This document shows, one piece after another, positions 1 through 64,000 of a stretch of DNA of 64,000 nucleotides; position 1 is the first letter of the stretch; every line of letters starts with the position of its first letter. Under the pieces are notes generated by a model. The model was not told the origin of the DNA and did not search any database. It saw nothing but the letters and a program-made list of their open reading frames with translations. The DNA is taken from assembly GCA_963782525.1 (NCBI GenBank), contig CAWAKC010000011.1, positions 64,001 to 128,000 on the forward strand. Direction: 5' to 3'. The stretch is from Candidatus Bathyarchaeota archaeon (GTDB taxonomy: Archaea > Thermoproteota > Bathyarchaeia > Bathyarchaeales > Bathycorpusculaceae). The position numbers were made by a program, and so were the translations under genes.

Positions 1-78
1 AAAGAAACAATAGAGTTCGATTGTCCACAGGGCGACAAAGTTGTGGTTCCTAAGTTTGATGATTCTCAAAAAATCTAA
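1..78 (+). CDS. 3' end of a CDS running in from outside the window (hypothetical)
   Basis: Frame 1 is open from base 1 (KETIEFDCPQGDKVVVPKFDDSQKI*) to TAA at 76-78, followed by GAGGGTGA before the next ATG. Confidence 0.4.
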   Translation, partial: KETIEFDCPQGDKVVVPKFDDSQKI

Positions 79-107
79 GGAACAAATTTGGAGTTGAGGG
101 TGAAAAA

Positions 108-362
108 ATGGCGGCGAAACCTGCAGATGAGTCAATCGAAACCGTAACACGATCAATAACAACTAACGATGCAGACCGCAAGTTTATTCTTGCAATGGTA
201 GTTATCGCAGCGTTTATCGTCATGTTATTCGTTCCCATAGTAACCAATAATAGTACGCTTTTCTCGACCGTTGCAACAGCTATGACGGGGCTCGTGGTAA
301 CCATAATTGGCTATTACTTCGGAAGCGAAAAGAATCAATCAACAACAACGCCTTCACAATGA
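108..362 (+). CDS. small two-TM membrane protein
   Basis: 84-aa ORF with SD-like GAGGGTGA upstream, two hydrophobic segments, ending IIGYYFGS. Confidence 0.75.
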   Translation: MAAKPADESIETVTRSITTNDADRKFILAMVVIAAFIVMLFVPIVTNNSTLFSTVATAMTGLVVTIIGYYFGSEKNQSTTTPSQ

Positions 363-480
363 TTCTTTAGCGTAAGTTAAGGTTTCAAGTTTGTCCAATC
401 TTTTTTTCCGGTGTCATTAGCCTTAATATCGATTTCACTTAGTGGAATGTGGCAATTTTAGGAGATGAAAGATTGTTTAC

Positions 481-655
481 TCTTCATGGATATCCTTCAA
501 TTTTACCCCCAACCCATCGGCGGCAGGAAACACAGCAATCATTACGATAACTGTTCCATTATCCACCAGTCGAGGAACATGCACAGACACGCTCACTGGA
601 ACTGACCCTTCAGGCTTAACACAAAAACAACTATAACGCTTACCGTTACCAGATA
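481..655 (+). pseudogene. fragment of an Ig-like/beta-sandwich surface-protein domain
   Basis: Reads SSWISFNFTPNPSAAGNTAIITITVPLSTSRGT..TLTGT, then shifts frame to TTITLTVTR*; no start codon. Confidence 0.35.
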
Positions 656-800
656 AACTACAATCCATTTTTTATTTATTTTTTTAGAGAATTAAAATTT
701 GTCCTTACATAATTTGCGCATTAAAATGTTTTAGCATTTAATGAATTAATTTTGTTTAGCAATGCTTCTTAAAGGTTAATAAGGGAATGGAAATAAGCGC

Positions 801-2579
801 TTGGATGGAAGAGAGTTTCAAATGCAAAAAACGAAAGGCGTCTGTCTGTTCTCTAAATTAATTGTTAAAAGTAAATCGTTCAAGATTATTACTCCAATCG
901 TATTAGTGGCATTACTTTTTGTGGGTATGATTACACCTCTTTACGCACTTACACCAGCTAGGGATTTGACTGGAACTTGGAGAAGCGGAGTATCCGGCGT
1001 TTATTATGACATGGATCCTTCAGACGGTAGCACGCGGATGAATGATATAACCGCAACGTACCAGATGGATATAACTCAAACGGGTAGTCAAATTCAAATA
1101 GTGTTCTATACTTATCCGACAAGCTACAAAACTGACACCGCCTACTGGAACGAATACGGCATGGCTGGTGTTCCTCCTGTAAGCGGAGGTGATATTCTGT
1201 TTAAGGGAACTGTTTCAGGGGCAAGCTTTAGCGCAGACGAATACCCTGCAAGCTCATTGACACAGGAACATTTAGCCGGCACGTTCACAACAGACATCAT
1301 CACAGCAACCCTCACTGGGCTTCTATACACAAGCGACACCAACGGAATAATCGTTATCCGTTCAGGCTCATCCGCCACCGTGCCGCCCATTGCAACTGTA
1401 GCCCCCACTGCAACTCCTGCCCCTACACCCGCCTTGCCCACATCAGATAACTTAGGCAGCGTTTCACAAGTTCAAGGTTCTGCGACGTTTGCCGACACAG
1501 GCTCCTCGGTCACAACTCAAAGCTCCATCGGAACCGGGGCTGAAATCAAAACTGGTGCCGACACAATTGTCGCATTCAGCTATCCCGACATTGGAGGAAC
1601 CGTATATTTGGGTGCAAACTCGGATGCGGCATGGGTTTATCCCGAAAAACAAACAGATCCAATGACTGGAACTATAACCTACACAATAGTACCTTCGCCG
1701 ACGACAGGTTCTATCCCGTTTGAAACTGGGGCGGAAGCCGACGAATTCGGTCAAGTCGCCATAACATTACCGATAGAAATCGGAGTTGGCATGTTATTGC
1801 TGGGTGAGACCCTTCCAATAGCTTTGACGGGCGCCGCAGTAGTCGAAGGAACGATGCTCCTTGGAACAGGCATCGCATACATCCATGAACAGTTGTCCCC
1901 GCAAGAAGGTACCCTTGATGTAAGACCTGTTCAGGTGCCTCAGGGAATGGTGATGGGCTCCGGAACCGATTATGTGGTGATGGTTTCCAATGACTCGACT
2001 ACTATCCAAGTTATGGCTGGCTCAGTCATATTCGTCGACCAATATACCAACAACACAATTACTGTGGGCGCAAACCAGATGTTGACGCTTCCATCCGGAA
2101 TAACAACAGGATTTACCACACAAGACCTTCAAGCCAAAGTATCGGCATTCGACGCTTCATCAATTAACCAGTGGTGGATAATTACCCCTATTGCTACACC
2201 GATGACACCCACAACTACTCCTGCAGCTCCGACCAATACTGCTGCCCCCACAAACGCATTAAACAACGGCGGTACAAACTTCCTTTCTGACCCCATGATT
2301 TTAGCGTTTATTTTAGTAATAGTCATTGTTGTAGTCGTTGTTCTCATCGCAGTAACCAAGCAAAAACGTTCAAGTCAGACACGCATATCGAATCGGAAGT
2401 CTCGCAACCAAAAAATCACCCCGTCAACCAAGGAAACAGGAGTCCCAATGCAGCCTGTAGCCACGCAACCCAAAGGTGTTTTCTGCCCCAACTGTGGAAA
2501 CCAACTTCTCAATACCGCAGGTTCATGTCCATTCTGCCACGCAGACCTAAGCCAATGGTATCCAAACGACAAAAAATAG
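801..2579 (+). CDS. secreted/membrane-anchored protein with FecR-like region, P/T linkers, C-terminal TM and zinc ribbon
   Basis: N-terminal hydrophobic segment; VSQVQG..IKTGADT..GTDYVV..TIQVMAGSV FecR-like pattern; TM helix; CPNC...CPFC. Start may be ATG 822. Confidence 0.75.
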   Translation: MDGREFQMQKTKGVCLFSKLIVKSKSFKIITPIVLVALLFVGMITPLYALTPARDLTGTWRSGVSGVYYDMDPSDGSTRMNDITATYQMDITQTGSQIQIVFYTYPTSYKTDTAYWNEYGMAGVPPVSGGDILFKGTVSGASFSADEYPASSLTQEHLAGTFTTDIITATLTGLLYTSDTNGIIVIRSGSSATVPPIATVAPTATPAPTPALPTSDNLGSVSQVQGSATFADTGSSVTTQSSIGTGAEIKTGADTIVAFSYPDIGGTVYLGANSDAAWVYPEKQTDPMTGTITYTIVPSPTTGSIPFETGAEADEFGQVAITLPIEIGVGMLLLGETLPIALTGAAVVEGTMLLGTGIAYIHEQLSPQEGTLDVRPVQVPQGMVMGSGTDYVVMVSNDSTTIQVMAGSVIFVDQYTNNTITVGANQMLTLPSGITTGFTTQDLQAKVSAFDASSINQWWIITPIATPMTPTTTPAAPTNTAAPTNALNNGGTNFLSDPMILAFILVIVIVVVVVLIAVTKQKRSSQTRISNRKSRNQKITPSTKETGVPMQPVATQPKGVFCPNCGNQLLNTAGSCPFCHADLSQWYPNDKK

Positions 2580-2928
2580 CCCTTCTCAAACGGGTTTAAT
2601 TCTTTATTTTTTATGTTTTGCCTGAAAAAATAAATTCCAGCATGCGCCATTATTGTTAAGGTAATTTTATTTGCATGGCAAAATGGTCGTCTGTTGCCCC
2701 AAATGCAAAACACCTCAGCAAGTTACAAGACCTGACAGCAGTCATCCATTTTGGTCCACTGAGAAACCATCGGAGACCATAGAAAAATAAGTTCCCTGTA
2801 ACAGTCAATGCAATGCAAAAACTCAGACCGTAACGAAAAATTCGACGTTTACTGGTATAACAAATAAAATTACTGAAGCCATTTCTCCTGCTCTAATTAG
2901 CCAAGCGTAACGCTCTGAGTTTCGATCG

Positions 2929-3123
2929 CTACATTATTGATTGTACTCTGCCAACTTTACCGTCTGTTAGACGCACTTTGATTCCATGAGGATGCGTTGG
3001 ACTATTGGTAAGAATTTCTTTCACGATTCCCTCGGTTAATGTGCCGCTTTGCTGATGTTGCTTTAACACGATTTTTACTCGGATTCCAGCTTTGATTTGG
3101 CTTCGCTGTTGATTAGGTAGCAT
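2929..3123 (-). CDS. YwbE family protein
   Basis: IVLKQHQQSGTLTEGIVKEILTNSPTHPHGIKVRLTDGKVGRVQ matches the YwbE/DUF2196 consensus. Confidence 0.9.
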   Translation of the reverse strand: MLPNQQRSQIKAGIRVKIVLKQHQQSGTLTEGIVKEILTNSPTHPHGIKVRLTDGKVGRVQSIM

Positions 3124-3194
3124 TTCTTCTCATATGACCCACGTAGTTTATAGTGTTTCTCTATTTTTTCAAACAACGCTGACTAGAATTGGCA

Positions 3195-4409
3195 TTAAAC
3201 CGTTTGGTTCCAGAAGTAGATATGCTGGTATCCCTTGCCAGCTATCGGGAACTGAGCGTCGTCGTACACGATGTCTAAGTTTGTGCCGTATTGGTTGATG
3301 AGTTTTTCTTTGATGTTCCAGATTTGGGCAGAATTGCTGTCTGGACGCCAGAGTCCCCAGATGGAGTCGTTTTGGTTTCTCATGCCCCACCCGTAATCAT
3401 GCGGCAAAACCAAAACCGCATCAGGCTCATCGTTTACTTTGAGGGTTTGTATGTTGTTCCAGAATTTCTCTAAAGCTGCAAAATGCTCATCGGTTAAGAT
3501 TCCGTAGGGGTTGTCGTTTATTTGTGGGTAATCGAAGATTACGGCGTATTTTGCGCCTGACCTGTAAGCCGTCATGAGTTGGTTGTACATTTCAGTGCCA
3601 TTTACCAGGTATGGGGGTTGGTCGTATGTCCAGGTTATTATGGTTCCCCACGTCTTGTTCTGCATTCGTGCAGCGCCTCTAGCTAAATCGATGGGTTGGA
3701 TGATACTTTGGTTGGAGCCAAACTCAGCGAAGATGGTGTCGTAGCCGCCTAAATAATCAAACCAATAGAGGGCATAATCCGATGTGAACGAGTGGATTTG
3801 ACGGGTTTCTAATTCGTTGAGTCCCAAGCCCGATTCTACGGCTGTTAGAAAATGGTAGGCTGCCTGATTGTTGTCAATGGGTAGTGAACCGTTGAGTAGA
3901 AGGTCAATTCCCGGCAAATGCTGAAGGTAGATTGAGGTGTCGCGGATTTTTATTTGGTTAAAATAGCCTGTCCAGTTCACATCTAATGTTTGTCCGCCGG
4001 GTTCATCATTGAGGTATATTCCCAAAAAATGGCTACCCCACGTCTGTTTGGCATAGTCTAGCCAAGGTATCTGCCAAGGATAGGCTGGGTTAAAGTAGCC
4101 AAAATAGACGATAACGTCTAAACGTGAATCAACAGCATATTTGACTATTTCATTCAACGATGTTTCGTTCGTGCTGACAGGACCTGATTGCACCACGAAA
4201 AGGTTAGTGAAATCTTTGACTCTATCGATTAGCACTTTTGCTTGCGCGGTTGTGTTTCCGCCGAAAGATACGCCAACGTGAAAACCAGCTGTCTGGGGTT
4301 GCTTCTCTTTGTCTTTCTGGTTAAGGTAGGGCAAAAGCAGTTCAGCGGAGGCAAAAACTAAGATTATAACTATTATGCCCGCCAGAATGACAACTGTTAA
4401 CCGCTTCAA
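3195..4409 (-). CDS. membrane-anchored hypothetical protein, possible glycoside-hydrolase-like TIM barrel
   Basis: 404 aa with N-terminal TM; YLNDEPGG and FAEFG acidic motifs. Confidence 0.7.
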   Translation of the reverse strand: MKRLTVVILAGIIVIILVFASAELLLPYLNQKDKEKQPQTAGFHVGVSFGGNTTAQAKVLIDRVKDFTNLFVVQSGPVSTNETSLNEIVKYAVDSRLDVIVYFGYFNPAYPWQIPWLDYAKQTWGSHFLGIYLNDEPGGQTLDVNWTGYFNQIKIRDTSIYLQHLPGIDLLLNGSLPIDNNQAAYHFLTAVESGLGLNELETRQIHSFTSDYALYWFDYLGGYDTIFAEFGSNQSIIQPIDLARGAARMQNKTWGTIITWTYDQPPYLVNGTEMYNQLMTAYRSGAKYAVIFDYPQINDNPYGILTDEHFAALEKFWNNIQTLKVNDEPDAVLVLPHDYGWGMRNQNDSIWGLWRPDSNSAQIWNIKEKLINQYGTNLDIVYDDAQFPIAGKGYQHIYFWNQTV

Positions 4410-4512
4410 TAAAAGCCTCCTACTTGAAAAACCGTTTGCTACTAGCTCAAATGTAATTTCCAGTAAAAATAGGTTGCCACTTTGAATCTTGGCTTTCGTA
4501 CATGTAAGTTGG

Positions 4513-5313
4513 TTACTTTTTTTTGTTTTTCACTGCAAAATAAGAGAGAACTGCTAAAGGAACGACAAGTGCATACGAAACTAATGTTCCAAGCCAAACC
4601 CCCAGACTTGGATACAAAAACCGCACAGCAACACAGAAGGGTATTATCGTTAGAATACCCGAAAATACAAGCGGCTTGGTGATGGTGCGTGAAAATTTCA
4701 ATCCTTTGCTGTGATTCAGAATTATCAATGTGGACGTGAAGACCGCTGGAAACGCAGCGGCTATTCCACCGAGAACTGAACCGGCAACTTGACTCAGAAA
4801 CACCGACAGAGCAACCAGTGAACCAGCGCCGATTCCTCGTAGCGCAACTTCTTGGATGGTGTAGATTTTTTTCTCAGCCTTCAAATTTTCCAGTTTCAGT
4901 TTCTTGACGAACGCATAAAAGGTTAACGCAGAAATTACCGCTCCACTGACTAGCGCAAGCGAAAAATCGTTAAAGCCCGAAGCAACGATTAAGCCTGAAA
5001 TCACAAACCAAATCACTATCGAGATGGATATGCCCCATGCGAATCCTTTCTGGCTGAAGAAGGCGAAGAGGAACAGGTATGCGCTTGTTATGGCGAAGGC
5101 TAATGGGAAAACTGTGGTTGCTTGGACTGCGGCTGCTGAAGACTGATTTATGCCGATGAAGAAAAACGAGAACGCTGAGGTTGAGGGAAGACCGCCGAGA
5201 ATTCCGCCAACGATGCTGCCCTTCTTTTCGGCGACAACGGTGATGGAAGTTACCCACAAACTGCCGACTGCGAAAGCTAAAAGAAGATGGGTCAGCATCG
5301 AAGCGTCAATCAT
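4513..5313 (-). CDS. multi-pass membrane protein (DUF3147-like duplicated unit)
   Basis: Internal repeat GGILGGLPST / GGIAAAFPAV; about 8 TM segments. Confidence 0.75.
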   Translation of the reverse strand: MIDASMLTHLLLAFAVGSLWVTSITVVAEKKGSIVGGILGGLPSTSAFSFFFIGINQSSAAAVQATTVFPLAFAITSAYLFLFAFFSQKGFAWGISISIVIWFVISGLIVASGFNDFSLALVSGAVISALTFYAFVKKLKLENLKAEKKIYTIQEVALRGIGAGSLVALSVFLSQVAGSVLGGIAAAFPAVFTSTLIILNHSKGLKFSRTITKPLVFSGILTIIPFCVAVRFLYPSLGVWLGTLVSYALVVPLAVLSYFAVKNKKK

Positions 5314-5470
5314 GCGTTCAACTTTGCAGGCTTCTTGGTTAATTAATTTTTAGAATAAGGTAGTTTAGGATTCGATCCTATTTCGAGGGGCATATGTGAA
5401 TCTTAATCGTGATTCAATGCAGAAACCCATAGTGGGTAGGTTGTAAGAGCACTTCTGCGATAAAACTACG

Positions 5471-5932
5471 TTAATCTATGGGTTTTTTCCATCCGCCGTT
5501 GCTAAAGCGTGCGATGCACCCAAACGGAAACGCTAACAGAACGATATCAATAATGGCAACGCTCGTGAAGGACACGTTTAGGACTGTTTGCAGAACAAGG
5601 TTAACTGTGGAGAATGTTAGAAATAGAAAGATGCCGTTTAACCATATACCAACTTGCCACCCTTTAGTTTTGTACAATGTGTTGATTATGAATATGTTCA
5701 AGACGCCTAAGAAAATTGGCTGCACAAAATATGTTATGACTATTAAAAAGGCAAAACCGATCGGCGGCATATACATAGTCAAAGATAGTCGGGAACTATC
5801 CAACTGAGATTGAATGATAACTAACACTATTGTTAAAATCAAGCCTTGAATTAGGAGTTTCTCTACTAAACGTAGATGGCGCAAATGATTGAAGATTCTA
5901 TTTTCAGTTAGCGTTTTTTGCAATCCAGTCAC
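5471..5932 (-). CDS. hypothetical membrane protein
   Basis: Four hydrophobic segments; overlaps the 3' end of the upstream gene (operon-like). Confidence 0.65.
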   Translation of the reverse strand: MTGLQKTLTENRIFNHLRHLRLVEKLLIQGLILTIVLVIIQSQLDSSRLSLTMYMPPIGFAFLIVITYFVQPIFLGVLNIFIINTLYKTKGWQVGIWLNGIFLFLTFSTVNLVLQTVLNVSFTSVAIIDIVLLAFPFGCIARFSNGGWKKPID

Positions 5933-6833
5933 CTACTGTTTGTTCTGCGGGTCTGTCGCGGATTCCGTAGTCATCCAGTTGGCTGTTCCAGTAAACCAGC
6001 CAGCAGCCTTTAAGCCCCATGCTCTTGAAGAGGTTAAGTCCCTTTATGAGGAAGTCACTTTGAATTTGACTGTTGCTGGTTGACATGCCAAATTCTGTTA
6101 TGACTACGTCTTTGCACGTTATTTGGTGGAGGTATTGGATAAAGTGGGGCGATAACACGAGAAATGAATCCATGAATACGTCTAAACCTACAAAGTCAAG
6201 TTTTTTGCTAAGATCCATTGGCACGTTGCTTCTCAGAATATAGCCGATTCCAAAGTTTGTGTAATATTGGGCTGATAGATGGTGCGCTTGGACTGTTAAA
6301 TAAAGGCGGTCAAAGTTGCTGGTTATTTCGTCATCCGTGAATATAGATCCAACAGACCATGTTGAAGACAGCTCGGGTTCATTCATGACTTGCACATATT
6401 TGAGGTGGCTTCCCCAACGGTTAAGGTAATAATCCACTTTGTCGGTTGATTCTAAATTCTGAATAACCAAAGCCACAGGTAAGCCATAATTGTCGGTTGC
6501 CGCAAAGAAAGCATCTGTTTTTTGGTTTTGTAGGTCATCATAAATCAGTGGGTTGCATTCCAGTGTTATGCGTATGGCTTTAAAACCTAAATCGTGAATA
6601 CGTGTGACTTCCCCGAAAATCTGGCTTAAGTTGTCCTGTTCGTAAACGTAGTGGATTCCAACCTGAAACGGAGAATTCGCATCCCTTTGCGCTGAAGCAT
6701 AATACTGGTAAGGAAAGAAGATTTGGACCAAAATGAACAATATGCAGAAAGTGATGACGATGAGGTTTTTTATCAAACTCTTATTCGTAAACCAAACGAA
6801 GCCATGACCGAGGTTTCCTAAGAGCTTACTCAT
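5904..6833 (-). CDS. membrane-anchored GH-A clan-like TIM-barrel protein
   Basis: N-terminal TM; VMNEPE (acid/base-like) and VITEFG (nucleophile-like) motifs. Confidence 0.7.
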   Translation of the reverse strand: MSKLLGNLGHGFVWFTNKSLIKNLIVITFCILFILVQIFFPYQYYASAQRDANSPFQVGIHYVYEQDNLSQIFGEVTRIHDLGFKAIRITLECNPLIYDDLQNQKTDAFFAATDNYGLPVALVIQNLESTDKVDYYLNRWGSHLKYVQVMNEPELSSTWSVGSIFTDDEITSNFDRLYLTVQAHHLSAQYYTNFGIGYILRSNVPMDLSKKLDFVGLDVFMDSFLVLSPHFIQYLHQITCKDVVITEFGMSTSNSQIQSDFLIKGLNLFKSMGLKGCWLVYWNSQLDDYGIRDRPAEQTVGDWIAKNAN

Positions 6834-6919
6834 GTTAACAATAAAGGGCTTGATTTCTTTTTAAGTCTTAATCAATTAACCTAAAAAAATAAAAATAAAA
6901 AACAAAGGGAAACTTTGTT

Positions 6920-8077
6920 TTAGTAGAAGCTTTGGATTGGCGAATCGTTGTTGCGTTCGCTGGTTGCTGGCCTGATTTCTTCGATTTTGGTCTTTGTGAG
7001 CGATTTGATTTGGTTAAAGTTTGACATTTCGCCATAGCTTACTAAGGTTATTGCTGTGCCGTCTTCGCCTTTGCGTGCTGTTCTGCCTATACGGTGGAAG
7101 TATACTGGTGCGTCGTTTGGTACATCGTAGTTGATTATGTGAGTGATGCCTTCGATGTCTAAGCCTCTTGCTGCAACGTCAGTTGCTACGAGCAGGTTTG
7201 TGCGTCCGCAGCGGAATTCGCTGATTGCGCGGTCTCGCTGTGCTTGGGTGAAGCCTGCGTGGAGTGCTTGTACTCGGCAGCCTTTGCGGTAGAGTTGGTC
7301 TGAGAGGCGGCTTGTTTCTCTGCGTGTTCTGCAGAAAATAATCGCTTTGTCAACTCGGTCGTCGTGTAGGATGTCGCAGAGTGCTCCGAATTTGCCGTTT
7401 TGGTTAACGATTGTGTAGAACTGTTTCATCTGGGTTAATGCTATTTCGTCTTTGCTAACGAAGATTTTCTCAGGGTTCTTCATGTATTTGTTGCATACAC
7501 GCATGACTGATTGTTCCATGGTTGCGCTGAAAAGGCTCGTTTGTCTGTCGCGGGGTGTTTTTGAGAGAATGAATTCAACGTCTTCGGTGAAGCCCATGTC
7601 GAGCATGCGGTCAGCTTCATCAAGAACCACTATCTTCACGGTTGAAAGGTTCAATACGCGCCTTTCCATAAGGTCGATTAACCTGCCTGGAGTGCCGACA
7701 ACGATGTGGACTCCGCTGGCTAATGAGTGGATTTGTTTGTTGATGGATTCTCCACCGTAAACAGCTAGAACCTTCAATTTAGCGTATTTCGCGAAAAGCG
7801 CCATTTGTTCTGCTACTTGCACAGCTAATTCGCGGGTTGGAACTAAAATTAGTCCTTGAACGCCGCGGATTTCACGGTTTAAGCGTTGAACCATTGGTAC
7901 GCCGAATGCGGCGGTTTTTCCTGTTCCGGTTTGTGCTTGCCCGAGGACATCTTTGCCTTCGAGGAGGGGAATTATTGCTTGAGCTTGAATTGGAAAAAGA
8001 CTATCAAACCCGAGTTCTGATATACTTTTTAGGACTTCTCCTGATAGCGGTAAGTCCTTAAATGATTGAATTTGCAT
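6920..8077 (-). CDS. DEAD-box RNA helicase
   Basis: Q motif, AQTGTGKT, PTRELA, DEAD, SAT, ARGLD, HRIGRTAR. Confidence 0.97.
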   Translation of the reverse strand: MQIQSFKDLPLSGEVLKSISELGFDSLFPIQAQAIIPLLEGKDVLGQAQTGTGKTAAFGVPMVQRLNREIRGVQGLILVPTRELAVQVAEQMALFAKYAKLKVLAVYGGESINKQIHSLASGVHIVVGTPGRLIDLMERRVLNLSTVKIVVLDEADRMLDMGFTEDVEFILSKTPRDRQTSLFSATMEQSVMRVCNKYMKNPEKIFVSKDEIALTQMKQFYTIVNQNGKFGALCDILHDDRVDKAIIFCRTRRETSRLSDQLYRKGCRVQALHAGFTQAQRDRAISEFRCGRTNLLVATDVAARGLDIEGITHIINYDVPNDAPVYFHRIGRTARKGEDGTAITLVSYGEMSNFNQIKSLTKTKIEEIRPATSERNNDSPIQSFY

Positions 8078-8609
8078 ACTTTATTTTTCTTCTGCCACAG
8101 GATTTTTTCATGATGTCTCTAAAAGCTTCAAAGCTTTGGTGATAGCATGATTAATGTGACAGCCCAAAAATGTGGCGTGGCGTATAAAAACGTTTAGCAC
8201 GATTTCAGGCAAAGGACACGTTGAAAAAGGTTGCTTTTACAAAAAAACGATGCTTTGTCCTTAAAAAACCCTTATTTTTTATTTTAATTTGAATTTTTTT
8301 GCAATTAAAAAAATTAAAATATGAAAAAGGCGGTTTTGGTGGATAACGCTAAGACAAAGTAGGGTCGGTCAAAGGTTTGGGTGGTTACCAATGAATAGCG
8401 CTTGTTGTGGGGTCTAACGTATCCAGTTGCAGCAATCGCGCTCCCGTAGTACCATGTTATAGCTTGGTCTGCTGTTATTCTCAAGCGCTCTTTACCATAC
8501 AATCGGTCGAAAAGTTGTTTGTGACTGTCAAAGTTCAATCACATAGTCATAAAAGCAATTACGGGCACAAGTTGATTCAGATGAGCTTAAGCTTGAACGA
8601 TTAAATTGG

Positions 8610-8885
8610 ATGGATAAAGACATGAGTAAACTCAAAAAAAAGCCATTACCCTACCTATACGCTGGAGACCCAAAACCTGACACAGCAGAAGAAACCGAGG
8701 ACATTTACGATTCAAAAGAAAGAGAGGAAATGCTCGATGACGATGAAATCACAGCAGCAGAAAACGGATTCATGGATGGACAAGAACAGGCAGAGATAAA
8801 CAAAAAAGCAACCCGCAAAAACGCAGTTAGCCACGATGACTCAGTCTCAGTTGAGTTAGCAAAAGAAGATGCAGAAGACGACTAA
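8610..8885 (+). CDS. small acidic hypothetical protein
   Basis: 91-aa D/E-rich ORF (REEMLDDDEITAAENGFM). Confidence 0.7.
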   Translation: MDKDMSKLKKKPLPYLYAGDPKPDTAEETEDIYDSKEREEMLDDDEITAAENGFMDGQEQAEINKKATRKNAVSHDDSVSVELAKEDAEDD

Positions 8886-9016
8886 TAAATCTTCAACTCA
8901 ACTCAATCATTTTTCTGACTTCAAAATGTTCAAGTCTTAATTTGTTGTTGCTACTTGCTTTAATTCAAAAATAATATCTTTTATTGCATCTCCAGAGCCA
9001 ACTTTAATTAAACTGG

Positions 9017-9790
9017 TTAATAATAGTAGGTAATTGTTACGTTTTCGGTTGCAATTCCACTTTGCAGACTGTTTCCAACTGCGAGGGCAATGTTTGACGA
9101 TGGCAAAATCGGGAAGGACGCTACGTTGTTTGAACCAAAGCTTGTTTGGACGTTGTAGTTGACACCATACGCGGTATAAGTAACATTGGCATAAACGCTG
9201 TTGATGGTTGGCGAGGAAACTCGAATCGTAACGTACCCTGCGTAGCTCGCGTTCTCTATCCAAGTCATGGTGTTTCCTGCTATTTGGTTTATCGTTTGGT
9301 TGTTAACCCATATTGTGAAAGCAGAAAGATTAGCGATTGCGTTGAGCGTGTTCACTTGATTCTGTAAACTGGATATTTGACTGTTTGCAGTCGTAAATTG
9401 AACGGATAAATCATGGTTATCGGTGTTGAGCACGTACATTAGTGAGTTGTAGTAATCTTCAAGTTTTTTGACGTTTTCATCAGCGTTTTTTATTTGGGTG
9501 TTTAGGTTGGATATCTGGATGTTTAAGTCCGCTGTCTGGGAGTTGTTGCGTGCAAGTTGTTCCTGCAGTGTTGATAATTGAAGATTTAGGCTTGTAATGT
9601 TGGTGTTTGCCGCAGCTAGTTGTGATGTTAAAGCAGTATATTCTGAATCGGTGTGGCTGTGGATTGATGTATTCTCGTTGGAGGTGCTATTATAGTAAAC
9701 TAAACTCCCGACTGTGGAGATAAGAAGGACTATACATAATAAGCCTAAAACAACCGCTAAATTTCTGTCTACAAGCTTTTTTTCGTTCAT
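9017..9790 (-). CDS. membrane-anchored coiled-coil protein
   Basis: N-terminal TM, heptad-rich N/Q/L region, beta-rich C-terminus. Confidence 0.8.
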   Translation of the reverse strand: MNEKKLVDRNLAVVLGLLCIVLLISTVGSLVYYNSTSNENTSIHSHTDSEYTALTSQLAAANTNITSLNLQLSTLQEQLARNNSQTADLNIQISNLNTQIKNADENVKKLEDYYNSLMYVLNTDNHDLSVQFTTANSQISSLQNQVNTLNAIANLSAFTIWVNNQTINQIAGNTMTWIENASYAGYVTIRVSSPTINSVYANVTYTAYGVNYNVQTSFGSNNVASFPILPSSNIALAVGNSLQSGIATENVTITYYY

Positions 9791-10015
9791 TAATTGCGCA
9801 CCTGATTGTTCCTTTTAAGCATCATGCAAATATTAATGTGTTGAGACTATGGTCTATTTTCCAAGATTATCAAAATAATCGGTGTTTTTGTTAAAACGCC
9901 AACTTTATTGAAAAAAAAGTTCCCTTTATCGTAACAGGCAACCATTCTTTTGCAAAAGCTTATTAGGATATACCAATATAAAACCTCCCGCAAAAAGACA
10001 AAAGGAAAGAAAGAA

Positions 10016-12796
10016 ATGAAAAAAATAGATAATTTCTCGAAAAATAAAATCTCAGCAATCGCTATCATTCTACTGCTAACTGTATCTATGGCTGGCGCTC
10101 TCGCATTTATGCCAGCTGCAAGTGCCCTCGCTGCCGCTCAAACAATTCAACACCATACCTTCATGTACTCCAGCGTAGGCAGCAGCGTGATTGGTGTGGG
10201 TCAAACCAACCTTCTCGTTTACTGGACCGCAGACATTCCACCAGACATCGGTGAAACAGACGCTATAATCACCGCGACAAACGGCTTAAACCGCGCTTCA
10301 TGGGACGGAATATCCTTCAACATTACTACACCTAGCGGAGTCACAACTAACTATCCAGTTGGAGCAAGTGACCCAGTAGGTGGCGGATACCTTGCATACG
10401 TACCAGAAGAAGTCGGCACATACACAGTTATCGCCATCTTCCCAGACACATGGAAGAACAGTACTCTCATAACACTCCCAGACGGATCTCAAGCTTTGGG
10501 TCCCCATGAAACAGGCTACAACGCTAATCCAGCACTTTCAACTCCCCAAAACCAGCACTATACAGCCGGTAGCAGTGAACCAATAACCTTTGTTGCACAA
10601 GCGGAACCAATCGCATCATGGACCGAATCACCTATTCCATCTGACTATTGGACACGACCAATAAACGATGCTAGCAGACAATGGAGTGCACTTCCAGGTA
10701 ACTGGCTTCTTGGTGCTTGGAACCAACCCTTAGGTCAAGCGGGCGGTACAACTACCCGTTACGTCTACGGTACTGGCACAGAAACTTCCCACGTGCTCTG
10801 GACAAGACCATTGTACGTTGGCGGCTACATGGATGCACGATTTAACGACACGGGCTACGAAACAGGACACTATCAAGGCCTCGACTTCAACGCTATAATT
10901 CTTAACGGCAGAGTCTACTACCCTGACCGCGCAGACGCATACAGATCAATCGGCTTTAACGTCGTAGACCTTTACACAGGCGAATTATTAGGCTACTACA
11001 ATGAAACTATGCCATCATACGGTCAAATCTACAATTATGAATCACCCAACCAACATGGAGGGTACTCATTCTTGTGGAGATCAGCTCCAAGTCTTGGTGC
11101 TGCTAACGGTTCAGTTTTGGAAATGCTTGATGGATACGCACTGCCGCTTCGTCACATATGTTATATAGCTAACGCTTCTGCTTCAGGTACAAACGTCGTC
11201 GGTAACAATGGAGAGCTTTTATGGTACAACATTGTTAACAAAGGGACAGCAACGAATCCTAACTACTACTTAACCTGCTGGAATAACACTAACGTTCTCG
11301 GCGAAACTGCAACCCCACCGAACACCGGAACTACTTACTGGCAATGGAGACCAGAAGGAGGCGGATTCGGAGGAGGACCCGCACTAAACAACGGTATGGT
11401 CTTTGACGGAAGCACTGGATTCTCAATCAACGCTTCAATCCCAACTCCCTACGGACCAAGCAACAGCATCGTCAACCAAACAGGTACACTACTCACAGTC
11501 CGCGTAGGCGACACAGATGGTAAAGGCGGTTTCGTTATCCTCGGAACCTTGGGACAAAACAATGACCTCGGAAACGTACAAGGTCAACTGTGGGCCCTTA
11601 GTCTCGAAAGAGGCAAAGAAGGCACACAACTCTGGACAACATCCTTTACAGCACCATACTTACCATTAGACTTCAATGAAACAGTCGGTTCAATGTTCTC
11701 TACATTCAGCTTAGTTGGTGTATATCCAGAAGACAACGTAATACTCTTCCACTCTTCAAAGCAACTCAAATACTGGGCAATCGACATGACCACTGGACAA
11801 CCACTCTGGGAAACTGCACGTGAACCTGATAATAACTACTACAGCACACAATACAACTACTACAACCATATGCTCCTGACAACAGGGTACGGCGGAGTAT
11901 GTATCGCGTACAGCATGGCAACAGGCGAACAACTCTGGAACTACACTGCAACCAACATCGGCGGCGAATCACCATATGGTAACTACCCACTCAACATCTT
12001 CGCTGTCTGCGACGGTAAACTCTATCTGCTCACGGGTGAGCACTCAGTGACTCAACCAATGTGGCGTGGACCAAACATACGCTGCATCAACGCAACCAAT
12101 GGCGCAGAAATATGGACTTTACTGGGGATGGGTGCTGACAACGGCGCACATCTTACAGGACAGTACATGGAAATGGGCGACGGTAGAGTCGTAGGCCTCA
12201 ACTACTTTGACAACTCAATCTATTGTATCGGACCAGGAACCAGCGCAACAACAGTCTCTGCACCACAAACAATCCCAGCAGTCGGATCAAGCGTAATGAT
12301 CACTGGAACAGTTACAGACCAAACTGCATCAGGTAGACGCAACGATAACTTCCTCTATGATTTCACTTTGCAAGGCACACCTGCAATAGCGGACGATAGC
12401 ATGGGTGCATGGATGGCTTACATGTACGAGAACCAAGCAAAACCAACAAACGCAACCGGTGTTTATGTTACGCTTTCAGCAATTGACCCCAACGGCAACT
12501 TAGTCCCAGTTGGGACAACCACAAGTGACGTAAACGGCAACTACGGCATTGTCTTCGAACCACAAGTTTCAGGAACATACCAAATCCTCGCAAGCTTCGC
12601 AGGCTCTAAAGCATACGGTCCATCACAATCTTCAACCTACTTAGCAGTAGGTGAAGCACCTGGGTCTACACCGGCGCCAACAGCTGCTCCACAATCCGTT
12701 GCAGACATGTACCTGATTCCAGCAACTATCGGCATCATCGTTGCAATTGCGATTGCTACAATCGTAATTGTGTTAGCTCTACGCAAACGACCATAA
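10016..12796 (+). CDS. large surface protein with PQQ-like beta-propeller repeats and C-terminal TM anchor
   Basis: Signal peptide; repeated (A)xDxxTGxxLW motifs; C-terminal TM followed by RKRP. Confidence 0.88.
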   Translation: MKKIDNFSKNKISAIAIILLLTVSMAGALAFMPAASALAAAQTIQHHTFMYSSVGSSVIGVGQTNLLVYWTADIPPDIGETDAIITATNGLNRASWDGISFNITTPSGVTTNYPVGASDPVGGGYLAYVPEEVGTYTVIAIFPDTWKNSTLITLPDGSQALGPHETGYNANPALSTPQNQHYTAGSSEPITFVAQAEPIASWTESPIPSDYWTRPINDASRQWSALPGNWLLGAWNQPLGQAGGTTTRYVYGTGTETSHVLWTRPLYVGGYMDARFNDTGYETGHYQGLDFNAIILNGRVYYPDRADAYRSIGFNVVDLYTGELLGYYNETMPSYGQIYNYESPNQHGGYSFLWRSAPSLGAANGSVLEMLDGYALPLRHICYIANASASGTNVVGNNGELLWYNIVNKGTATNPNYYLTCWNNTNVLGETATPPNTGTTYWQWRPEGGGFGGGPALNNGMVFDGSTGFSINASIPTPYGPSNSIVNQTGTLLTVRVGDTDGKGGFVILGTLGQNNDLGNVQGQLWALSLERGKEGTQLWTTSFTAPYLPLDFNETVGSMFSTFSLVGVYPEDNVILFHSSKQLKYWAIDMTTGQPLWETAREPDNNYYSTQYNYYNHMLLTTGYGGVCIAYSMATGEQLWNYTATNIGGESPYGNYPLNIFAVCDGKLYLLTGEHSVTQPMWRGPNIRCINATNGAEIWTLLGMGADNGAHLTGQYMEMGDGRVVGLNYFDNSIYCIGPGTSATTVSAPQTIPAVGSSVMITGTVTDQTASGRRNDNFLYDFTLQGTPAIADDSMGAWMAYMYENQAKPTNATGVYVTLSAIDPNGNLVPVGTTTSDVNGNYGIVFEPQVSGTYQILASFAGSKAYGPSQSSTYLAVGEAPGSTPAPTAAPQSVADMYLIPATIGIIVAIAIATIVIVLALRKRP

Positions 12797-12925
12797 ATCA
12801 GAAATAAACCACAAAAACCCTACCCTTTTTTATTTTTTAACCTAAACACAAAATTTTACTTTAAGCCACCACTAACCATAATAGGCAGAAAGTAGAATCT
12901 TGTGGATGAGGGTTACCTACAAGTA

Positions 12926-13072
12926 ATGTCATTTAGAGATCCTGTTTGCGGAATGGTTCTAGACGAGAACACGGCTAAATTCAAGATTTCTTATGACGGC
13001 GAAACATACTATTTTTGCAGTCTCGTCTGTAAGAAACGTTTTAAGCGGCACGCAACAAAGTTCGTAAAATAA
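12926..13072 (+). CDS. YHS-domain small protein (not in ORF track)
   Basis: MSFRDPVCGMVLDENTAKFKISYDGETYYFCSLVCKKRF: DPVCGM...YYFCS..C signature. Confidence 0.9.
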   Translation: MSFRDPVCGMVLDENTAKFKISYDGETYYFCSLVCKKRFKRHATKFVK

Positions 13073-13108
13073 CCTCTTTTAAAACAAAAAAATTGGTTGT
13101 TTAGAGTT

Positions 13109-13807
13109 TTACTTGAATAGTTTCCATACTAATGCAGCCAAGATTCCGCCGATTATGGGTGCAACGATGAAAACCCAAAGTTGACTTAAGGCTGTGCCGC
13201 CGACGAAGAGTGCTGGTCCTAAGCTTCTTGCAGGGTTTACAGATGTGCCGTCAATGGGTATTGATACAATGTGTATGAGTACAAGAGTCAAGCCGATTGC
13301 GATGCCCGCAAATCCTTTAGGTACTCTTTCATGGGTTGAACCATGGACAACGAGCACGAATATGAAGGTTAAGACTATTTCAGCAATCAAAACAGATGCC
13401 AAAGAATAAGTTGAGTACATGTTTGCGCCTAAACCAGTTGAAGCTAAACTAAACGATGCATTTCCGATCATAATTGCATACAGTATGCCCGCACCAATTA
13501 TTGCACCGACACATTGGAAAACAACGTAGAACGCTGTATCTTTTGCACTAATTCTACCCGCAACTAACATCGAAATCGAAATAGCTGGGTTAATCTGACA
13601 GCCCGATACACTGCCAATCGCGTAAACCATGGCTAACACCGATAGACCAAAAGCAAAAGCTATCCCAAGGTTTCCAACGTAGTAGCTTGCGACAGTTGCG
13701 CTTCCGCAACCCATCAACACGAGCACCATTGTTCCAATTAATTCAGCAATGTAACGTTTCATTGGCGTAATTTTATTTGGCACTGAAGTTTTTTCTGATT
13801 CAGACAT
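13109..13807 (-). CDS. aqpZ: MIP family aquaporin (AqpZ-like)
   Basis: Two NPA motifs (QINPA, SVNPARS), six TM segments. Confidence 0.92.
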   Translation of the reverse strand: MSESEKTSVPNKITPMKRYIAELIGTMVLVLMGCGSATVASYYVGNLGIAFAFGLSVLAMVYAIGSVSGCQINPAISISMLVAGRISAKDTAFYVVFQCVGAIIGAGILYAIMIGNASFSLASTGLGANMYSTYSLASVLIAEIVLTFIFVLVVHGSTHERVPKGFAGIAIGLTLVLIHIVSIPIDGTSVNPARSLGPALFVGGTALSQLWVFIVAPIIGGILAALVWKLFK

Positions 13808-13902
13808 TTTTTATTTCCTCGTTTATTATAATTAACATTCAGGTTTCTACCATTTACCTAATAATTGTTTTCATCAAGAAAGCGCTAAAACCGAAAAAAC
13901 AT

Positions 13903-15180
13903 TTAGAGTTTTTCGCTAGCAGAAATATCCATCAACATCAAACCTGAAGCCATCTTTGGATAAAAATCTGTGCTTTTCTCGGGCAAGAGTTCGTGTTGTT
14001 GCGCTATTTCTGCAACTGTTTTCGCGTTAATAGGATTAACCAAAAACGCTATGCTGGCTTCTCCATGGTTAACTTTCTCCACCGCTGCCTTGGTCCAGCG
14101 GACATAGAGAATGCTATCGTCGATGTTTAACTCGCCGGTTTTTAGGATAAACTTGAAAACTATGTCACGCAATATCACTACATCAAAAATTTTGGTTTCT
14201 TTGGAGACATTCGCATTTACGAATTCATAGACAGCTTCATCATGTTTCAATATTAATCCGTAAGCGTTTGAACCGTCATAAATACAAAAAGCATGCTCGT
14301 TAACATGGTCCTTAAGGAAACTTTCTAACCCCTCAACAGTAGGTTCAACATCTTTGACATCAAAGAAAAACTTAAAGACCTGCAGCAAATCATAAGTCAA
14401 CTTATAATTTTTCAGTAGCCTATGAGTAGGCAAAACGACAAGTCCTTCCTCTTCAACAGGCACCATGTAACTCATATGGAAGTTAAATGCAGAATCCTCC
14501 GACCAATTGCCTTTGCTGCGCATTTCATCGCGGTATGTCAAAGCACTCTCATAGCGATGATGTCCATCGGTGATAACCATTGTCTTGGCGTTTAAAATGG
14601 CTTGCAACCGTATGATTTTCTGTGAATCAGAAACTACCCAAACAGTTTGCTTAATCCCTAGTGAATCAGTAACTTGGACAACAGGCTTAGTTTTTACAGT
14701 TTCCTCCAAGAAAGCGATGGTTTTCTTTTCTTGGTCTCGGTAGATCAAAAAGACTGGTTCTAAATCTTTTTGCACCGTGCGAAGCATGTTTAATCTGTCA
14801 GCTTTGGGCGCTTTGTAGGTCGCTTCATGGGGAAACACCATGTTCTCTTTGTAGGGGTAAAGCCGAAGCGCAGCGATTATTCCTGTCCTCGCGTATTTTT
14901 TTCCGTCAAGAGAGAATTCTTGGCGTGAAATAAAAATGGCATGTTGGGTTTCCTTTGCCATTATTCCTTCTTTTAGCCACTGAGTAATTCGTTCGTTTGC
15001 GATTTGGTACTTATTTTCTTCGAGTGGCAAAATTAAACGACAATAATTGTACGGAGACTTCGAATAGTACTCTTTCTGCATTTGGGCATCTATTTTGTCG
15101 TAGGGTTGCGTAATCAAATCCTCGGGGTTGCCTGCTTTACTTGTGTAACGTATGGCTTTGAAAGGTCTAATGTCAACCAA
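13903..15180 (-). CDS. DUF1015 family protein (ParB/Srx-like DGHHR motif)
   Basis: IRPFKAIRY, PYD, PHE, ITDGHHRY, LPTHR, KSTDFYPK; probable TTG start at 15180. Confidence 0.9.
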   Translation of the reverse strand: MVDIRPFKAIRYTSKAGNPEDLITQPYDKIDAQMQKEYYSKSPYNYCRLILPLEENKYQIANERITQWLKEGIMAKETQHAIFISRQEFSLDGKKYARTGIIAALRLYPYKENMVFPHEATYKAPKADRLNMLRTVQKDLEPVFLIYRDQEKKTIAFLEETVKTKPVVQVTDSLGIKQTVWVVSDSQKIIRLQAILNAKTMVITDGHHRYESALTYRDEMRSKGNWSEDSAFNFHMSYMVPVEEEGLVVLPTHRLLKNYKLTYDLLQVFKFFFDVKDVEPTVEGLESFLKDHVNEHAFCIYDGSNAYGLILKHDEAVYEFVNANVSKETKIFDVVILRDIVFKFILKTGELNIDDSILYVRWTKAAVEKVNHGEASIAFLVNPINAKTVAEIAQQHELLPEKSTDFYPKMASGLMLMDISASEKL

Positions 15181-15190
15181 ACATTTCAGC

Positions 15191-16087
15191 TCACATTTTT
15201 TCCAGCGCTTCAATAACGGCTTTAGCTATTTGGGTGCTCGCTTTAAACTGTGCTTCATGGGTTTGTGCACCCATATGAGGCGTTGCAATTACGTTGTTTA
15301 ATGTTAAGAGTTTACTGTTTTTTGGTGGCTCTTCCTCGAAAACATCCAAGGCTGCTCCAGCAACTTTGCCTGAGACGAGGGCTTGGTAGAGCGCTTCCTG
15401 ATCCACCACACCACCGCGGCTGCAGTCGATTAATTTTGCGCCTTTTTTCATAAGTTTGAATTCTTTTGTGGATATCATGTGGTGCGTATGCGGGGTTAGG
15501 GGTACATGGATTGTGATGAAGTCGGCTTGAGGCAGCATTTCACCAAGGGGTACAAAGCGGTCGTAGACGCATTCTTCCACGGGTAATACTTTCATGCCTA
15601 ACGCTAATGCATAGTGTTCAACGGTCTTGCCTATATATCCGCAGCCGATAACGCCTAGTGTTTTGCCTTTGACTTCGTGACCCATCAACTCATCTTTTTC
15701 CCATTTTCCTTCGCGGAGAGTGGTTGTTCCCTGAACGATGTTTCTTGACAGCGCTAAAATGTGACCGATGGTTAATTCTGCAACGCTGATGTATGAAACA
15801 TGTGGAGTATTAACCAACGCGATACCCATTTTTTGGGCCCTTTCGTAATCCACATTGTCTAAACCTTCACCTGCACGACCGATAACACGAAGTTTTTTGG
15901 CCTGGTCTAATAGTTCACCCTTAACTTTCGTGGCTGACCTAACAATCAAAACATCGTAGTCACCGATGATTTTTGGCAACTCAGCTTTGGGCGTATCCCA
16001 AGCACGGGTAACGTGGTAGCCTTTTTCTTCAAGAAGTTTAATGCCCTCATCAAATATTTTGTCGCTAACGAGGATTTTAATGGTCAC
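15191..16087 (-). CDS. serA: D-3-phosphoglycerate dehydrogenase / D-2-hydroxyacid dehydrogenase
   Basis: VRSATKV, RAGEGLDNVD, GCGYIG, HVPLT, DVFEEEP, TPHMGAQT. Confidence 0.88.
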   Translation of the reverse strand: MTIKILVSDKIFDEGIKLLEEKGYHVTRAWDTPKAELPKIIGDYDVLIVRSATKVKGELLDQAKKLRVIGRAGEGLDNVDYERAQKMGIALVNTPHVSYISVAELTIGHILALSRNIVQGTTTLREGKWEKDELMGHEVKGKTLGVIGCGYIGKTVEHYALALGMKVLPVEECVYDRFVPLGEMLPQADFITIHVPLTPHTHHMISTKEFKLMKKGAKLIDCSRGGVVDQEALYQALVSGKVAGAALDVFEEEPPKNSKLLTLNNVIATPHMGAQTHEAQFKASTQIAKAVIEALEKM

Positions 16088-17161
16088 TTAAAGTCCCCAA
16101 ATCTGGTCAATTAACCCGATAACTTCTTTGATGCCGCTGAGGTTCCATTCGCCCATGTGACCTATGCGGAAGGTTTTCTCAGCCATTTTGCCGTAGCCTC
16201 CCGAAATCATAAAGCCTTTTTCTGCGAGTTTTTGGTTTAGTTCTTTGACGTTTTTGCCTTGGGTGTTTTGTATGCAGCTAACGGTTACGGATTCGTAGCC
16301 TCGTTCGGGGAACATGGCGAAATGCTGATTTGCCCATTTTTGCGTGAACTTTGCCATGTCTAAGTGGCGCTGGTAAACTTTGTCGTAAGTTTCTTCAAGC
16401 AAAAGATCCATGCGTCTGTTTAGAGCATACATTAAAGGAATGTTTGGGGTGAATGGTGTTTGATGTTTCTTTTCAAACTCAAAGATGTCTACCAAGTCAG
16501 TATACGCACCTCTGTTTGGAACCTGTTTAGCACGTTCAATGGCTCTGTCGTTTACAAGTGCAACAGCTAAACCTGGAGGAAGAGCAAAACATTTCTGGGT
16601 TGAACCAAAAACGATGTCACAGTTAAATTCTGACGGCAAAGTCTTGTCACCTGCCATGGAGGAAACCGCATCTACAGCGAAGATGATGCTGGGATATTCC
16701 TTGTGAACCATTTTGCCGATTTCACCTATAGGACTCCGAACACCCGTGGAGGTTTCGTTGTGGCAAACGGTTAGAGTGTCGTATTTGCCTCCCGCGAGTT
16801 TTTCCGCAACCATATCTGGTTTAATCGCCTTTCCCATTTCCACTTCTAAAACGTCCGTTTCTTTGCCGCATGCTGCCAAAGTTTGTGCAGCACGTTGGGA
16901 GAAAGCCCCGTTAACGCATGCTAAGGCTTTTTGTTTTACAATGCTTCGTCCGATTATGTCAAACCACAAGGTACCTGACGAAGTAGTTACGGTGGGTTTG
17001 TAATCGGGTGTAAGCTGGAAGAACTTGGCGATTTTATCGGTTATTCCACCGTAGAGATCGGAGAACTCTTTTTCTCTATGACCGATTAAATAGTGCGTTT
17101 GCTCGTTGAGCATCTCTTTGCTTACTTCGGTTGGACCCGGGATCAAGAGTTTTTTGTGCAT
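16088..17161 (-). CDS. class V PLP-dependent aminotransferase (putative phosphoserine aminotransferase)
   Basis: LLIPGPT, HNETSTG, VDAVSS, STQK, FRIGHMG; directly upstream of serA. Confidence 0.9.
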   Translation of the reverse strand: MHKKLLIPGPTEVSKEMLNEQTHYLIGHREKEFSDLYGGITDKIAKFFQLTPDYKPTVTTSSGTLWFDIIGRSIVKQKALACVNGAFSQRAAQTLAACGKETDVLEVEMGKAIKPDMVAEKLAGGKYDTLTVCHNETSTGVRSPIGEIGKMVHKEYPSIIFAVDAVSSMAGDKTLPSEFNCDIVFGSTQKCFALPPGLAVALVNDRAIERAKQVPNRGAYTDLVDIFEFEKKHQTPFTPNIPLMYALNRRMDLLLEETYDKVYQRHLDMAKFTQKWANQHFAMFPERGYESVTVSCIQNTQGKNVKELNQKLAEKGFMISGGYGKMAEKTFRIGHMGEWNLSGIKEVIGLIDQIWGL

Positions 17162-17461
17162 CGTTAAGCCTTCAGCAAAAGAGGTTAATCTTTTAAATAT
17201 AAGGCTTATGCGCATAAAACAGTAGCTTTTAACCATTAAAAATCATTAGAAGCTGATGCCTGAAAAACCTGTATTCCCGGGTATAAAGAGTGAAAACGTT
17301 TAATTGTGTGTATGCACTATTAATAGTCAGTAATGGCTGCTGTAAAGGAGCTTTTGCAGTTTTTAAATTCGAAATATGTCGAATTCAGCAATCTGATTCT
17401 TAAGTAATGTTTGAAAATTGAGTTTTGAGCAGAAAGGAGACGCAGGGAGAAGGAAAAGGTT

Positions 17462-17815
17462 TTGATGTACACGTTAAAGGCAGAGGTATTTCCGAGTTTT
17501 TTAATAATCCTGCTGGGCTCAATCGACTGCATAACCACCGTTGTCGGCGTTATGTATTTTGGTGCTTCCGAAATTAATCCTCTCATGATTGGTATCGTTA
17601 ACTCAAGCATCGCTGGGTTTTTGGCCCTGAAGATTTCCGCTACTCTTTTGATTGCCTTCACGTACATCTATGCTAAACGAACCTTGAACAAAGCGATGGA
17701 TAAGAGCACCAAAGCCTTCAAAGTCTCAAGTAAAGTGATGAAGGTGGCCTACGTGGGCTTGATGATTTTCCTGTTAATCACAGTCATAAACAACCTCATA
17801 GTCATCCTTGGGTAA
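17462..17815 (+). CDS. DUF5658-like membrane protein
   Basis: DCITT...EINPLM...LK motif, three TM segments. Confidence 0.75.
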   Translation: MMYTLKAEVFPSFLIILLGSIDCITTVVGVMYFGASEINPLMIGIVNSSIAGFLALKISATLLIAFTYIYAKRTLNKAMDKSTKAFKVSSKVMKVAYVGLMIFLLITVINNLIVILG

Positions 17816-17918
17816 ACAATCTTTTTTTGTGGTGTATTCGTGTTGTATTATAGAACTGTTGTAGTCTATCTCAATAAACAATAAAAGACTGTTTGTTCCA
17901 TAACCAGACTGGTTACTC

Positions 17919-19232
17919 TTGAAAATCCAAAAACACGAAAAAATACTCCTACTAACAGGTCTGTTAATAACTAGCCTATTCCTTACCCTTCAAATCACCA
18001 ACGGTTTAACTGCCTCGGGCGATTTAGGCACACAAGTCGGCGGAACATTAGCAAACGATACAACCTGGACGACGGCAAATAGCCCATACATCATAACAAA
18101 CACCATAGTGGTTCCAGAAAACGTTAACTTAACAATCGAGCCAGGCGTAACAGTCACCATCCAATCCTCGGAAGCCTTAATGTTTCAAATAAACGGAGTA
18201 ATCCAGGCAGAAGGCAATACAACCAACAAAATCGTTTTCGACGGCAATGGCCACTCCAACTTTTTCAAAACGAACCACCCCGTCTCCGCAGGATTCTTAG
18301 ATCTTGATTTCTGCGTCATTAGAAACGGATTGAGCGCCTTCTGGTTTGACAACACCGCTTATTTGAACTTGACCAACTCAGACCTCAGCAACCTCTCACA
18401 GTTCTCATACCTCTGGTACCCCTCCCAAGACACCTTCATCGAATACAACACATTCACGAATTGTGCAGGCATCAAAATAGGAACAGACGACTATTACTCA
18501 AATTCATCAGGAATGGTCTACGTAAAATACAACCTTTTCACCAAAAACCAAGGATTCATCATCAACAACTACGCAAGCTATGGGCTAAGCAAAATCTGTG
18601 TTACTTACAATTCCTTCACTGGAACTTCAGGTGTAGTACTGGAGGTAGAACAAACATCAACCACAGCTGACATGGATGCATCCCAAAACTTCTGGGGGAC
18701 ATCCAACACAACAATCATCGATTTCATGCTCTACGACAAAAATGATGACGCTTCCTGTTCCAGCCTCATAAACTACTTACCTATTCTCGACGCCCCTGAC
18801 CCCGAAGTACCAATAGCGCCAACTCCAACTCCTACACCAACATCTGAACCTACATCGTTGCCATCAACCAGCACTGACCCCTCAACGTCTCCTTCCCCTT
18901 CAAATGGACCTACTACTTCACCAACACCTTCGACTAATCCGACTAATTCGCCAACTCCCGAACCAAACTCCAATACAGCAAGCCCTACTTCTAATTCAAC
19001 AGCCGATTCTACTAACAACCCGAACTCAGCTAATTCAAGCCCAACGTCCTCTTCCCAAGAACAACCGACTTCAAGCATATCCCCACAGAACCTACCAGAA
19101 CAACAACCAACACCGACCAATAGCCCGCAGGTCTTTGATACATCTAAAAACTATCTTCAAATCATAATTATGGTTGCCTTAGTAGCGCTTGCAATCGGCT
19201 TGACAGTTGCCTTTGTTAAGCGCAAATGGTAA
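17919..19232 (+). CDS. secreted right-handed beta-helix protein with S/T/P linker and C-terminal TM
   Basis: Signal peptide; DTTWT..NSPY..LTIEPG; NFWG motif; long PTST linker; TM followed by KRK. Confidence 0.8.
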   Translation: MKIQKHEKILLLTGLLITSLFLTLQITNGLTASGDLGTQVGGTLANDTTWTTANSPYIITNTIVVPENVNLTIEPGVTVTIQSSEALMFQINGVIQAEGNTTNKIVFDGNGHSNFFKTNHPVSAGFLDLDFCVIRNGLSAFWFDNTAYLNLTNSDLSNLSQFSYLWYPSQDTFIEYNTFTNCAGIKIGTDDYYSNSSGMVYVKYNLFTKNQGFIINNYASYGLSKICVTYNSFTGTSGVVLEVEQTSTTADMDASQNFWGTSNTTIIDFMLYDKNDDASCSSLINYLPILDAPDPEVPIAPTPTPTPTSEPTSLPSTSTDPSTSPSPSNGPTTSPTPSTNPTNSPTPEPNSNTASPTSNSTADSTNNPNSANSSPTSSSQEQPTSSISPQNLPEQQPTPTNSPQVFDTSKNYLQIIIMVALVALAIGLTVAFVKRKW

Positions 19233-19267
19233 CTAAATTCCCAACTTTCTACCTGACTAATTGCTTC

Positions 19268-19699
19268 TTAGACGGGTGACCCTGTCGGGTAACGCCCTAA
19301 AGCATCCAAAATTTCATCACTTGTTGTCTTTTTTCCAACGTTGCGCACAAAATCCGAAGCCACAACAATCCCGACCAACTTGTTGTTCTTCAAAACTGGT
19401 AAACGCCGTATTCCGTTAGTCGACATTACCCTTGCCGCATCCTTGAGCGAAACGTCAGGTTCCACTGTTATGAGAGTTTTAGACATAATCTCTTCTACTT
19501 TAACGTCAGATGAACTTCTTTTTGCCACGATTCTTCGGACAATGTCGCGTTCTGTAATTATTCCAACTGGAAAATCTTTGTTCATAACGATTAAGCAGCC
19601 TAAACCTTCAGTGGACATGAGTTGGGCTGCTTCAAATACAGTTTTGTCAGTGTCGATGGTAGTTACGTCTTTAGTCATGATTTCTTTAACTGTTGGCAT
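19268..19699 (-). CDS. CBS-domain pair protein
   Basis: VKEIMT...GIITERD...IRRLPV; ATG at 19699 is the likely start. Confidence 0.9.
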   Translation of the reverse strand: MPTVKEIMTKDVTTIDTDKTVFEAAQLMSTEGLGCLIVMNKDFPVGIITERDIVRRIVAKRSSSDVKVEEIMSKTLITVEPDVSLKDAARVMSTNGIRRLPVLKNNKLVGIVVASDFVRNVGKKTTSDEILDALGRYPTGSPV

Positions 19700-19953
19700 A
19701 AAATCCTCAATTAAAGAAGGAAACCCAATTGAGATAAAAGGGTTGTCATAAGTAGGGTTTTCTTGTTTTGGCTTGGTAATCGCCAATATACCACCCGTAT
19801 AGGTTTTCTGAAAGGGTTGAATATTAGAATCCAAATATATCACCCAGATATTAAGGAAATACAGATGAAATGGGCTTCCAACTATTCGTCGCTTCCTTAA
19901 AATAATAAAAAGATACAATTTTCATTGAAGAAAAATAGTTTTGAGGATTTAAA

Positions 19954-20510
19954 ATGAAGGTTGAACTTGGAGCCAAAAACTGTCTTTATCCATTGCCGAC
20001 AACATTGGTTGGAGCATTGGTTAATGGGAAACCTAATTACGTAACTATAGCGCACGTTGGCATAATGGATCTTGAGTCAGTTTCTTTGGGTATGAACAAA
20101 CGGGCCACTACACCAACGCAGGAATTAAAGCAAACAAAACTTTCAGTATCAATATCCCCTCAACAACGATGATTAAAGAAACCGACCACTGTGGCTTAGT
20201 TTCAGGAAAAGACAAGAACAAAGCAGACATGTTCAAAACATTTTATGGAACACTCAAAACCGCTCCAATGATTGAACAATGCAGCATCAACATGGAATGC
20301 GAACTCATAAAAACCGTCGATTTCCCAAACCACGACGTATTTATTGGCAAAATTGCCAACACATTCTGTGACGAAACAATCCTCGAAGACGGCGAGGTAA
20401 ATATCGAAAAAGTCCAGCCAATATTGTTCGTGATGAATGACCGAAGCTACTATGGCTTAGGCAAAAAATTGGCTAAAGCTTGGAACATTGGAAAAGAACT
20501 CAACAAATAA
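19954..20510 (+). pseudogene. flavin reductase-like protein (flavoredoxin family), frameshifted near 20100-20106
   Basis: N-terminal LYPLPTTLVGA..GKPN..MNK continues in another frame as HYTNAGIKANKTFSINIP..IKETDHCGLVSG; real lesion or sequencing indel. Confidence 0.8.
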
Positions 20511-20546
20511 AACTCAATCGTATTAAAAGTCAATGGTGAACAATAA

Positions 20547-21119
20547 TTGACTACCGCGCTGAAAAGATGCTGGAACGTTGACAAACCTCTTTACATAAGA
20601 TACCACGATGAAGAATGGGGCGTCCCCATTCACGACGATCTGAAGTTGTTTGAGTTTTTGGTTTTGGATAGCTTTCAGGCAGGGTTGTCGTGGTGGATGA
20701 TTTTAGAGAGGCGAGAAGCGTTTAGGGCAGCGTTTGACAGTTTCGATCCCATTAAGATTGCAAAATACACAGCCAAAGACGTTGAACGTTTAATGCAGTC
20801 TCCTGGAGTAGTTAAGAATCGAGCCAAAATCTTAGCAACCATAACAAACTCTCAACAAGTTCTCAAAGTTCAAAAAGAATTCAGCTCCTTTGACACATTC
20901 ATCTGGCAGTTCGTACAAAGCAAAACAATACAGAATGCTTTCAAGGATTTTTCGGAAATGCCCGCTGAGACAGAGCAGTCCAGAGCGATGAGTCGGGAAC
21001 TCAAAACGAGGGGTTTTAAGTTTGTTGGTCCCACAATCTGCTATGCCTTCATGCAGGCTGCAGGACTGGTAAACGACCATTTAGTTGACTGCTTTCGATA
21101 CGCCCAACTTCAACGTTAA
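20547..21119 (+). CDS. tag: DNA-3-methyladenine glycosylase I
   Basis: RCW...YHDEEWG, FQAGLSW, GFKFVGPTICYAFMQA.GLVNDH..C. Confidence 0.95.
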   Translation: MTTALKRCWNVDKPLYIRYHDEEWGVPIHDDLKLFEFLVLDSFQAGLSWWMILERREAFRAAFDSFDPIKIAKYTAKDVERLMQSPGVVKNRAKILATITNSQQVLKVQKEFSSFDTFIWQFVQSKTIQNAFKDFSEMPAETEQSRAMSRELKTRGFKFVGPTICYAFMQAAGLVNDHLVDCFRYAQLQR

Positions 21120-21694
21120 ACTTGAGTTTTGTTTTTCTCATTGATTTGTATAAAGAGGTCTAATTCGGCGTTTGTTATGCCTGCTTGGCGTAGTTTAGCA
21201 ATGCAGGTTTGGTATCGTTTTTCGGTAAGCTTAACGGACTTAATGGGTTCTCCTTTTGTGCTTGTAAAGTGATTGGTTTCTTTGGAGGCTCTGTCTTTTT
21301 TTAGAACTATGCGTTGCTCTTTAAATCGATTGAGCGCTTCGCAGTCCTTAGTTAACATGCCAAACATAGTGTTTGGAAATTGTCTACAGCCCTCAGGCCG
21401 GATTTCGTAAATTGAACAGGACTTGTCAACGAGAAAAGGGCATGGGTTGTGCATGATGTAATGGTCGTATTCTGCTTCGCCAGTTTCAAATATTTCTCCC
21501 AACGATTCAAAGAGCGCTTTTAATTTAGCTTGGACCTCGGAGTTTTCTTGAGGTTTGACTTTGACTTCTCCTGCCGTCAAAAAATCATCAAGAGTACAAC
21601 AAACGCCACATCGACTGCACAAGAACGGCAGGTTAACAGACCAATCGCCCTTTTTGCTTTTAAATTCTAAATGCAGATAAAACGTGTCAACCAT
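21116..21694 (-). CDS. YkgJ-family cysteine-cluster protein
   Basis: CSRCGVCC...CPFL...CSIYEIRPEGCRQFP. Confidence 0.85.
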   Translation of the reverse strand: MVDTFYLHLEFKSKKGDWSVNLPFLCSRCGVCCTLDDFLTAGEVKVKPQENSEVQAKLKALFESLGEIFETGEAEYDHYIMHNPCPFLVDKSCSIYEIRPEGCRQFPNTMFGMLTKDCEALNRFKEQRIVLKKDRASKETNHFTSTKGEPIKSVKLTEKRYQTCIAKLRQAGITNAELDLFIQINEKNKTQV

Positions 21695-21702
21695 CTAAGT
21701 GT

Positions 21703-23136
21703 TCATTCGTCCTTAGGCTTTTTGTTCTCTTTTCTGATGAAATCCCTTTCCACATAGAATAGTATTACGATTAGCCAAACTATGCCGAGTGCCATGAGGA
21801 CTAATTCGGCTAATGCTGTAATGTCAAATTGCGATATTGCTTCAGCAAAGGAGGTGCCTCCCAAAGAAAGCGGTGACCCAGGCATTATTTTTGGTGTTGG
21901 GCTCGGGGTCGGTGGAGGTGTTTGTGTAGGTATCGGTGTAGTTGTTGGTTCTGGTGTCGGAGTTGGAGAGGAAATTGGAGTATAAATGGCGGTTGGTCTG
22001 GGGGGTGGTGTTATCGTTGGCACAGGAATTGGCGTGGGATAAGGTGTCGGTGTTGGGGCGGGGACTAAGTTAATGTTTTGTATTGGTGGTGCTTGCGGGT
22101 TTGACTCATTTAAGTAAGGAGAAAAATTGACGGTTCCTAAGGTCGTGGAATTTTTATAGTCATAGATCGTTTGATTGATAGCTGTGGCATCTGCGGTTCC
22201 CCACCAGTTATATGGTGCATCAATTGAAGTCGTTAATGTCAGTTGAAAATTATATTTGGTGTTCCCAAAAAAGTTGTTTTGGGTTATGTTACTGTTAATA
22301 TTTGAATCCATTAATCCAACTTGGTTGTTTCCAAAGGTGTTGTTTCTTATTGTTCCCCCTCCATTGATTCCAATGGTATTATTTGCAAACGTGTTTCCTT
22401 CGATAGTTGCAGTGCTGATTGGCGTCGACAATCCAAATGTGTTGGATGTTACCAGATTTCTTGTTATCGTCGCATTGCCTGTTACGTAAATCCCAACATA
22501 GCAACCAGTTATGTTGTTGTCAGAAAAGAAAACGTTGTTTCCACAGCTAATCCCATAGTTGCCAGCACCGCTGGATTTGATAAAATTCCCTGAAATAACG
22601 GGGAAACCAGAATAGCCATTGCTAGTAGTGAGGCATGTAGCCCGTGTATCGAGGGCATTGTTTACAATTAAGGGAGAACCACCAGATACACTTATGGAAG
22701 TTAATTGGTTGTTGGTGAAGTAGTTGTTGCTTATTTTAGGGGAACTGTTACTAACGGTTATGCTTACTGAATTGAATATTGCGTTGTCAACGATGCAACC
22801 AGTGTTCGAGGTAGGGCTCCAACTTTTGCTTGTAGATAGGAATTGGACTCGGATATTGTAAAAGAAGTATGATGTTTGAAAGATAATTTTGTTATCCCTT
22901 GTTCCGGCAGCGTTTAATGTTCCACCTATCATCAACGAAAAGGATGCAAGATCGACGGTTGTGCCGGGTTCTATAGTTAAAGTGACGCCAGCATTTACGG
23001 TAACGCTTCCCATGAGAATGTATGGGGTGTTGGCTTGGGTCCAAGTGGTGTCCTGAGTGATTGTTCCACTTACTGGAGTAGAAGCATGCACGTTAGCGAC
23101 TAGAAACAGGCTGATTACCAAAGTCGCGATAACCAA
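21703..23136 (-). CDS. secreted right-handed beta-helix (NosD-like repeats) protein with P/T linker and TM
   Basis: Paralog of 17919..19232 (DTTWT, LTIEPG, NWWG); Asn-ladder repeats; start uncertain. Confidence 0.8.
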   Translation of the reverse strand: MVIATLVISLFLVANVHASTPVSGTITQDTTWTQANTPYILMGSVTVNAGVTLTIEPGTTVDLASFSLMIGGTLNAAGTRDNKIIFQTSYFFYNIRVQFLSTSKSWSPTSNTGCIVDNAIFNSVSITVSNSSPKISNNYFTNNQLTSISVSGGSPLIVNNALDTRATCLTTSNGYSGFPVISGNFIKSSGAGNYGISCGNNVFFSDNNITGCYVGIYVTGNATITRNLVTSNTFGLSTPISTATIEGNTFANNTIGINGGGTIRNNTFGNNQVGLMDSNINSNITQNNFFGNTKYNFQLTLTTSIDAPYNWWGTADATAINQTIYDYKNSTTLGTVNFSPYLNESNPQAPPIQNINLVPAPTPTPYPTPIPVPTITPPPRPTAIYTPISSPTPTPEPTTTPIPTQTPPPTPSPTPKIMPGSPLSLGGTSFAEAISQFDITALAELVLMALGIVWLIVILFYVERDFIRKENKKPKDE

Positions 23137-23234
23137 CGTCAGCCAGATGAGCTTTCTCGTTCTTCCACCACACTAAGGTGGCTGGCTGAAAATTTAAAAC
23201 TATGCAGAAACACTAAACATAAAAAAAAGATGTT

Positions 23235-24677
23235 TTACCTGATTTTACGGTCTAATATTGTTCCGTTGGCATCGATGAGTTTTATTTCAAGGGGCATCTG
23301 TCCGACGGCGTGTGTTGCGCAGCTGAGGCATGGGTCGAAGGCTCGAATGACGGCTTCTACGCGGTTTAGCATGCCTTCTTGGAGCTCGCGGGCTTTGACG
23401 TATTTTTTGGCTACTTGCGTTACCGCCTTGTTGTAGGCGATGTTGTTGTGTTCGGTTGCGATGATCATGTTGTTCCATGTTATCATGCCTTGGGTGTCCA
23501 CTTTGTAGTGGTGGATGAGTGTGCCTCTTGGCGCTTCTGCGACGCCGACACCTTCGTAGTTGTTGACTAGGGCTTTGGATGTGACGTGTTCAGATAGAAT
23601 TTCTGGGTCATGTAGCAAGTCTTTGGCGTTTTCGATGCAGAACAACATTTCGATTAAGCGTGCGTAGTGGTAGTGGAAGGTGCTTTGGACGACGCCGTTC
23701 TTGCCTAACTTCTTAAATTGCTTTAGTTCCTCGTCTGCTAAGGGGGTGCCGCAATGGGTTGCCACGTTTAGTCTTGCTAGTGGTCCGACCCGGTAGGCGC
23801 CGTCTGGGTAACCGATGGCTTTGAAGTAGGGGAACTTCATGAAAGAATATGGTTCAACTGCTTCTCCAATGAAGTCTCTGTAAGTTGTTGGGTCAACGCA
23901 TTCTGCAGCCACTTTGCCGTTTGGATCCATGATTCGGAGAGTGCCGTCGTAGTGTTCTAAGCCGCCGTCTGGAGCCACCAAGCCCATGTAGTAGGATGGG
24001 AAGTTGCCGAAGTTCTCAACCTCTTCCCCAAAGTCACCGAGCATTTTCTTATACAACTCAAGCGTCTTCTGAGTGCCGTCCAATGCTTCGGGCAGGTTGG
24101 CGCATAGGTAATCAGCTCTTTCCTGAGTAAGCGGCCATTTGGCCCCGCCTGGCAGTATCCAATCGCTGGAATGGATTTTTTTGCCAGCGACTCTTTCAAT
24201 TATTTCTTGTCCAAACTTGCGTAGTTTGATCCCGCGCATTGCTAATTCAGGGTTCTTTTCAATCAAGCCAAACACATTTCGCTGGGCAGGGTCAGAATCA
24301 AAACCCAACAGTAAATCGGGTGAGGATAGATGGAAAAAGTTGAGGGCATGGGATTGAATTAGTTGTCCCATGTGCATAAGGCGACGCAGCATTATAGCGG
24401 TTTTTGGTGGGTTCACTCCGACGATGGCGTCGCAGGCTTTGGCAGAGGCTAAGAGGTGGCTGACAGGGCAAATGCCACAGGCTCGGCTTGTTATGCTGGG
24501 CATTTCGTAGAAGGGTCTGCCTTCGGTGAATTTTTCGAAACCGCGGAAGTCCACTACTTTGAAGAGGGCTTCATTTACGGTGTCATCTTGGTTTAGCAAA
24601 ATCGTTACTTGTGCGTGTCCTTCAATGCGTGTGATGGGGCTTATTGTGATTTTCTTTTTGTTTTCTAGTTTAGCCAT
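23235..24677 (-). CDS. hoxH: group 3d [NiFe]-hydrogenase large subunit
   Basis: TRIEGH, L1 motif [16 protein letters not shown]2 motif DPCLSCATH plus C-terminal extension. Confidence 0.93.
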
Positions 24678-25212
24678 ATTTTGATCTTCCCTCCATTACG
24701 GGTGCCCTGCCAGCCAACAGCTCTGTTAAGACGTAGTTTATGAGGTCGGCGTGGGGTGGGCACCCAGGAATGAAAAAGTCAACTTTAACGATTTCATGCA
24801 GTGGACGGGCGTGAATCAACAATTTGGGCACGGAGGTTGGGATGGCGGCGTTGAGGTCAGTGGGGTCCTTGTAAGCACGTTCCAACACGGCTTGGTCGCT
24901 GTGACGCCAAGAATTCCGCAACGCAGTGACGTTGCCCGTGACGGCGCAGTCGCCCAATGAAATCAGGATTTTTGTTCTTGAGCGGACTTTCTTTAGCATA
25001 GCAAGTTGCTCTTCATTTGCTACGGCGCCTTCGATGAGTGTGGCGTCGACGTTTTCCGGGAACTCCTTCACATCGGCAATTGGGCTGTAAACCAAAGTTA
25101 TCTTCTTCGCCAAATCCACTAGTCGCTCGTCCTGGTCAAGGAAGCTCATGTGGCAACCTGAGCAACCGCTAAGCCAAACCGTCGCTACACGGACTTTTGT
25201 GTTTGCGCTCAT
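24670..25212 (-). CDS. hoxY: [NiFe]-hydrogenase small subunit
   Basis: WLSGCSGCHMS, GDCA, IPGCPP; 180 aa, single-cluster type. Confidence 0.93.
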   Translation of the reverse strand: MSANTKVRVATVWLSGCSGCHMSFLDQDERLVDLAKKITLVYSPIADVKEFPENVDATLIEGAVANEEQLAMLKKVRSRTKILISLGDCAVTGNVTALRNSWRHSDQAVLERAYKDPTDLNAAIPTSVPKLLIHARPLHEIVKVDFFIPGCPPHADLINYVLTELLAGRAPVMEGRSKYG

Positions 25213-25916
25213 TTGCGGTTCCTTCTATCAAGAATGAACTCTGCTATATCCCGTTTCTTGGTATGTTCGATTGGTTCGCCTTCGATGTAGATGGCTCCGA
25301 CTGGGCACACTTTGGCACATTTGCGGCAAGAAGTACAGGAGCAAGCTTTAGCCCAGTTCTCGTCTAGATCCATGATGACCTGTGAGTCTTTGCCTCGGAG
25401 CTTTAAGTCAAGGGTGTGGACGCCTTCGATTTGGTCGCAGACGCGAATGCATCTTGTACAAAGGATGCAACGGTTGCGATCGATTACGAGGAAGTCATGG
25501 GTTGAGTCAATTTCGTCGTGGCTCCAGTTCCGCTCAAACATGACGTGGTCGACTCCAAGTTGGTTAGCCAATGCTTGAAGTTCACAGTGATCGTCAGCGA
25601 CACATACTGAGCAGATGTGCGTGCGTTCTGCAAGGAGCAATTGAACTGCCATTTTTCGGTATTCTTTTAGTTTGTCAGATTGGGTAGTTACTTCCATGCT
25701 TGGTCCTACAGGTGTGATGCAGGCAGGGAAAAGTTTAGGTGTTCCACTGACTTCAACGAGGCAAAGTCGGCATCCGCCGTACGCTGTTAAGCCTTCAAGG
25801 TTGCAGAGTGTTGGGATGATTATGCCGTTTTCCGTTGCAGCCTTAAGGATGGTAATGCCCTCGGGGACAGTGACTTCGACGCCGTCGATTTTTAGTTTAA
25901 CAAGGTTAACGCTCAT
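25209..25916 (-). CDS. hoxU: diaphorase Fe-S subunit
   Basis: IPTLC..GGCRLC..C; HICSVC..C; CILCTRC..C; CTSCRKC..CP. Confidence 0.92.
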   Translation of the reverse strand: MSVNLVKLKIDGVEVTVPEGITILKAATENGIIIPTLCNLEGLTAYGGCRLCLVEVSGTPKLFPACITPVGPSMEVTTQSDKLKEYRKMAVQLLLAERTHICSVCVADDHCELQALANQLGVDHVMFERNWSHDEIDSTHDFLVIDRNRCILCTRCIRVCDQIEGVHTLDLKLRGKDSQVIMDLDENWAKACSCTSCRKCAKVCPVGAIYIEGEPIEHTKKRDIAEFILDRRNRK

Positions 25917-27564
25917 TCAATTCCTCCTCATCGCGGGTTTTGAAGCATTTATCCGCCTCACACTGCTTATCCACAATATGCTTAACATACTCGTCTTTGA
26001 AGTAACGCAGAGTCGTGATGATTGGGTTAGGCGCTGTCTGCCCCAATCCGCAGAGGCTGGCATCGCGGATATAAACACTAGATTTTTCTAAAGTGGCGAT
26101 GTCGCTCATTTCTCCTTGTCCATGAGTGATTTTCTCGAAGATTTCTTTCATTCGAGCTAAGCCTGCTCGGCAAGGTGTGCATTTGCCGCAGGATTCGTCG
26201 ATGCAGAATTCAGTAAAGAACCGGGCAGTGTCAACCATGCAGGAGTCTTCATCGATTACGACTATTCCACCTGAGCCCATGATTGCACCAACCTTGGTTA
26301 AGGAGTCATAGTCGATGGGGATTTCCAGAAGGGTGTCTGGCAGACAACCCCCTGAGGGTCCCCCGACGAGAACAGCTTTGAATTTTTTGCTGTCAGGAAC
26401 TCCGCCACCAATGTCAAACACGACTTCCCTGAGAGAGATGCCCATGGGCACTTCAATTAAGCCAGGGTTGTTAATTTTGCCAGTCAACGAGAAGCATTTG
26501 GTTCCAGAACATTTTGGTGTGCCTGTCTTTGAGAACCAGTATCCTCCGTTCTGGACGATAAGCGGTATATTAGCTAACGTTTCCACGTTCTGAATAAGCG
26601 TAGGTTTCTGCCAAAGTCCAGAGTTAGCTGGGTATGGAGGGCGTGGGCGAGGCATCGCTCTTCGACCTTCAACTGAAGCCAGAATAGCCGTTTCTTCCCC
26701 AGCCACGAATGCGCCTGCGCCGAAACGAAGTTCCAGGTCAAATTTGAATGTTGTTTCCAATATTTTTTCTCCCAGCAGCGACATCGCTTTTGCTTGAGCG
26801 ATGGCTTTCTGCAGGGTTTGAATGGCGAGTGGATATTCGGAGCGGATGTAGATGTATCCTTTCTCGGCTCCTATTGCATATGCGGCTATGAGCATGCCTT
26901 CGATTATGGCGTGGGGGTCAGCTTCGGCTAAAGTTCTGTTGGCGAAGACACCTGGGTCGCCTTCATCGAGGTTTGCCACTATGTATTTTGGTGTATTATG
27001 TGATCTAGACACTAAACTCCATTTTTGTCCCGTTGGAAACCCCGCGCCGCCTCTTCCTCTAAGACCGCTTGTGACGACTTCATAGATTACGCCTTGCGGT
27101 GTCATGGTGGCTAGACATTTAGCTAAAGCGGAGTAGCCGCCAGCTGAAATATAATCTTGAATTCTTGACGGATCAATTTTTCCAGCGTTCCGCAGAACGA
27201 GTCTGTGCTGTTTTTGGAAGTACGCTTCGTTTTTGTAGAGCATTTCTTTGACGGGTAACCCTAAAACTATGTGGTCGCGGACGATTTCTCTTACTTTTTC
27301 GGGGGTTACGCTTTGGTAGAGGTAGTCGCCTGGTTCAACAAGCACCGCTGGACCAACTGAGCATGTACCTATGCAGCCTGTTCGGGCAACTTTGCATTCT
27401 TTTTCCACTCCGAATTCTTTAACTGCTTCTTCGAAGGCCTTGAGTACTTTCAAGGCGCCAAATGGCACACAACCGCTTGAGCAGCATACGTTGATGCGGT
27501 ACTTGTAGGCTCTTTGAAAATCAAGTTCTTGCTCAGCTATCTTCTGTAAATCATCAAGTTTCAA
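25906..27564 (-). CDS. hoxF: diaphorase FMN/NAD-binding subunit (NuoF-like)
   Basis: N-terminal thioredoxin-like 2Fe-2S domain; GRGGAGFPTG; DEGDPG; GEETA; ESCGKCTPCR...C. Confidence 0.92.
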   Translation of the reverse strand: MKLDDLQKIAEQELDFQRAYKYRINVCCSSGCVPFGALKVLKAFEEAVKEFGVEKECKVARTGCIGTCSVGPAVLVEPGDYLYQSVTPEKVREIVRDHIVLGLPVKEMLYKNEAYFQKQHRLVLRNAGKIDPSRIQDYISAGGYSALAKCLATMTPQGVIYEVVTSGLRGRGGAGFPTGQKWSLVSRSHNTPKYIVANLDEGDPGVFANRTLAEADPHAIIEGMLIAAYAIGAEKGYIYIRSEYPLAIQTLQKAIAQAKAMSLLGEKILETTFKFDLELRFGAGAFVAGEETAILASVEGRRAMPRPRPPYPANSGLWQKPTLIQNVETLANIPLIVQNGGYWFSKTGTPKCSGTKCFSLTGKINNPGLIEVPMGISLREVVFDIGGGVPDSKKFKAVLVGGPSGGCLPDTLLEIPIDYDSLTKVGAIMGSGGIVVIDEDSCMVDTARFFTEFCIDESCGKCTPCRAGLARMKEIFEKITHGQGEMSDIATLEKSSVYIRDASLCGLGQTAPNPIITTLRYFKDEYVKHIVDKQCEADKCFKTRDEEELNER

Positions 27565-28042
27565 CTTTAACCCCTCCCAGTGCTTCCTTTATTTTTTGAA
27601 TTACAACCTCTTTGGTTGCTTTTCCGATAACTTGGTCGTCTACAACAATGTTTGGCGCCATGGCGCATGCGCCGATGCAGCGGGTTAAAAGCAGGGAGAG
27701 CTTGCCGTCTGCTGTGGAGCCTCCTCGTTTGAGGTCAAATTTTTCTTCAATGGCCTCAATGATTTGCTCCACACCCTTCACGTAGCAAGCAGTGCCTAAG
27801 CAACCTGTAACGACGTGTTCACCTGATTTTTTAAGTTTAAAGAAGCTGTAAAATGTAACTACGCCAAAAACGTGGCTTGGAGGAAGATTCAATGAGCCAG
27901 AAATATCCATAAGTAAATCTTTGTCTAAATAACCGTAAATTTCCTGAGCTTGATGTAGGATTTCCAGTAGAGCGCTTTCTTGGTAATTATTGTCTTTCAA
28001 GACTTTTTCCAGCAACGCACGCCTTTTATCGTCTCTTATCAA
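27554..28042 (-). CDS. hoxE: NuoE-like 2Fe-2S subunit
   Basis: LHQAQEIYGYL, GVVTFYSFF, CLGTAC, CIGAC. Confidence 0.92.
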   Translation of the reverse strand: MIRDDKRRALLEKVLKDNNYQESALLEILHQAQEIYGYLDKDLLMDISGSLNLPPSHVFGVVTFYSFFKLKKSGEHVVTGCLGTACYVKGVEQIIEAIEEKFDLKRGGSTADGKLSLLLTRCIGACAMAPNIVVDDQVIGKATKEVVIQKIKEALGGVKVET

Positions 28043-28251
28043 GAACTATTTTCCTCCGTAACGTTGTTTTTCGTTAATACGATCTAAAGGCTTACAGAAG
28101 TGGAAATATAAAAGGGTACAGGAAACATTTCGCCAGGCTTTGCCATGAAAAAATCAGCTTGAAATTGAATAATTTTCTATGACGAGTGATTTGATTTAGT
28201 TTGAATAAAAATTAAAAATGAAAAATAGCCCTTTGAGAAAGGGAAAAAAAA

Positions 28252-31071
28252 TTACGCGGGGGTTGCTTCTTTTGTTTCTTTGATTGTTTTTTTGCTGTTG
28301 GAAACGGCTATTGCTTGCAGTTGTTCTTCCTGAGTTGCTTTTGGGGGTTCGGGTAGGTTTATGCATCGGAAATCGATGTCTTCGTCTTTGAGGTTGAGGG
28401 TGGCTTTAACGGTGCCGTCGGTTAAGTATTCAATGTTGAAGCCCATCTTCTTTGTCAGGCTTAAAGCTCGGTAATTATCTTGTAGTATTATTGCGTCGAT
28501 TTTTTCGATGCCTTTTTCCTTCGCAATATCAAGTGTGTAATCAACCATTTTGGTGCCTAAGCCTAAGCCCTGCCAGTAATCACTCACAAGAAACGCCATT
28601 TCACCGCTTTTTTCATCGGATTCAAGGGTGAGGCGGCTGACACCGAGGATTTTGCGTTTGCCGTTTTCAACCATTTCAGCAACTAAAGCGATTTCGCGGT
28701 CGTAGTCAATGTTGCAGTAGCGTACGCGGACTTCGTGGGGGGTGTCCTTCAGCATTTGGAAGAACCTGTAACGTATGGATTCTTCTGATAGGCTCTGGAA
28801 CATTTCCAGCCACATCGGTTCATCTTCGGGTTTTATTGGGCGCAACAGGACTTCTTGGCCGTTTTTGAGTAACCACAGCACCTCGTATTTCTTAGGGTAT
28901 GGGCTGATAACCATGTGTTCATGGGGTTCAAATTTCTTGCAGACCTTGTCTTTGTCGACGACTATACGAGCATCGAGGACGGTTGCGTCTTTTTGGTTGA
29001 TTAGCAAGGGGTTTATGTCGATTTCTTTTATCTGTGGAAAATCAACCAGTAGCTGAGAGAACATTAGCACGGTTTCGTCGAGTTTTTTGAGGTCTACTGG
29101 TGGTGCATTTCGCCAGCCTTTGAGTAAACGGTAGACTTTGGTTTCTTCCATCATGCGGTGGATAAGGGTTGTGTTTAATGGTGGGAGCCCAATGGAGTAG
29201 TCTTTGAAGAGTTCGACGCCTACGCCGCCCATGCCGAAGAGAATTACTGGACCGAAAACTGGGTCGGTTTTTCCGCCTATAATGATTTCGTGGCCTTTCT
29301 TCTCAATCATTGGTTGAACTGTGACGCCGATGATTTGGGCGTTGGGGTTGTATGCGGTTGCTCTTTGAATTAGAAGTTCGAATGCTTCACGGACTTCACG
29401 CGGTGAATTAACATTTAAGATTACTCCGCCGGCGTCACTCTTGTGGACGATTTGGGGTGAGAGAATCTTGAGGACAACGGGGAAACCCATTTCCTGTGAA
29501 AACGCAACAGCTTCATCAACGTTGTTGGCGACTGCGGTTTTTACGACTGGGAAATTGTAGTATTTGAGGATTTTTTTTGCTTCATCTTCAGTTAAGATTT
29601 CGCGGCCTTCGAATGCAGCGTTTCTCAAAATTGCCATGATGGGGCGTTTTGGTGGAGCTGAATCGACTGGCAGTTCTTCGGGGGTTTCATAGAGGAGGTC
29701 GATGTTGCGTTGGTAATTGTACATGTACATGTACGTTCGGGTTGCTTGTTCGGGTGTGTTGTAGGTTGGGATGTTGTTTGCATTGAGAATGTTGTTTGCT
29801 TCTTGCACTGCGCCAAAACCCATGAATGATGTTAAGATAGTTTTGTTCTGGAAGGTTTTGCTGCGAACAAGCTCCACTATGCTTTTAGCTATTTCAACGG
29901 ATTCTGAAACTGCCTGTTGAGTGAAGATAATCAGAATTCCATCGATGTTTTCATCGTTTAAGCATCCTTCGACAGCAGCTTTGTACCGCTCGGACTTTGC
30001 GTCTCCTAAAACGTCGATTGGGTTGCCATGGCTCCAGAAAGGAGGTAAGACAGCGTTAAGAGAATCCAAGGTTTTCTGGCTAAGTTTTGCTATTTTGCCG
30101 CCTTGGGCGATGAGTGCGTCGGTTGCCATGACTCCAGGTCCGCCAGCGTTGGTGATTATGGCGAGTCTGGGTCCCTGAGGCAAGGGTTGTGTTCCTAAAA
30201 CCTCGGCGGCGTTGAATAGGTCTGCTATTTCGTTTACTCGGACTATACCTGCTCGTTTGAAGGCTGCGTCATAGATGCTGTCTTCGCCTGAGAGTGAGCC
30301 TGTGTGGGAGGCTGCGGCTTTTGCGCTTTCTGAGAATTTGCCTGATTTAACAACTATGATTGGTTTGGTTCTTGCGAAGTGTCTTGCAGCGCTCATGAAT
30401 TTGCGGGCTTCAGTTATGCCTTCAACGTACATGAGGATGCTTTTGGTTTTTGGGTCGGAACCAAAATAATCGATTAAATCGCCGAAGTCTACATCAATCA
30501 TGGATCCGACTGAGACGAAGTTGCTGAAGCCTATGTTTTCATGGATTGCCCAGTCAAGGATTGCAGAGCCCAACGCACCGCTTTGTGACAGAAACGCTAT
30601 GTTGCCGGATTTTGGCATTTTATCGAGGAAAGTGGCGTTGAGGTTGTTTCTGGGGCGGATGATGCCGATGCAGTTTGGACCGATAACTCTGATGCCATAT
30701 TTTTTGGCGACTTCAGTTATTTTTTCTTCTAGGGCTTTTCCTGGTGCACCCGTTTCTTTGAAGCCTGCGGAGACGATGATTACGCCTTTTACATGTGCTT
30801 TGCCGCATTCCTCCATAACATCTGGGACGGTTTTTGCTGGAGTTGCAATTATGGCTAAGTCGACGGGTTCAGGAATCTGATCGACAGTTGGGTAAGTTTT
30901 TACTCCTAAAATCTCAGGTTTTCTGAAGTTAACGAAGAAAACTTTACCGGTATAACCCATCTGAGTAAAATTTTTAACTATAGCGTAACCAACTGAGCCT
31001 TCAACGTCGCTGGCTCCGACGATGGCTACATTTTGAGGGTTGAAAATCTTGTCAAGGTTTAGGGTACCCAT
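28252..31071 (-). CDS. NDP-forming acyl-CoA synthetase (alpha+beta) fused to C-terminal GNAT (Pat/PatZ-like)
   Basis: GPNC, SQSGA, SHTGSL, NAGG, NPID; ATP-grasp HKSDAGGV, DINPL; GNAT IRYRFF..WQGLGLG. Alternative TTG start at 31101. Confidence 0.9.
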   Translation of the reverse strand: MGTLNLDKIFNPQNVAIVGASDVEGSVGYAIVKNFTQMGYTGKVFFVNFRKPEILGVKTYPTVDQIPEPVDLAIIATPAKTVPDVMEECGKAHVKGVIIVSAGFKETGAPGKALEEKITEVAKKYGIRVIGPNCIGIIRPRNNLNATFLDKMPKSGNIAFLSQSGALGSAILDWAIHENIGFSNFVSVGSMIDVDFGDLIDYFGSDPKTKSILMYVEGITEARKFMSAARHFARTKPIIVVKSGKFSESAKAAASHTGSLSGEDSIYDAAFKRAGIVRVNEIADLFNAAEVLGTQPLPQGPRLAIITNAGGPGVMATDALIAQGGKIAKLSQKTLDSLNAVLPPFWSHGNPIDVLGDAKSERYKAAVEGCLNDENIDGILIIFTQQAVSESVEIAKSIVELVRSKTFQNKTILTSFMGFGAVQEANNILNANNIPTYNTPEQATRTYMYMYNYQRNIDLLYETPEELPVDSAPPKRPIMAILRNAAFEGREILTEDEAKKILKYYNFPVVKTAVANNVDEAVAFSQEMGFPVVLKILSPQIVHKSDAGGVILNVNSPREVREAFELLIQRATAYNPNAQIIGVTVQPMIEKKGHEIIIGGKTDPVFGPVILFGMGGVGVELFKDYSIGLPPLNTTLIHRMMEETKVYRLLKGWRNAPPVDLKKLDETVLMFSQLLVDFPQIKEIDINPLLINQKDATVLDARIVVDKDKVCKKFEPHEHMVISPYPKKYEVLWLLKNGQEVLLRPIKPEDEPMWLEMFQSLSEESIRYRFFQMLKDTPHEVRVRYCNIDYDREIALVAEMVENGKRKILGVSRLTLESDEKSGEMAFLVSDYWQGLGLGTKMVDYTLDIAKEKGIEKIDAIILQDNYRALSLTKKMGFNIEYLTDGTVKATLNLKDEDIDFRCINLPEPPKATQEEQLQAIAVSNSKKTIKETKEATPA

Positions 31072-31236
31072 GAATGTTACCTTCTGCTTAGGGTCGTGCA
31101 AACGGGGAAATTAAAGCTTACCGTTCAAGAATCAATATTCTTGAATATAAAACGCATTCTAAGATTAAAAACTAATGTTTATCGAATGATCAGCAAGGAA
31201 CTGTGAAATAGGAAAAAATTGAGTTAAAAAATTGAG

Positions 31237-31692
31237 TTACTGAAAATATTTTTTGATTTCCGCAAGGGAAAGAACTGCAATGCCATTAGCCGTCAACATT
31301 TTTTCAGCGCTCTCGATATCACTGGGGCGCAGAATCAATGCAATTTTGCCGCCGACGTGAACCGCTGACGAGTAAGCGTATTCTATGTTTATGCCGCCGT
31401 CACCAAGAATCTTGGTTATCTTTGAGAGGGTGTTTTCTTCGGAGATGAAAGTAGCCGTAACTTCAGTGTTCTTCTTTGATTTTGCCAAATTAAAATCTGC
31501 GTCTTCCAAAAGTTTCGCGGCTTTTTCAGGTTCCTCAGTAATCAAGCGGACCAAACCGAACTCGCCTTTGTCAGCAATCGAAAGCGCGAAGACTTTGATT
31601 TTGTTCTTGTCCAACTGTGACATTGTCTCAAACAGAGAACCTGGATGGTTATCAAGAAACACGCTGACTTGCGTTATAGGCAAACAGTACAC
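31237..31692 (-). CDS. tandem ACT-domain protein (PaaK/Ior-associated type)
   Basis: QVSVFLDNHPG..ALSIAD..FGLVRL..INIEYAYS. Confidence 0.88.
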   Translation of the reverse strand: MYCLPITQVSVFLDNHPGSLFETMSQLDKNKIKVFALSIADKGEFGLVRLITEEPEKAAKLLEDADFNLAKSKKNTEVTATFISEENTLSKITKILGDGGINIEYAYSSAVHVGGKIALILRPSDIESAEKMLTANGIAVLSLAEIKKYFQ

Positions 31693-31804
31693 CTACACCT
31701 CAATAGTTTGGGTTGATATTTAACTTTAACCAAAATTTTAGGTAAAATGTCATTTTTGACCAACCTTTATATTTCCACATGAATAATTCCTTGCTAATTG
31801 GAGA

Positions 31805-32554
31805 ATGCAGAGTTTGCTTAAGTGCATCGGGGTCTCCAAGCAGTTTGGAGGACTCCAAGCCCTAAAAAACGTGGATTTCACTGTAGGCGACGGTGAGATA
31901 GCGGGGCTTGTGGGACCCAACGGTTCAGGCAAATCAACACTCCTTAACCTTATAAGCGGTGTCTACAAACCCGACACGGGACAAATACTCTTCAACAACG
32001 AAGACATCGCCAAACTGCCTCCATACAAAATCTGCGCCAAAGGAATAACTAAAACCGCTCAAACAGTCCAATCATTCCCCGAAATGACAGCCACCCAAAA
32101 CGTTCTAACAAGCGTACTTTTCAACGAGAAAAAAGCAGGCGCCAAAGTCGATGGGTTGGCGAAGGCACAGGAGCTTTTGGGGTTTGTGGGTTTAGACAAA
32201 GAAAAATTTGATGTACCTGCTAAAAACCTAAACGTCGTGCAATTACGCCGAATACAACTCGCGAAGGCGCTGGCAACGAGTCCAAAACTGCTCTTGCTCG
32301 ACGAGTTGTTAACAGGTTTAACTCCCAGAGAATCCGACGAAGCAATAGAATTAATCAAGAAAATCAACAAACGAGGGGTTTCCGTGCTCATCGTGGAACA
32401 TGTTATGCGTGTAATCATGGGGCTTTGTAACCGAGTTATTGTCCTGCAGCACGGCGAAAAAATCTGTGAAGGAACTCCCAAAGAAGTAGTCTGCAATGAA
32501 AACGTTGTGAATGTTTACTTGGGGAAACGCTTCAAGTTCGGAGATGAAGAATGA
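31805..32554 (+). CDS. livG: branched-chain amino acid-type ABC transporter ATPase
   Basis: FGGLQAL, GPNGSGKST, LLLLDE, VEH, VYLG. Confidence 0.9.
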   Translation: MQSLLKCIGVSKQFGGLQALKNVDFTVGDGEIAGLVGPNGSGKSTLLNLISGVYKPDTGQILFNNEDIAKLPPYKICAKGITKTAQTVQSFPEMTATQNVLTSVLFNEKKAGAKVDGLAKAQELLGFVGLDKEKFDVPAKNLNVVQLRRIQLAKALATSPKLLLLDELLTGLTPRESDEAIELIKKINKRGVSVLIVEHVMRVIMGLCNRVIVLQHGEKICEGTPKEVVCNENVVNVYLGKRFKFGDEE

Positions 32555-32555
32555 T

Positions 32556-33260
32556 ATGCTGGAAATCCAAAACTTATCCGCTGCATATGGCATGGTGGAG
32601 ATTCTTTGGGATGTTTCTTTTAAAGTGGAGCAAGGCGAAATCGTCAGCATAATCGGACCCAACGGAGCAGGAAAAACAACTCTCGTTAAAACCATCACGG
32701 GGTTTCTACGTCCTAAAACTGGGACAATTAAATTTAATAGTGAAAACATAGAGAAATTGCCCACCTATGAGATAGTAAAAAAAGGACTCACGATGATTCC
32801 TGAAGGCAGAGAAATCTTTCCTCGCATGACCGTCGAAGAAAATCTTATGCTTGGCGCCTACAGCATAAAAGACAAGACAAAAATCAAGGAAACCAAAGAG
32901 AAAGCATTCGAGATTTTTCCCGTTTTAAAGAAGAAGGATAAGGCGTTAGCCCAAACACTTAGCGGTGGCGAACAGCAGATGCTTGTTATTTGCCGAAGCC
33001 TCATGTCTAATCCGCAGTTGCTAATTCTGGATGAACCCTCTTTGGGGTTAGCGCCAATCATTGTTGAGAAAGTTCTCGACACTGTTCGTACCATTAACGA
33101 AGAAGGCGTAACCGTCCTGCTGGTAGAACAGAACATCCGCGACAGCCTAGACATTGCCGACCGAGGCTACGTTCTAGAAGAGGGCAAGATAATTTTGGAA
33201 GGGAAGAGTAGGGAACTTTTATCTAATAGTCACATAAAGGAAGTGTATCTGGGCCTTTAA
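32556..33260 (+). CDS. livF: branched-chain amino acid-type ABC transporter ATPase
   Basis: GPNGAGKTT, PEGREIF, LSGGEQQM, DEPSLGLAP, VEQN. Confidence 0.92.
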   Translation: MLEIQNLSAAYGMVEILWDVSFKVEQGEIVSIIGPNGAGKTTLVKTITGFLRPKTGTIKFNSENIEKLPTYEIVKKGLTMIPEGREIFPRMTVEENLMLGAYSIKDKTKIKETKEKAFEIFPVLKKKDKALAQTLSGGEQQMLVICRSLMSNPQLLILDEPSLGLAPIIVEKVLDTVRTINEEGVTVLLVEQNIRDSLDIADRGYVLEEGKIILEGKSRELLSNSHIKEVYLGL

Positions 33261-33280
33261 ATCAGAGAGGGACAAATAAT

Positions 33281-34600
33281 TTGGCGGATGGCAAATACTG
33301 GAACGAAAAAATAGAAACCATGCCTGCTGAAGATATAAAGAAGATTCAGCTCCAAAAACTCAAACTTCAAGTCAAACACTGCTATGAAGATAGCAGCTTT
33401 TACCGCAAAAAATTCGATAGCGTCGGCTTAAAACCCGCTGATATTCGCTCTCTTGATGATTTGCAAAAGATTCCTTTTACGGTTAAGAGTGATATGAGAG
33501 ACAATTATCCCTTTGGTATGGTTGCTGCCAAATCCGACGAGATAGTTGAAATTCACGCTTCCAGCGGAACTACTGGTAACCCAATCATCGGCGCCTACAC
33601 TAAAAGCGATATGGAGATGTGGCAGGAACTTATGGCACGCTCTATCTACACAACGGGCGGGAGACGTCAAGATGTCATCCATATCGCATATGGTTATGGT
33701 TTATTCACTGGGGGCTTAGGATTCCACTATGGTGCTCAAAAAGTCGGCGCAAAAATTGTTCCTGCGAGCGGTGGCATGACGCAACGTCAAATCAAGCTTA
33801 TGAAAGACCTTGATGTTACGATCTTGGCCTGCACACCAAGCTTCGCTGTTTACCTCGCCGAAACCATGGCTCAAGAAGGGGTTGTTCCACAAAAAGACCT
33901 TAAACTTAGACTCGGTATGTTTGGCGCAGAACCCTGGTCACACAAAATCCGCGAAAGAATCGAAAAAGAAATGAACATAGAAGCATTCGACGTCTACGGG
34001 TTAACAGAGCTTTGCGGTCCGGGCGTCTCCATCGAATGCCCTGAGCATGATGGCTTGCACATTTGGGAAGACAACTTTATCGTGGAAACAATAGATCCTG
34101 ACACGGGCGAAGTGTTACCGCAAGGCGAAGAAGGTGAACTGGTTTTTACGGCTCTTAGCAAAGTTGGCTTGCCGATGCTGCGTTATAGGACAAGAGACAT
34201 CTCGAAAATCAATACCGAAAAATGTCCCTGCGGAAGAACTCATGCAAGGATGGATAGAGTGACGGGTAGATCCGACGACATGCTTATCATACGCGGAGTA
34301 AACGTGTTCCCATCACAAATTGAGTATGCTGTCATGTGCTTCTCCGAACTCGCAACCCAATACCTAATCGTTCTCGACAGGCCAGGAGCATTAGACACGT
34401 TCGTGGTTAAAGTTGAGTTATCCGAGAAAGCCTCCAAAGACCCCAAGCTAGACAAAGCTGCCTTGATCAATGAAATCCAAAAACGAATCCACATAGTAAC
34501 AGGAATATCAGCTGATGTTCAGATTGTGAAGCCAGGCGAACTCCCAAGAACTGAGGGTAAAGCAAAAAGAGTGTTAGATCTGCGTAAGGGCAAAATGTAA
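33281..34600 (+). CDS. paaK: phenylacetate-CoA ligase family
   Basis: HASSGTTG, YGYGLFTGG, GAEPW, YGLTE, RYRTRD, GRSDDM, EGKAKRV. Confidence 0.93.
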   Translation: MADGKYWNEKIETMPAEDIKKIQLQKLKLQVKHCYEDSSFYRKKFDSVGLKPADIRSLDDLQKIPFTVKSDMRDNYPFGMVAAKSDEIVEIHASSGTTGNPIIGAYTKSDMEMWQELMARSIYTTGGRRQDVIHIAYGYGLFTGGLGFHYGAQKVGAKIVPASGGMTQRQIKLMKDLDVTILACTPSFAVYLAETMAQEGVVPQKDLKLRLGMFGAEPWSHKIRERIEKEMNIEAFDVYGLTELCGPGVSIECPEHDGLHIWEDNFIVETIDPDTGEVLPQGEEGELVFTALSKVGLPMLRYRTRDISKINTEKCPCGRTHARMDRVTGRSDDMLIIRGVNVFPSQIEYAVMCFSELATQYLIVLDRPGALDTFVVKVELSEKASKDPKLDKAALINEIQKRIHIVTGISADVQIVKPGELPRTEGKAKRVLDLRKGKM

Positions 34601-34609
34601 GGATAAACT

Positions 34610-36802
34610 ATGACTTCCAAGATTGCAGCAGATAAGCCGGGCAGTTTTGCCCTGCTTAACGGTGACGAAGCGGTTGCACGCGGAGCAGTGGAAGCCACCG
34701 TAAAGGTTGCAGCCGCATATCCTGGAACGCCTTCTACGGAAATTTTGGAAACCATCGCTGAGGTAGCGAAAGATTTTGGCATCTATGCTGAATGGAGCAT
34801 TAACGAGATTGTTGCAGCGGAAGTAGCTGCGGGCGCTTCGATGACTGGGGTGCGCTCGATTGTTTCTATGAAGCATGTTGGCTTAAACGTTGCTGCCGAC
34901 GCTGCCATGACTTTGGCTTACACGGGCGTGGAAGGCGGCATGGTGATCGCCGTCTGTGACGACCCGGCATTGCATAGTAGCCAAAACGAGCAGGACACGC
35001 GATTCTTCGCAGTTCACTCAAAGCTACCTCTTTTGGACGCTGGTAGCCCTCAAGAAGCCCATGACATGGCACGGGATGCTTTCGAAATTAGCGAAAGAAT
35101 ACACCTGCCCGTTATCCTTCGGCTTACCACACGGGTTGCGCATGGAAAAGCCAGAGTAAAATTAGGTGAGCTCCAAAAAATTAAACGCAAAGCAGAATTT
35201 GACAAGAATGGCTCCAAATGGGTTATGGTGCCATCCAATGCCATTCGGCAGCATCGAGTTTTGGAGGGCAGGTTGGCAGAAGCAAAAAAGCTTGCGGAAA
35301 ACTCGAAGTTCAACATCATCGAAGATAACGGCTGCGAAATCGGTATTGTCGGAAGCGGAGTTGGCTACTATTATGCACGCTCGATTTTGGATACAAAAAA
35401 GTTTTCTTGGTTAAAGTTAGGATGGGTCCATCCTTTTCCCTCGGACATTGTCAAAAATTTCGCTTCTAAAGTTAAGAAACTAATAGTAATCGAAGAGTTG
35501 CGCCCTTATTTAGAGGAAAACATTCAGCGGCTAAAACTTGAATTCACTGGAAAAAGCCAATTAGGCTTAGAAGAAATCGGCGAATTCACTCCCGACAACG
35601 TTCGCCAAGCCTTCGCCAAATTGGGCTTAACTTCAAAAGCCGAGCCGCCACAACTTTTAGATTTGCCACCCAGACCACCTGCCCTCTGCCCAGGTTGCCC
35701 TCACCGAGCATTTTACTACGCACTAAACATGCTCAATCAACACGTCGACTGCGACAATGACAAATGCGTTGGATGTGACATCTGCGAGTATGCCTGCTCC
35801 TTTGAAAAAGAGAAGGTCTTCAACCCGCTTAAGTCGAGGATTCGCTCTGTTCGGGTTGGGCAAATCCAAAATACGGCAGTAACTTGCAAAGGCTGCATTG
35901 ATGCACCATGTATTCTTGCTTGCCCCGAAAAAGCAATCGCGCAGGTCAAGGAAACGGGTGCCATAATTGTTGATGAATCCAAATGTAAAGGCTGTGATTG
36001 GTGCATAGATGCCTGCAAGTATGGCGCAATAACTCTGCATCCCAGTAGCCACAAAGCCATCGTTTGCGACACCTGCGGTGGTGACCCCAAATGCATCCCA
36101 GCGTGTCCTGAAAGCGCACTGAGTTTAACTGGAAATTCCAAAGACAAAATTGTTACAGGAGACATTGGCTGCTATACACTAGGTGTATTGCCCCCAGTGA
36201 ATGCAGTTCAAAGTTGCCTCTGTATGGGAGCGGGAATTTCTCAGGCGGCAGGAATGATTCATGCTGGAGTAAAAGAGAAAGTGTTCGCAGTTATCGGCGA
36301 CTCAACATTTTTCCATGCAGGCATGCCTGGACTGCTAAACATTGTTTACAACAAGGCAAATGTCTGCGTAATCATAATGGACAACAGCGTAGTTGCCATG
36401 ACAGGTCACCAGCCGACGCCTGGTTCAGGAAAAACCGCAATGGGAACCGACGCTAAAATCATAAAAATCCAAGACATCGCCAAAGGAGTTGGCATAGAAA
36501 AAGTCGACGTAATTGACCCGTACGACTTGAAGGCTGCAATCGCCAAAATCAAAGAAGCACTAGATTATCAGGGACCATCAGTCATCATCTCCCAGCGCCC
36601 TTGTCCATTGTTGATTGAACGCGGTAAACCGCGCGAAATCAAAGAGGAATGCAACGCCTGCGGAGTATGCGTGAAAGCCTTTGGATGTCCAGCCATAAGC
36701 TTAACAAGCGAACATGCCCAAATCGACGCCACGCTTTGTTATGGTTGTGGAGTTTGCGAAACCGTATGCCCCTTCGATGCTGTCGGGAGGAAAGAGAAAT
36801 GA
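34610..36802 (+). CDS. iorA: indolepyruvate:ferredoxin oxidoreductase alpha subunit with internal 4x[4Fe-4S] insertion
   Basis: YPGTPSTE, MKHVGLN, SSQNEQD, CPGCPH, GDIGC, IGDSTF, AMTGHQ; C-terminal ferredoxin. Confidence 0.92.
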   Translation: MTSKIAADKPGSFALLNGDEAVARGAVEATVKVAAAYPGTPSTEILETIAEVAKDFGIYAEWSINEIVAAEVAAGASMTGVRSIVSMKHVGLNVAADAAMTLAYTGVEGGMVIAVCDDPALHSSQNEQDTRFFAVHSKLPLLDAGSPQEAHDMARDAFEISERIHLPVILRLTTRVAHGKARVKLGELQKIKRKAEFDKNGSKWVMVPSNAIRQHRVLEGRLAEAKKLAENSKFNIIEDNGCEIGIVGSGVGYYYARSILDTKKFSWLKLGWVHPFPSDIVKNFASKVKKLIVIEELRPYLEENIQRLKLEFTGKSQLGLEEIGEFTPDNVRQAFAKLGLTSKAEPPQLLDLPPRPPALCPGCPHRAFYYALNMLNQHVDCDNDKCVGCDICEYACSFEKEKVFNPLKSRIRSVRVGQIQNTAVTCKGCIDAPCILACPEKAIAQVKETGAIIVDESKCKGCDWCIDACKYGAITLHPSSHKAIVCDTCGGDPKCIPACPESALSLTGNSKDKIVTGDIGCYTLGVLPPVNAVQSCLCMGAGISQAAGMIHAGVKEKVFAVIGDSTFFHAGMPGLLNIVYNKANVCVIIMDNSVVAMTGHQPTPGSGKTAMGTDAKIIKIQDIAKGVGIEKVDVIDPYDLKAAIAKIKEALDYQGPSVIISQRPCPLLIERGKPREIKEECNACGVCVKAFGCPAISLTSEHAQIDATLCYGCGVCETVCPFDAVGRKEK

Positions 36803-37386
36803 ACCTCGATATAGTGTTCAGCGGCGTCGGTGGTCAAGGAGTCGTTGTTTTAAGCGACATTTATTGTGAAGCGGCGATGCTCGATGGGTTTGATGTTGCA
36901 AAAGCTGAAATTCATGGCATGGCCCAACGCGGAGGTTCCATTGTGGCTTTCACGAGAATCGGCTCTAAGGTAGAGTCACCATTGATTGAGACGGGAAAAG
37001 CAGATGTGCTGGTTGGGTTTGAAATCTTGGAGACGGCTCGGGCTCTGCCGATCCTCAAAAAGAACGGCTCGGTAATCGTTAACATGAAGTATATTCCGCC
37101 TAACTGTTTAGCTTCAGGCGCTAAACCCAAGAAAATCGAGGAATTGATGGCGTTGCTGCGGGCTAAAGCTTTGGTTCATGAAATAGACGGCGCAGGCATA
37201 GCAGAAAAACTTGGGAATATGCTGGTTGTTAATACAGTTCTTTTGGGCGCTTTGTCGGCTCTTCCAGAAATACCAGTTAAAGTTGAGTCTTTCCACCAAG
37301 CCATTGCAGGTAGACTTAAAGAAAAATACATCAACCTCAACATTAAAGCCTTCCAGCTAGGAAGGGATTCCGTGTTAAAGAGTTAA
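36799..37386 (+). CDS. iorB: indolepyruvate:ferredoxin oxidoreductase beta subunit
   Basis: GVGGQG, EIHGMAQRGGS; ATG overlaps the iorA stop. Confidence 0.93.
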   Translation: MNLDIVFSGVGGQGVVVLSDIYCEAAMLDGFDVAKAEIHGMAQRGGSIVAFTRIGSKVESPLIETGKADVLVGFEILETARALPILKKNGSVIVNMKYIPPNCLASGAKPKKIEELMALLRAKALVHEIDGAGIAEKLGNMLVVNTVLLGALSALPEIPVKVESFHQAIAGRLKEKYINLNIKAFQLGRDSVLKS

Positions 37387-37437
37387 TTTTATATGCGTTT
37401 TCTCATGATATAGCAAAGAAAACCTGAGGAAAGGAAA

Positions 37438-38805
37438 ATGCAAAAGAAAATACTAGCTATTTTAGTAATTGTTATCGTTGCAATTGCAGCTGTAGCAGCT
37501 ATTGAATTATCATCTAAACCAGCTCCGTCAGCTGAAGCTCGAAACATAAAGATCGGCTTAGTTGCACCAATGAGCACATCCATTGGACAAGACATGTATA
37601 ACGCAGCCACTTTGGCAGTTAACGAAATCAATAACGCAGGCGGAATCTACGTTTCCGATTGGAACACTAAAGTTAACATTACATTAGTAACCGCTAACAC
37701 AATCGACGACGCTCCTGGTAATGCTAAAACACCTGTAGTTCAAGCAGTTGAATCAGACAAAGTTGACATGTTAATCGGTGGATATGGCAGTGCAGGAACT
37801 CTCGCTAACGAAGTCGTAGCGATCCAAGACAAAGTTCCCTACATAATCACAGGCGCTTCAAATCAACTCGTCACCCGAAGAGGGCCCCAAGGGGACTACG
37901 GAGGCTTTGGTCCAAATGGAGCAAACAGCATTAGTGATGCTGAAGGAATGAGTTACATTTTCCATTACTGCACTACAACTTACGACTATAGCAAAACAGT
38001 CGTTGATTTCTTCGCAACTGTGATGAAACCGATGGTTGCACCAGATCGAAACTTCAGCTTAGCAATAATCTACCGAAATGACGCCTTTGGACAAGGAGTA
38101 GACCAAGCAACAAAGTACTGGATACAGAACGAAAGCCTACCTATCACTTTAACTGAAAGAAGCTATGACCCAGCCACAACCAATTACCAAACAGACCTAT
38201 CGGTAATCAAACAAGCAAACCCAGATGCAGTGTTTGTCGTGGATAACCCTGACAAGACACCCAACATAATCAAACAAGGATGGAACGACGTAGGCCTAAA
38301 ATCTGTTTACATAGCAGTTGAAAACAACCAAGACCCTACTTTCTATTCAATACTTGGAAGCACAGGTGATGGACAGCTCTTAGAATCAAAGATGGATCCA
38401 TTCATGACGCCGTCTTATTCGTCAGCGGTTCAAACTTACACCCAGAATTATATCGCGGCCTATCCGCATTTAATGCCGGGCATGATGGGCGCTGATACAT
38501 ATGATGCCTTCTACATCGCAAAAGATGCAATCCAAAGTGCAGGAACCATCGACAAAGTAGCAGTTCGGCAGGCAATTGAGAACACTGACATCAACCAAAT
38601 GCTAATCCAGACAAAGACGGGCAAAGTGCAATTTAGTACAGGTGTAAACTACCACGAAATTGATCCAGTAACTTTCATTGAACAACTTAAGTATGATGCG
38701 TCATCTCTCCACTTGACAGCGCAAATCGTTTGGTCACCGCCAGGCGCAACGAACCTAAAGCAAGCAGACTTTACACTGCCAACAGGATATAAACCTGGAC
38801 AATAA
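37438..38805 (+). CDS. ABC transporter substrate-binding protein (Liv/type I PBP)
   Basis: N-terminal TM anchor; IKIGLVAP..G..AVNEINNAGG; YDA motif. Confidence 0.88.
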   Translation: MQKKILAILVIVIVAIAAVAAIELSSKPAPSAEARNIKIGLVAPMSTSIGQDMYNAATLAVNEINNAGGIYVSDWNTKVNITLVTANTIDDAPGNAKTPVVQAVESDKVDMLIGGYGSAGTLANEVVAIQDKVPYIITGASNQLVTRRGPQGDYGGFGPNGANSISDAEGMSYIFHYCTTTYDYSKTVVDFFATVMKPMVAPDRNFSLAIIYRNDAFGQGVDQATKYWIQNESLPITLTERSYDPATTNYQTDLSVIKQANPDAVFVVDNPDKTPNIIKQGWNDVGLKSVYIAVENNQDPTFYSILGSTGDGQLLESKMDPFMTPSYSSAVQTYTQNYIAAYPHLMPGMMGADTYDAFYIAKDAIQSAGTIDKVAVRQAIENTDINQMLIQTKTGKVQFSTGVNYHEIDPVTFIEQLKYDASSLHLTAQIVWSPPGATNLKQADFTLPTGYKPGQ

Positions 38806-38911
38806 GAGACTTTTTTCAAAACCCCTTCTTTTCTTTTGTTTCTCGTATGTTTTAAATAGTTAACATGATAAATTATTTCAACCGCTTGATGGTGAGAGAG
38901 GAGAATTTACA

Positions 38912-39790
38912 ATGGATATAACGGCACCTACAATTATACTAACATTAGTCTGGGGTGTCGCCATTGGATGCATCTACATTTTGCTGGCAACTGGGTTAAA
39001 CATAATCTTTGGAGTAATGAAGCTAGTAAACTTTGCCCATGGACAATTACTTATGATAGGGGCTTTCTTAACTTGGACCCTCTCAGTTTCAGCGGGATTA
39101 AACGCGTACGTTGCGATTCTAATTTCGATGGTGGTTGTTGCTGCTTTGGGGGTTGTTGTGGAAAGGCTTACTTTTCGTAGAGTCTTGGGCACTGATAAGC
39201 TCAATGAGATTTTTGTTAGTCTTGGTTTGATTTACATCTTTGAGAATGCTGCAATGCTTATTTGGGGCGCGGGCTCAAAGCAGATTGTAAGTCCTTTGTA
39301 TGGCTTGAGTTTGGCGTTGCCAAGCATATCTATAACTTTTGATCGTATAGTCGCGGTATTCGTTGTAGTTGCGGCATTGATAGCTTTTGGCTTGCTTATA
39401 CAGAAAACAAAGCTCGGTTTGGCCATGCGGGCAACTAGCCAAAGAAACACCACCGCCAAGCTCATGGGCATAAACATCGAAAAAATTTACATGTTCACCT
39501 TTGCAATTGGCGCAGCCCTAGCAGCTCTCGCCGGGGGACTCTATGGCATAATCTTTTCCTTTGACTACCAAGTTGGAGCGATGCCAACAATCATAGCTTT
39601 CGCCATCATAATCCTTGGCGGCTTAGGAAGCATCAAAGGCGCCATCATAGGTGGACTACTATACGGCATAGTTGAACAGTTGGCAACATTGTTCCTGGGC
39701 GGAATCTGGGGAAGTGCGGTCGCCTTCGCAATGCTAATCGTTGTTCTGATAGTCAGGCCTAACGGAATATTCGGTGAAAAAGGAGAATAA
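38912..39790 (+). CDS. livH: branched-chain amino acid-type ABC permease
   Basis: GLNIIFGVMKLVNFAHG, GLAMRA, GGLGS, RPNGIFG. Confidence 0.92.
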   Translation: MDITAPTIILTLVWGVAIGCIYILLATGLNIIFGVMKLVNFAHGQLLMIGAFLTWTLSVSAGLNAYVAILISMVVVAALGVVVERLTFRRVLGTDKLNEIFVSLGLIYIFENAAMLIWGAGSKQIVSPLYGLSLALPSISITFDRIVAVFVVVAALIAFGLLIQKTKLGLAMRATSQRNTTAKLMGINIEKIYMFTFAIGAALAALAGGLYGIIFSFDYQVGAMPTIIAFAIIILGGLGSIKGAIIGGLLYGIVEQLATLFLGGIWGSAVAFAMLIVVLIVRPNGIFGEKGE

Positions 39791-39791
39791 A

Positions 39792-40886
39792 ATGCAGATA
39801 AAACAACCCCTCACCGAATTTCTTCACTCAAAAGGCTTCCTAATCTTACTGGTCTTTTTCGCAATCTCAGCTGTGCTGCCAATAGTTATACCTGATAGTT
39901 TCTTTCTCTACATTCTAACTCTCATCTTTGTTTTCGCGATTTACGCGGCAAGCTGGAATTTTCTTGCTAATTCCGGTCAAGGCTCACTTGGACATGCAGT
40001 CTTCTTGGGTATCGGTGGATTCTCATCAGCAATCCTCGGGGGCAGAATTTCCATAGCGTTGATTGGGGTTTTGGGTGTAACTCAGATGCCGATTGGTGTC
40101 TTGTCGGTTTTTGTGCAGATTGTTGTGTTGCTCGTCGGTGGTTTGGTTTCTGCTGGAATTGGCTTGTTGATAGGTTTGGCTTGTGTTCGTTTGAAGGCTT
40201 GGTATTTGGCTATGGTGACGTTTGGTTTTTCAGTAATCGCTAGCACTCTCTCAAGCCAGTTTGATTCCTTCACCAACGGCATAAATGGTTTTTCTCCGGT
40301 TAGGCTTGTGCAGGGCGGATATCCGTTCTATTTTTTGGTGATCTCCTTTGCTGCAGCTTCAATCGCTACGATGTATCTGATCATGAGGTCACGGATGGGA
40401 TTAGCATTTCGGGCTATCCATGGAAACGAAGCAGAAGCTAGAATGATTGGAATTAACACAGCAAAGTATAAGCTAATAGCGTTTGTCATAAGCACCTTTT
40501 TCGCTGGCATAGCAGGCGGATTGTACTCGTATTTCTTAACTTTCATTGATAACTCCATCTTTTCCCCTGCCAACTCTTTCTTGCCACTTATTATGACTGT
40601 AATTGGAGGATTGGGAACCGTTGTTGGACCAATCATCGGCGCCATCTTCCTAGTTTCGATTCAGCAAATTTTAGCGCTTCCAGGAGTCGTTGACTCCCTA
40701 AGAACATCTCTTGGATCATACTTCCCAGGAGTAAGCAACGTTGGACCTCCCCTAAGCTACCTAATAATCGGAGTAATCCTGCTTGTGATTGTTATTTTCG
40801 CTCCAAAAGGGCTGATATCGCTTTTCCGAAAATTCTACAATTACCTCGTCAGCGAAGAAAAACCAAAAGGAACAAAAAAACAATGA
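39792..40886 (+). CDS. livM: branched-chain amino acid-type ABC permease
   Basis: SLGHAVF.GIG, YLAMVT, GLAFRAI, GGLGT..GP, APKG. Confidence 0.9.
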   Translation: MQIKQPLTEFLHSKGFLILLVFFAISAVLPIVIPDSFFLYILTLIFVFAIYAASWNFLANSGQGSLGHAVFLGIGGFSSAILGGRISIALIGVLGVTQMPIGVLSVFVQIVVLLVGGLVSAGIGLLIGLACVRLKAWYLAMVTFGFSVIASTLSSQFDSFTNGINGFSPVRLVQGGYPFYFLVISFAAASIATMYLIMRSRMGLAFRAIHGNEAEARMIGINTAKYKLIAFVISTFFAGIAGGLYSYFLTFIDNSIFSPANSFLPLIMTVIGGLGTVVGPIIGAIFLVSIQQILALPGVVDSLRTSLGSYFPGVSNVGPPLSYLIIGVILLVIVIFAPKGLISLFRKFYNYLVSEEKPKGTKKQ

Positions 40887-41245
40887 AAGGCACAGACTAC
40901 TTCGCAGAAGCTTTAGGCATAAAAGTTCTGGAAGCAAAAGACGGCTACGCAAAAGTAACCATGAAAGTCGAAAAAATCCACACAAACGCCCTGGGTTTCA
41001 CGCATGGCGGCGCAGTCTTCTCGCTGGCAGATTATGCTTTTGCTCACGCTTGCAATTGCGGCGAAAATGTGGCGGTGGCCGTTCAGGTTAGCATAAATTT
41101 CCTCAAACCCACAGTCGAGGGTGACCTTTTGACAGCTGAAGCAACCCGGGTTTCGGAAGGCAAAACAACGGGGTTATACCAGGTTACTGTTCGCAAAGAA
41201 GACAAGATCGTTGCGTTATTCACTGGGTTAGCCTTCAAAAAATAA
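40883..41245 (+). CDS. paaI: PaaI family hotdog thioesterase
   Basis: N..GFTHGGAVFSLAD.AF..ACN. Confidence 0.9.
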   Translation: MKGTDYFAEALGIKVLEAKDGYAKVTMKVEKIHTNALGFTHGGAVFSLADYAFAHACNCGENVAVAVQVSINFLKPTVEGDLLTAEATRVSEGKTTGLYQVTVRKEDKIVALFTGLAFKK

Positions 41246-41334
41246 CCTTGCCAACCAATCGCTATATAGACATTGTAGAAGAATAAACCAAGCCAACAAT
41301 ATTTTTATTGTAGACTTCGACCTAGGTTTATGAT

Positions 41335-41407
41335 GCTGGGGTGGCCGAACGGTTCAGGCGGTAGCCTGCAGAGCTGCTCTATATGGGTTCAACTCCCATC
41401 CCCAGCT
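41335..41407 (+). tRNA. tRNA-Cys(GCA)
   Basis: Acceptor GCTGGGG/CCCCAGC, U73 discriminator, anticodon arm GTAGC-CTGCAGA-GCTGC, T arm ATGGG-TTCAACT-CCCAT; no intron, CCA not encoded. Confidence 0.95.
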
Positions 41408-41439
41408 CTTTAGCATACATCCCCAGTTTTTGACAAATC

Positions 41440-41619
41440 TTACTTGCGTTTTCTGAAAAGCTTGACATTGCTCATTTCGCAGACGTATTCGTAGCCAGCT
41501 TCGATCAGTTGAGTTGCTTCTTTGACGTTTTCTGCGGCTTTACAATGGTATTCATCGTCTTCGAAGGTTACCAGTTGGGCGTAGATTAAGGTGTTTTTGA
41601 TGTTTTTGTGTCCTAATAG
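41440..41619 (-). pseudogene. C-terminal remnant of a tyrosine recombinase/integrase
   Basis: Translates LLGHKNIKNTLIYAQLV...YVCEMSNVKLFRKRK* (box II LGH...T..Y); no upstream part; stop codon about 30 nt from the tRNA 3' end. Confidence 0.8.
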
Positions 41620-41678
41620 CGGAGTTATATGTTAAATGTTCCAGTTTCAGATAAAAAAACAGGTTAAGTGTTAGGATA

Positions 41679-41879
41679 TTGGATAAAATCGTGTGTCCGC
41701 AGTGTAAAGCTCAAATTCTTCTCATTCCAGACCTAAAGAAAATGGCTGCAGTTATCGCTGATCATGTTGAAATCCATACTAATAAATTGAAGTCCAAAAA
41801 AATGCCGGAATCCGAAATTGCAAGACAGAAAAAAGAATTAGAACACACTTTGATTAAAGAAATAATAGACGCAATCTAG
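41679..41879 (+). CDS. small putative zinc-binding protein
   Basis: CPQC...HVEIH (C2H2-like). Confidence 0.65.
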   Translation: MDKIVCPQCKAQILLIPDLKKMAAVIADHVEIHTNKLKSKKMPESEIARQKKELEHTLIKEIIDAI

Positions 41880-42170
41880 AGAAATATGCATCATTTCCCT
41901 AAACGCTGCTTGTACTCGGTGATCCTTCTTTCGCCGCTTAAAACCTGAAGACTCGCTGGTAGAAATGGAGATGAATAAACAAAAGACAGGAATGAGCTTC
42001 CTCGGCATTGTTTTTGATAACCGTAAGAAAGTCATAAACCGATAGATCCATTCTGCTCTATGCGTAGAGCAAACTGCCCGCCACCCCCCGTGCGAATATG
42101 TACTTTTCAGCTATGAGCTAAAAAGGGAAGGGAATAGTACCTCAGTAATGCACAAGCGACATACTATTAT

Positions 42171-42593
42171 TTGGTGAGAAAGTATACAATAAAGAGATCG
42201 GAAGAGGCGTTTGTCTTGGAAGTAGAAAACGTGTTCAAAATAGCAGTGACCTATCCCAGAGTTCGCGAGTTTCTGACAAGCAAGAGTTGGGAATTCCAAG
42301 GAAAGGATGAGGAAATGGAGATGGACTCGTTCAGAAACAAGAAGACCGGGAAGAAGGTGTTGGAGGACATTTCGGAGGACTTTCCAGTGACCTTTCTTAT
42401 GGGCGAGCTTAGCGTGCCGGAGTTCAGATTCATCGCTAGTGAATTGACGCCGGAAATCCAGTTACTGGAAGTTGACAGTAGTTGGGAAGGTAAACCGACG
42501 ACCATCGTGGTGGCGATGACAGAAGAGCAAGTTAGGGACATGTTCGGCAGAAGAACGAAGATGAGAAAGCTTGCGGTTCACCGCGGACGCTAA
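42171..42593 (+). CDS. hypothetical protein
   Basis: 140-aa ORF, G-rich codon style unlike its neighbours. Confidence 0.65.
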   Translation: MVRKYTIKRSEEAFVLEVENVFKIAVTYPRVREFLTSKSWEFQGKDEEMEMDSFRNKKTGKKVLEDISEDFPVTFLMGELSVPEFRFIASELTPEIQLLEVDSSWEGKPTTIVVAMTEEQVRDMFGRRTKMRKLAVHRGR

Positions 42594-42627
42594 GTGATCC
42601 ATTTTGTAAACCGCTGTGCTGCTATAG

Positions 42628-42694
42628 AAAAAAGGGGGGTGCGCGGGAGACATCTCCATTAGAGTGTGGATTCAAAGTCCCACCTCTAGCACCA
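42628..42694 (+). repeat. cassette-end motif copy R1 (arm + degenerate tRNA 3' end)
   Basis: AAAAAAGGGGGGTGCGCGGGAGACATCTCC-N10-GGATTCAAAGTCCCACCTCTAGCACCA. Confidence 0.75.
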
Positions 42695-42799
42695 TTATAG
42701 ACAAATCTAAGGGAGTTCGTACACGAGATACTACGCTAGCCTTGTTAAAGAAGAAACTTTACATTTTAGTGCGTCTTATTCTATTTGAGGAGAAATACA

Positions 42800-43027
42800 A
42801 TGGTTGTTCCTTTCTATATGCTTATTCGAACTAAGAAAGGACAGGCTTTTCTTACCGTTCAAGAAGCACAAAAAATCGAAGGCGTTAAAGTTGTGCATTC
42901 CGTTATGGGGTCATACGACGTCATACTCTATGCTGAAGCAAGCGACCTTGCTGACCTAAGGCGCATCCGCGAAGCTATAACCCAAATCAGTGCTATAATT
43001 CGAACCGAAGTAGCAGTCCACACATAA
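42800..43027 (+). CDS. Lrp/AsnC ligand-binding-domain-only protein
   Basis: IEGVKVVHSVMGSYDVILYAEA..L..I...IRTE; GAGGAG upstream. Confidence 0.85.
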   Translation: MVVPFYMLIRTKKGQAFLTVQEAQKIEGVKVVHSVMGSYDVILYAEASDLADLRRIREAITQISAIIRTEVAVHT

Positions 43028-43121
43028 TTATATCAAAGACAATGGGTACCGATTAATTTCTCACGTCCTTTCACGACAAAAATGAGCATAGGCTATGCAT
43101 CGGCAAAACATCATTCATTTT

Positions 43122-43174
43122 AAAAAAGAGTGGGTTTCGCGGGAGACATCTCCACTTGTCCTAAGGTTCAAATC
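43122..43174 (+). repeat. cassette-end motif copy R2
   Basis: AAAAAAGAGTGGGTTTCGCGGGAGACATCTCC-N11-GGTTCAAATC; CGCGGGAGACATCTCCA identical to R1. Confidence 0.75.
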
Positions 43175-43259
43175 AACCTGACCCTCAACAGGCAAGTTAG
43201 CTTTAAGCAACGGCTTGTACCCATTTGGGTTCAAGTATGGCTCGGCTTGCTTCTGTATG

Positions 43260-43376
43260 CTCAATTTTATAAGCCAGTTTTGCAACTGGGGGATCGGTAA
43301 TACCTATGCAAACCACTCCCTTGAAGTCTAAGCGGGGTAGGGAATCGTACTTCAACTCAAAAGCCCATCCCCAGCT
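43260..43376 (+). repeat. ~116-bp direct repeat copy A ending in the tRNA-Cys 3' end (att-like / tRNA-like)
   Basis: Matches 48352..48467 with 3 substitutions and 1 indel; ends CCCATCCCCAGCT, identical to tRNA 41395..41407. Confidence 0.9.
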
Positions 43377-43564
43377 GTTTGTCCGAACCCTATGCTTTCG
43401 CGGGATTATTTCCGTTTTCTGAACCGTTTTTTGGCTACCGCCCTCTGGTCAGGTCACTGGCTTTATCACGTACTAATTCTTCAAAATTCAAGTTCGTCGA
43501 TAATGACTTATTTTAAATAACTCTTAATTAGTTGCTGTTCTAATATGATGTTGAGGTTTTTAGT

Positions 43565-43996
43565 TTGTCAAATGACGATATACCACTCCATTTTGAAGGC
43601 CATGATGATGTAGTATCTGAGAAAGTAATCCATTTTGAAGGAAAGAATAAGGATTTAAATCAATTATCACAACAAATCATTCAGAAACTATCCTCCGAAG
43701 GCTACAAAACACAGTCAACCAATAATCCTATGGGCATAATCATACAAGCGCAGAAAGCTGGAGTTTTACGGGGCATCATCGACGCGAATAGAGCGTTCAC
43801 CATCCTAATATCGGGCCAGCCCAACAATTTCGCAATCCACATAGGCATAGGCAAATTCATCCAGAACATAGCAGTGGCGTCGGTCGAATCCATTTTAACG
43901 GTCGGCTTATTTCTCATCGTTGACGTACCCGAAATGCTGTGGACCCTTGAAGTAGAAAAAGGAATCATCAAAGACATGACTCAGATCGTAGGTTAA
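43565..43996 (+). CDS. hypothetical protein
   Basis: 143-aa ORF with TTG start and GAGGT upstream; C-terminal hydrophobic segment. Confidence 0.75.
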   Translation: MSNDDIPLHFEGHDDVVSEKVIHFEGKNKDLNQLSQQIIQKLSSEGYKTQSTNNPMGIIIQAQKAGVLRGIIDANRAFTILISGQPNNFAIHIGIGKFIQNIAVASVESILTVGLFLIVDVPEMLWTLEVEKGIIKDMTQIVG

Positions 43997-44102
43997 ACCG
44001 CAAAAAGCTGTTACTCGGTTTTCTATCACCAAATTACCCAATTCGAGCCAAATGGCTATATCAGAGATGCGCTGCGATTTTTGTTCCAGCTATAACCTGA
44101 AG

Positions 44103-44158
44103 AAAAAAAATGGGTTTGCGAGTGAAATCTCTTTTAGGGCATAGGTTCAAATCCTCAT
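44103..44158 (+). repeat. cassette-end motif copy R3
   Basis: AAAAAAAATGGGTTTGCGAGTGAAATCTCT-N11-GGTTCAAATCCTCAT. Confidence 0.65.
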
Positions 44159-44521
44159 GAAAACCTGTAGCCGAAGTCACGGCAAAGAGCACATTGAATT
44201 TTGCCCTTGCGGGTTTCACTTAAGCCGTTCTACTACAGCAACCTCGGCTACAACATGCCAACCTCTGATACAGACCCTCTGTATGTCGGCTTTGACTACT
44301 TACTTCTCTAACTAATTTGAGATTGATGTATGGCATATCTCATTCCTAAATGAAAAGATACTCCAAAACCCAAAAAAATAATTAAAGAAAAAATAATGTG
44401 TTAAAACTTCTTATTTGCTTTATTTTGAGTTTAAGGCAAAACTGGTTTTAGCGGTCAAAAGACAAATCTGAAAATACAAAAACTGCCTTTATATTTTTAT
44501 TAAGCTAATAGTATCTGCCAT

Positions 44522-44872
44522 ATGTTTAGGTCAACGAAAAGAACTTTGGCTTTCTTGACAACAACGGAAACCCAAAAGACGCATTTAACACATTTGCGAA
44601 TGTGACTTCTCCAAATTCTGTTACATCAAATTCATCCCAAACCCCTACCCCCTTCAACCAATCCAGCAACTTCTTCACCTACACTAGCCGCGACCCCAAC
44701 TGCTACCCCAAACCCTTCGCAACCCCCCTCTCCAACTTCAAATCCTACACCAACACCCATCGTTCCAGAGATATCATCGATAGTAATTTTACCATTGTTT
44801 GCAACTATGCTCTTCATTGCAATAAAACTCAAGCATCAAAAGACCACGACATTGAGCAAATCGATTTCTTGA
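44522..44872 (+). pseudogene. internally deleted surface-protein gene (GH-like barrel end, P/T linker, VPE+TM tail)
   Basis: MFRSTKRTLAFL start joins out of frame to NFGFLDNNGNPKDAFNTF; a further shift leads to ...PTPTPIVPEISSIVILPLFATMLFIAIKLK..*. Confidence 0.55.
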
Positions 44873-44924
44873 AAACTAAACCAGAAACATAACAAATACC
44901 TTGTGAAAACTCACTTTATACAAT

Positions 44925-44979
44925 AAAGGATGGATCTCGGTGATATCTCCGCTCAGGCGGGGTTCAATTCCGATCCCCA
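44925..44979 (+). repeat. cassette-end motif copy R4
   Basis: AAAGGATGGATCTCGGTGATATCTCC-N10-GGTTCAATTCCGATCCCCA; 44960..44979 matches tRNA-Cys 41385..41404 at 18 of 20 positions. Confidence 0.7.
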
Positions 44980-45036
44980 ATACAAAAACTGACATGGATG
45001 TAAGGGTTCGGTTCTATAGTAGGCTCATTTTTTGAC

Positions 45037-45076
45037 TGTTGAAATGGTGTGGTTCAAATCCCATCCCGTTTCAACA
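45037..45076 (+). other. tRNA-like minihelix hairpin capped by a T-loop
   Basis: TGTTGAAATGG-TGTGGTTCAAATCCCATC-CCGTTTCAACA. Confidence 0.55.
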
Positions 45077-45087
45077 CTTTTTGGTTA

Positions 45088-45450
45088 TTACTTTTTAGGG
45101 CGTACGCGTTTGGCCTTGCGATTTAATGTTTTTATCGGCTCTAAGATGCATGCTGAGTAAGACCCTGGCACAATCAGTTCTATGAACTCAGCGCGTAAAG
45201 CTTTTTCTTCCGGTATCTCGCTGAACCCGTTTTCCCAACCTTCAATATTAGCTAAACTTTCAAAACCCCACAAGGCAGTGAATCCCCCGACTGAACCACC
45301 ATATTTGTGTCTGAGAACCCGCAGAGACGTTACACCCCTAAAGAAACATGGCTTCTTCTTCATCAAGGCAACTAGTTTTTTGCCCCACTCGTTATGCTCA
45401 TCTAGTTTGTCAGGGTTAACAACGTATGTTCTAGCGAGATAAACAGTCAT
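45088..45450 (-). CDS. hypothetical protein, dimeric alpha-beta barrel/NIPSNAP-like
   Basis: 120 aa; YVVNPDKLDEH...LWGFESLA pattern; GGGGAG upstream. Confidence 0.7.
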   Translation of the reverse strand: MTVYLARTYVVNPDKLDEHNEWGKKLVALMKKKPCFFRGVTSLRVLRHKYGGSVGGFTALWGFESLANIEGWENGFSEIPEEKALRAEFIELIVPGSYSACILEPIKTLNRKAKRVRPKK

Positions 45451-46099
45451 ATCTGCTCCCCAAAATATAACGTACTCAGAGGATTAAAAAAATTCCGCAT
45501 GACACGTTCAAATCACAGCGAACCAAAATACATATTCCTTTTGAAACATATTCTATCATGGTAAACAATAAAAGAAGTGTATAACAAGATGGAAATCATG
45601 AAAAAATCGATAAACGTCACAATTAGAGAAGAACCCCCTAACCCTAAACCAACCCCTGACCCTCAGCCAAATCCAATCCCAAATCCAATTTAAATGGCTT
45701 AATTCTCGCACCTATGGCTTAATGACTCTTCTGTTCGGTATCTCAGGCATTTTGTCAATAATGGTTTCGCAAGTCTATTTGCCTACAGGTTCATTGTGTT
45801 CTTTGCCACTCTTAGTTTAAGGTTTATTTCTAGTTGTGATTTCAATAGTTTTCTTGTGGAAAATTTAATAGGAAAAAGAGGATTTTTCAGTATTAATTAG
45901 TGTCTGGGAACGGTAACTACGGCGATGAGAACTCGATTTTTAAAAAGTCTTTTTAGCGCAGAAAGGAATTGTAGCGTATGCCAGAAGATAACCAGTTATT
46001 TACCTATGGTAATATTGGGGAATCATAACTCAAATCAGATGACTATCCTCAGCTTTTCTCTTGGCAAAGCATATTGGACAGTCACGCCATTTATTGTGC

Positions 46100-46588
46100 A
46101 TGGAAAAAACTGAATACACTGAATGGGTTCCAGCAGGTCTTTTAGTTAAAGGCTTATTTGCAATGGTTACTGCAATTGTTGTAATTGTCAGTATTGCCGT
46201 TTTCTTATTCAGCAATGACCCATTAGTCGAAAATTTATTGGCAATTTCCTTTTCTTGGGGTACCTTGGCTTTTTTGCTTTTTATCTACTGGAATTACAGA
46301 GGTCTCCGAATACAAATAAAGGATAATACTCTGTTTCTCGACTATGGATTATTCAACAAAAAATCCTTTTCATTAAACGAAATCGTTTCCTGCAAAAAAA
46401 CTAGAGCTTTCGGAAGATACCTTGGTATCGGAGTAAGATATGGTCTAGACCATTCAATGGCCTATACTACTTCTTTTGCAAACGCTGTGGAGATCATGCA
46501 TAATGAAGAGAGATTATTTGTTTTTTCATCTAAGTACCCTGAAAAGGTATGTGGAATAATAGAAGCAATTAAAGGCAAGGGGTCATAG
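46100..46588 (+). CDS. two-TM membrane protein with PH-like C-terminal domain
   Basis: Two TM segments, then YLGIGVRY...FVFSSKYPE. Confidence 0.7.
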   Translation: MEKTEYTEWVPAGLLVKGLFAMVTAIVVIVSIAVFLFSNDPLVENLLAISFSWGTLAFLLFIYWNYRGLRIQIKDNTLFLDYGLFNKKSFSLNEIVSCKKTRAFGRYLGIGVRYGLDHSMAYTTSFANAVEIMHNEERLFVFSSKYPEKVCGIIEAIKGKGS

Positions 46589-46653
46589 AGTAAATATGCT
46601 TAGCGATAAAAGACTATTCATCAATATTTCTTGACGGCGGTTAGTCAAATTTC

Positions 46654-48329
46654 GAGACTGTGTGAAAAGTCTGCTCTAACTCGTCTATTATGCCGTTAAC
46701 CTTAAATCTAGACCCTTCGCCCATAACAAACAAGACCAAAATAAGTGAGCAGACAATGAACGATGAAACCGACAGCTATGTAGAAGGCTTATCCAGAAAC
46801 CAAACGTTCCTACTGCCCAAAACCATAGAAGAATACGTAGAACCAGACAACCCAGTCAGATTCATAGACGCCTACGTAAACACGCTGGACATGGAAAAGT
46901 TAGGCTTCACCCACTCAACACCACAAGACCTTGGAAGACCATCATACAACCCAAAAGATCTCTGTAAACTCTATCTCTACGGAGGCCTAAACCACATCCG
47001 ATCAAGCAGAAAGCTAGAACGAGAATGCAAAACAAACCTTGAGGCAATGTGGCTGCTCAAAGGCTTAGCACCCGATTTTAAAACCATAGCGGATTTTAGA
47101 AAAGACAACCCAGCAGCCATATGCGCCTTGTTCAAAGATTTTGTAGCTTTCTTAAAAGATCTCAGTCTCTATGGAGCAAAACAAGTAACCGTAGATGGCA
47201 CCAAACTTCGGGCCGTCAACTCCAATGATAAAGCCTTTACCCAACGAGCGCTTGCAAAGAGAATAAAGGTCATGGAAAAATCAGTAAAACACTACCTAGA
47301 CGAGTTAGATGCTGCAGATGAGCAGGAAGCATCTGACGAGCAACAAGCAAGTAGCGAGTCAGGTGAAGTGGCGAAGGCTTTTATGGTAGACAAATTGGCT
47401 GCGTTGCTTGAGAAAAAAGAAAAGAGCCAAGAAATCCTTGGTAAAATAGAAAAGAGTGGTCAAAAGGAAGTTGCTCTAACTGATCTGGATTGTCGGCAGA
47501 TGATGAATCATGGCAGAGTTGAATCCTGCTATAACATGCAGGCAGCAGTGGATTCAAAAAACCATCTCATCGTCAACTACCTGGTGACTAACGAAGCTTC
47601 AGACCTAAATCAGCTCAGCGGAGTAGCTATAAGCGCAAAAGAAACACTAGGAGTAGAGCAGATTGATTGTATTTCTGATAAAGGTTATTTTGACTTCATG
47701 CAGATTAAGCAATGTGTCGACAGTGGGGTTACGCCTTATGTTGCAGTGAAGAGATCTGGAAGCGGTGGCGGTCTTGTGTCTCCGGAGTTTACTGCTGACA
47801 AATTCCGTTATGATAAGAGTGCTGATGTGTATGTTTGTCCAGCTGGGCGGCGTCTTTTGTTTTATTGTTTGAGCGTTCGTGAAGGGATTGAGATGCGTAT
47901 TTACAGATGCCAGAAAGGTGTTTGCTCTTCATGCCAATTTTTTATGACTAAGTGCACAGGCAATAAGGTAGGTCGGGTAATTTGGCGGTGGGTGCACGAA
48001 GAAGTTGTCGATGATATGAGAAAGCGGATGAAATTGCATCCAGAGATTATGGGTGAACGCAAAAAAGTGATTGAGCATACGTTTGGAACTTTGAAGAGAG
48101 CGTTTGGTGCTCCATATTTGCTGCTTAAAGGTCTTCGCAAGGTTAGTGGGGAGGTTGGGTTGCTTTTGTTTTCTTATAATTTGAGGAGAGCTCTAAACAT
48201 TCTTGGGGTTGAAGCTCTAATCCAAGCGCTTGTTAAAAAATAAAGAATAAGAGAAAGTAAAATCTCAAAAAGTATTAAGTACTTTTTCAAGTTAACAACT
48301 GGCCGCTGCGCTATTTTTTACACGGTCTC
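46654..48329 (+). mobile_element. IS1182-family insertion sequence
   Basis: TIRs GAGACTGTGTGAAA (46654) and TTTTACACGGTCTC (ends 48329), 12/14 match; 4-bp TSD TTTC on both sides. Confidence 0.9.
46756..48243 (+). CDS. IS1182-family DDE transposase
   Basis: GRPSYNP..L.LYG..SSRKLE, PDFKTIADFR, VDGTK, SDKGY, CPAG, IEHTFGTLK, YNLRR. Confidence 0.93.
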   Translation: MNDETDSYVEGLSRNQTFLLPKTIEEYVEPDNPVRFIDAYVNTLDMEKLGFTHSTPQDLGRPSYNPKDLCKLYLYGGLNHIRSSRKLERECKTNLEAMWLLKGLAPDFKTIADFRKDNPAAICALFKDFVAFLKDLSLYGAKQVTVDGTKLRAVNSNDKAFTQRALAKRIKVMEKSVKHYLDELDAADEQEASDEQQASSESGEVAKAFMVDKLAALLEKKEKSQEILGKIEKSGQKEVALTDLDCRQMMNHGRVESCYNMQAAVDSKNHLIVNYLVTNEASDLNQLSGVAISAKETLGVEQIDCISDKGYFDFMQIKQCVDSGVTPYVAVKRSGSGGGLVSPEFTADKFRYDKSADVYVCPAGRRLLFYCLSVREGIEMRIYRCQKGVCSSCQFFMTKCTGNKVGRVIWRWVHEEVVDDMRKRMKLHPEIMGERKKVIEHTFGTLKRAFGAPYLLLKGLRKVSGEVGLLLFSYNLRRALNILGVEALIQALVKK

Positions 48330-48351
48330 TTTCTTTAACTAAAAAACCAAA

Positions 48352-48467
48352 CTCAATCTTATAAGCCAGTTTTGCAACTGGGGGATCGGTAATACCTATG
48401 CAAGCCACTCCTTTGAAGTCTAAGCGGGTAGGGAATCGTACTTCAACTCAAAAGCCCATCCCCAGCT
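48352..48467 (+). repeat. ~116-bp direct repeat copy B ending in the tRNA-Cys 3' end (followed by CCA)
   Basis: Near-identical to 43260..43376; continues ...CCCCAGCT-CCA. Confidence 0.9.
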
Positions 48468-49023
48468 CCAGGGTTGGACTTTTTTATTTTTTCAAAATGT
48501 GAAGGTAAAAAACAATACTTTTGCTCGTAGCTAAGGTATCTGAAGTTCTTGAAAACAAACTATTACCGACAAAACAAACCATAAGGCAATAGAGGTGCTA
48601 TACTGTAACAGTCCCATGCAACCCCAACTTTAACCGCAACATGCTTTCCCATCTTCATCCCATCCACACCAACATGGCGCTGCATAGGATTGCGATTAAA
48701 AATTCCACTCCACCCATCCCAACAGCAACCGGAAAACAGCCCAAACCAAAAAACCAAACGTATCCAAGCTAGAGGATGGGATGGGGAAACTCCGAACCCA
48801 CCCATCCCCACAAAAAGAAAAAACTGAAAGCTCATTTGAAGAAAAATCCTTTAGCTGATGAATGGCTGTAGTTAGGTAAGAACATAAGATAGGCAACAAA
48901 CCCTATTTCTGAAAAAACTAATACGAGCGCAAAGCTGGAAGTTCTACTTCACGGCAATTTCGTGGCCAATTTGTACATTGAAATTCTCTAAACCATTATA
49001 TACGTAATTAACGGCTAAGAAGC

Positions 49024-49251
49024 TTGGTGGGCGTACTCTTGGAAAGAGATCAAGCTGTGGCTTTGCTGAAGGAGATCATGACTCATGACTTGGCGCAGCC
49101 GACAGCCGTTTATGTTAGAGAAAATAAGGGCAAGTTTGAACTGGTTCTGAAGGATGAGTGTAGGTCTCCTTTACAAAATTTTATTGCAGAAAAAGGTCTA
49201 AAGTGGCGCATAAATAAGGAAATGGGCGTTTGCATTATCTATAAACCATGA
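49024..49251 (+). CDS. small hypothetical protein
   Basis: 75-aa ORF downstream of a TTATATA box. Confidence 0.6.
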   Translation: MVGVLLERDQAVALLKEIMTHDLAQPTAVYVRENKGKFELVLKDECRSPLQNFIAEKGLKWRINKEMGVCIIYKP

Positions 49252-49482
49252 CGCATCTGGTAAACCCATCCCAACCCTAATGCATTGAAAGAGCAAAAAC
49301 CCTTCAAAAATTGAAGGGCACAGGATAAAACAACCTAAAAATCATTTTTTGTATTTTATTTTCTTGTGATGAGATGAAACCTGACAGACCTTTCCTAGTA
49401 ACCTCATAATCGGCGGAAGACCTCTGAAAGCCAAATAAGAAAGATTTTTAGTTATAAGCGGCTTCTTTTAAGTGGTGAATGC

Positions 49483-50064
49483 ATGAGCCAACCTGTTAAT
49501 CTTCTCGAAGCAAACGACTTTATTATGAAAAAGAAAATTCTCTCTCTGCGAGAACATTACGACTTTGAAGACTTAACAGGAACAAAAATAGGAGAAGCCG
49601 AAGGTAACCTCTTTCAGGTTCCAGCTAAATTCAACGTTAACGATACCCACGGGTTAGAGTTGATGCGTTTAGAAGGAAAAGTACTCTCACTCCGAAAACA
49701 ATTCACTTTCCATGGTGCATCTGGAGAAGAACTGGGAACCATAAAAAAGAAAATAGTCAAGTTGATTGGGGAAGAATTCTGGGTGGAAAAAGACGGCGTC
49801 GAGTTCATGCGCATCTATGGAAACTTTACCGAGCACCACTATCAAATGGAGGTTAAAGGCGTTCAAGTTGCTTCTATCCACAAGAAATGGGTAACGGTCA
49901 GAGACACGCTTGGGGTCTCCATAACAGGAAACGTCGATCATCGAGTAATTATCGGTGCAGTAATCGTGATAGAACACATAGAAGTCACAGAGAAAAACTC
50001 AAGCAACTCCGGCAACTTCGGCGGTCGCTTCGGGAACACGGGATCTGGCTTTCCACAATACTAA
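49483..50064 (+). CDS. LURP-one-related/scramblase-like (tubby C-terminal-like) protein
   Basis: MKKKILSLREHY..., repeated K.LSLR / KKWVTVRDT beta motifs. Confidence 0.85.
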   Translation: MSQPVNLLEANDFIMKKKILSLREHYDFEDLTGTKIGEAEGNLFQVPAKFNVNDTHGLELMRLEGKVLSLRKQFTFHGASGEELGTIKKKIVKLIGEEFWVEKDGVEFMRIYGNFTEHHYQMEVKGVQVASIHKKWVTVRDTLGVSITGNVDHRVIIGAVIVIEHIEVTEKNSSNSGNFGGRFGNTGSGFPQY

Positions 50065-50245
50065 AAAATTTTTAAAAGTCAAAATTTCCAGCTTGACGCC
50101 ATTGAATTCCTTGGTGGGGCGAGACAAGTAAGAAAGAATGTAAAAATTAGTATTGAGTTCGTTTTACACTCACCCAGAAATCAAGCGACAATTGGATTGT
50201 CTTTTTCTTTATTATAAAAAATAAGGGAAAGTGCGCTCTACGCTT

Positions 50246-50941
50246 TTACCTTAGCCTTTTGTCGCAGTATGGACAGATGTTTTGGTCGTTTCTCACGGCT
50301 CTTTTGCAGTGAGGGCAAATCTTCGTATAAGGGGCCGGTCGGCTGTAACTTGAGGGCTGGGTAGAACGCGAGGTCACAGTTGGACTTGAGGATTGCGGAC
50401 GATAACTGGAACTTGGCGGTTGACCATATCGCGTGGGTCCGGTCGATTTTGGTGGCTGTTGACTTTGGTATGAAGATTGATTATACCGAGAAGATACCGC
50501 AGACCTATTTGATGCGCCAGGCAATTCTTGTGTGTTAATCGGCTGTTCTTCATCAAGCAGCATTTTTCCCTTGCCACGTCTTAAATAAAAGAATGCCGCA
50601 GGAACTGCGAACGCTACTAATGCTATTACAACTAAGCCGATTGCAAGAGGAGACCAAAATCCGCTGCCTGCAACTGTTGGGCTCTTGGTTGGGTTATTTG
50701 TAGAAAAATTCCATGGGAACTCCGTTGGGGAAGGTGAAGGTGAAGAAGGAGCCGATTGAGTCGGAGTAGCGAAAGGGGTAGGGGTTGGTGTTGAGGGTGA
50801 CAAAGTCGGAATACGCGGATAACCTTGAGCGTTTGTTACTGGCGCTAATGTTATCGTTGAAGTTATTATGCTCAGAACTAATACTGCAAGAGTTATTTTT
50901 ACTAAATATTTCTTCAAACCCACAGGAGACTTTTCCAACAT
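50246..50941 (-). CDS. membrane protein with P/S/T linker and C-terminal zinc ribbon
   Basis: Signal peptide, TM segment, CPHC...CPYC. Confidence 0.75.
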   Translation of the reverse strand: MLEKSPVGLKKYLVKITLAVLVLSIITSTITLAPVTNAQGYPRIPTLSPSTPTPTPFATPTQSAPSSPSPSPTEFPWNFSTNNPTKSPTVAGSGFWSPLAIGLVVIALVAFAVPAAFFYLRRGKGKMLLDEEQPINTQELPGASNRSAVSSRYNQSSYQSQQPPKSTGPTRYGQPPSSSYRPQSSSPTVTSRSTQPSSYSRPAPYTKICPHCKRAVRNDQNICPYCDKRLR

Positions 50942-51450
50942 AACCTCTCTCCCACAATACCTATGACTCTCTTGCAGATTTAACACTTTGCCAAAAACAA
51001 GACGCGGTGGCTCCGAAATTGTTCAATCTTTTTGTGCGAGCTGTTGGGCTTTGCTTTGGGAAGTTGCGTTTTATCCTTTCCGTTAACTTTTAAAAACTTG
51101 CATAAAGCCCATTAAAAACGTCTCTAATTAGCGACATAGAAGAGAAGTTGTTGTTGTTGTTGTTGTTGCAACTGCATTTTGCAGACCGATTGCAACAACA
51201 ATCAAAGACAAACCCAAATTGCAACGCTAATTCCTTAAGCAAAGATGACAAAACCGTAACCACAACAAACCCAGAGAAGATGCTGCTGCTGATGCTGCTG
51301 CAAACCAATTCACCCCAGCTGTTGCAACAATCAAACCATCTTTAACAAACCCAAATCAGAACGGCTAATTCACTTTTGGGGGCTCTTAACATAAAACTTT
51401 CCGCAAACCAAATAAGTTCAACTTGCCAAAGAAACGAGCGGTTGAAGGAT

Positions 51451-51948
51451 ATGCCACAGTTTAATGTTAACCCAAGCCGAATTGATCCATACAAGAAATT
51501 CAAATTCCTAATCAAATGGGACAATAAAGTCGTTGCAGGCGTCTCAAAGATGAGTCCACTAAAACGTACCACAGACGTTATCTTGCACCGCGAAGGCGGA
51601 GACGCAAACGTCGAGCGGAAATCGCCTGGCAAAACCCACTACGACTCCATCACTTTGGAGAGAGGCGTAACGCACGACCCAGAATTTGAAGCTTGGGCAA
51701 ATTTGGTTTTTAATAAGAATAGCGGGTCGATGTCTCTTAAGAACTTCCGCAAAGACATCGTCATAGAACTACTCAACGAAGCTGGAGTTCCCGCGATTGC
51801 CTACAAGGTTTATCGATGCTGGGTCTCAGAGTACACTGCCTTGCCCGAGCTGGATGCGGGCGAAAACGCTGTTGCCATTCAAAGCATAACTATTGAGCAT
51901 GAAGGCTGGGAAAGAGACCCAGGCGTAGTTGAACCCAAAGAAACATAA
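51451..51948 (+). CDS. T4 gp19-like phage/eCIS tail tube protein
   Basis: DPYKKFKF, HREGG, SPGKTHYDSITLERGVT, FEAWA, RKDI.IELLNEAG, ELDA..NAVAIQ...EHEGWERD. Confidence 0.9.
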   Translation: MPQFNVNPSRIDPYKKFKFLIKWDNKVVAGVSKMSPLKRTTDVILHREGGDANVERKSPGKTHYDSITLERGVTHDPEFEAWANLVFNKNSGSMSLKNFRKDIVIELLNEAGVPAIAYKVYRCWVSEYTALPELDAGENAVAIQSITIEHEGWERDPGVVEPKET

Positions 51949-51968
51949 ATGCCTGGTAGGATGCACAT

Positions 51969-52646
51969 TTGCCAAGCCAACCCAGCATAAACAGAGGAAC
52001 CCTAATCCTGCTTGCCCCAAACGCCAAAGACGCAAACATCTCCGTCACAAACGTGTTTTTCACTTTCCAGTACAACCCAGAAAAACTGTTACACACATTC
52101 AACCAAAACACGCCCAACGCAGCCGCAAACCCATCCGCCAACGTACAAGGCGTCCCAACAGAATATTTCAACCTAACATTCGAACTCGACAGCGTCGACT
52201 TAGACTCATCTTCGCAAAGTCAGAGTTCAGCAGGTCTAGGCTTGCACCCAGGGTTGGCTATGCTGGAGCTGATGATGCAGCCGCAGGTAGTAGGAAAACA
52301 AACTTTTTTGCCCATCGTTGTGTTTAAGTGGGGAGCAAAACGGTCCGTAGCAGTTCGCTTGGTGGGCATGAGTGTTGAAGAAAAATCTTTTGATATGACA
52401 TTGAATCCTACGAGGGCAACCGTTAGCTTATCTCTAAGAGTTCTTGACGCCTCAGAAGTCAACAATAATCCAGGTGCTCGCAACGTCTATTCGAGCCATC
52501 AGAATACGCAGGCAAGTTTAGTGGATGCTTACAAACTGCAAACGGGGCAAGGTATCGGTATAGGTGCCAGCGGCGCAGCAGGTCTCTCAGGGTCAGCGGC
52601 GATGGCTGCTTCGGCAGGCCAAAATAACCAAAAAGTAACGGTTTGA
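51969..52646 (+). CDS. contractile injection system tube-initiator-like protein (Afp7/Pvc7-like, no LysM)
   Basis: FQYNPEKL, L.FELD, P.VVFKWG, SVEEKSFD..LNPTRATVSLSL. Confidence 0.75.
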   Translation: MPSQPSINRGTLILLAPNAKDANISVTNVFFTFQYNPEKLLHTFNQNTPNAAANPSANVQGVPTEYFNLTFELDSVDLDSSSQSQSSAGLGLHPGLAMLELMMQPQVVGKQTFLPIVVFKWGAKRSVAVRLVGMSVEEKSFDMTLNPTRATVSLSLRVLDASEVNNNPGARNVYSSHQNTQASLVDAYKLQTGQGIGIGASGAAGLSGSAAMAASAGQNNQKVTV

Positions 52647-52846
52647 GAGAACATTTTCTTTACAAATTCATAATAGTTAAGAACAAATCTCAACCACTTT
52701 TAAATTTAACTATTTCACTTATTTTATTAAGCTGGTGTATATTGGAGAAAAAACGGGAAAAAACCGAAAAAAGAGAAGAACTTTACTTTTTCGTACATGT
52801 ATGAACTGTACGTTTTTTTAATGCCAAAATCCCCCGGTAATTGTCA

Positions 52847-54055
52847 CTAGAAACTCACAAAATTGAACCCAATTATCGACACAACGCCCCATAAATTAAC
52901 CGAGATGCTTAGAATAATCAGGGCTTTTTCTTCCCAACCAAGATTTTCCCTCATGCCCTTTGCAACGAGCAACATTAGAAAGGGTGTGAAGTCGAGGCTG
53001 AATCGATAGCCAAACTGGGTAAAGCCAACGGTACCATGGGTGATTAAGATGGGCAGAATGCATGCAACAGCTAAAGCAGCGTATTTGCTTAGGCGGTTCC
53101 AGGGTCCCTTGAAGATGTAAATGAAGGCAGGTGTGGTAAAGAATAATCCTAGTCCAATCCAGTTGGGTTCAAAATATGGGAATTTGCTGAGGAGTATTGG
53201 TCCTTGGAAGAGGATGGCGTAGATGTGGCGGGGGATGTAGCTTAAGCTGAAGATGCCGTTTGTGAAGTAGGGGTCTTGCTGGATGCCGGGGATGAGGTTA
53301 TAGCCCAAATCTGAGAAGACGCCCCAGCGGCCAAAATTGTACATTTCATACAGGCCGACCAATATGCCTAAACCTACCGCAAAATAGGCAGCCTGCTTTA
53401 ACCTGGGTTTCCAAGTGCTGTTCTGCTCATAAATTAGAAGCAGAAAGAACGGGAAAGAGAGGACAACTGGCAGTCGTGAAAGGAACGCACACCCCAACAG
53501 TACTCCGATGAGAAACGGGTTTTTCTTGGAGAGGGCAAGAATTATGGCTAAGGTGAGGAAAAGCACGGCGACAACATGCTCGATGTACCAAGCTGAACCG
53601 ACAGATGCAATGAACCAAAAACAAGTTCCGAAGCCAAAAAGAGCCGTCAGCCACAGCGCCTTGTTACCATTTACACCAGTTTTCTTCAGCATAAACCATG
53701 TCGCTGCGACACAGATGCATGCCAAAAATACAGACATTAATCCCTGATCAAAGCCAGTTCCAAAAATTGCTACGAATGGCAAGAGAAGAACTGCAGGCAT
53801 TGGAGGATAAACAACGTAGTAGTTGCCGTTGAATGGGACGATTTCAGCAAGCGATGTTCCTCCATCTGTCACTCCTAATCTGCCATGGAGGAATGCGTCA
53901 GCTAAATAAACAAAGTGGTTTTGTCCAGGCGGTGGACCTTTGGAGAGCAAGAAAACAATCAGGGATATGAGCGCTATGATGATGAGTTTGTAGCGAAGCC
54001 TTAAAGAAGCAACATCTTGGTACACTTGCTTCAGCGTCTCGATGGTTTTGCTCAT
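52847..54055 (-). CDS. multi-pass membrane protein, GT-C glycosyltransferase-like
   Basis: YLADAFLHGRL, YYVVYPPMPA, YNFGRWG, GYRFSLD; about 10 TM segments. Confidence 0.7.
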   Translation of the reverse strand: MSKTIETLKQVYQDVASLRLRYKLIIIALISLIVFLLSKGPPPGQNHFVYLADAFLHGRLGVTDGGTSLAEIVPFNGNYYVVYPPMPAVLLLPFVAIFGTGFDQGLMSVFLACICVAATWFMLKKTGVNGNKALWLTALFGFGTCFWFIASVGSAWYIEHVVAVLFLTLAIILALSKKNPFLIGVLLGCAFLSRLPVVLSFPFFLLLIYEQNSTWKPRLKQAAYFAVGLGILVGLYEMYNFGRWGVFSDLGYNLIPGIQQDPYFTNGIFSLSYIPRHIYAILFQGPILLSKFPYFEPNWIGLGLFFTTPAFIYIFKGPWNRLSKYAALAVACILPILITHGTVGFTQFGYRFSLDFTPFLMLLVAKGMRENLGWEEKALIILSISVNLWGVVSIIGFNFVSF

Positions 54056-54202
54056 TGTTTACCGTCTGGATTTTTGAATTGTGAGGAAATCGGATTTAAG
54101 GCTTTAGTTTAAAAAGAGTAATAGATGAATTTTTAAAGGAAAGCATAGGTGAAAAATTTTGTTGGGCGCAGATTTGCTTTGCGTCCATTTCTTTGGGGGA
54201 AA

Positions 54203-54622
54203 TTAGGCTTTGGGTTGTTTTTTGAAGTATTCCTTTAGTGGTTCCCAGTAGAATTCTGTCCAGCCCTCAGTGGTCTCATCCTTTTGGTCTTTAGGAACAT
54301 TCGAATGTACCATCACTATTTCTGTTCCTTTAGGCACCGCACAAAAAGTCAGCTCCAACTTTGAAGGCAAAGCCCCTTCTGGAAAATCTGTTGAAGTCCA
54401 TTCTTGAACAACACGTTTCCCATCTTCCAGCTCGAGAAATTTGCCTGAAATGTACCCGTCCACGCGGTGAATTTGCCGCCGACCACTGGTTTGCCTGTGG
54501 CTTCGCTACCTGTGAATTCACTATGTTTTATCGGGTCCACATATGCGTCGTAGACTTGTTTGGGGGTGACTTTTGGAATGGTTATTTTTTGAGTTATTGT
54601 TATAGCTTCTAACGTGTTCAAA
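54203..54622 (-). pseudogene. SRPBCC/AHA1 (Aha1-like) protein, frameshifted near 54462
   Basis: ...VGGKFTAW | DGYISGKFLELE..RVVQEW...GWTEFYWEPLK split over two frames by one missing G. Confidence 0.8.
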
Positions 54623-54694
54623 ATATACACAACCACTAAACAGTAGGTTGGAAGGGTTTTTTAACTTTCACGCTTAAAGTATGAGCGAGCAAAA

Positions 54695-54913
54695 ATGGGA
54701 AGATGTACGGTTACTAAAGGTCAACGTCAACTGGGCAGAAAGATTCACAAGCTTGAGAATAGCGTGGAATTAAGTAGCAAAGAAGGCAAGGCAAAGCTAG
54801 ATGAGCAGAAGTTTAAGCAGAAAACACAAGCCACTCAAGGTTACGTAAGTGATTCGCCAGTCCAAAACTTACGCGACCCAGCAAAATGGAAGAAAGACGA
54901 AACCAAAACTTAG
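54695..54913 (+). CDS. small basic hypothetical protein
   Basis: 72-aa K-rich ORF with ATG start. Confidence 0.55.
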   Translation: MGRCTVTKGQRQLGRKIHKLENSVELSSKEGKAKLDEQKFKQKTQATQGYVSDSPVQNLRDPAKWKKDETKT

Positions 54914-55008
54914 CCAACCTACTTGAATCCCTAACAGAACTTCTATGCAGAAACTTAACGCAAGATAGCGTCAATGAGAAGATCGGCATGATTAAACCCT
55001 TCAAGCGC

Positions 55009-55149
55009 TTAGTCGTCGATTGCTTCAATCATCTCTTTGCCGCAGCACCAAGGCGCCTTATCCACGTTACGTTTAACATCGCCCGTACATGAAACCTCAA
55101 ACTCGCAACGCATTTTGCGACCGCATACAGAACATTCGAATAACGGCAT
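55009..55149 (-). CDS. small Cys-rich metal-binding protein (desulforedoxin-like; not in ORF track)
   Basis: MPLFECSVCGRKMRCEFEVSCTG...PWCCGKEM. Confidence 0.7.
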   Translation of the reverse strand: MPLFECSVCGRKMRCEFEVSCTGDVKRNVDKAPWCCGKEMIEAIDD

Positions 55150-55223
55150 TTCAAACATCAATCAAGTGAGAAAAGGACGCTTAAATATGTCGCGACACTA
55201 TCAAACTAGAGGAGATTGTTTTT

Positions 55224-55529
55224 ATGGCTAGTTTTTCTGTTTCTTTACCTGTAAAATGGGCAGAATTTTTGAAGGGTTTAGCTGACGACCACGACGTAGA
55301 CGTTGGCAAGGTTATTAGTGGGTTGTGTGAATGGGCTTTTTCCAGCGCTGATTATAAGGTGCAGTTTGAGGTTTGGTTGGATAAGGCTTATCCGCCAAAA
55401 GGGCAAGCTGAGGATAAAGCAAGTGCTGAAGGCGAAGAAAAAAGCGAAACTGAAGAAGAAAACGAAAACGAAGAAGAAGAGGAAGCTCACGAGGACCGCG
55501 ATTACAATGAAGACAAACTAAACCCTTGA
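55224..55529 (+). CDS. hypothetical protein with acidic tail
   Basis: GAGGAG upstream; ribbon-helix-helix-like N-terminus; E-rich C-terminus. Confidence 0.7.
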   Translation: MASFSVSLPVKWAEFLKGLADDHDVDVGKVISGLCEWAFSSADYKVQFEVWLDKAYPPKGQAEDKASAEGEEKSETEEENENEEEEEAHEDRDYNEDKLNP

Positions 55530-55586
55530 GCGTGAATTATCCAAATTAATTTCTCCAAAAAAACCGCAAGCTGAGGTGAAACCTGC

Positions 55587-55784
55587 ATGAGTGAAAATGA
55601 AAAAAAGAAATCTGGCGAGCAAGAAGTACCAACACAAACTACCCACCTAAAAAAACAACAAGGACGATACAGTGGAGGGAGCAAAAAAGAACCTGAGAAA
55701 CTTAACGAAGCCGAAACAGGACTCAGACAATCTCGCGGAAAAAAACAACGACGACAATTCAAACTTGCACCTAACAGAGGGTAA
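55587..55784 (+). CDS. small hydrophilic basic protein
   Basis: GAGGTGA upstream of ATG; 65 aa. Confidence 0.6.
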   Translation: MSENEKKKSGEQEVPTQTTHLKKQQGRYSGGSKKEPEKLNEAETGLRQSRGKKQRRQFKLAPNRG

Positions 55785-55868
55785 AATCCATTTCTGGTTT
55801 CGGCGCTCAGATTTGAATTTCCCTAATTTTTTTGTTTTTGCATTAAACTGTTTTTAGAGGTGATATGA

Positions 55869-55994
55869 ATGTCAAAAGAGAAGAAAAAAGTTGAAAATGT
55901 TGCTGAAAAATCAGGAGAAGCAGTCGGTCGAGGCGTCAAGAAGAGTACTAAAGCCGTGAATGATTTTGCAAAAGGAATCAAGAAAGAAAAATAA
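55869..55994 (+). CDS. 41-aa hydrophilic protein (not in ORF track)
   Basis: GAGGTGA SD; MSKEKKKVENVAEKSGEAVGRGVKKSTKAVNDFAKGIKKEK. Confidence 0.65.
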   Translation: MSKEKKKVENVAEKSGEAVGRGVKKSTKAVNDFAKGIKKEK

Positions 55995-56259
55995 GAGCCC
56001 AAAATTCTCCTTTCTCCTAAATAAAAAGAAAGTTATTATTTTTTTATGTCAATTCGTAGATTAAGTTCAATCGATAAGGTCGAGCCTGAATTTTCAACTG
56101 CATACCGCTTTGTTGCTGTGGTGCCCTGCCTACACATGTTTAATAGCCCTTTTATGTTACATAGGACTTAATTGTGGAGTTAGGGATTTTGGGCGCGATA
56201 GATGATGTCATTCATTTCATTACTTCGGGAACCATACCGGTTTACCAACAATAGTTGTT

Positions 56260-56514
56260 ATGATTCTTCCATTCATAGTTGGTTTGATCGTTGGCTATTT
56301 GGTCCATAAATCCTTAAAAATTGCAATTGTTGCCGCGGTCATACTTGTGATAGTTGCCTACTTGGGCTTTTTCGGTCTGAGTCTTGGCACCTTAAAATCT
56401 CTCTCAGACAAATATGGTCCAATTGCCATCCAATATAGTACGCTCCTCATAGGTATACTGCCGTTAGGTCTTGGTTTCATAGTAGGTTTAATCATCGGCT
56501 TCATTTTCTCTTAA
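56260..56514 (+). CDS. small membrane protein (FUN14-like); N-terminus possibly frameshifted from TTG 56189
   Basis: FIVGLIVGYLVHKSLKIA...GFIVGLIIGF. Confidence 0.7.
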   Translation: MILPFIVGLIVGYLVHKSLKIAIVAAVILVIVAYLGFFGLSLGTLKSLSDKYGPIAIQYSTLLIGILPLGLGFIVGLIIGFIFS

Positions 56515-56658
56515 ATAAATGTCAAGGTAAAGAAGATACTGTGGAGCTAACAGATTGATTCGGTTCAAGAGAGCGTTAGGTTTAAAGGAAGCGCAAGAGT
56601 AACTTCATTAAAAACTAACCCGTTTTTATTAAATCCCAAAATTCCGTGGTCTTAAAGG

Positions 56659-57687
56659 ATGACACAAGTAACCCAAAATTCTGTTTTAGAAAAAAAAACG
56701 CCGCATCTCTCCGAAAACTTTCGGATGGGGTTTAGAGTTTATAGTGGATTGATCTCAAACCTTTTGGGTGCAAAAGTTCCATTTTTCTGCGGCCACAAAT
56801 TGACGTACAACTGCAACCTCCGTTGCAAGATGTGTCCCTTTTGGAGAAGACCCAGCCCAGACCCAAGCTTGGAACAGGAAAAAAAGGTCCTTAAGGAAAT
56901 TTATCGTTCAGGCGCCGTAGGGGTCGCTTTTGAAGGTGGGGAACCGCTGCTTAGGTCTGATTTGGTGGAGATTCTTGCTTTTTCCCGGTCTTTACCTCTG
57001 CATACTAGCCTGATAACCAACGGTACACTCCTTGAATCCAAGATAAATCAGATAGCTCCGTACATTAACGGTGTTGTTTATGTTTCGCTTGATGGGTTGG
57101 AGAAAACTCATGATTCAATCCGAGGGGTAAATGGAAGTTTTAAGAAAGCGATTCGAGGCATAAATGCAGCGAAAGAAAAAGTTGCCGTAACCATCAACAC
57201 CACAGTGATGGCTGAAAACATCGATGAAATAGAAAGCTTAGTGCGGTTGGCTAAAAAGCTGGGTATCAAAATATCAGTGGCTGTGGCTCACGAGTACTGC
57301 AACGCTAACGCATCTTCACCTGCCACCGATAAAATACCGAAAATCGCTCGAAAGCTTATGCAGATGAAGCGAGAAGGCTTCCCCATCGTTAATTCAATCG
57401 GCTACTTTAGGGTAATGGCTAAAGAGAAAAACTGGCATTGCAAACCATGGACGATGATAAACATCGACCCTCATGGAAAAGTTGTTTTGCCCTGTTATGT
57501 CCACAACGATTATGCGAGCAGCGTCTCGGTTTTTGAGGGTGGGATTAAGAGGGCTGTTTCTGATTTTGACTGGAAAAAAATAGAAAACTGCCAAAAATGC
57601 AGCCTGCATTGTTATGTTGAGCCTTCTTTGGTGCTTTCAAAAGATATTAGTGCGTACTTGCATTGGGCATTTCGAGTTAGCGTCTAA
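56659..57687 (+). CDS. radical SAM/SPASM-twitch protein (PTO1314-like)
   Basis: HKLTYNCNLRCKMC, EGGEP, TNG, VSLDG; C-terminal C..PC..CQKC..HC. Confidence 0.88.
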   Translation: MTQVTQNSVLEKKTPHLSENFRMGFRVYSGLISNLLGAKVPFFCGHKLTYNCNLRCKMCPFWRRPSPDPSLEQEKKVLKEIYRSGAVGVAFEGGEPLLRSDLVEILAFSRSLPLHTSLITNGTLLESKINQIAPYINGVVYVSLDGLEKTHDSIRGVNGSFKKAIRGINAAKEKVAVTINTTVMAENIDEIESLVRLAKKLGIKISVAVAHEYCNANASSPATDKIPKIARKLMQMKREGFPIVNSIGYFRVMAKEKNWHCKPWTMINIDPHGKVVLPCYVHNDYASSVSVFEGGIKRAVSDFDWKKIENCQKCSLHCYVEPSLVLSKDISAYLHWAFRVSV

Positions 57688-58220
57688 TTTTTAGAGTGTT
57701 GAAAGAAAATCTGGTTTGTTATGGCTAAAACGGTAGTTAATCAAGCAAAAAAGCTATTGTCACTAAGTTTTTATTTGATGCAATAATAAAATTGTTTGTG
57801 GGTTTAAGAGAAGAGAGAGAAGGGCTAACTTAAACGCAAGCGAATTCAGGAAGAGAGAGGGGGAAACACTTCGCTTGCATTTAAGCTAACCTTTTCCTTA
57901 CTGAGCATAATGTTCTTTGTAAATAAATAATGATGTGATTGTACTTATACAGCAACACGTTATGAAAATTATATAGAATTAGTTTAGGGGAAAAAAATGG
58001 TTTTATCCTGCTCTTAAGAGTCGATAATTTCTTTGCATCGTGTTTTTTGTTCGTGATGTTGCAGTAATTGCAGTTAAACATCAGATGTTTTTATTGCTTT
58101 GTTAACCTGTAAACAAAACTTAAGGTTAAAGAGGGCTGGAAAGCTTGTTTGTTATTCAGAGAATATTTATATTAGGCTTCATTGTTTAACTGCAAGGAAA
58201 AACCAAAGGATAGAGACTCT

Positions 58221-58685
58221 TTGACGACTCCTCATGACGTTCCAGCTTCAAAATTTATCGATCGTTTAGCAAAGTACCTTAGGGAAAACGTTGACGAAGT
58301 TCAGCCACTACCATGGGCGACTTTCGCTAAAACAGGCATGCATGTTGAGAAGCAGCCGCAAGACCCCAACTGGTGGTACACCAGAAGCGCATCGATTCTG
58401 CGTAAAGTATACATTTACGGTCCAATCGGACTTGAAAAACTACGCGCTGACTACGGCGGCAGAAAGAACAGAGGAAGCAAACCAGACCGCGTAAAAAAAG
58501 CCGGTGGAAGCGGAATTCGCAAGACTCTGCAGCAGCTCGAAACTGCCGGATTAATCCAGATTTCGAAACCTAAAGGAAGAGTAATGACTCCTAAAGGACG
58601 TAAGCTTCTCCAAGAAGTTGCTGGGGACTTATCAAAAGAAATAGTTAAAACTGTACCTGAGCTCAAGAAATATCAAGGCGAATAG
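58221..58685 (+). CDS. rps19e: 30S ribosomal protein S19e
   Basis: WWYTRSASILRKVY, YGG, IRKTLQQLE..GR..T.KG. Confidence 0.96.
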   Translation: MTTPHDVPASKFIDRLAKYLRENVDEVQPLPWATFAKTGMHVEKQPQDPNWWYTRSASILRKVYIYGPIGLEKLRADYGGRKNRGSKPDRVKKAGGSGIRKTLQQLETAGLIQISKPKGRVMTPKGRKLLQEVAGDLSKEIVKTVPELKKYQGE

Positions 58686-58689
58686 GACA

Positions 58690-59019
58690 ATGTCTGATGA
58701 TGAGCTTGAGCAGATTCGTAAACGAAAACTTTTGTCGATGCAAAGTCGCGTAAGTGACGAGCAAAGACAAGCTCAAGCAGAACAGCAGATGGAAGATCAA
58801 AAACAGGCGTTAATGGCTAAGATATTGACACCCGAAGCTCGGCAAAGGCTAAATAACCTGAAAATGGTTAAAAAAGACTTCGCTGAGAACATTGAGATGC
58901 AGCTGATTGAGATGGCGCAAACAGGAAAGTTGCCTATTCCACTGTCAGATGCACAGCTCAAATCTATCCTAGTTCAGCTTCAATCACGGAAGCGAGAGAC
59001 AAAAATTAGAAGGATATAG
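58690..59019 (+). CDS. PDCD5-like DNA-binding protein
   Basis: ELEQIRKRKL..ILTPEARQRL..E.QLI. Confidence 0.92.
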   Translation: MSDDELEQIRKRKLLSMQSRVSDEQRQAQAEQQMEDQKQALMAKILTPEARQRLNNLKMVKKDFAENIEMQLIEMAQTGKLPIPLSDAQLKSILVQLQSRKRETKIRRI

Positions 59020-59022
59020 AAG

Positions 59023-59181
59023 ATGGCCAGAGTTAAACCAACAGCAAAAAAACTCAGATTAGCCAAAGCTGGCAAAGAATCACAGTCTGTTCCAACATGG
59101 GTAATTGCCAGAACTGACGGTAAAGTTAGGAATAATCCTAAGCAGAGACGCAATTGGCGAACCAGGAAAATAAAGGCATAG
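59023..59181 (+). CDS. rpl39e: 50S ribosomal protein L39e (not in ORF track)
   Basis: [16 protein letters not shown]...VPTWVIART...RRNWR. Confidence 0.95.
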
Positions 59182-59196
59182 GAGAATTAGATCGCG

Positions 59197-59676
59197 ATGT
59201 CTAAAGGAACCCAAGCTAAGCAAGTACCAAAAGAAGAAGAACTCGAAGAGTTAGCTGTGCCAGAAGAGGAACCTGAAACCGAAGTTGTTACAAAAGAGCA
59301 GGTTCCAGCTGAAGAAGAAGTTGCACCAGCCGAAGCTGTCAAAGAAGCTAAGCCAAAGAAAAAGAAGAAAGAAGAAGAAATTGTAGAAGAAAGATTCTAT
59401 ACCATCCCATTATCGCGAGCTCTCGTTCGTCCACCAAAGAAACGTGCACCACGAGCAATGCAATTGATCAAAATCTTTGTTACCAAACACATGAAACTTG
59501 CCATTAAGGTTTCTGAAGAAGAGGAAGAAGAGGAACTGCCGCAACTAATCATCAGCAAAGAAGTTAACGAGAAAGTTTGGGACCGCGGCATAGAGAAGCC
59601 TCCACGAAAAATCAAGACACGCGTAACCAAAGACAAAGATGGCAACGTAACCGTCTATTTAGCGGAAACACAATAA
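59197..59676 (+). CDS. rpl31e: 50S ribosomal protein L31e with acidic extension
   Basis: ERFYTIPL, KRAPRA, VNEKVWDRGIEKPPRKI. Confidence 0.93.
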   Translation: MSKGTQAKQVPKEEELEELAVPEEEPETEVVTKEQVPAEEEVAPAEAVKEAKPKKKKKEEEIVEERFYTIPLSRALVRPPKKRAPRAMQLIKIFVTKHMKLAIKVSEEEEEEELPQLIISKEVNEKVWDRGIEKPPRKIKTRVTKDKDGNVTVYLAETQ

Positions 59677-59914
59677 CTGTTTCTTTATTTTTTATTTTAT
59701 TTTTTTGGCTCAGTGGAAACTGTGCGGCTTTAGCCAGATTTTCAACGCACGGTTGAGTGCCCAAAGAACCAAAACAATATCTCTCTCTTAGTCTTTCAAA
59801 GGGCTTTGGTTTGCCATGCTCTAAAGGTTTTTGAGGCTTTATTAACCGCAATCTAAAAAAAGGAGTATCGCATGAAACTTTCGCTAACAGAACATTCATC
59901 AGGAGATTTAATTC

Positions 59915-60598
59915 TTGACAGTTTACTTATCAAGCATCGTTGGGAGCGCAAGCATAGGCGTGTATTCGCTTGCAACAGAGAACATAGTGTTGATTCCTCG
60001 AATGGTGCCACAGCAGAAAGCGCAGGAAATCGCGGACTGGCTAAAAGTGAAGCTTGCATACACATCCATTAGCGGTTCAGTCCTCGCAGGTTCACTGGTA
60101 TGCGCAAACTCTACAGGCATGCTGGTTTCCAACGGCATCCGCGAAGAAGAGTTAGCAGCGTTAAAATCGGTTTATGAAGGAAACATCACAGTCATGGATT
60201 CCAAAAAAACCGCGTATGGAAACTTGATTTTAACAAGCGACAAAGGTGCAGTAGTTGATCCACGCTTCAAAGAGGCTGAAATCAAAAAAATCTCCAAAGC
60301 CTTAGGTTTGGAAGCGGTGCCCACAGAAATCGCAGGGTTACCCTACGTTGGCTCATTGGCTGTAGCTACAAACAAAGGCCTTTTAGCTCACCCTTTGCTG
60401 AAGGATGACGAGAGAAAAACCTTAGAATCTGTCCTCAAAGTGCCTGTTGACGTCGGCACCATAAACTGTGGGGTCCCCTATGTTGGTACTGGCTTAATCG
60501 CTAATAGTCATGCTGCAGTAGCTGGTTCTATGACAACTGGACCCGAGATGTTTATAATTGGGAACGCACTGGATGTTGTGCAGGAAGAAGAAAAATGA
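59915..60598 (+). CDS. eif6: translation initiation factor 6 (aIF6)
   Basis: IGVY, GNLIL, VGS...TNKGLLAHP, GTINCG, TTGPE. Confidence 0.95.
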   Translation: MTVYLSSIVGSASIGVYSLATENIVLIPRMVPQQKAQEIADWLKVKLAYTSISGSVLAGSLVCANSTGMLVSNGIREEELAALKSVYEGNITVMDSKKTAYGNLILTSDKGAVVDPRFKEAEIKKISKALGLEAVPTEIAGLPYVGSLAVATNKGLLAHPLLKDDERKTLESVLKVPVDVGTINCGVPYVGTGLIANSHAAVAGSMTTGPEMFIIGNALDVVQEEEK

Positions 60599-60822
60599 AA
60601 GCTTACAAAGTAACAGGCGAAATCAACAAGCCCCGACTATCTACTCCATTCGTTAGAGAACTCTTAGCAGACAAAAGCGAACATGCAGTTGAGAGAGTTT
60701 ACGCTGAAATAGGCAGCCGCCACCGCGTAAAACGTTACCACATCAAAATCACAAGCTCACAGGAAATAACGGTAGATCAGGTCCAAAACCCCATCTTGAA
60801 GAAAATAATGGGCGGGGCATAG
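60595..60822 (+). CDS. rpl18a: 50S ribosomal protein L18Ae (LX)
   Basis: HAVERVYAEIGSRHRVKR..I.I. Confidence 0.92.
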   Translation: MKAYKVTGEINKPRLSTPFVRELLADKSEHAVERVYAEIGSRHRVKRYHIKITSSQEITVDQVQNPILKKIMGGA

Positions 60823-60826
60823 TCGC

Positions 60827-61267
60827 TTGGCACATAGAGCAGACAAAGCTGAAGAAGAACTTCGTCGTCTCAGCATGGAAATGCGTTACTTAGAACAAAC
60901 TGCGGATGCCCTTCAGCAACGCATAAGCATGGTAAACGCAGCTCTAACTGACATAAACTATGCTAATATGACGCTTGACGGCATCGAGAACGAGAAAGAA
61001 AGCTCTGAAATGCTAGTTCCAATCGGCGGAAGCTCTTACATTAAAGTTAAGCTTGCAGATACAAACAAAGTAATCATAGGTGTCGGCGCAGGCGTATCAG
61101 TGGAAAAAAACCTTTCCGAAGCAAAAGCGGCTCTCAAAGAACGCTTAGATGAACTGGAAAAAACTATGCATGCAGCTCAACAACAACTAAGTCAAGTGGC
61201 TGACCGCATCAACTCTGGAAGAAGCAGACTCGAAACTCTGCTTGCGACAAGAGAAGGGAAACAATAG
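60827..61267 (+). CDS. pfdA: prefoldin alpha subunit
   Basis: Coiled coils flanking LVPIGGSSY..VIIGVGAGVSVEK. Confidence 0.93.
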   Translation: MAHRADKAEEELRRLSMEMRYLEQTADALQQRISMVNAALTDINYANMTLDGIENEKESSEMLVPIGGSSYIKVKLADTNKVIIGVGAGVSVEKNLSEAKAALKERLDELEKTMHAAQQQLSQVADRINSGRSRLETLLATREGKQ

Positions 61268-61271
61268 CTCG

Positions 61272-62177
61272 ATGTTTGAGAAGCTCAAGTCGGGGTTTAA
61301 AGGGTTAGTAACCAAGGTAACCACAACTGAGCTTAAAACAGAAAATCTATCTCCTATTTTATCTGATTTTAAAATGAGTCTAGCCGAAAACGATGTTGCT
61401 TTTCCAGTTGCTGACAAAATCTGCGATGAACTTGAAAAGCGTTTGTCGGGTATTTCGGTTAAACGTTTAGATGACCGTAAAAAAATCGTTGAAGACAACC
61501 TGCGGCAAGTCCTCTTGGAAGTTATGTTGACCAACAAACGAATTGACCTGTTGCAACTGGCAGAAGAGAAACGCAAAAAGAAAGAACCTTTCACTTTAAT
61601 GTTTGTAGGTATAAACGGCACTGGAAAAACCACCACCATAGCCAAAGTGGCCCATTTTCTACGCGACAAAAGTTATTCAGTGATTCTTGCTGCCGCTGAC
61701 ACTTACCGTGCGGGATCCATTGAGCAGTTAGAAGAACATGGCAAACGCTTGGGCATGCGTGTAGTGAAAAGTATCTATGGCGGTGACCCGGCAGCAGTCG
61801 CATACGATGCGGTTAGCCACGCAAAAGCTCATGGCATCAACATAGTTTTGATTGATACTGCGGGAAGAATGCAAACTAACCAGAACTTGATGAATGAACT
61901 TATAAAAGTTAAACGCGTTGTAAAGCCCGACTTGACAGTTTTTGTTGTGGATTCACTTATTGGTAATGACGCGGTTATGCAGGCAGAAGAATTCAATAAA
62001 GCCGTTGGCATCGACGCAACTATCCTCACCAAAGTGGACGCCGACGTGAAAGGCGGCTCAGCATTAAGCGTAACCTATGTAACTCAAAAGCCCATTTTGT
62101 TCATCGGAGTTGGGCAAACCTACAAGGACTTGGAACTGTTTAACCCAGAAAAATTCGTCAACATGGTACTAAGATAA
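61272..62177 (+). CDS. ftsY: SRP receptor FtsY
   Basis: GINGTGKTTT, DTYRAG, DTAGR, TKVD, GVGQ. Confidence 0.96.
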   Translation: MFEKLKSGFKGLVTKVTTTELKTENLSPILSDFKMSLAENDVAFPVADKICDELEKRLSGISVKRLDDRKKIVEDNLRQVLLEVMLTNKRIDLLQLAEEKRKKKEPFTLMFVGINGTGKTTTIAKVAHFLRDKSYSVILAAADTYRAGSIEQLEEHGKRLGMRVVKSIYGGDPAAVAYDAVSHAKAHGINIVLIDTAGRMQTNQNLMNELIKVKRVVKPDLTVFVVDSLIGNDAVMQAEEFNKAVGIDATILTKVDADVKGGSALSVTYVTQKPILFIGVGQTYKDLELFNPEKFVNMVLR

Positions 62178-62211
62178 CCCTCTCTTTTCTTCTCGTTTAG
62201 AGGCTGAAACG

Positions 62212-62721
62212 TTGATAATAAGACAGGAAAAACCTGAAGATTTTCAAAGCATATTCTTTTTAGTTAAAACTGCTTTTCAAACCGCCAAAGTATCTAATAG
62301 AGCCGAACAAGATTACGTGAAAAAACTTCGTGCCAGCAGTAACTATATTCCTGAACTTGCGTTAGTAACAGAACAAAACGCAAAGCTTGTCGCTCACATT
62401 ATGCTTACTAAAACTTTTGTGGCAACGGGCGGCTCTAAATTTGAAGCTCTTTTGTTGGGGCCTCTTTGCGTGGCATTAGAGTACCGTAAAAATGGAATTG
62501 GCTCAAAACTAGTTGCGAAAAGTTTTGAATATGCAAAAAACTTGGGGTATACGACTGTTTTTGTGGTTGGTGACCCAGCGTTTTATGGTAGATTTGGTTT
62601 TAAATCCTCGGCGCTTTTTGGTATTAAGCATATTCCTTTGATTCCTGAGCAATACGTTATGGTTTACGAGTTATCCCCTGATGCATTGACAGGCATTGCT
62701 GGAACCGTAACTTTCACGTAA
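62212..62721 (+). CDS. GNAT acetyltransferase (YhbS-like)
   Basis: IRQE, LGPLCV..YRKNGIGSKL, VVGDPAFYGRFGF. Confidence 0.9.
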   Translation: MIIRQEKPEDFQSIFFLVKTAFQTAKVSNRAEQDYVKKLRASSNYIPELALVTEQNAKLVAHIMLTKTFVATGGSKFEALLLGPLCVALEYRKNGIGSKLVAKSFEYAKNLGYTTVFVVGDPAFYGRFGFKSSALFGIKHIPLIPEQYVMVYELSPDALTGIAGTVTFT

Positions 62722-62739
62722 ACAAACAATTGCTAAATA

Positions 62740-63099
62740 CTATGGTTCTTCGATGGTTTCGAGTTCAAAGTGGATTTTGCTTGGATAAACCCAATAAGCC
62801 TTGATGAAGTCCTCCATAGCTTGGTCAACATCTAGGGCATCAAAAAAATTGAAGAATTCCTTATCGATTCCCTCAAGGTTTTTTGAAGTGTAGACTTTTA
62901 GCTGCGCCAAATATTCCTTTTCTTGTAACAAATCTTCAATGGTTATGTTTTCTGGGATGTCGATGGAGAAAGTTAAGTTTGTTAGAACATCTAAGGCAGC
63001 CGCTTTGTGTATGTTTTCGTTCTTTGTTTTTATTACAATTAGACGTTGGTCTGTTTTGCGGTAGTTCCAATCGGTTTCCTGATTAAATGATGCTGACAA
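62740..63099 (-). CDS. hypothetical protein
   Basis: 119-aa ORF with TTG start and G-rich SD-like upstream sequence. Confidence 0.65.
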   Translation of the reverse strand: MSASFNQETDWNYRKTDQRLIVIKTKNENIHKAAALDVLTNLTFSIDIPENITIEDLLQEKEYLAQLKVYTSKNLEGIDKEFFNFFDALDVDQAMEDFIKAYWVYPSKIHFELETIEEP

Positions 63100-63141
63100 T
63101 AGTGTCCCCCAAAAAAATAAGAGTTAAGCGCCTATTTTACG

Positions 63142-63435
63142 TTACTTCTTTAGTTCAACGACCAAAAGCTGAATCGTGGACTGGCCAATGTTTTGTGCTT
63201 CATGTGACTGGGCATTGAGGAAAATTGCGTCGCCATTTTTTAAGTCTAAAACATCGGTTTTACCCTGTGATGTTAGCTTCATTTTGCCGCCCTCAATCAC
63301 GTACACAATATGGTCAGGGTGATGATGCATCACGGCTTTGTCCCCAATCCTGAATGTAACATCAAATAATCTTACGCGGTCATTTTCCATTTTAAACTTG
63401 TAAACGTTGCTCGCAACGTCTAAAGGGTCAAGCAT
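63142..63435 (-). CDS. cupin-domain protein
   Basis: ENDRVR, MHHHPD, HEAQN, VELK. Confidence 0.85.
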   Translation of the reverse strand: MLDPLDVASNVYKFKMENDRVRLFDVTFRIGDKAVMHHHPDHIVYVIEGGKMKLTSQGKTDVLDLKNGDAIFLNAQSHEAQNIGQSTIQLLVVELKK

Positions 63436-63690
63436 GTTTTCGGTAATCAAAATCAGTTCACCAAACATACTCAGATTTTAAGGCAATTAAGTCTGTGTGG
63501 TAACGTATAGACAATCACAAGGCATTTTGCCACCTTGTTGGTTATTGAAAACGCCAAACCAACCTCCATTCATAGGTTCCTAAATGGAACCACTGTTATG
63601 ATCCAAATCGGTTTGCTTAAAATAATTGCAAATTTGGAAGAAACCTTTTATCGCCTCTATCGCTCCCTTGCTGTAAGGAGCACTGAATTT

Positions 63691-64000
63691 TTGCAGCAAC
63701 CAAGCACACAACCAGCTTCTAAACCTCGCAGAGCGACCTTAGGCATCGTATTTTCCATCGTAGGAGCGGTACTGATCTTAATGCGGGGACTCATTAGAAT
63801 TGTAACTAGCGACGTTATCACTTTCGTTGGTTCAGACGAAGTACGCCATAGGTTCCTCGCTGGGATAGCGCTAAATATAATTGGCGGTGTCGCAGTGGTT
63901 TTTGCGATTCTAATCTTAGTTGGTGTCTACTTGATTTACAATAAGATGGAAGCTACTGGTGCAGTATTAGTTCTAATCTTCTCTGTGCTAAGCATCCTTG
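63691..64000 (+). CDS. membrane protein, runs off the window end
   Basis: AAGGAG upstream of TTG; open frame with several hydrophobic segments. Confidence 0.65.
   Translation, partial: MQQPSTQPASKPRRATLGIVFSIVGAVLILMRGLIRIVTSDVITFVGSDEVRHRFLAGIALNIIGGVAVVFAILILVGVYLIYNKMEATGAVLVLIFSVLSIL

Follow-up and report, generated by a model that had tools for sequence, protein, structure and literature searches.

Junction-like repeats close small gene units stacked behind a tRNA-Cys gene in a Bathyarchaeia genome

Integrated islands in tRNA genes (tDNA islands) have been mapped by Islander (PMC4383910), and the archaeal integrative elements found in tRNA genes have been reviewed (PMC8371274). In Streptococcus, CIMEs, as described in PMC5704250, have lost the integration genes while keeping attL and attR, and newcomers integrate into the att site to give composite arrays. 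The tycheposons of Prochlorococcus are described as tyrosine-recombinase elements at tRNA genes with small adaptive cargo (bioRxiv 10.1101/2020.12.28.424599). These three kinds of element are the closest known things to the array presented here, which lies behind tRNA-Cys in a 64,000-nt stretch of Bathyarchaeia DNA (the window). Below, G000 is the genome holding the window, other G-numbers are genomes of the same genus, and L-numbers are loci retrieved by their integrase.

The tRNA-Cys locus is an accretion array in which an integrase remnant at the tRNA is followed by four units of 0.5-1.3 kb. The tRNA-Cys(GCA) gene (41335..41408, + strand; ARAGORN, and 54.5 bits with the Rfam tRNA model) is both anchor and integration target. 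Convergent with it are the C-terminal 63 aa of a Zn-ribbon tyrosine integrase (41440..41631, - strand; ...LLGHKNIKNTLIYAQL...KLFRKRK, then stop), 53% identical to residues 354-419 of the full-length integrase P0001 (E 3e-20). An earlier note on this DNA had rightly reported this remnant, which is the left arm of the first element. Next come a 66-aa ORF of no family (41679..41879, +), with a 95% identical copy in G114, and the left end of the ORF140 unit (42076..42142, +), where the final 8 nt of a tRNA-Arg(CCG) gene are joined to ~60 nt found behind the same tRNA in G010 and G129. ORF140, a cargo gene without assigned function (42171..42593, +), is closed by the repeat R1 (42625..42695, +), an arm motif plus a T-arm/acceptor core that ends in GCACCA and best matches tRNA-Tyr/Leu.

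The second unit, whose left arm is not recognisable, carries an 80-aa protein with an Lrp/AsnC ligand-binding domain (42785..43027, +; PF01037, E 6.7e-9) and ends in R2 (43121..43190, +), where the arm motif is joined to a degenerate T-arm core. The third carries ORF143 (43565..43996, +), also a cargo gene without assigned function. Its left part (43409..43510, -) aligns to the first half of the integrase Zn-ribbon remnant in the G001 and G049 copies of the unit, and in R3 (44100..44155, +) the core is cut off past the T-loop. The left arm of the fourth is a degenerate remnant of the integrase N-terminal Zn-ribbon (44156..44225, -; ...KIQCALCRDFGYRFS, then stop), its cargo a P/T-rich ORF of 96 aa with a hydrophobic tail (44602..44892, +), and its end R4 (44925..44985, +), with a weaker arm motif. 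Each of the four units has one + strand ORF and the arm and core at its far end, and Pfam and integrase searches found no recombinase genes in units 2-4.

The units are interleaved with a second, 118-bp repeat family ("DR110") and an IS element. Copy a of the repeat (43260..43377, +) ends in the tRNA-Cys 3' end, CCCATCCCCAGCT, and copy b (48352..48467, +), 97% identical to it, is the last att-like site of the array. The IS element inserted in the array (46654..48345, +) encodes a DDE transposase at 46690-48243 (DUF772 and DDE_Tnp_1 in Pfam); contigs from three runs diverge from the stretch at its edges, at 46653 and 48329/48345. An extra tRNA T-arm fragment without arm motif, 16/17 identical to tRNA-Cys, is found at 45049..45070 (+).

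A repeat search grouped R1-R3 at 100/85/68% identity. With a profile built from five copies outside the finding only, the genome-wide E-values were 1.5e-7 for R2, 4.6e-5 for R1, 3.3e-3 for R3 and 0.088 for R4, so that R1-R3 are beyond chance and R4 is marginal. All four are present where they had been reported, starting 33-107 nt past the + strand ORF stops at 42593, 43027, 43996 and 44892. The motif is laid out as an A-run (A5-8), a G-rich part and GCGGGWGAnnTCTCCA, followed after 12-13 nt by the T-loop. This near-fixed spacing, which the earlier note had also seen, was surveyed in 54 profile matches, leaving out three without the motif pattern and 16 in which TTCRA did not occur within 30 nt; the 35 copies that could be scored have 13 nt in 26 cases, 12 in six, 11 in two and 18 in one. 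The palindrome GGAGA..TCTCC, proposed as the core of the repeat, is perfect in R1 and R2, but the family as a whole does not keep it: 15 of 31 copies do not form the middle pair, and shuffles give covariation as high as that observed.

An alternative that leaves recombination aside takes the motif for a generic transcription terminator, a MITE or, in 3' UTRs, a tRNA-like RNA processing signal. Its copies are scattered over the genome, those in the window lie past + strand ORFs, and the opposite strand reads a short palindrome and then a T-run. Archaeal transcription ends at a T-run, however, and the strand of the upstream genes has an A-run. No Rfam family matches the motif, the palindrome does not covary, and the general repeat listing gave no inverted repeats bounding the units, and no target duplications were seen. 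Since, moreover, the tRNA-like part copies a specific upstream tRNA rather than a generic one and the motif's orientation is tied to that of an integrase (see below), we consider this explanation very improbable.

Among R1-R4, R4 alone copies tRNA-Cys. Its core has 18/20 identities with the tRNA-Cys 3' end, which ranks first of 44 tRNAs, and 0/2000 shuffles scored as high. The R1 core is closer to tRNA-Tyr/Leu (score 18/16) than to tRNA-Cys (11), and those of R2 and R3 are generic T-arm only, with tRNA-Cys ranking 36 and 17 of 44. The resemblance to tRNA-Cys that had been claimed for the set therefore stands for R4 and not for the other three. Behind well-preserved motif copies, 20-30 nt repeat the 3' end of a tRNA gene that lies 0.8-6 kb upstream. 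Thus, in G000, tRNA-Leu(tag) has core copies 3.7 and 5.6 kb downstream, tRNA-Ser(gga) has one at 60409 (25/26 identical), tRNA-Ala(tgc) one at 434639 and tRNA-Ser(cga) one at 330082 (27/29), each with the motif before it. Besides these four loci, a displaced tRNA 3' copy marks the distal end in L032, L047, L057, L063, L071, G002 and G011.

A complete element reads, in the sense of the tRNA, as tRNA gene, integrase, cargo, arm motif, 12-13 nt, and then the tRNA sequence once more, beginning at the 5' T-stem and running to its 3' end. The integrase, of ~410-420 aa, has an N-terminal IS1/IS1595-like Zn-ribbon, a catalytic domain and a C-terminal ..FRKRK, and is transcribed towards the tRNA; P0001 scores 71.3 bits with PF00589 (cut-off 27.1) and reaches the cut-off of the IS1/IS1595 Zn-domain. 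L032 is such an element, 3.3 kb long, with tRNA-Leu, an integrase of 413 aa, a RelE-like pair and the motif with a core of 22/24; full-size relatives with their own integrase span 3.3-8.5 kb. Across the 69 integrase-retrieved loci (63 with titles in Bathyarchae-), the motif is opposite in strand to the integrase in 15 of the 17 motif matches with E<1e-3, as the element model predicts, and the core matches a same-strand tRNA of the same locus in five (L032, L047, L057, L063 and L071). In SSV-type archaeal elements attP lies inside the integrase ORF, which is split into Int(N) and Int(C) when the element integrates. An element of this self-splitting type was rejected here, as the integrase ORF has its own stop 28-72 nt before the tRNA; no open frame through core and motif was found.

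Where a convergent integrase accompanies it, the motif with the 3' copy of the upstream tRNA behind it is an attR-type junction composed of an arm and a duplicated att core. From the layout of the complete elements, the tRNA-like part is the duplicated core and the motif the element-side (P) arm of attP/attR. The best explanation of the whole, to which we assign a probability of about 0.6, is that R1-R4 are the attR-type junctions of small integrative elements, which form a family in Bathyarchaeia. The earlier observations are thus partly confirmed and their interpretation partly supported. Recombination-site junctions of a tyrosine integrase that targets the tRNA T-arm/3' end, with units stacking behind the tRNA, had been proposed, and the same junctions at other tRNAs and the orientation tied to the integrase bear this out; what had been called a tRNA mimic is an ordinary duplicated att core, in R1-R3 not derived from tRNA-Cys.

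The motif pattern is found in 70 of 120 genomes of the genus (262 matches, against three in a reversed control) and in other Bathyarchaeia beyond it. Short-spaced, same-strand motif arrays are common, with spacings of 0.2-1.6 kb in many genomes; they mix cores of different tRNAs, and some have no tRNA in the retrieved stretch. Motif copies are spread over the whole genome, at many tRNAs and in arrays; tRNA-Cys is accordingly one of several hotspots rather than the dedicated platform that had been suggested. The expected variation of cassette content between relatives is real, as the content downstream of tRNA-Cys is entirely different even between genomes with 93-94% identical flanks.

This hypervariability among congeners, together with the presence of four single-ORF units in one orientation, each with a conserved site at its end, would suit a true integron-like platform, in which promoterless cassettes are inserted and expressed at a dedicated tRNA-Cys site and the motif acts like attC. 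Integrons are marked by an IntI-type integrase at the platform, with attI and a Pc promoter at the array head, and attC sites, being extended but imperfect inverted repeats, fold into a bulged hairpin. The locus, in contrast, has the 63-aa remnant and no intact integrase; P0001 reaches 68.2 of the 265 bits required by TIGR02249 and 45.6 of the 435 required by NF011946, and the repeats have no attC-like extended inverted repeat, only a 5-bp palindrome. The same junctions also stand behind at least four other tRNA genes of G000 (Leu, two Ser, Ala), the ORF140 unit stands behind tRNA-Arg in congeners, and arrays occur in retrieved stretches without a tRNA. With neither an IntI-type integrase nor an attC-type structure, the term integron-like is not retained, and there is very little chance that such a platform exists here.

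Given that full-size relatives exist, the small units are most readily understood as miniaturised derivatives. We think it somewhat probable that they are integrase-less derivatives like CIMEs, with arms kept, and that full-length integrases of their family move them in trans. The recurrence of the ORF143 and ORF140 units at other tRNAs argues for such mobilisation. In G001 the ORF143 unit is 90% identical, though the tRNA-Cys flanks of G000 and G001 are 73% identical; it lies directly behind tRNA-Ala(tgc) and ends in the motif and a 20-nt exact copy of the core of that tRNA. In G049 it is 94% identical and lies between two motif-core junctions. The ORF140 unit lies directly behind tRNA-Arg(ccg) in G010 and G129, and ORF140 copies, 88-96% identical, are present in 22 retrieved loci of other genus genomes. 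ORF140 also occurs alone, without the motif, in ~12 retrieved contexts, so that something besides the family integrase can move it. The homology that the stretch shares with G023, and with a contig of run X2, breaks off between the motif and the core, at 42657/42658.

Supply of integrase in trans, as the earlier note had envisaged, is feasible, given an intact ..F(R/K)KRK integrase elsewhere in G000 (C6:36035-37291) and 444 matches to family integrases in 104 of the 120 genus genomes, with open frames in most of the 150 that were listed. Intact integrase genes adjoin tRNA-Pro(ggg) in G000 and tRNA-Pro or tRNA-Leu in L009, L013, L016 and L032; the one full-length ..KRK integrase of G000, at tRNA-Pro(ggg), has no detectable attR. 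The 63-aa remnant abuts tRNA-Cys in G000, G011 and G022. In G002 the same remnant is displaced to 5.5 kb from tRNA-Cys, behind the motif and a perfect Cys core, which points to accretion.

The units could also be dead relics, given the truncated R3 core, the missing left arm of unit 2 and the R1-R3 cores unlike tRNA-Cys. Full-size, integrase-bearing elements might have integrated serially at tRNA-Cys and been whittled by deletion; the small units would never have moved, and their recurrence would reflect the spread and parallel decay of their parents. Full-size elements with the same arm do exist, integrase remnants of many lengths are common, and the R1-R3 cores are degenerate. No excision product, either circular junction or empty site, was seen in the low-depth contigs of the runs holding the stretch, where the single joint, of 43367 to 44979 (X3), has only 24 letters on one side. 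Passive decay is nevertheless the less likely account, although a possible one. The G001 and G049 copies of the ORF143 unit are both integrase-less with the same Zn-ribbon-remnant left arm, and this type of left arm precedes different cargo in G000 (unit 4 and C6:101979). R1 and R2 have the same motif 16-mer but cores that are no longer recognisably alike, a contrast that would be strange under neutral decay, and the arrays spaced at 0.2-1.6 kb recur in many genomes.

If the units are mobilised miniature derivatives, they would arise by loss of the integrase from full-size elements, keep the recombination arms and be moved by full-length integrases of the family. Insertion would be into a tRNA gene whose core matches or, through the shared T-loop, into a core already resident in an array. 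The motif may be a protein-binding site at a fixed distance from the crossover region, with the integrase Zn-ribbon as candidate binder, and the opposite-strand T-run may also terminate integrase transcription in the circular form. Mixed-tRNA arrays could result from homologous recombination between the conserved arms as well as from site-specific insertion. More speculatively, and in our judgement doubtful, Bathyarchaeia may carry a working gene-cassette system on tRNA T-arms, in which single-gene units would need no more than a conserved arm of ~45 nt, a core of the T-arm type and a short left arm, in some cases the integrase Zn-ribbon as a stand-alone copy. Resident integrases would excise these units and re-insert them into any core with a T-loop, irrespective of the tRNA from which it comes. 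The arrays behind tRNA genes would be open landing pads, and the system a functional counterpart of integrons that arose independently in archaea.

Gene capture in archaeal chromosomes was reportedly described by She et al. in 2001, and the ssrA islands of Dehalococcoides are said to stack in tandem behind a short direct repeat. The latter, as described in PMC3146451, differ from the array in being bacterial operon-sized islands at the tmRNA gene. With tDNA islands, as the cited accounts present them, the array shares a tyrosine integrase beside the tRNA, an island that restores the tRNA 3' part and a displaced fragment as marker of the far end; archaeal elements are known to integrate in tandem at one tRNA. 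The array differs from what those accounts describe in that its units are mostly of 0.5-1.3 kb, with one gene and no integrase, in that its arm is a short conserved motif at a fixed T-loop distance common to elements targeting different tRNAs, and in that Bathyarchaeia arrays mix the cores of several tRNAs. The recombinase-less units 2-4 and the G001 ORF143 unit, bounded by tRNA-Ala and its exact core copy, resemble CIMEs. CIMEs, however, are described as bacterial, several kb long and carried on conjugative elements (PMC5704250), whereas the array has an archaeal host, no known transfer vehicle, far smaller units and the same unit at different tRNA genes. Tycheposons are alike by description, in that repeated integration pushes older elements inward and leaves fragmented integrases and partial tRNAs; they carry replication modules, and their available description gives no conserved short arm motif or single-gene integrase-less units. 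Integrons share the co-oriented single-gene units, each closed by a recombination site, and a recombinase that acts on them in trans, but the array has no IntI-type integrase, its site is an arm with a tRNA T-arm core rather than a folded attC, and many loci are used rather than one platform. The array at tRNA-Cys is thus best regarded as a miniature version of a known mode of gene capture and not as an integron.

tRNA-Cys(GCA), at 41335-41408, is the sole tRNA of the window according to ARAGORN, and Rfam agrees; besides this tRNA, the Rfam search of positions 40000-50000 (E ≤ 1) gave only two chance miRNA matches. The remnant of a tyrosine recombinase, its last 63 codons (...LLGHKNIKNTLIYAQL...KLFRKRK and the stop codon), lies on the minus strand 31 nt past the tRNA. 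Inspection of the sequence confirmed the four repeats that the earlier note had placed in this region, R1 (42625-42695), R2 (43121-43190), R3 (44100-44155) and R4 (44925-44985). In each, an A-run and a G-rich stretch precede (C/T)GCGGGAGACATCTCC, intact or diverged, and a T-arm-like GGTTCAAATCC comes about a dozen bases later. A repeat search of the window placed R1-R3 in one repeat group and found further T-arm copies at 44961-44977 and 45051-45067. Only two ORFs of the array have a Pfam match: one of 80 aa encodes an Lrp/AsnC ligand-binding domain protein, the other (46690-48243) a DDE transposase; for the function of the cargo, PADLOC gave no matches for nine ORFs and NCBIfam only sub-threshold ones.

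The window is C11:64001-128000 of the source genome, which comprises 2.87 Mb in 12 contigs and has some intron-bearing tRNAs. In this genome a profile of the conserved motif built from seven copies found it on seven contigs. An independent profile, built from only five copies, all outside the finding, gave genome-wide E-values of 1.5e-7 for R2, 4.6e-5 for R1, 3.3e-3 for R3 and 0.088 for R4; by these values the repeats are beyond chance, with R4 marginal. The earlier note had regarded genome-wide dispersal regardless of tRNAs as counting against its reading, and the motif is literally dispersed over seven contigs, but not independently of tRNAs. Of 120 genomes of the genus, 70 contain the pattern GCGGGWGANNTCTCCA in exact form, with 262 matches versus 3 for the reversed control. 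Among 54 hits examined, 35 could be scored for spacing (3 lacked the motif pattern and 16 a nearby TTCRA), and the distance from motif to T-loop was 13 nt in 26 of the 35 and 11-13 nt in 34. Same-strand motif pairs also occur 64 nt apart (G087, C1:1232295 and 1232359) and 227 nt apart (G091, C7:83450 and 83677), too short a spacing for a gene. A viral collection contained three stretches with the motif pattern, the short loci returned containing neither tRNA nor integrase, and two integrase matches, both at contig ends.

The short palindrome of the motif, as a hairpin, lacks covariation. On this and the Rfam result we rejected an RNA gene or structure; because the palindrome does not covary, we infer that the motif is a sequence-specific protein site, held in fixed register from the crossover region.

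At other loci of the source genome, what comes after the motif duplicates the 3' end of one particular tRNA gene, located upstream in the same orientation. tRNA-Leu(tag) (C1:316613) is followed by motif-plus-core copies at 320369 and 322256 and a decayed one at 324382, tRNA-Ser(gga) (C11:54299) by one at 60409 that is 25/26 identical, tRNA-Ala(tgc) (C1:435412, minus strand) by one at 434639, and tRNA-Ser(cga) (C7:325224) by one at 330082, 27/29 identical. The identity extends from the 5' T-stem through the acceptor strand, CCA included. Such copies are what integration into the 3' part of a tRNA gene classically leaves behind: the tRNA-like part is the att core in duplicate, and the conserved motif is the arm on the element side. 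Split or permuted tRNA halves and an acceptor/T-arm minihelix, both judged by eye, were dropped since the cores copy upstream tRNAs. The tRNA mimicry of the earlier note is a misnomer for duplicated att cores. Within the window, the R4 core has 18/20 identities with tRNA-Cys, ranking first of 44 tRNAs, and 0 of 2000 shuffles scored as high. The R1 core, which ends in GCACCA, fits tRNA-Tyr/Leu better, and those of R2 and R3 are generic T-arms only, so the proposed similarity of the repeats to tRNA-Cys holds for R4 and not for the other three.

At the intron-bearing tRNA-Ser(gga) (L001, C11:53800-61200) two different elements are stacked. The first, of 3.7 kb, displaced a long 3' half of tRNA-Ser, from the anticodon loop on; the second, of 2.3 kb, has an integrase C-terminal remnant at its start and motif plus core at its end. 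Positions 3616-4470 (minus strand) of this locus match Archaeal phage integrase (PF16795) weakly, below cut-off. The array behind tRNA-Leu(tag) (L003, C1:315800-325200) carries a 371-aa ORF with a weak, below-cut-off match to the CAP12/Pycsar TIR domain and a 922-aa PQQ/Ig-like surface protein, and its cargo may be of the defence type.

A tblastn search of the source genome with the 63-codon remnant found two full-length genes and several C-terminal remnants. One full-length gene, encoding the 419-aa integrase P0001 (C6:36035-37291), is convergent with tRNA-Pro(ggg), and the second is at C3:145870-147054. One remnant (C11:58211-58390) follows the displaced 3' half of tRNA-Ser; another (C10:203842-203994) adjoins a motif-plus-core copy, as would be expected of a junction between two stacked elements. 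The catalytic domain of P0001 matches PF00589 at 71 bits, and its N-terminal Zn-ribbon passes the NCBIfam IS1/IS1595 zinc-binding cut-off; against the XerA and integron-integrase models the protein scores far below threshold. When one genome per species was scanned, relatives turned up at 69 loci, 63 of them titled Bathyarchaeota or Bathyarchaeia. Within the genus, 104 of 120 genomes have the integrase, with 444 matches in all and as many as 15 in one genome. Given these multiple family copies, which are 36-86% identical, we rejected the idea of one resident platform integrase at tRNA-Pro(ggg); an SSV-type split integrase was rejected on account of stop codons at the core edge. Like P0001 itself, its closest relatives often adjoin tRNA-Pro(ggg) (L009, L013, L016, L018, L020, L047 and L057); no attR for P0001 was found within 36 kb in the source genome.

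When the 69 loci were oriented by the integrase, the motif profile matched 25 times, in 20 cases on the strand opposite to it (15 of 17 at E < 1e-3). The core matches the same-strand tRNA of its own locus in L032, L047, L057, L063 and L071. L032 contains a complete 3.3-kb element in which tRNA-Leu(cag) is followed by a 413-aa integrase, then a RelE-like pair and finally the motif with a core that matches at 22/24. A complete element of about 5.2 kb in L020 carries a putative methyltransferase and a putative restriction enzyme, named from translations only.

tRNA-Cys and its upstream gene are conserved in the genus. The sequence after the tRNA in relatives has nothing in common with the window for many kilobases, even in G010 and G023 with their 93-94% identical flanks, and the conserved right flank restarts near 52847. 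In G011, copies of the motif with a Cys core lie 770 and 1613 nt behind tRNA-Cys, delimiting units of about 0.7 and 0.85 kb; in G002 they lie at 1384 and 5616, the Cys core at 5616 being perfect. After the 5616 copy comes the same integrase remnant that touches tRNA-Cys in the source genome, G011 and G022. The arrangement in G002 is direct evidence for insertion of newer units at tRNA-Cys, with the older element pushed outward. The empty-site comparison at tRNA-Ala found variable sequence behind the tRNA in every genome compared, and for this reason no clean empty site can be defined there.

Parts of the array recur in the genus with sharp ends, as found by a genus-wide search with 41409-45100. 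Copies of the ORF143 unit (43409-44154) in G049, G001 and G020 have 94%, 90% and 88% identity, with homology stopping within the T-loop of R3. G001, whose tRNA-Cys flanks are only 73% identical to those of the source genome, has this unit immediately behind tRNA-Ala(tgc), ending in the motif and a 20-nt exact copy of the tRNA-Ala core; in G049 it is flanked by two motif-plus-core junctions. For the ORF140 unit (42076-42658), G010 and G129 have copies of 91% and 87% identity, each immediately after tRNA-Arg(ccg), and the window copy starts with the last 8 nt of tRNA-Arg(ccg). Homology to G023 and to a contig of sequencing run X2 ends at 42657/42658, between motif and core. The ORF140 gene alone (42143-42599), which belongs to no known family, is found 88-96% identical in about a dozen unrelated contexts among the fetched loci (L109-L122). 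These lone copies lack the motif, have the same sharp ends with GCGCGC-rich sequence on both sides, and number two in some genomes.

In units of G001, G049, G091 and two places of the source genome, the left arm is a remnant of the integrase N-terminal Zn-ribbon only; it lies on the opposite strand, and its stop codon is at the border of the core before it. Such remnants lie at 44156-44225 (minus strand), the start of unit 4 after R3, at 5844-5987 (plus strand) of L008, in L104/L131 (G049), and at 6561-6665 of L128. The G049 remnant, about 37 aa, has all four cysteines intact, and a stand-alone Zn-ribbon of this type may be an arm-binding protein.

Arms shared between units of differing cargo, and a unit found behind more than one tRNA together with the core of that locus, form the trace that non-autonomous elements moved in trans would be expected to leave, and we put the probability that the small units were so mobilised at roughly 55-60%. 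Against this, no excision product was seen (four DNA runs, whose low-depth contigs contain 20-33% of the words sampled, gave no circular junction, and no RNA run was listed as containing the stretch), the R1-R3 cores are decayed or foreign, and ORF140 occurs alone and motif-free. The units might instead be pure scars, relics that never moved as such, which we consider possible but less likely. A further point against trans-mobilisation is that arrays in other genomes mix the cores of several tRNAs. Such arrays could arise when units insert at resident cores by way of the T-loop that all cores have in common, but also by homologous recombination between the conserved arms. A hybrid-core comparison by eye for insertion of unit 2 between R1 and R2 showed no cross-pairing of the T-stem halves and gave no support.

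A second repeat family, DR110, is a 118-bp direct repeat in the window (43260-43377 and 48352-48467) that has an internal inverted repeat and ends in the last 13 nt of tRNA-Cys. Other copies in the source genome are at C3:200932-200998 (minus strand), C12:22440-22508 (plus) and C2:29364-29430 (plus), and AAAAGCC(C/A)ATCCCC closes every one. DR110 has sharp ends and several copies per genome, with 81-93% identity in about 30 genomes of the genus among the matches listed; it may represent either a MITE or the att arm belonging to another family of elements. The sequence past the R4 core resembles what follows the C3:200932 copy, and one weak contig joint, from 43367 to 44979 with only 24 letters on one side, connects the first window copy to that sequence. 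On these two grounds, R4 may join a first-family arm to a second-family left end through a shared Cys core. A later insertion into the array is the IS element at 46654-48345, whose DDE transposase (DUF772, DDE_Tnp_1_6, DDE_Tnp_1) has 517 aa; contigs of three runs depart from the window at the ends of this element, and its depth exceeds that of the surrounding array in four metagenome runs.

Bathyarchaeia are abundant, mostly uncultured archaea of sediments and soils, and to our knowledge their mobile elements have barely been described. The signature of arm motif, 12-13 nt and T-loop maps integration junctions genus-wide, an abundant integrase family with a transposase-like Zn-ribbon is defined, and candidate non-autonomous single-gene units of testable mobility are supplied. 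If these units were moved in trans, site-specific integrases could give rise to MITE-like miniatures that carry single genes from one tRNA locus or species to another, which would also explain how post-tRNA regions come to differ wholly between genomes with 93-94% identical flanks.

The observations of the earlier note thus largely stand. Of its interpretation we retain the capture of genes through site-specific recombination at sites derived from tRNAs, with an integrase available in trans, and set aside the tRNA mimicry and the integron likeness; the array is not an integron, P0001 being far below the cut-off of the integron-integrase model. Integration by tyrosine recombinases into tRNA 3' ends, displaced tRNA fragments and tandem stacks are already known, from the tDNA islands mapped by Islander (PMC4383910), a review of archaeal tyrosine recombinases that covers tandem integration and in whose main text the words "Bathyarchaeota" and "zinc" are absent (PMC8371274), CIMEs and accretion (PMC5704250) and tycheposons (bioRxiv 10.1101/2020.12.28.424599). 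The proviruses and islands described from Bathyarchaeia (PMC10848311, PMC11697101) do not, in the main texts, include Zn-ribbon integrase elements. Full-text searches of main texts, to which supplements may add, found no description of the arm motif or of the elements of this integrase family. Compared with these systems, what is new is the host clade, the Zn-ribbon integrase family together with a short conserved arm at fixed register, the extreme reduction in size to units of one gene and no integrase, and the recurrence of such units at different tRNAs.

Follow-up and report, generated by a model that had tools for sequence, protein, structure and literature searches.

Within the 64,000-nt stretch of Candidatus Bathyarchaeota DNA analysed here (the window), a tRNA-Cys(GCA) gene is followed on the same strand by two near-identical copies, A and B, of a 116-bp repeat, which are interspersed with integrase remnants, a cargo gene and an insertion sequence (IS):

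41335..41408, plus strand: tRNA-Cys(GCA), the putative integration target (ARAGORN; Rfam RF00005, 54.5 bits; sequence)
41440..41631, minus strand: C-terminal integrase remnant of 63 aa, ...LGHKNIKNTLIYAQL...KLFRKRK* (stop-to-stop ORFs; tblastn)
42171..42593, plus strand: cargo ORF of the first unit, 140 aa, without a Pfam match
43260..43376, plus strand: copy A, with TATA box at 43266-43272, ATG at 43306-43308 and att core at 43364-43376
43406..43470, minus strand: flank feature after copy A (six-frame translation)
~45995..46054, plus strand: third copy, degenerate and with an internal deletion, ending in ...CTATCCTCAGCT (weak evidence)
~46654..48329, plus strand: IS with a DUF772/DDE transposase ORF at 46690-48243 (Pfam, BLAST, ends, contigs of X1-X4)
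48352..48470, plus strand: copy B plus CCA, the same module as A, with ATG at 48398-48400

As the original prediction had stated, three substitutions and one indel distinguish copy A (43260-43376) from copy B (48352-48467), the indel being a single G (GGGG in A, GGG in B). A repeat search aligned them in two blocks (43260-43336 with 48352-48428, 77 nt, 96% identity; 43335-43376 with 48426-48467, 42 nt, 100% identity), and BLAST recovered the pair with E=2e-49. Both copies share the core CCCATCCCCAGCT with the 3' end of the tRNA-Cys, which lacks an encoded CCA because foreign DNA adjoins its 3' end. The core of copy B is followed by CTCCA, corresponding to the tRNA-Cys 3' end with CCA, and then by a T-rich stretch. 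Copy A contains 23 intact codons (MQTTPLKSKRGRESYFNSKAHPQ), hereafter the stub, which extend up to 43374 within the att core, and copy B carries a T>C change in its TATA region and a 1-nt deletion that shifts the frame of the stub (MQATPLKSKRVGNRTSTQKPIP). The assignment of the third copy is weak (69% identity over the last 42 nt; nhmmer E=1.3; alignment). Four further diverged copies are present in the same genome (C2, C3, C10 and C12).

The integrase remnant at 41440-41631 reads towards the tRNA-Cys and belongs to a second kind of tyrosine integrase, sharing 54% identity (tblastn) with aa 363-429 of a full-length relative that adjoins a tRNA-Pro(GGG) in the same genome (C6:36008-37294). The tRNA-Cys and copy A are alike in being followed by remnants of this different, opposite-reading integrase, and the flank type found after copy A also occurs in L056, L017, L063 and L026. 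The region holding the cargo ORF (42143-42657) shares 88.6% identity with DNA flanked by two stub copies in a related genome (G023:C11), while flanking host genes reach about 72% in the same comparison. The IS is bounded by terminal inverted repeats (GAGACYGTGT), is present in six copies of >99% identity in the genome (BLAST against the own genome) and inserted 22 bp upstream of copy B. An identity of the repeats as a MITE or as IS ends was rejected, as the inverted ends of the IS are its own and it is only a neighbour of copy B. The two copies had been proposed as att sites bounding a mobile 5.1-kb unit; the interval between them contains the degenerate third copy and the IS but no integrase, and thus does not constitute one such unit. 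The att interpretation itself was right in kind: both copies terminate with the 3' end of tRNA-Cys, have the same orientation as the tRNA gene, lie downstream of it and are found amid integrase remnants. Each copy reads as an attR-type end, consisting of an element arm plus the core, and not as plain duplicated tRNA sequence.

The repeat consists of a TATA box, a short leader and a conserved ATG followed by 22 codons that run in frame into the core CCCATCCCCAGCT(CCA). Among 39 full-length homologues, mean column entropy from the ATG onward is 0.39/0.24/0.55 by codon position (permutation p=0.0016 for periodicity), whereas it is flat (0.66-0.73) 5' of the ATG. The ATG and 23 open codons are kept in 27 of the 39 homologues, the remaining 12 being decayed, and indels are confined to the region before the ATG, bar single-base frameshifts in seven copies. 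The TATA box (TTTTATAAG) is nearly invariant and located ~40 nt upstream of the ATG, where it may act as a promoter. Variation in codon phase supports the repeat being probably coding rather than an RNA. Coding on the minus strand, considered from a hand translation, was dropped on account of 1-nt indels among the copies.

The sequence motifs on which a tRNA-Cys mimic had been postulated are all present, including TTATAA, the palindrome CCAGTT-TTGC-AACTGG, the TTGAAGT/ACTTCAA stem, TTCAACTC-AAAAGC-CCATCCCCAGCT and the CCA after copy B. The 'TGCA anticodon' is nonetheless the start codon ATG followed by CA, and the AAAAGC, although present, is not a 6-nt insert in a tRNA 3' end but precisely two codons (K A). 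The idea of a structured non-coding RNA of ~90 nt that derives from tRNA-Cys and might be aminoacylated or bear CCA could draw on the pairing potential of CTGGGG...CCCCAG and TTGAAGT/ACTTCAA in the window's two copies and on the CCA directly 3' of copy B. Yet neither a tRNA nor any other Rfam match was found by cmscan (E<=10) on 43230-43420 and L013, and the sole tRNA called by ARAGORN is that at 41335-41408. The 39 homologues have no consensus fold, RNAalifold returning just five pairs (-3.15 kcal/mol) and no compensatory changes; for the long form consisting of the stub and its class 1 flank (described below) it gave 11 pairs (-7.8 kcal/mol), likewise without compensatory changes. The two postulated stems, acceptor-like and 7-bp, fared no better than shuffled sequences, with covariation scores that were reached by 117 of 500 and 181 of 500 shuffles; the bases at 32/117 fail to pair in 35 of 38 sequences, and four of the seven pairs of the 7-bp stem are broken in 12-17 of the 38. 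The CCA represents a displaced tRNA-Cys end that occurs in 11 of 59 copies with unrelated DNA beyond. Together with the codon-phase variation, these results make a structured RNA highly improbable.

The repeat family was identified in 52 of the 120 congeners, where it frequently forms arrays around cargo without an integrase. In at least nine other genomes (G090, G020, G016, G001, G115, G049, G071, G023 and G112), copies are co-oriented with and within ~10 kb downstream of a tRNA-Cys, and many copies are located far from tRNA-Cys. The element is conserved at 77-91% identity, compared with ~72% for flanking host genes, and the DNA between copies is unalignable. In 11 of 59 copies the core is followed by CTCCA and unrelated DNA, corresponding to the tRNA-Cys CCA end and host flank; unrelated DNA also lies beyond CTCCA in six of six metagenome copies, which were chosen by a query pattern that itself ends in CTCCA. 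At least 14 of the 59 copies share a class 1 flank, in which a stop codon (TGA or TAA) follows three codons past the core. This flank resembles the stretch between a tRNA-Thr and a start-less integrase in G240, and thus looks like a truncated integrase-side arm. None of 142 ORFs in nine arrays matched integrase families; among the cargo, which is encoded on both strands, are a set of arsenic-resistance genes, regulators and small ORFs of unknown function. Partial tRNA-Cys 3' repeats also occur in relatives (e.g., G098:C13).

A 218-nt contig of the public metagenome run X1 spans 43296-43513 without differences, so that the junction on the right of copy A is found outside this assembly as well, though the run may be the assembly's own source. 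All 20 runs listed for positions 41300-48600 represent DNA contigs, and none RNA. Contigs of X1-X4 on 40800-49300, where cover is sparse, include none that joins A to B by deletion. The only joint among them, 43367 to 44979 (side 24), represents a relative's class 1 flank, and the sequence at a loose end at 48468 corresponds to that flanking the G001:C6 copy. The search for an empty site yielded no clean example. A query combining the tRNA end with the flank common to four class 3 copies retrieved three matches, all of them partial tRNA ends or stubs and none an intact tRNA-Cys with that flank, and a pattern scan of genome contigs, a set from which close relatives may be missing, gave a single match, in Candidatus Bathyarchaeota.

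No integrase of the cognate family is encoded in this genome. In relatives and among metagenome proteins, the stub frame continues behind tRNA-Cys, without a start codon, into a tyrosine recombinase of 400-470 aa. In G090, the frame FNSHPQL is open behind a genuine tRNA-Cys into the integrase N-terminus (...NPKRIDIYGIKKIYE...DITEEDRKSILEFVDHLLAKNM...), and the same frame is open behind a tRNA-Cys 3' end in G115; both carry K where relatives carry M. Two full-length integrases, P0006 (448 aa) and P0015 (470 aa), are called through the tRNA-Cys in the stub frame and contain no internal Met before the conserved start, and the start-less relative in G240 reads out of the tRNA-Thr. Many homologous integrases (e.g., G076, G046 and P0002) do encode a Met at the conserved start, so the stub may be dispensable, with only the promoter split off. 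In the extended form, the conserved integrase fold does not include the first 45 residues. The enzymes contain a SAM-like domain, a C-terminal zinc ribbon and an HxxR box; P0015 and the G076 integrase match PF00589, PF02899/PF13495 and zinc ribbons, and PF16795 is not listed for either at E<=1. Inspection by eye of the stretch that separates the tRNA from the integrase in G090 and in G076 revealed no TATA-like box.

None of 65 copies reads on into an integrase, the exact joint sequence had no match in metagenome and viral contigs, and the only two longer database proteins containing the stub peptide are not integrases. Among the stored loci, five distinct core-to-CTCCA(T/A)A(G/A)TT junctions were identified, one of which (L078) leads into unrelated DNA with early stops, while the other four lead into integrase sequence; all four are truncated pseudogenes, those of G016 and G121 being frameshifted. 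Viral contigs contained no relatives of P0015 and, with alignment A3, eight distantly related integrases, with 30-43% identity in the best segment. Of these, the first four (L097-L100) sit at the locus start: three begin at the integrase ATG, the fourth emerges from a tRNA-like 3' end, and all four are uninformative. A tRNA 3' repeat marking the far end (attR) was not found within 18 kb in G046 (tRNA-Gly), 16.5 kb in G076 or 14 kb in G240 (tRNA-Thr).

We consider it reasonably likely that copies A and B are attR-type ends, comprising an int(N) stub and promoter, of decayed self-splitting elements stacked at tRNA-Cys. Such elements would have entered the 3' end of tRNA-Cys(GCA) successively, and the terminal 13-16 bp of the copies (CCCATCCCCAGCT, in B with CCA) would be the crossover core that they share with the tRNA. 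The ~100 bp left of the core would be element DNA carrying an archaeal TATA box, a leader of ~10-15 nt and the ATG with 22 codons, and in the excised circle promoter and ORF would continue across attP into a tyrosine-recombinase gene. The start-less recombinase frame behind tRNA-Cys in relatives suggests that integration cuts this gene, probably the element's own integrase, into two parts: int(N), which corresponds to the 116-bp repeat with its promoter and 23-codon stub, and int(C), which lies behind the tRNA and lacks a start codon. In the window, the int(C) parts would have been lost and other elements and the IS would have landed in the stack, leaving the stubs as relics. The repeats and their family, the coding signature, the continuity of the frame and the lack of RNA structure are observed, whereas promoter activity, the order of insertions and the fused gene in the circle are inferred. 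Several observations weigh against this reading: the fused gene was not found intact, the junctions that lead into integrase sequence are all pseudogenes, many homologous integrases have a Met at the conserved start, the integrase remnants in the window are of another kind, this genome lacks a cognate integrase, enzyme family and core length differ from those of known suicidal integrases, many copies are remote from tRNA-Cys, and no clean empty site turned up.

The Met at the conserved N-terminus of many family members, the position of the first 45 residues outside the conserved fold, Pfam domains as in classical integrases and the lack of a fused protein among the searches above would also suit a classical (lambda- or pNOB8-like) integrase that lies complete behind the tRNA. 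The repeat would then be the P arm of attP, with an outward, circle-specific promoter and a short upstream ORF, and the coding sequence would be unsplit. We regard this as unlikely, as the 23 codons vary with codon periodicity and their ATG is conserved, P0006, P0015, G090 and G115 have Lys instead of an internal Met and are open through the tRNA, and no TATA-like box was seen by eye in front of the integrases of G090 and G076. Alternatively, the repeat could be a small independent gene with its own promoter encoding a 26-aa basic peptide, or a mobile promoter module belonging to cassettes without integrase, unrelated to integrase coding and with a 3' end that doubles as the core. The stop codon of the class 1 flank and the integrase-free cargo units between class 1 copies fit such a gene, which is nevertheless quite improbable given the resemblance of this flank to a truncated integrase arm and a frame match with tRNA-Cys-linked integrases that would have to be coincidental.

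Split integrase genes are known from SSV1/SSV2, pTN3 and pT26-2 (SSV-type, type I), in which attP lies inside the gene, the 3' part of a tRNA is targeted, and an int(N) stub with promoter at one end is matched by a start-less int(C) from the tRNA at the other, according to PMC8371274 and PMC7253208. The locus resembles these in that CCCATCCCCAGCT(CCA) is identical in tRNA-Cys, A and B. Here, too, attP may lie inside the gene, with a stub ORF and putative promoter entering the core and start-less frames leaving tRNA-Cys in relatives, although no intact fused gene was found. In contrast to the 40-50-bp att cores and the PF16795 (Phage_integr_3) superfamily described in PMC8371274 for suicidal integrases, and to the R...KxxR...Y consensus attributed to SSV1-type enzymes, the core here comprises 13-16 bp, the stub only 23 codons, and the integrase matches PF00589, with a SAM-like domain, zinc ribbon and HxxR and neither PF16795 nor R...KxxR...Y. 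The host is a Bathyarchaeia archaeon, whereas a 2021 review confines self-splitting integrases to the SSV/pTN3/pT26-2 superfamily of heat-loving archaea. Classical type II elements (lambda/pNOB8), for which tandem arrays are reported in PMC7253208, likewise stack in direct orientation behind one tRNA with integrase remnants abutting the tRNA end; here, what is repeated is not tRNA but element DNA (~100 bp) that includes a promoter and an ORF running into the core. A type II element would contain a complete integrase gene with its own start, separate from attP; some relatives have an internal Met, the tRNA-Cys-linked ones have Lys there, and the integrase remnants in the window are all of another kind. 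The state-dependent switching of the integrase promoter described for ICEKp1 (PMC13023037) is similar in that an end promoter would drive a gene at the other end only after circularisation, but is bacterial and leaves the coding sequence unsplit, whereas here codons also appear to be split off.

A tentative and rather doubtful extension is that stub, core and class 1 flank form a portable attP (~160 bp) of integrase-less cassettes, which would accumulate as tandem series behind tRNA-Cys as well as at secondary cores and would be inserted and excised by a self-splitting integrase that acts in trans and whose family is not yet counted as suicidal, as a tRNA-anchored archaeal counterpart of integron arrays. 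Integrons consist of short cargo units in arrays beside a fixed attachment site, with a recombination site at the end of every unit and a recombinase that mobilises them in trans; an IntI-type integrase lies beside attI, and attC sites are conserved as imperfect hairpins and not in sequence. Ghaly and colleagues reportedly described archaeal integrons in 2022. The arrays studied here differ in that their sites are conserved in sequence (77-93% identity) and not as a hairpin structure, no IntI is present among the 142 ORFs, and cargo is encoded on both strands.

The apparent tRNA mimic has thus turned into a recognisable scar of mobile DNA, which can be read by a simple rule: an open frame that starts at an ATG behind a TATA box and enters a tRNA 3' end. 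Such stubs mark islands with adaptive cargo, for example arsenic-resistance genes. If the split-gene reading is true, self-splitting arose also in an ordinary PF00589 family that is common in Bathyarchaeia, and the integrase-less arrays would then allow archaeal gene capture and shuffling without integrons to be tested.

The host genome (G000; 2.87 Mb in 12 contigs, with intron-bearing tRNAs) carries the two repeats of the window, copies A (43260-43376) and B (48352-48467), which differ, as originally described, by three substitutions and one G indel (E=2e-49). A genuine tRNA-Cys(GCA) lies at 41335-41408, 1.85 kb upstream of copy A, and its 3' end, CCCATCCCCAGCT, terminates both copies, with CCA added in copy B. 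A third, degenerate copy at ~45995-46054 and four further diverged copies on contigs C2, C3, C10 and C12 had been overlooked by the original prediction, whose proposal of integrase att sites was right in kind and wrong in detail. With moderate confidence, we consider the best explanation to be a self-splitting integrase, the copies being element ends that bear its N-terminal stub, int(N).

On the + strand, the conserved blocks follow in the order TTTTATAAG, spacer, CTGGAGGATC..GGTAAT, four variable bases and ATG CAA ACC..., which runs into the core. TTTTATAAG is TATA-like and almost invariant among the homologues, and the palindrome highlighted in the original prediction falls within the variable spacer behind it. 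Translation from the ATG through the core yields MQTTPLKSKRGRESYFNSKAHPQ; the 'TGCA' taken for a retained anticodon belongs to this start codon, and the 'AAAAGC insert' in the tRNA end consists of two codons (K A). From the ATG onward, mean column entropy at the three codon positions is 0.39/0.24/0.55, compared with 0.69/0.73/0.66 in an upstream control; a permutation test on H3-H2 gave p=0.0016, a value that overstates independence since the copies are related. The same pattern is found in the first 15 codons, outside the tRNA-like part. The ATG and 23 open codons are retained in 27/39 copies, and decay among the 39 takes the form of a lost ATG (5 or 6 copies) or a frameshift (7, copy B included).

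The alternative reading, a structured RNA mimicking a tRNA, was rejected. Neither copy A nor the long form of a relative matched any Rfam family, tRNA included (E<=10), and RNAalifold on an alignment of 39 full-length homologues of the repeat returned 5 pairs (-3.15 kcal/mol) with 0 compensatory changes. Covariation scores of the proposed hairpin, 7-bp stem and acceptor-like stem were matched by 117/500 and 181/500 shuffles. The stems are broken in many homologues: positions 32/117 do not pair in 35/38 distinct sequences, and in the 7-bp stem four pairs are disrupted in 12-17 of the 38. A T/A difference considered as covariation proves to be synonymous (GGT/GGA).

A candidate for the second half of the gene stands behind tRNAs in relatives. 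In G090, a genuine tRNA-Cys is followed by CTCCATAGTTC..., and the frame through its T-arm and acceptor reads FNSHPQL, the same frame as FNSKAHPQL of the stub. It stays open into ...NPKRIDIYGIKKIYETTLKRLKTKTDITEEDRKSILEFVDHLLAKNMTPLRVVKYMNQL..., part of an integrase copy truncated after ~110 residues. In the predicted attP, the stub (…AAAAGCCCATCCCCAGCTCCA) would be joined to the integrase-side arm (TAGTTC…). Full-length relatives of 396-425 aa, with PF00589, a SAM-like domain and a zinc ribbon, are encoded in G076, G075 and G046, in each case immediately after a tRNA. Among the 120 database homologues listed, P0006 (448 aa) and P0015 (470 aa) were called straight through tRNA-Cys (…GFNSHPQLQ…); both have Lys instead of Met where other members start, as do the G090 and G115 remnants. 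A start-less member also reads out of tRNA-Thr in G240, from another family of the same order. By eye, no TATA-like box was seen in the interval from tRNA to integrase in G090 or G076. Homologous integrases carry Bathyarchaeia as source name, one of the reasons for taking the host to be a Bathyarchaeia archaeon. In addition, G115 has a partial tRNA-Cys end whose integrase remnant (L075, contig C5, minus strand, ~8120) passes without a break into ...VKAHPQYNY*, where a stub with a class 1 flank (see below) ends; cores within one array may thus have recombined with each other.

In an excised circle, the promoter and ATG of the stub would stand at the head of an unbroken ORF spanning attP, which integration would cut in two. 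The fused gene was not seen: 0/65 copies read on into an integrase, the stub-to-integrase joint pattern had 0 matches in metagenome and viral contigs, and all 6 metagenome copies fetched by a pattern ending in CTCCA continue into unrelated DNA after it. Only two longer proteins contain the stub peptide, neither of them an integrase. Its absence from chromosomes is expected, since earlier work notes that no tandem junction with a rebuilt suicidal integrase has been observed (PMC7253208). Even so, support for the split gene remains indirect. Against it count the internal Met present in many members of the integrase family, the position of the integrase outside the PF16795 family, with an HxxR box, and the lack of any member of the cognate family in G000.

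The DNA to the right of the core was sorted over 59 distinct copies by a regex count, plus reassignment by eye:

Right-flank classes of the repeat
Class 1: 14/59 copies; TACAAAAACTGACATGAATGTATAGGGTTCGGTTCCCC after the core
Class 2: 4/59 copies, copy A included; 3' end of a minus-strand integrase, ...FRKRK*
Class 3: 11/59 copies, copy B included; CTCC(A/G), then unrelated DNA
Unclassified by regex: 30/59 copies; by eye, five of them are also class 1 (L013, L052, L030, L034, L035) and three class 2 (L056, L053, L022)

Class 3 is the CCA end of tRNA-Cys and whatever stood behind it. Class 2 is a second kind of element on the same core; it also occurs behind the tRNA-Cys of the window as a 63-aa remnant (41440-41631). 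This remnant and that at 43406-43470 are related to a full-length 428-aa tyrosine integrase of G000 (C6:36008-37294), which reads towards tRNA-Pro(GGG), and at least 8 further fragments of its family are present in the genome.

In class 1, a stop codon is retained three codons past the core. This flank is never without a stub in G000, it stands behind tRNA-Cys-type 3' ends in G002:C1 and G091:C7, and it is similar to the sequence that separates tRNA-Thr from the start-less integrase in G240. Units that extend from a class 1 flank to the following stub bear cargo, namely ArsR, ACR3-like (SBF), methyltransferase and LMW-phosphatase genes in G002:C1, and HTH regulators and unknown ORFs elsewhere. 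The same arsenic-type set (ferredoxin, ArsR, SBF/ACR3-like, methyltransferase) was identified at two loci of G002, L037 (C1, 4392-9177) and L042 (C11, 659-3535), both adjoining a stub with a class 1 flank, with the LMW phosphatase only on C1. None of these units bears an integrase (0/142 ORFs of >=100 aa in nine loci matched one). The units look like non-autonomous cassettes that retain an attP-like site.

In our reading, three or more decayed units are stacked behind tRNA-Cys in 41408-48470, and their insertion order and arm pairing are inferred:

Proposed units behind tRNA-Cys in the window
41409-43376: unit 1; class 2 integrase remnant, small zinc-ribbon-like ORF, 140-aa ORF, AsnC-like ORF, stub A
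43377 to ~46054: unit 2; 15-aa integrase remnant, small ORFs, degenerate stub
~46055-48467: unit 3; 175-aa ORF, insertion sequence (IS), stub B
~46654-48329: the IS of unit 3; 517-aa DUF772/DDE transposase, GAGACYGTGT terminal inverted repeats

Stub B is followed by CCA and a T-rich stretch. The segment 42143-42657, which holds the 140-aa cargo ORF, is 88.6% identical to inter-stub DNA in G023:C11, compared with 72% for the host backbone, which argues for its horizontal movement. The IS, likewise overlooked before, ends 22 bp short of copy B; its six copies in G000 (C1, C3, C9, C10 and two on C11) are >99% identical, so the element has been active recently, and TTTCTTGAC-like words flank most of them on both sides. 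A further repeat family, AAAAAAG.GGG..GCGGGAGACATCTCCA, occurs at 42625-42658, 43121-43154 and 44100-44133, often with T-arm-like GGTTCAAATC within 20-40 nt after it. In G091, G117, G085 and G002, members of this family also adjoin stub copies; a binding site or a further att remnant would be possible identities. A few kb to the right of copy B, 51376-52646 contains T4 gp19-like tail-tube (PF06841) and contractile-injection-system tube (PF19266) genes, in a stretch not shared with G001. Elsewhere in the window, the tRNA-Arg(CCG) with a 1729-nt intron that ARAGORN, introns allowed, calls at 11268-13089 (G000:C11:75268-77089) is probably a false call.

The repeat was detected in 10/24 sampled congeners compared with 0/16 genomes from other genera of the order and, in a wider sample, in 52/120 genomes of the genus, G000 included (E<=1e-5), usually in 1-7 copies. 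Direct arrays with a spacing of 0.8-6.5 kb are frequent (e.g. G002:C1, G016:C7, G020:C168, G090:C1, G092:C26, G075:C21). Between genomes, the repeat alone aligns at 77-91%, neighbouring host genes align at ~72%, and inter-copy DNA is unalignable. Co-oriented copies lie within ~10 kb downstream of tRNA-Cys in G090, G020, G016, G001, G115, G049, G071, G023 and G112, and many others are distant from it or on other contigs (G117, G121, G128, G092, G085, G111). In G000, an intron-bearing tRNA-Ser(GGA) is followed after 150 bp by a diverged stub copy (C12:22176-22508), and in G001:C6 two copies lie downstream of tRNA-Ser(GCU); the stub family thus also occurs outside tRNA-Cys loci.

The label 'gene capture' is reportedly that of She et al. 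2001, and the scars so named were already known, according to review passages. SSV-type 'suicidal' integrases are defined by an ORF that spans attP and is cut by integration (PMC8371274, PMC7253208), and passages of a 2021 review class these enzymes together in one superfamily, that of hyperthermophiles. The portions of the literature searched contained no account of self-splitting integrases from Bathyarchaeia. The mechanism proposed here would be the same as that of the SSV-type enzymes; the system differs from known suicidal integrases in the family of its enzyme, in its host lineage and in having a very short int(N) stub and core, and its apparent integrase-less cassettes are a further difference.
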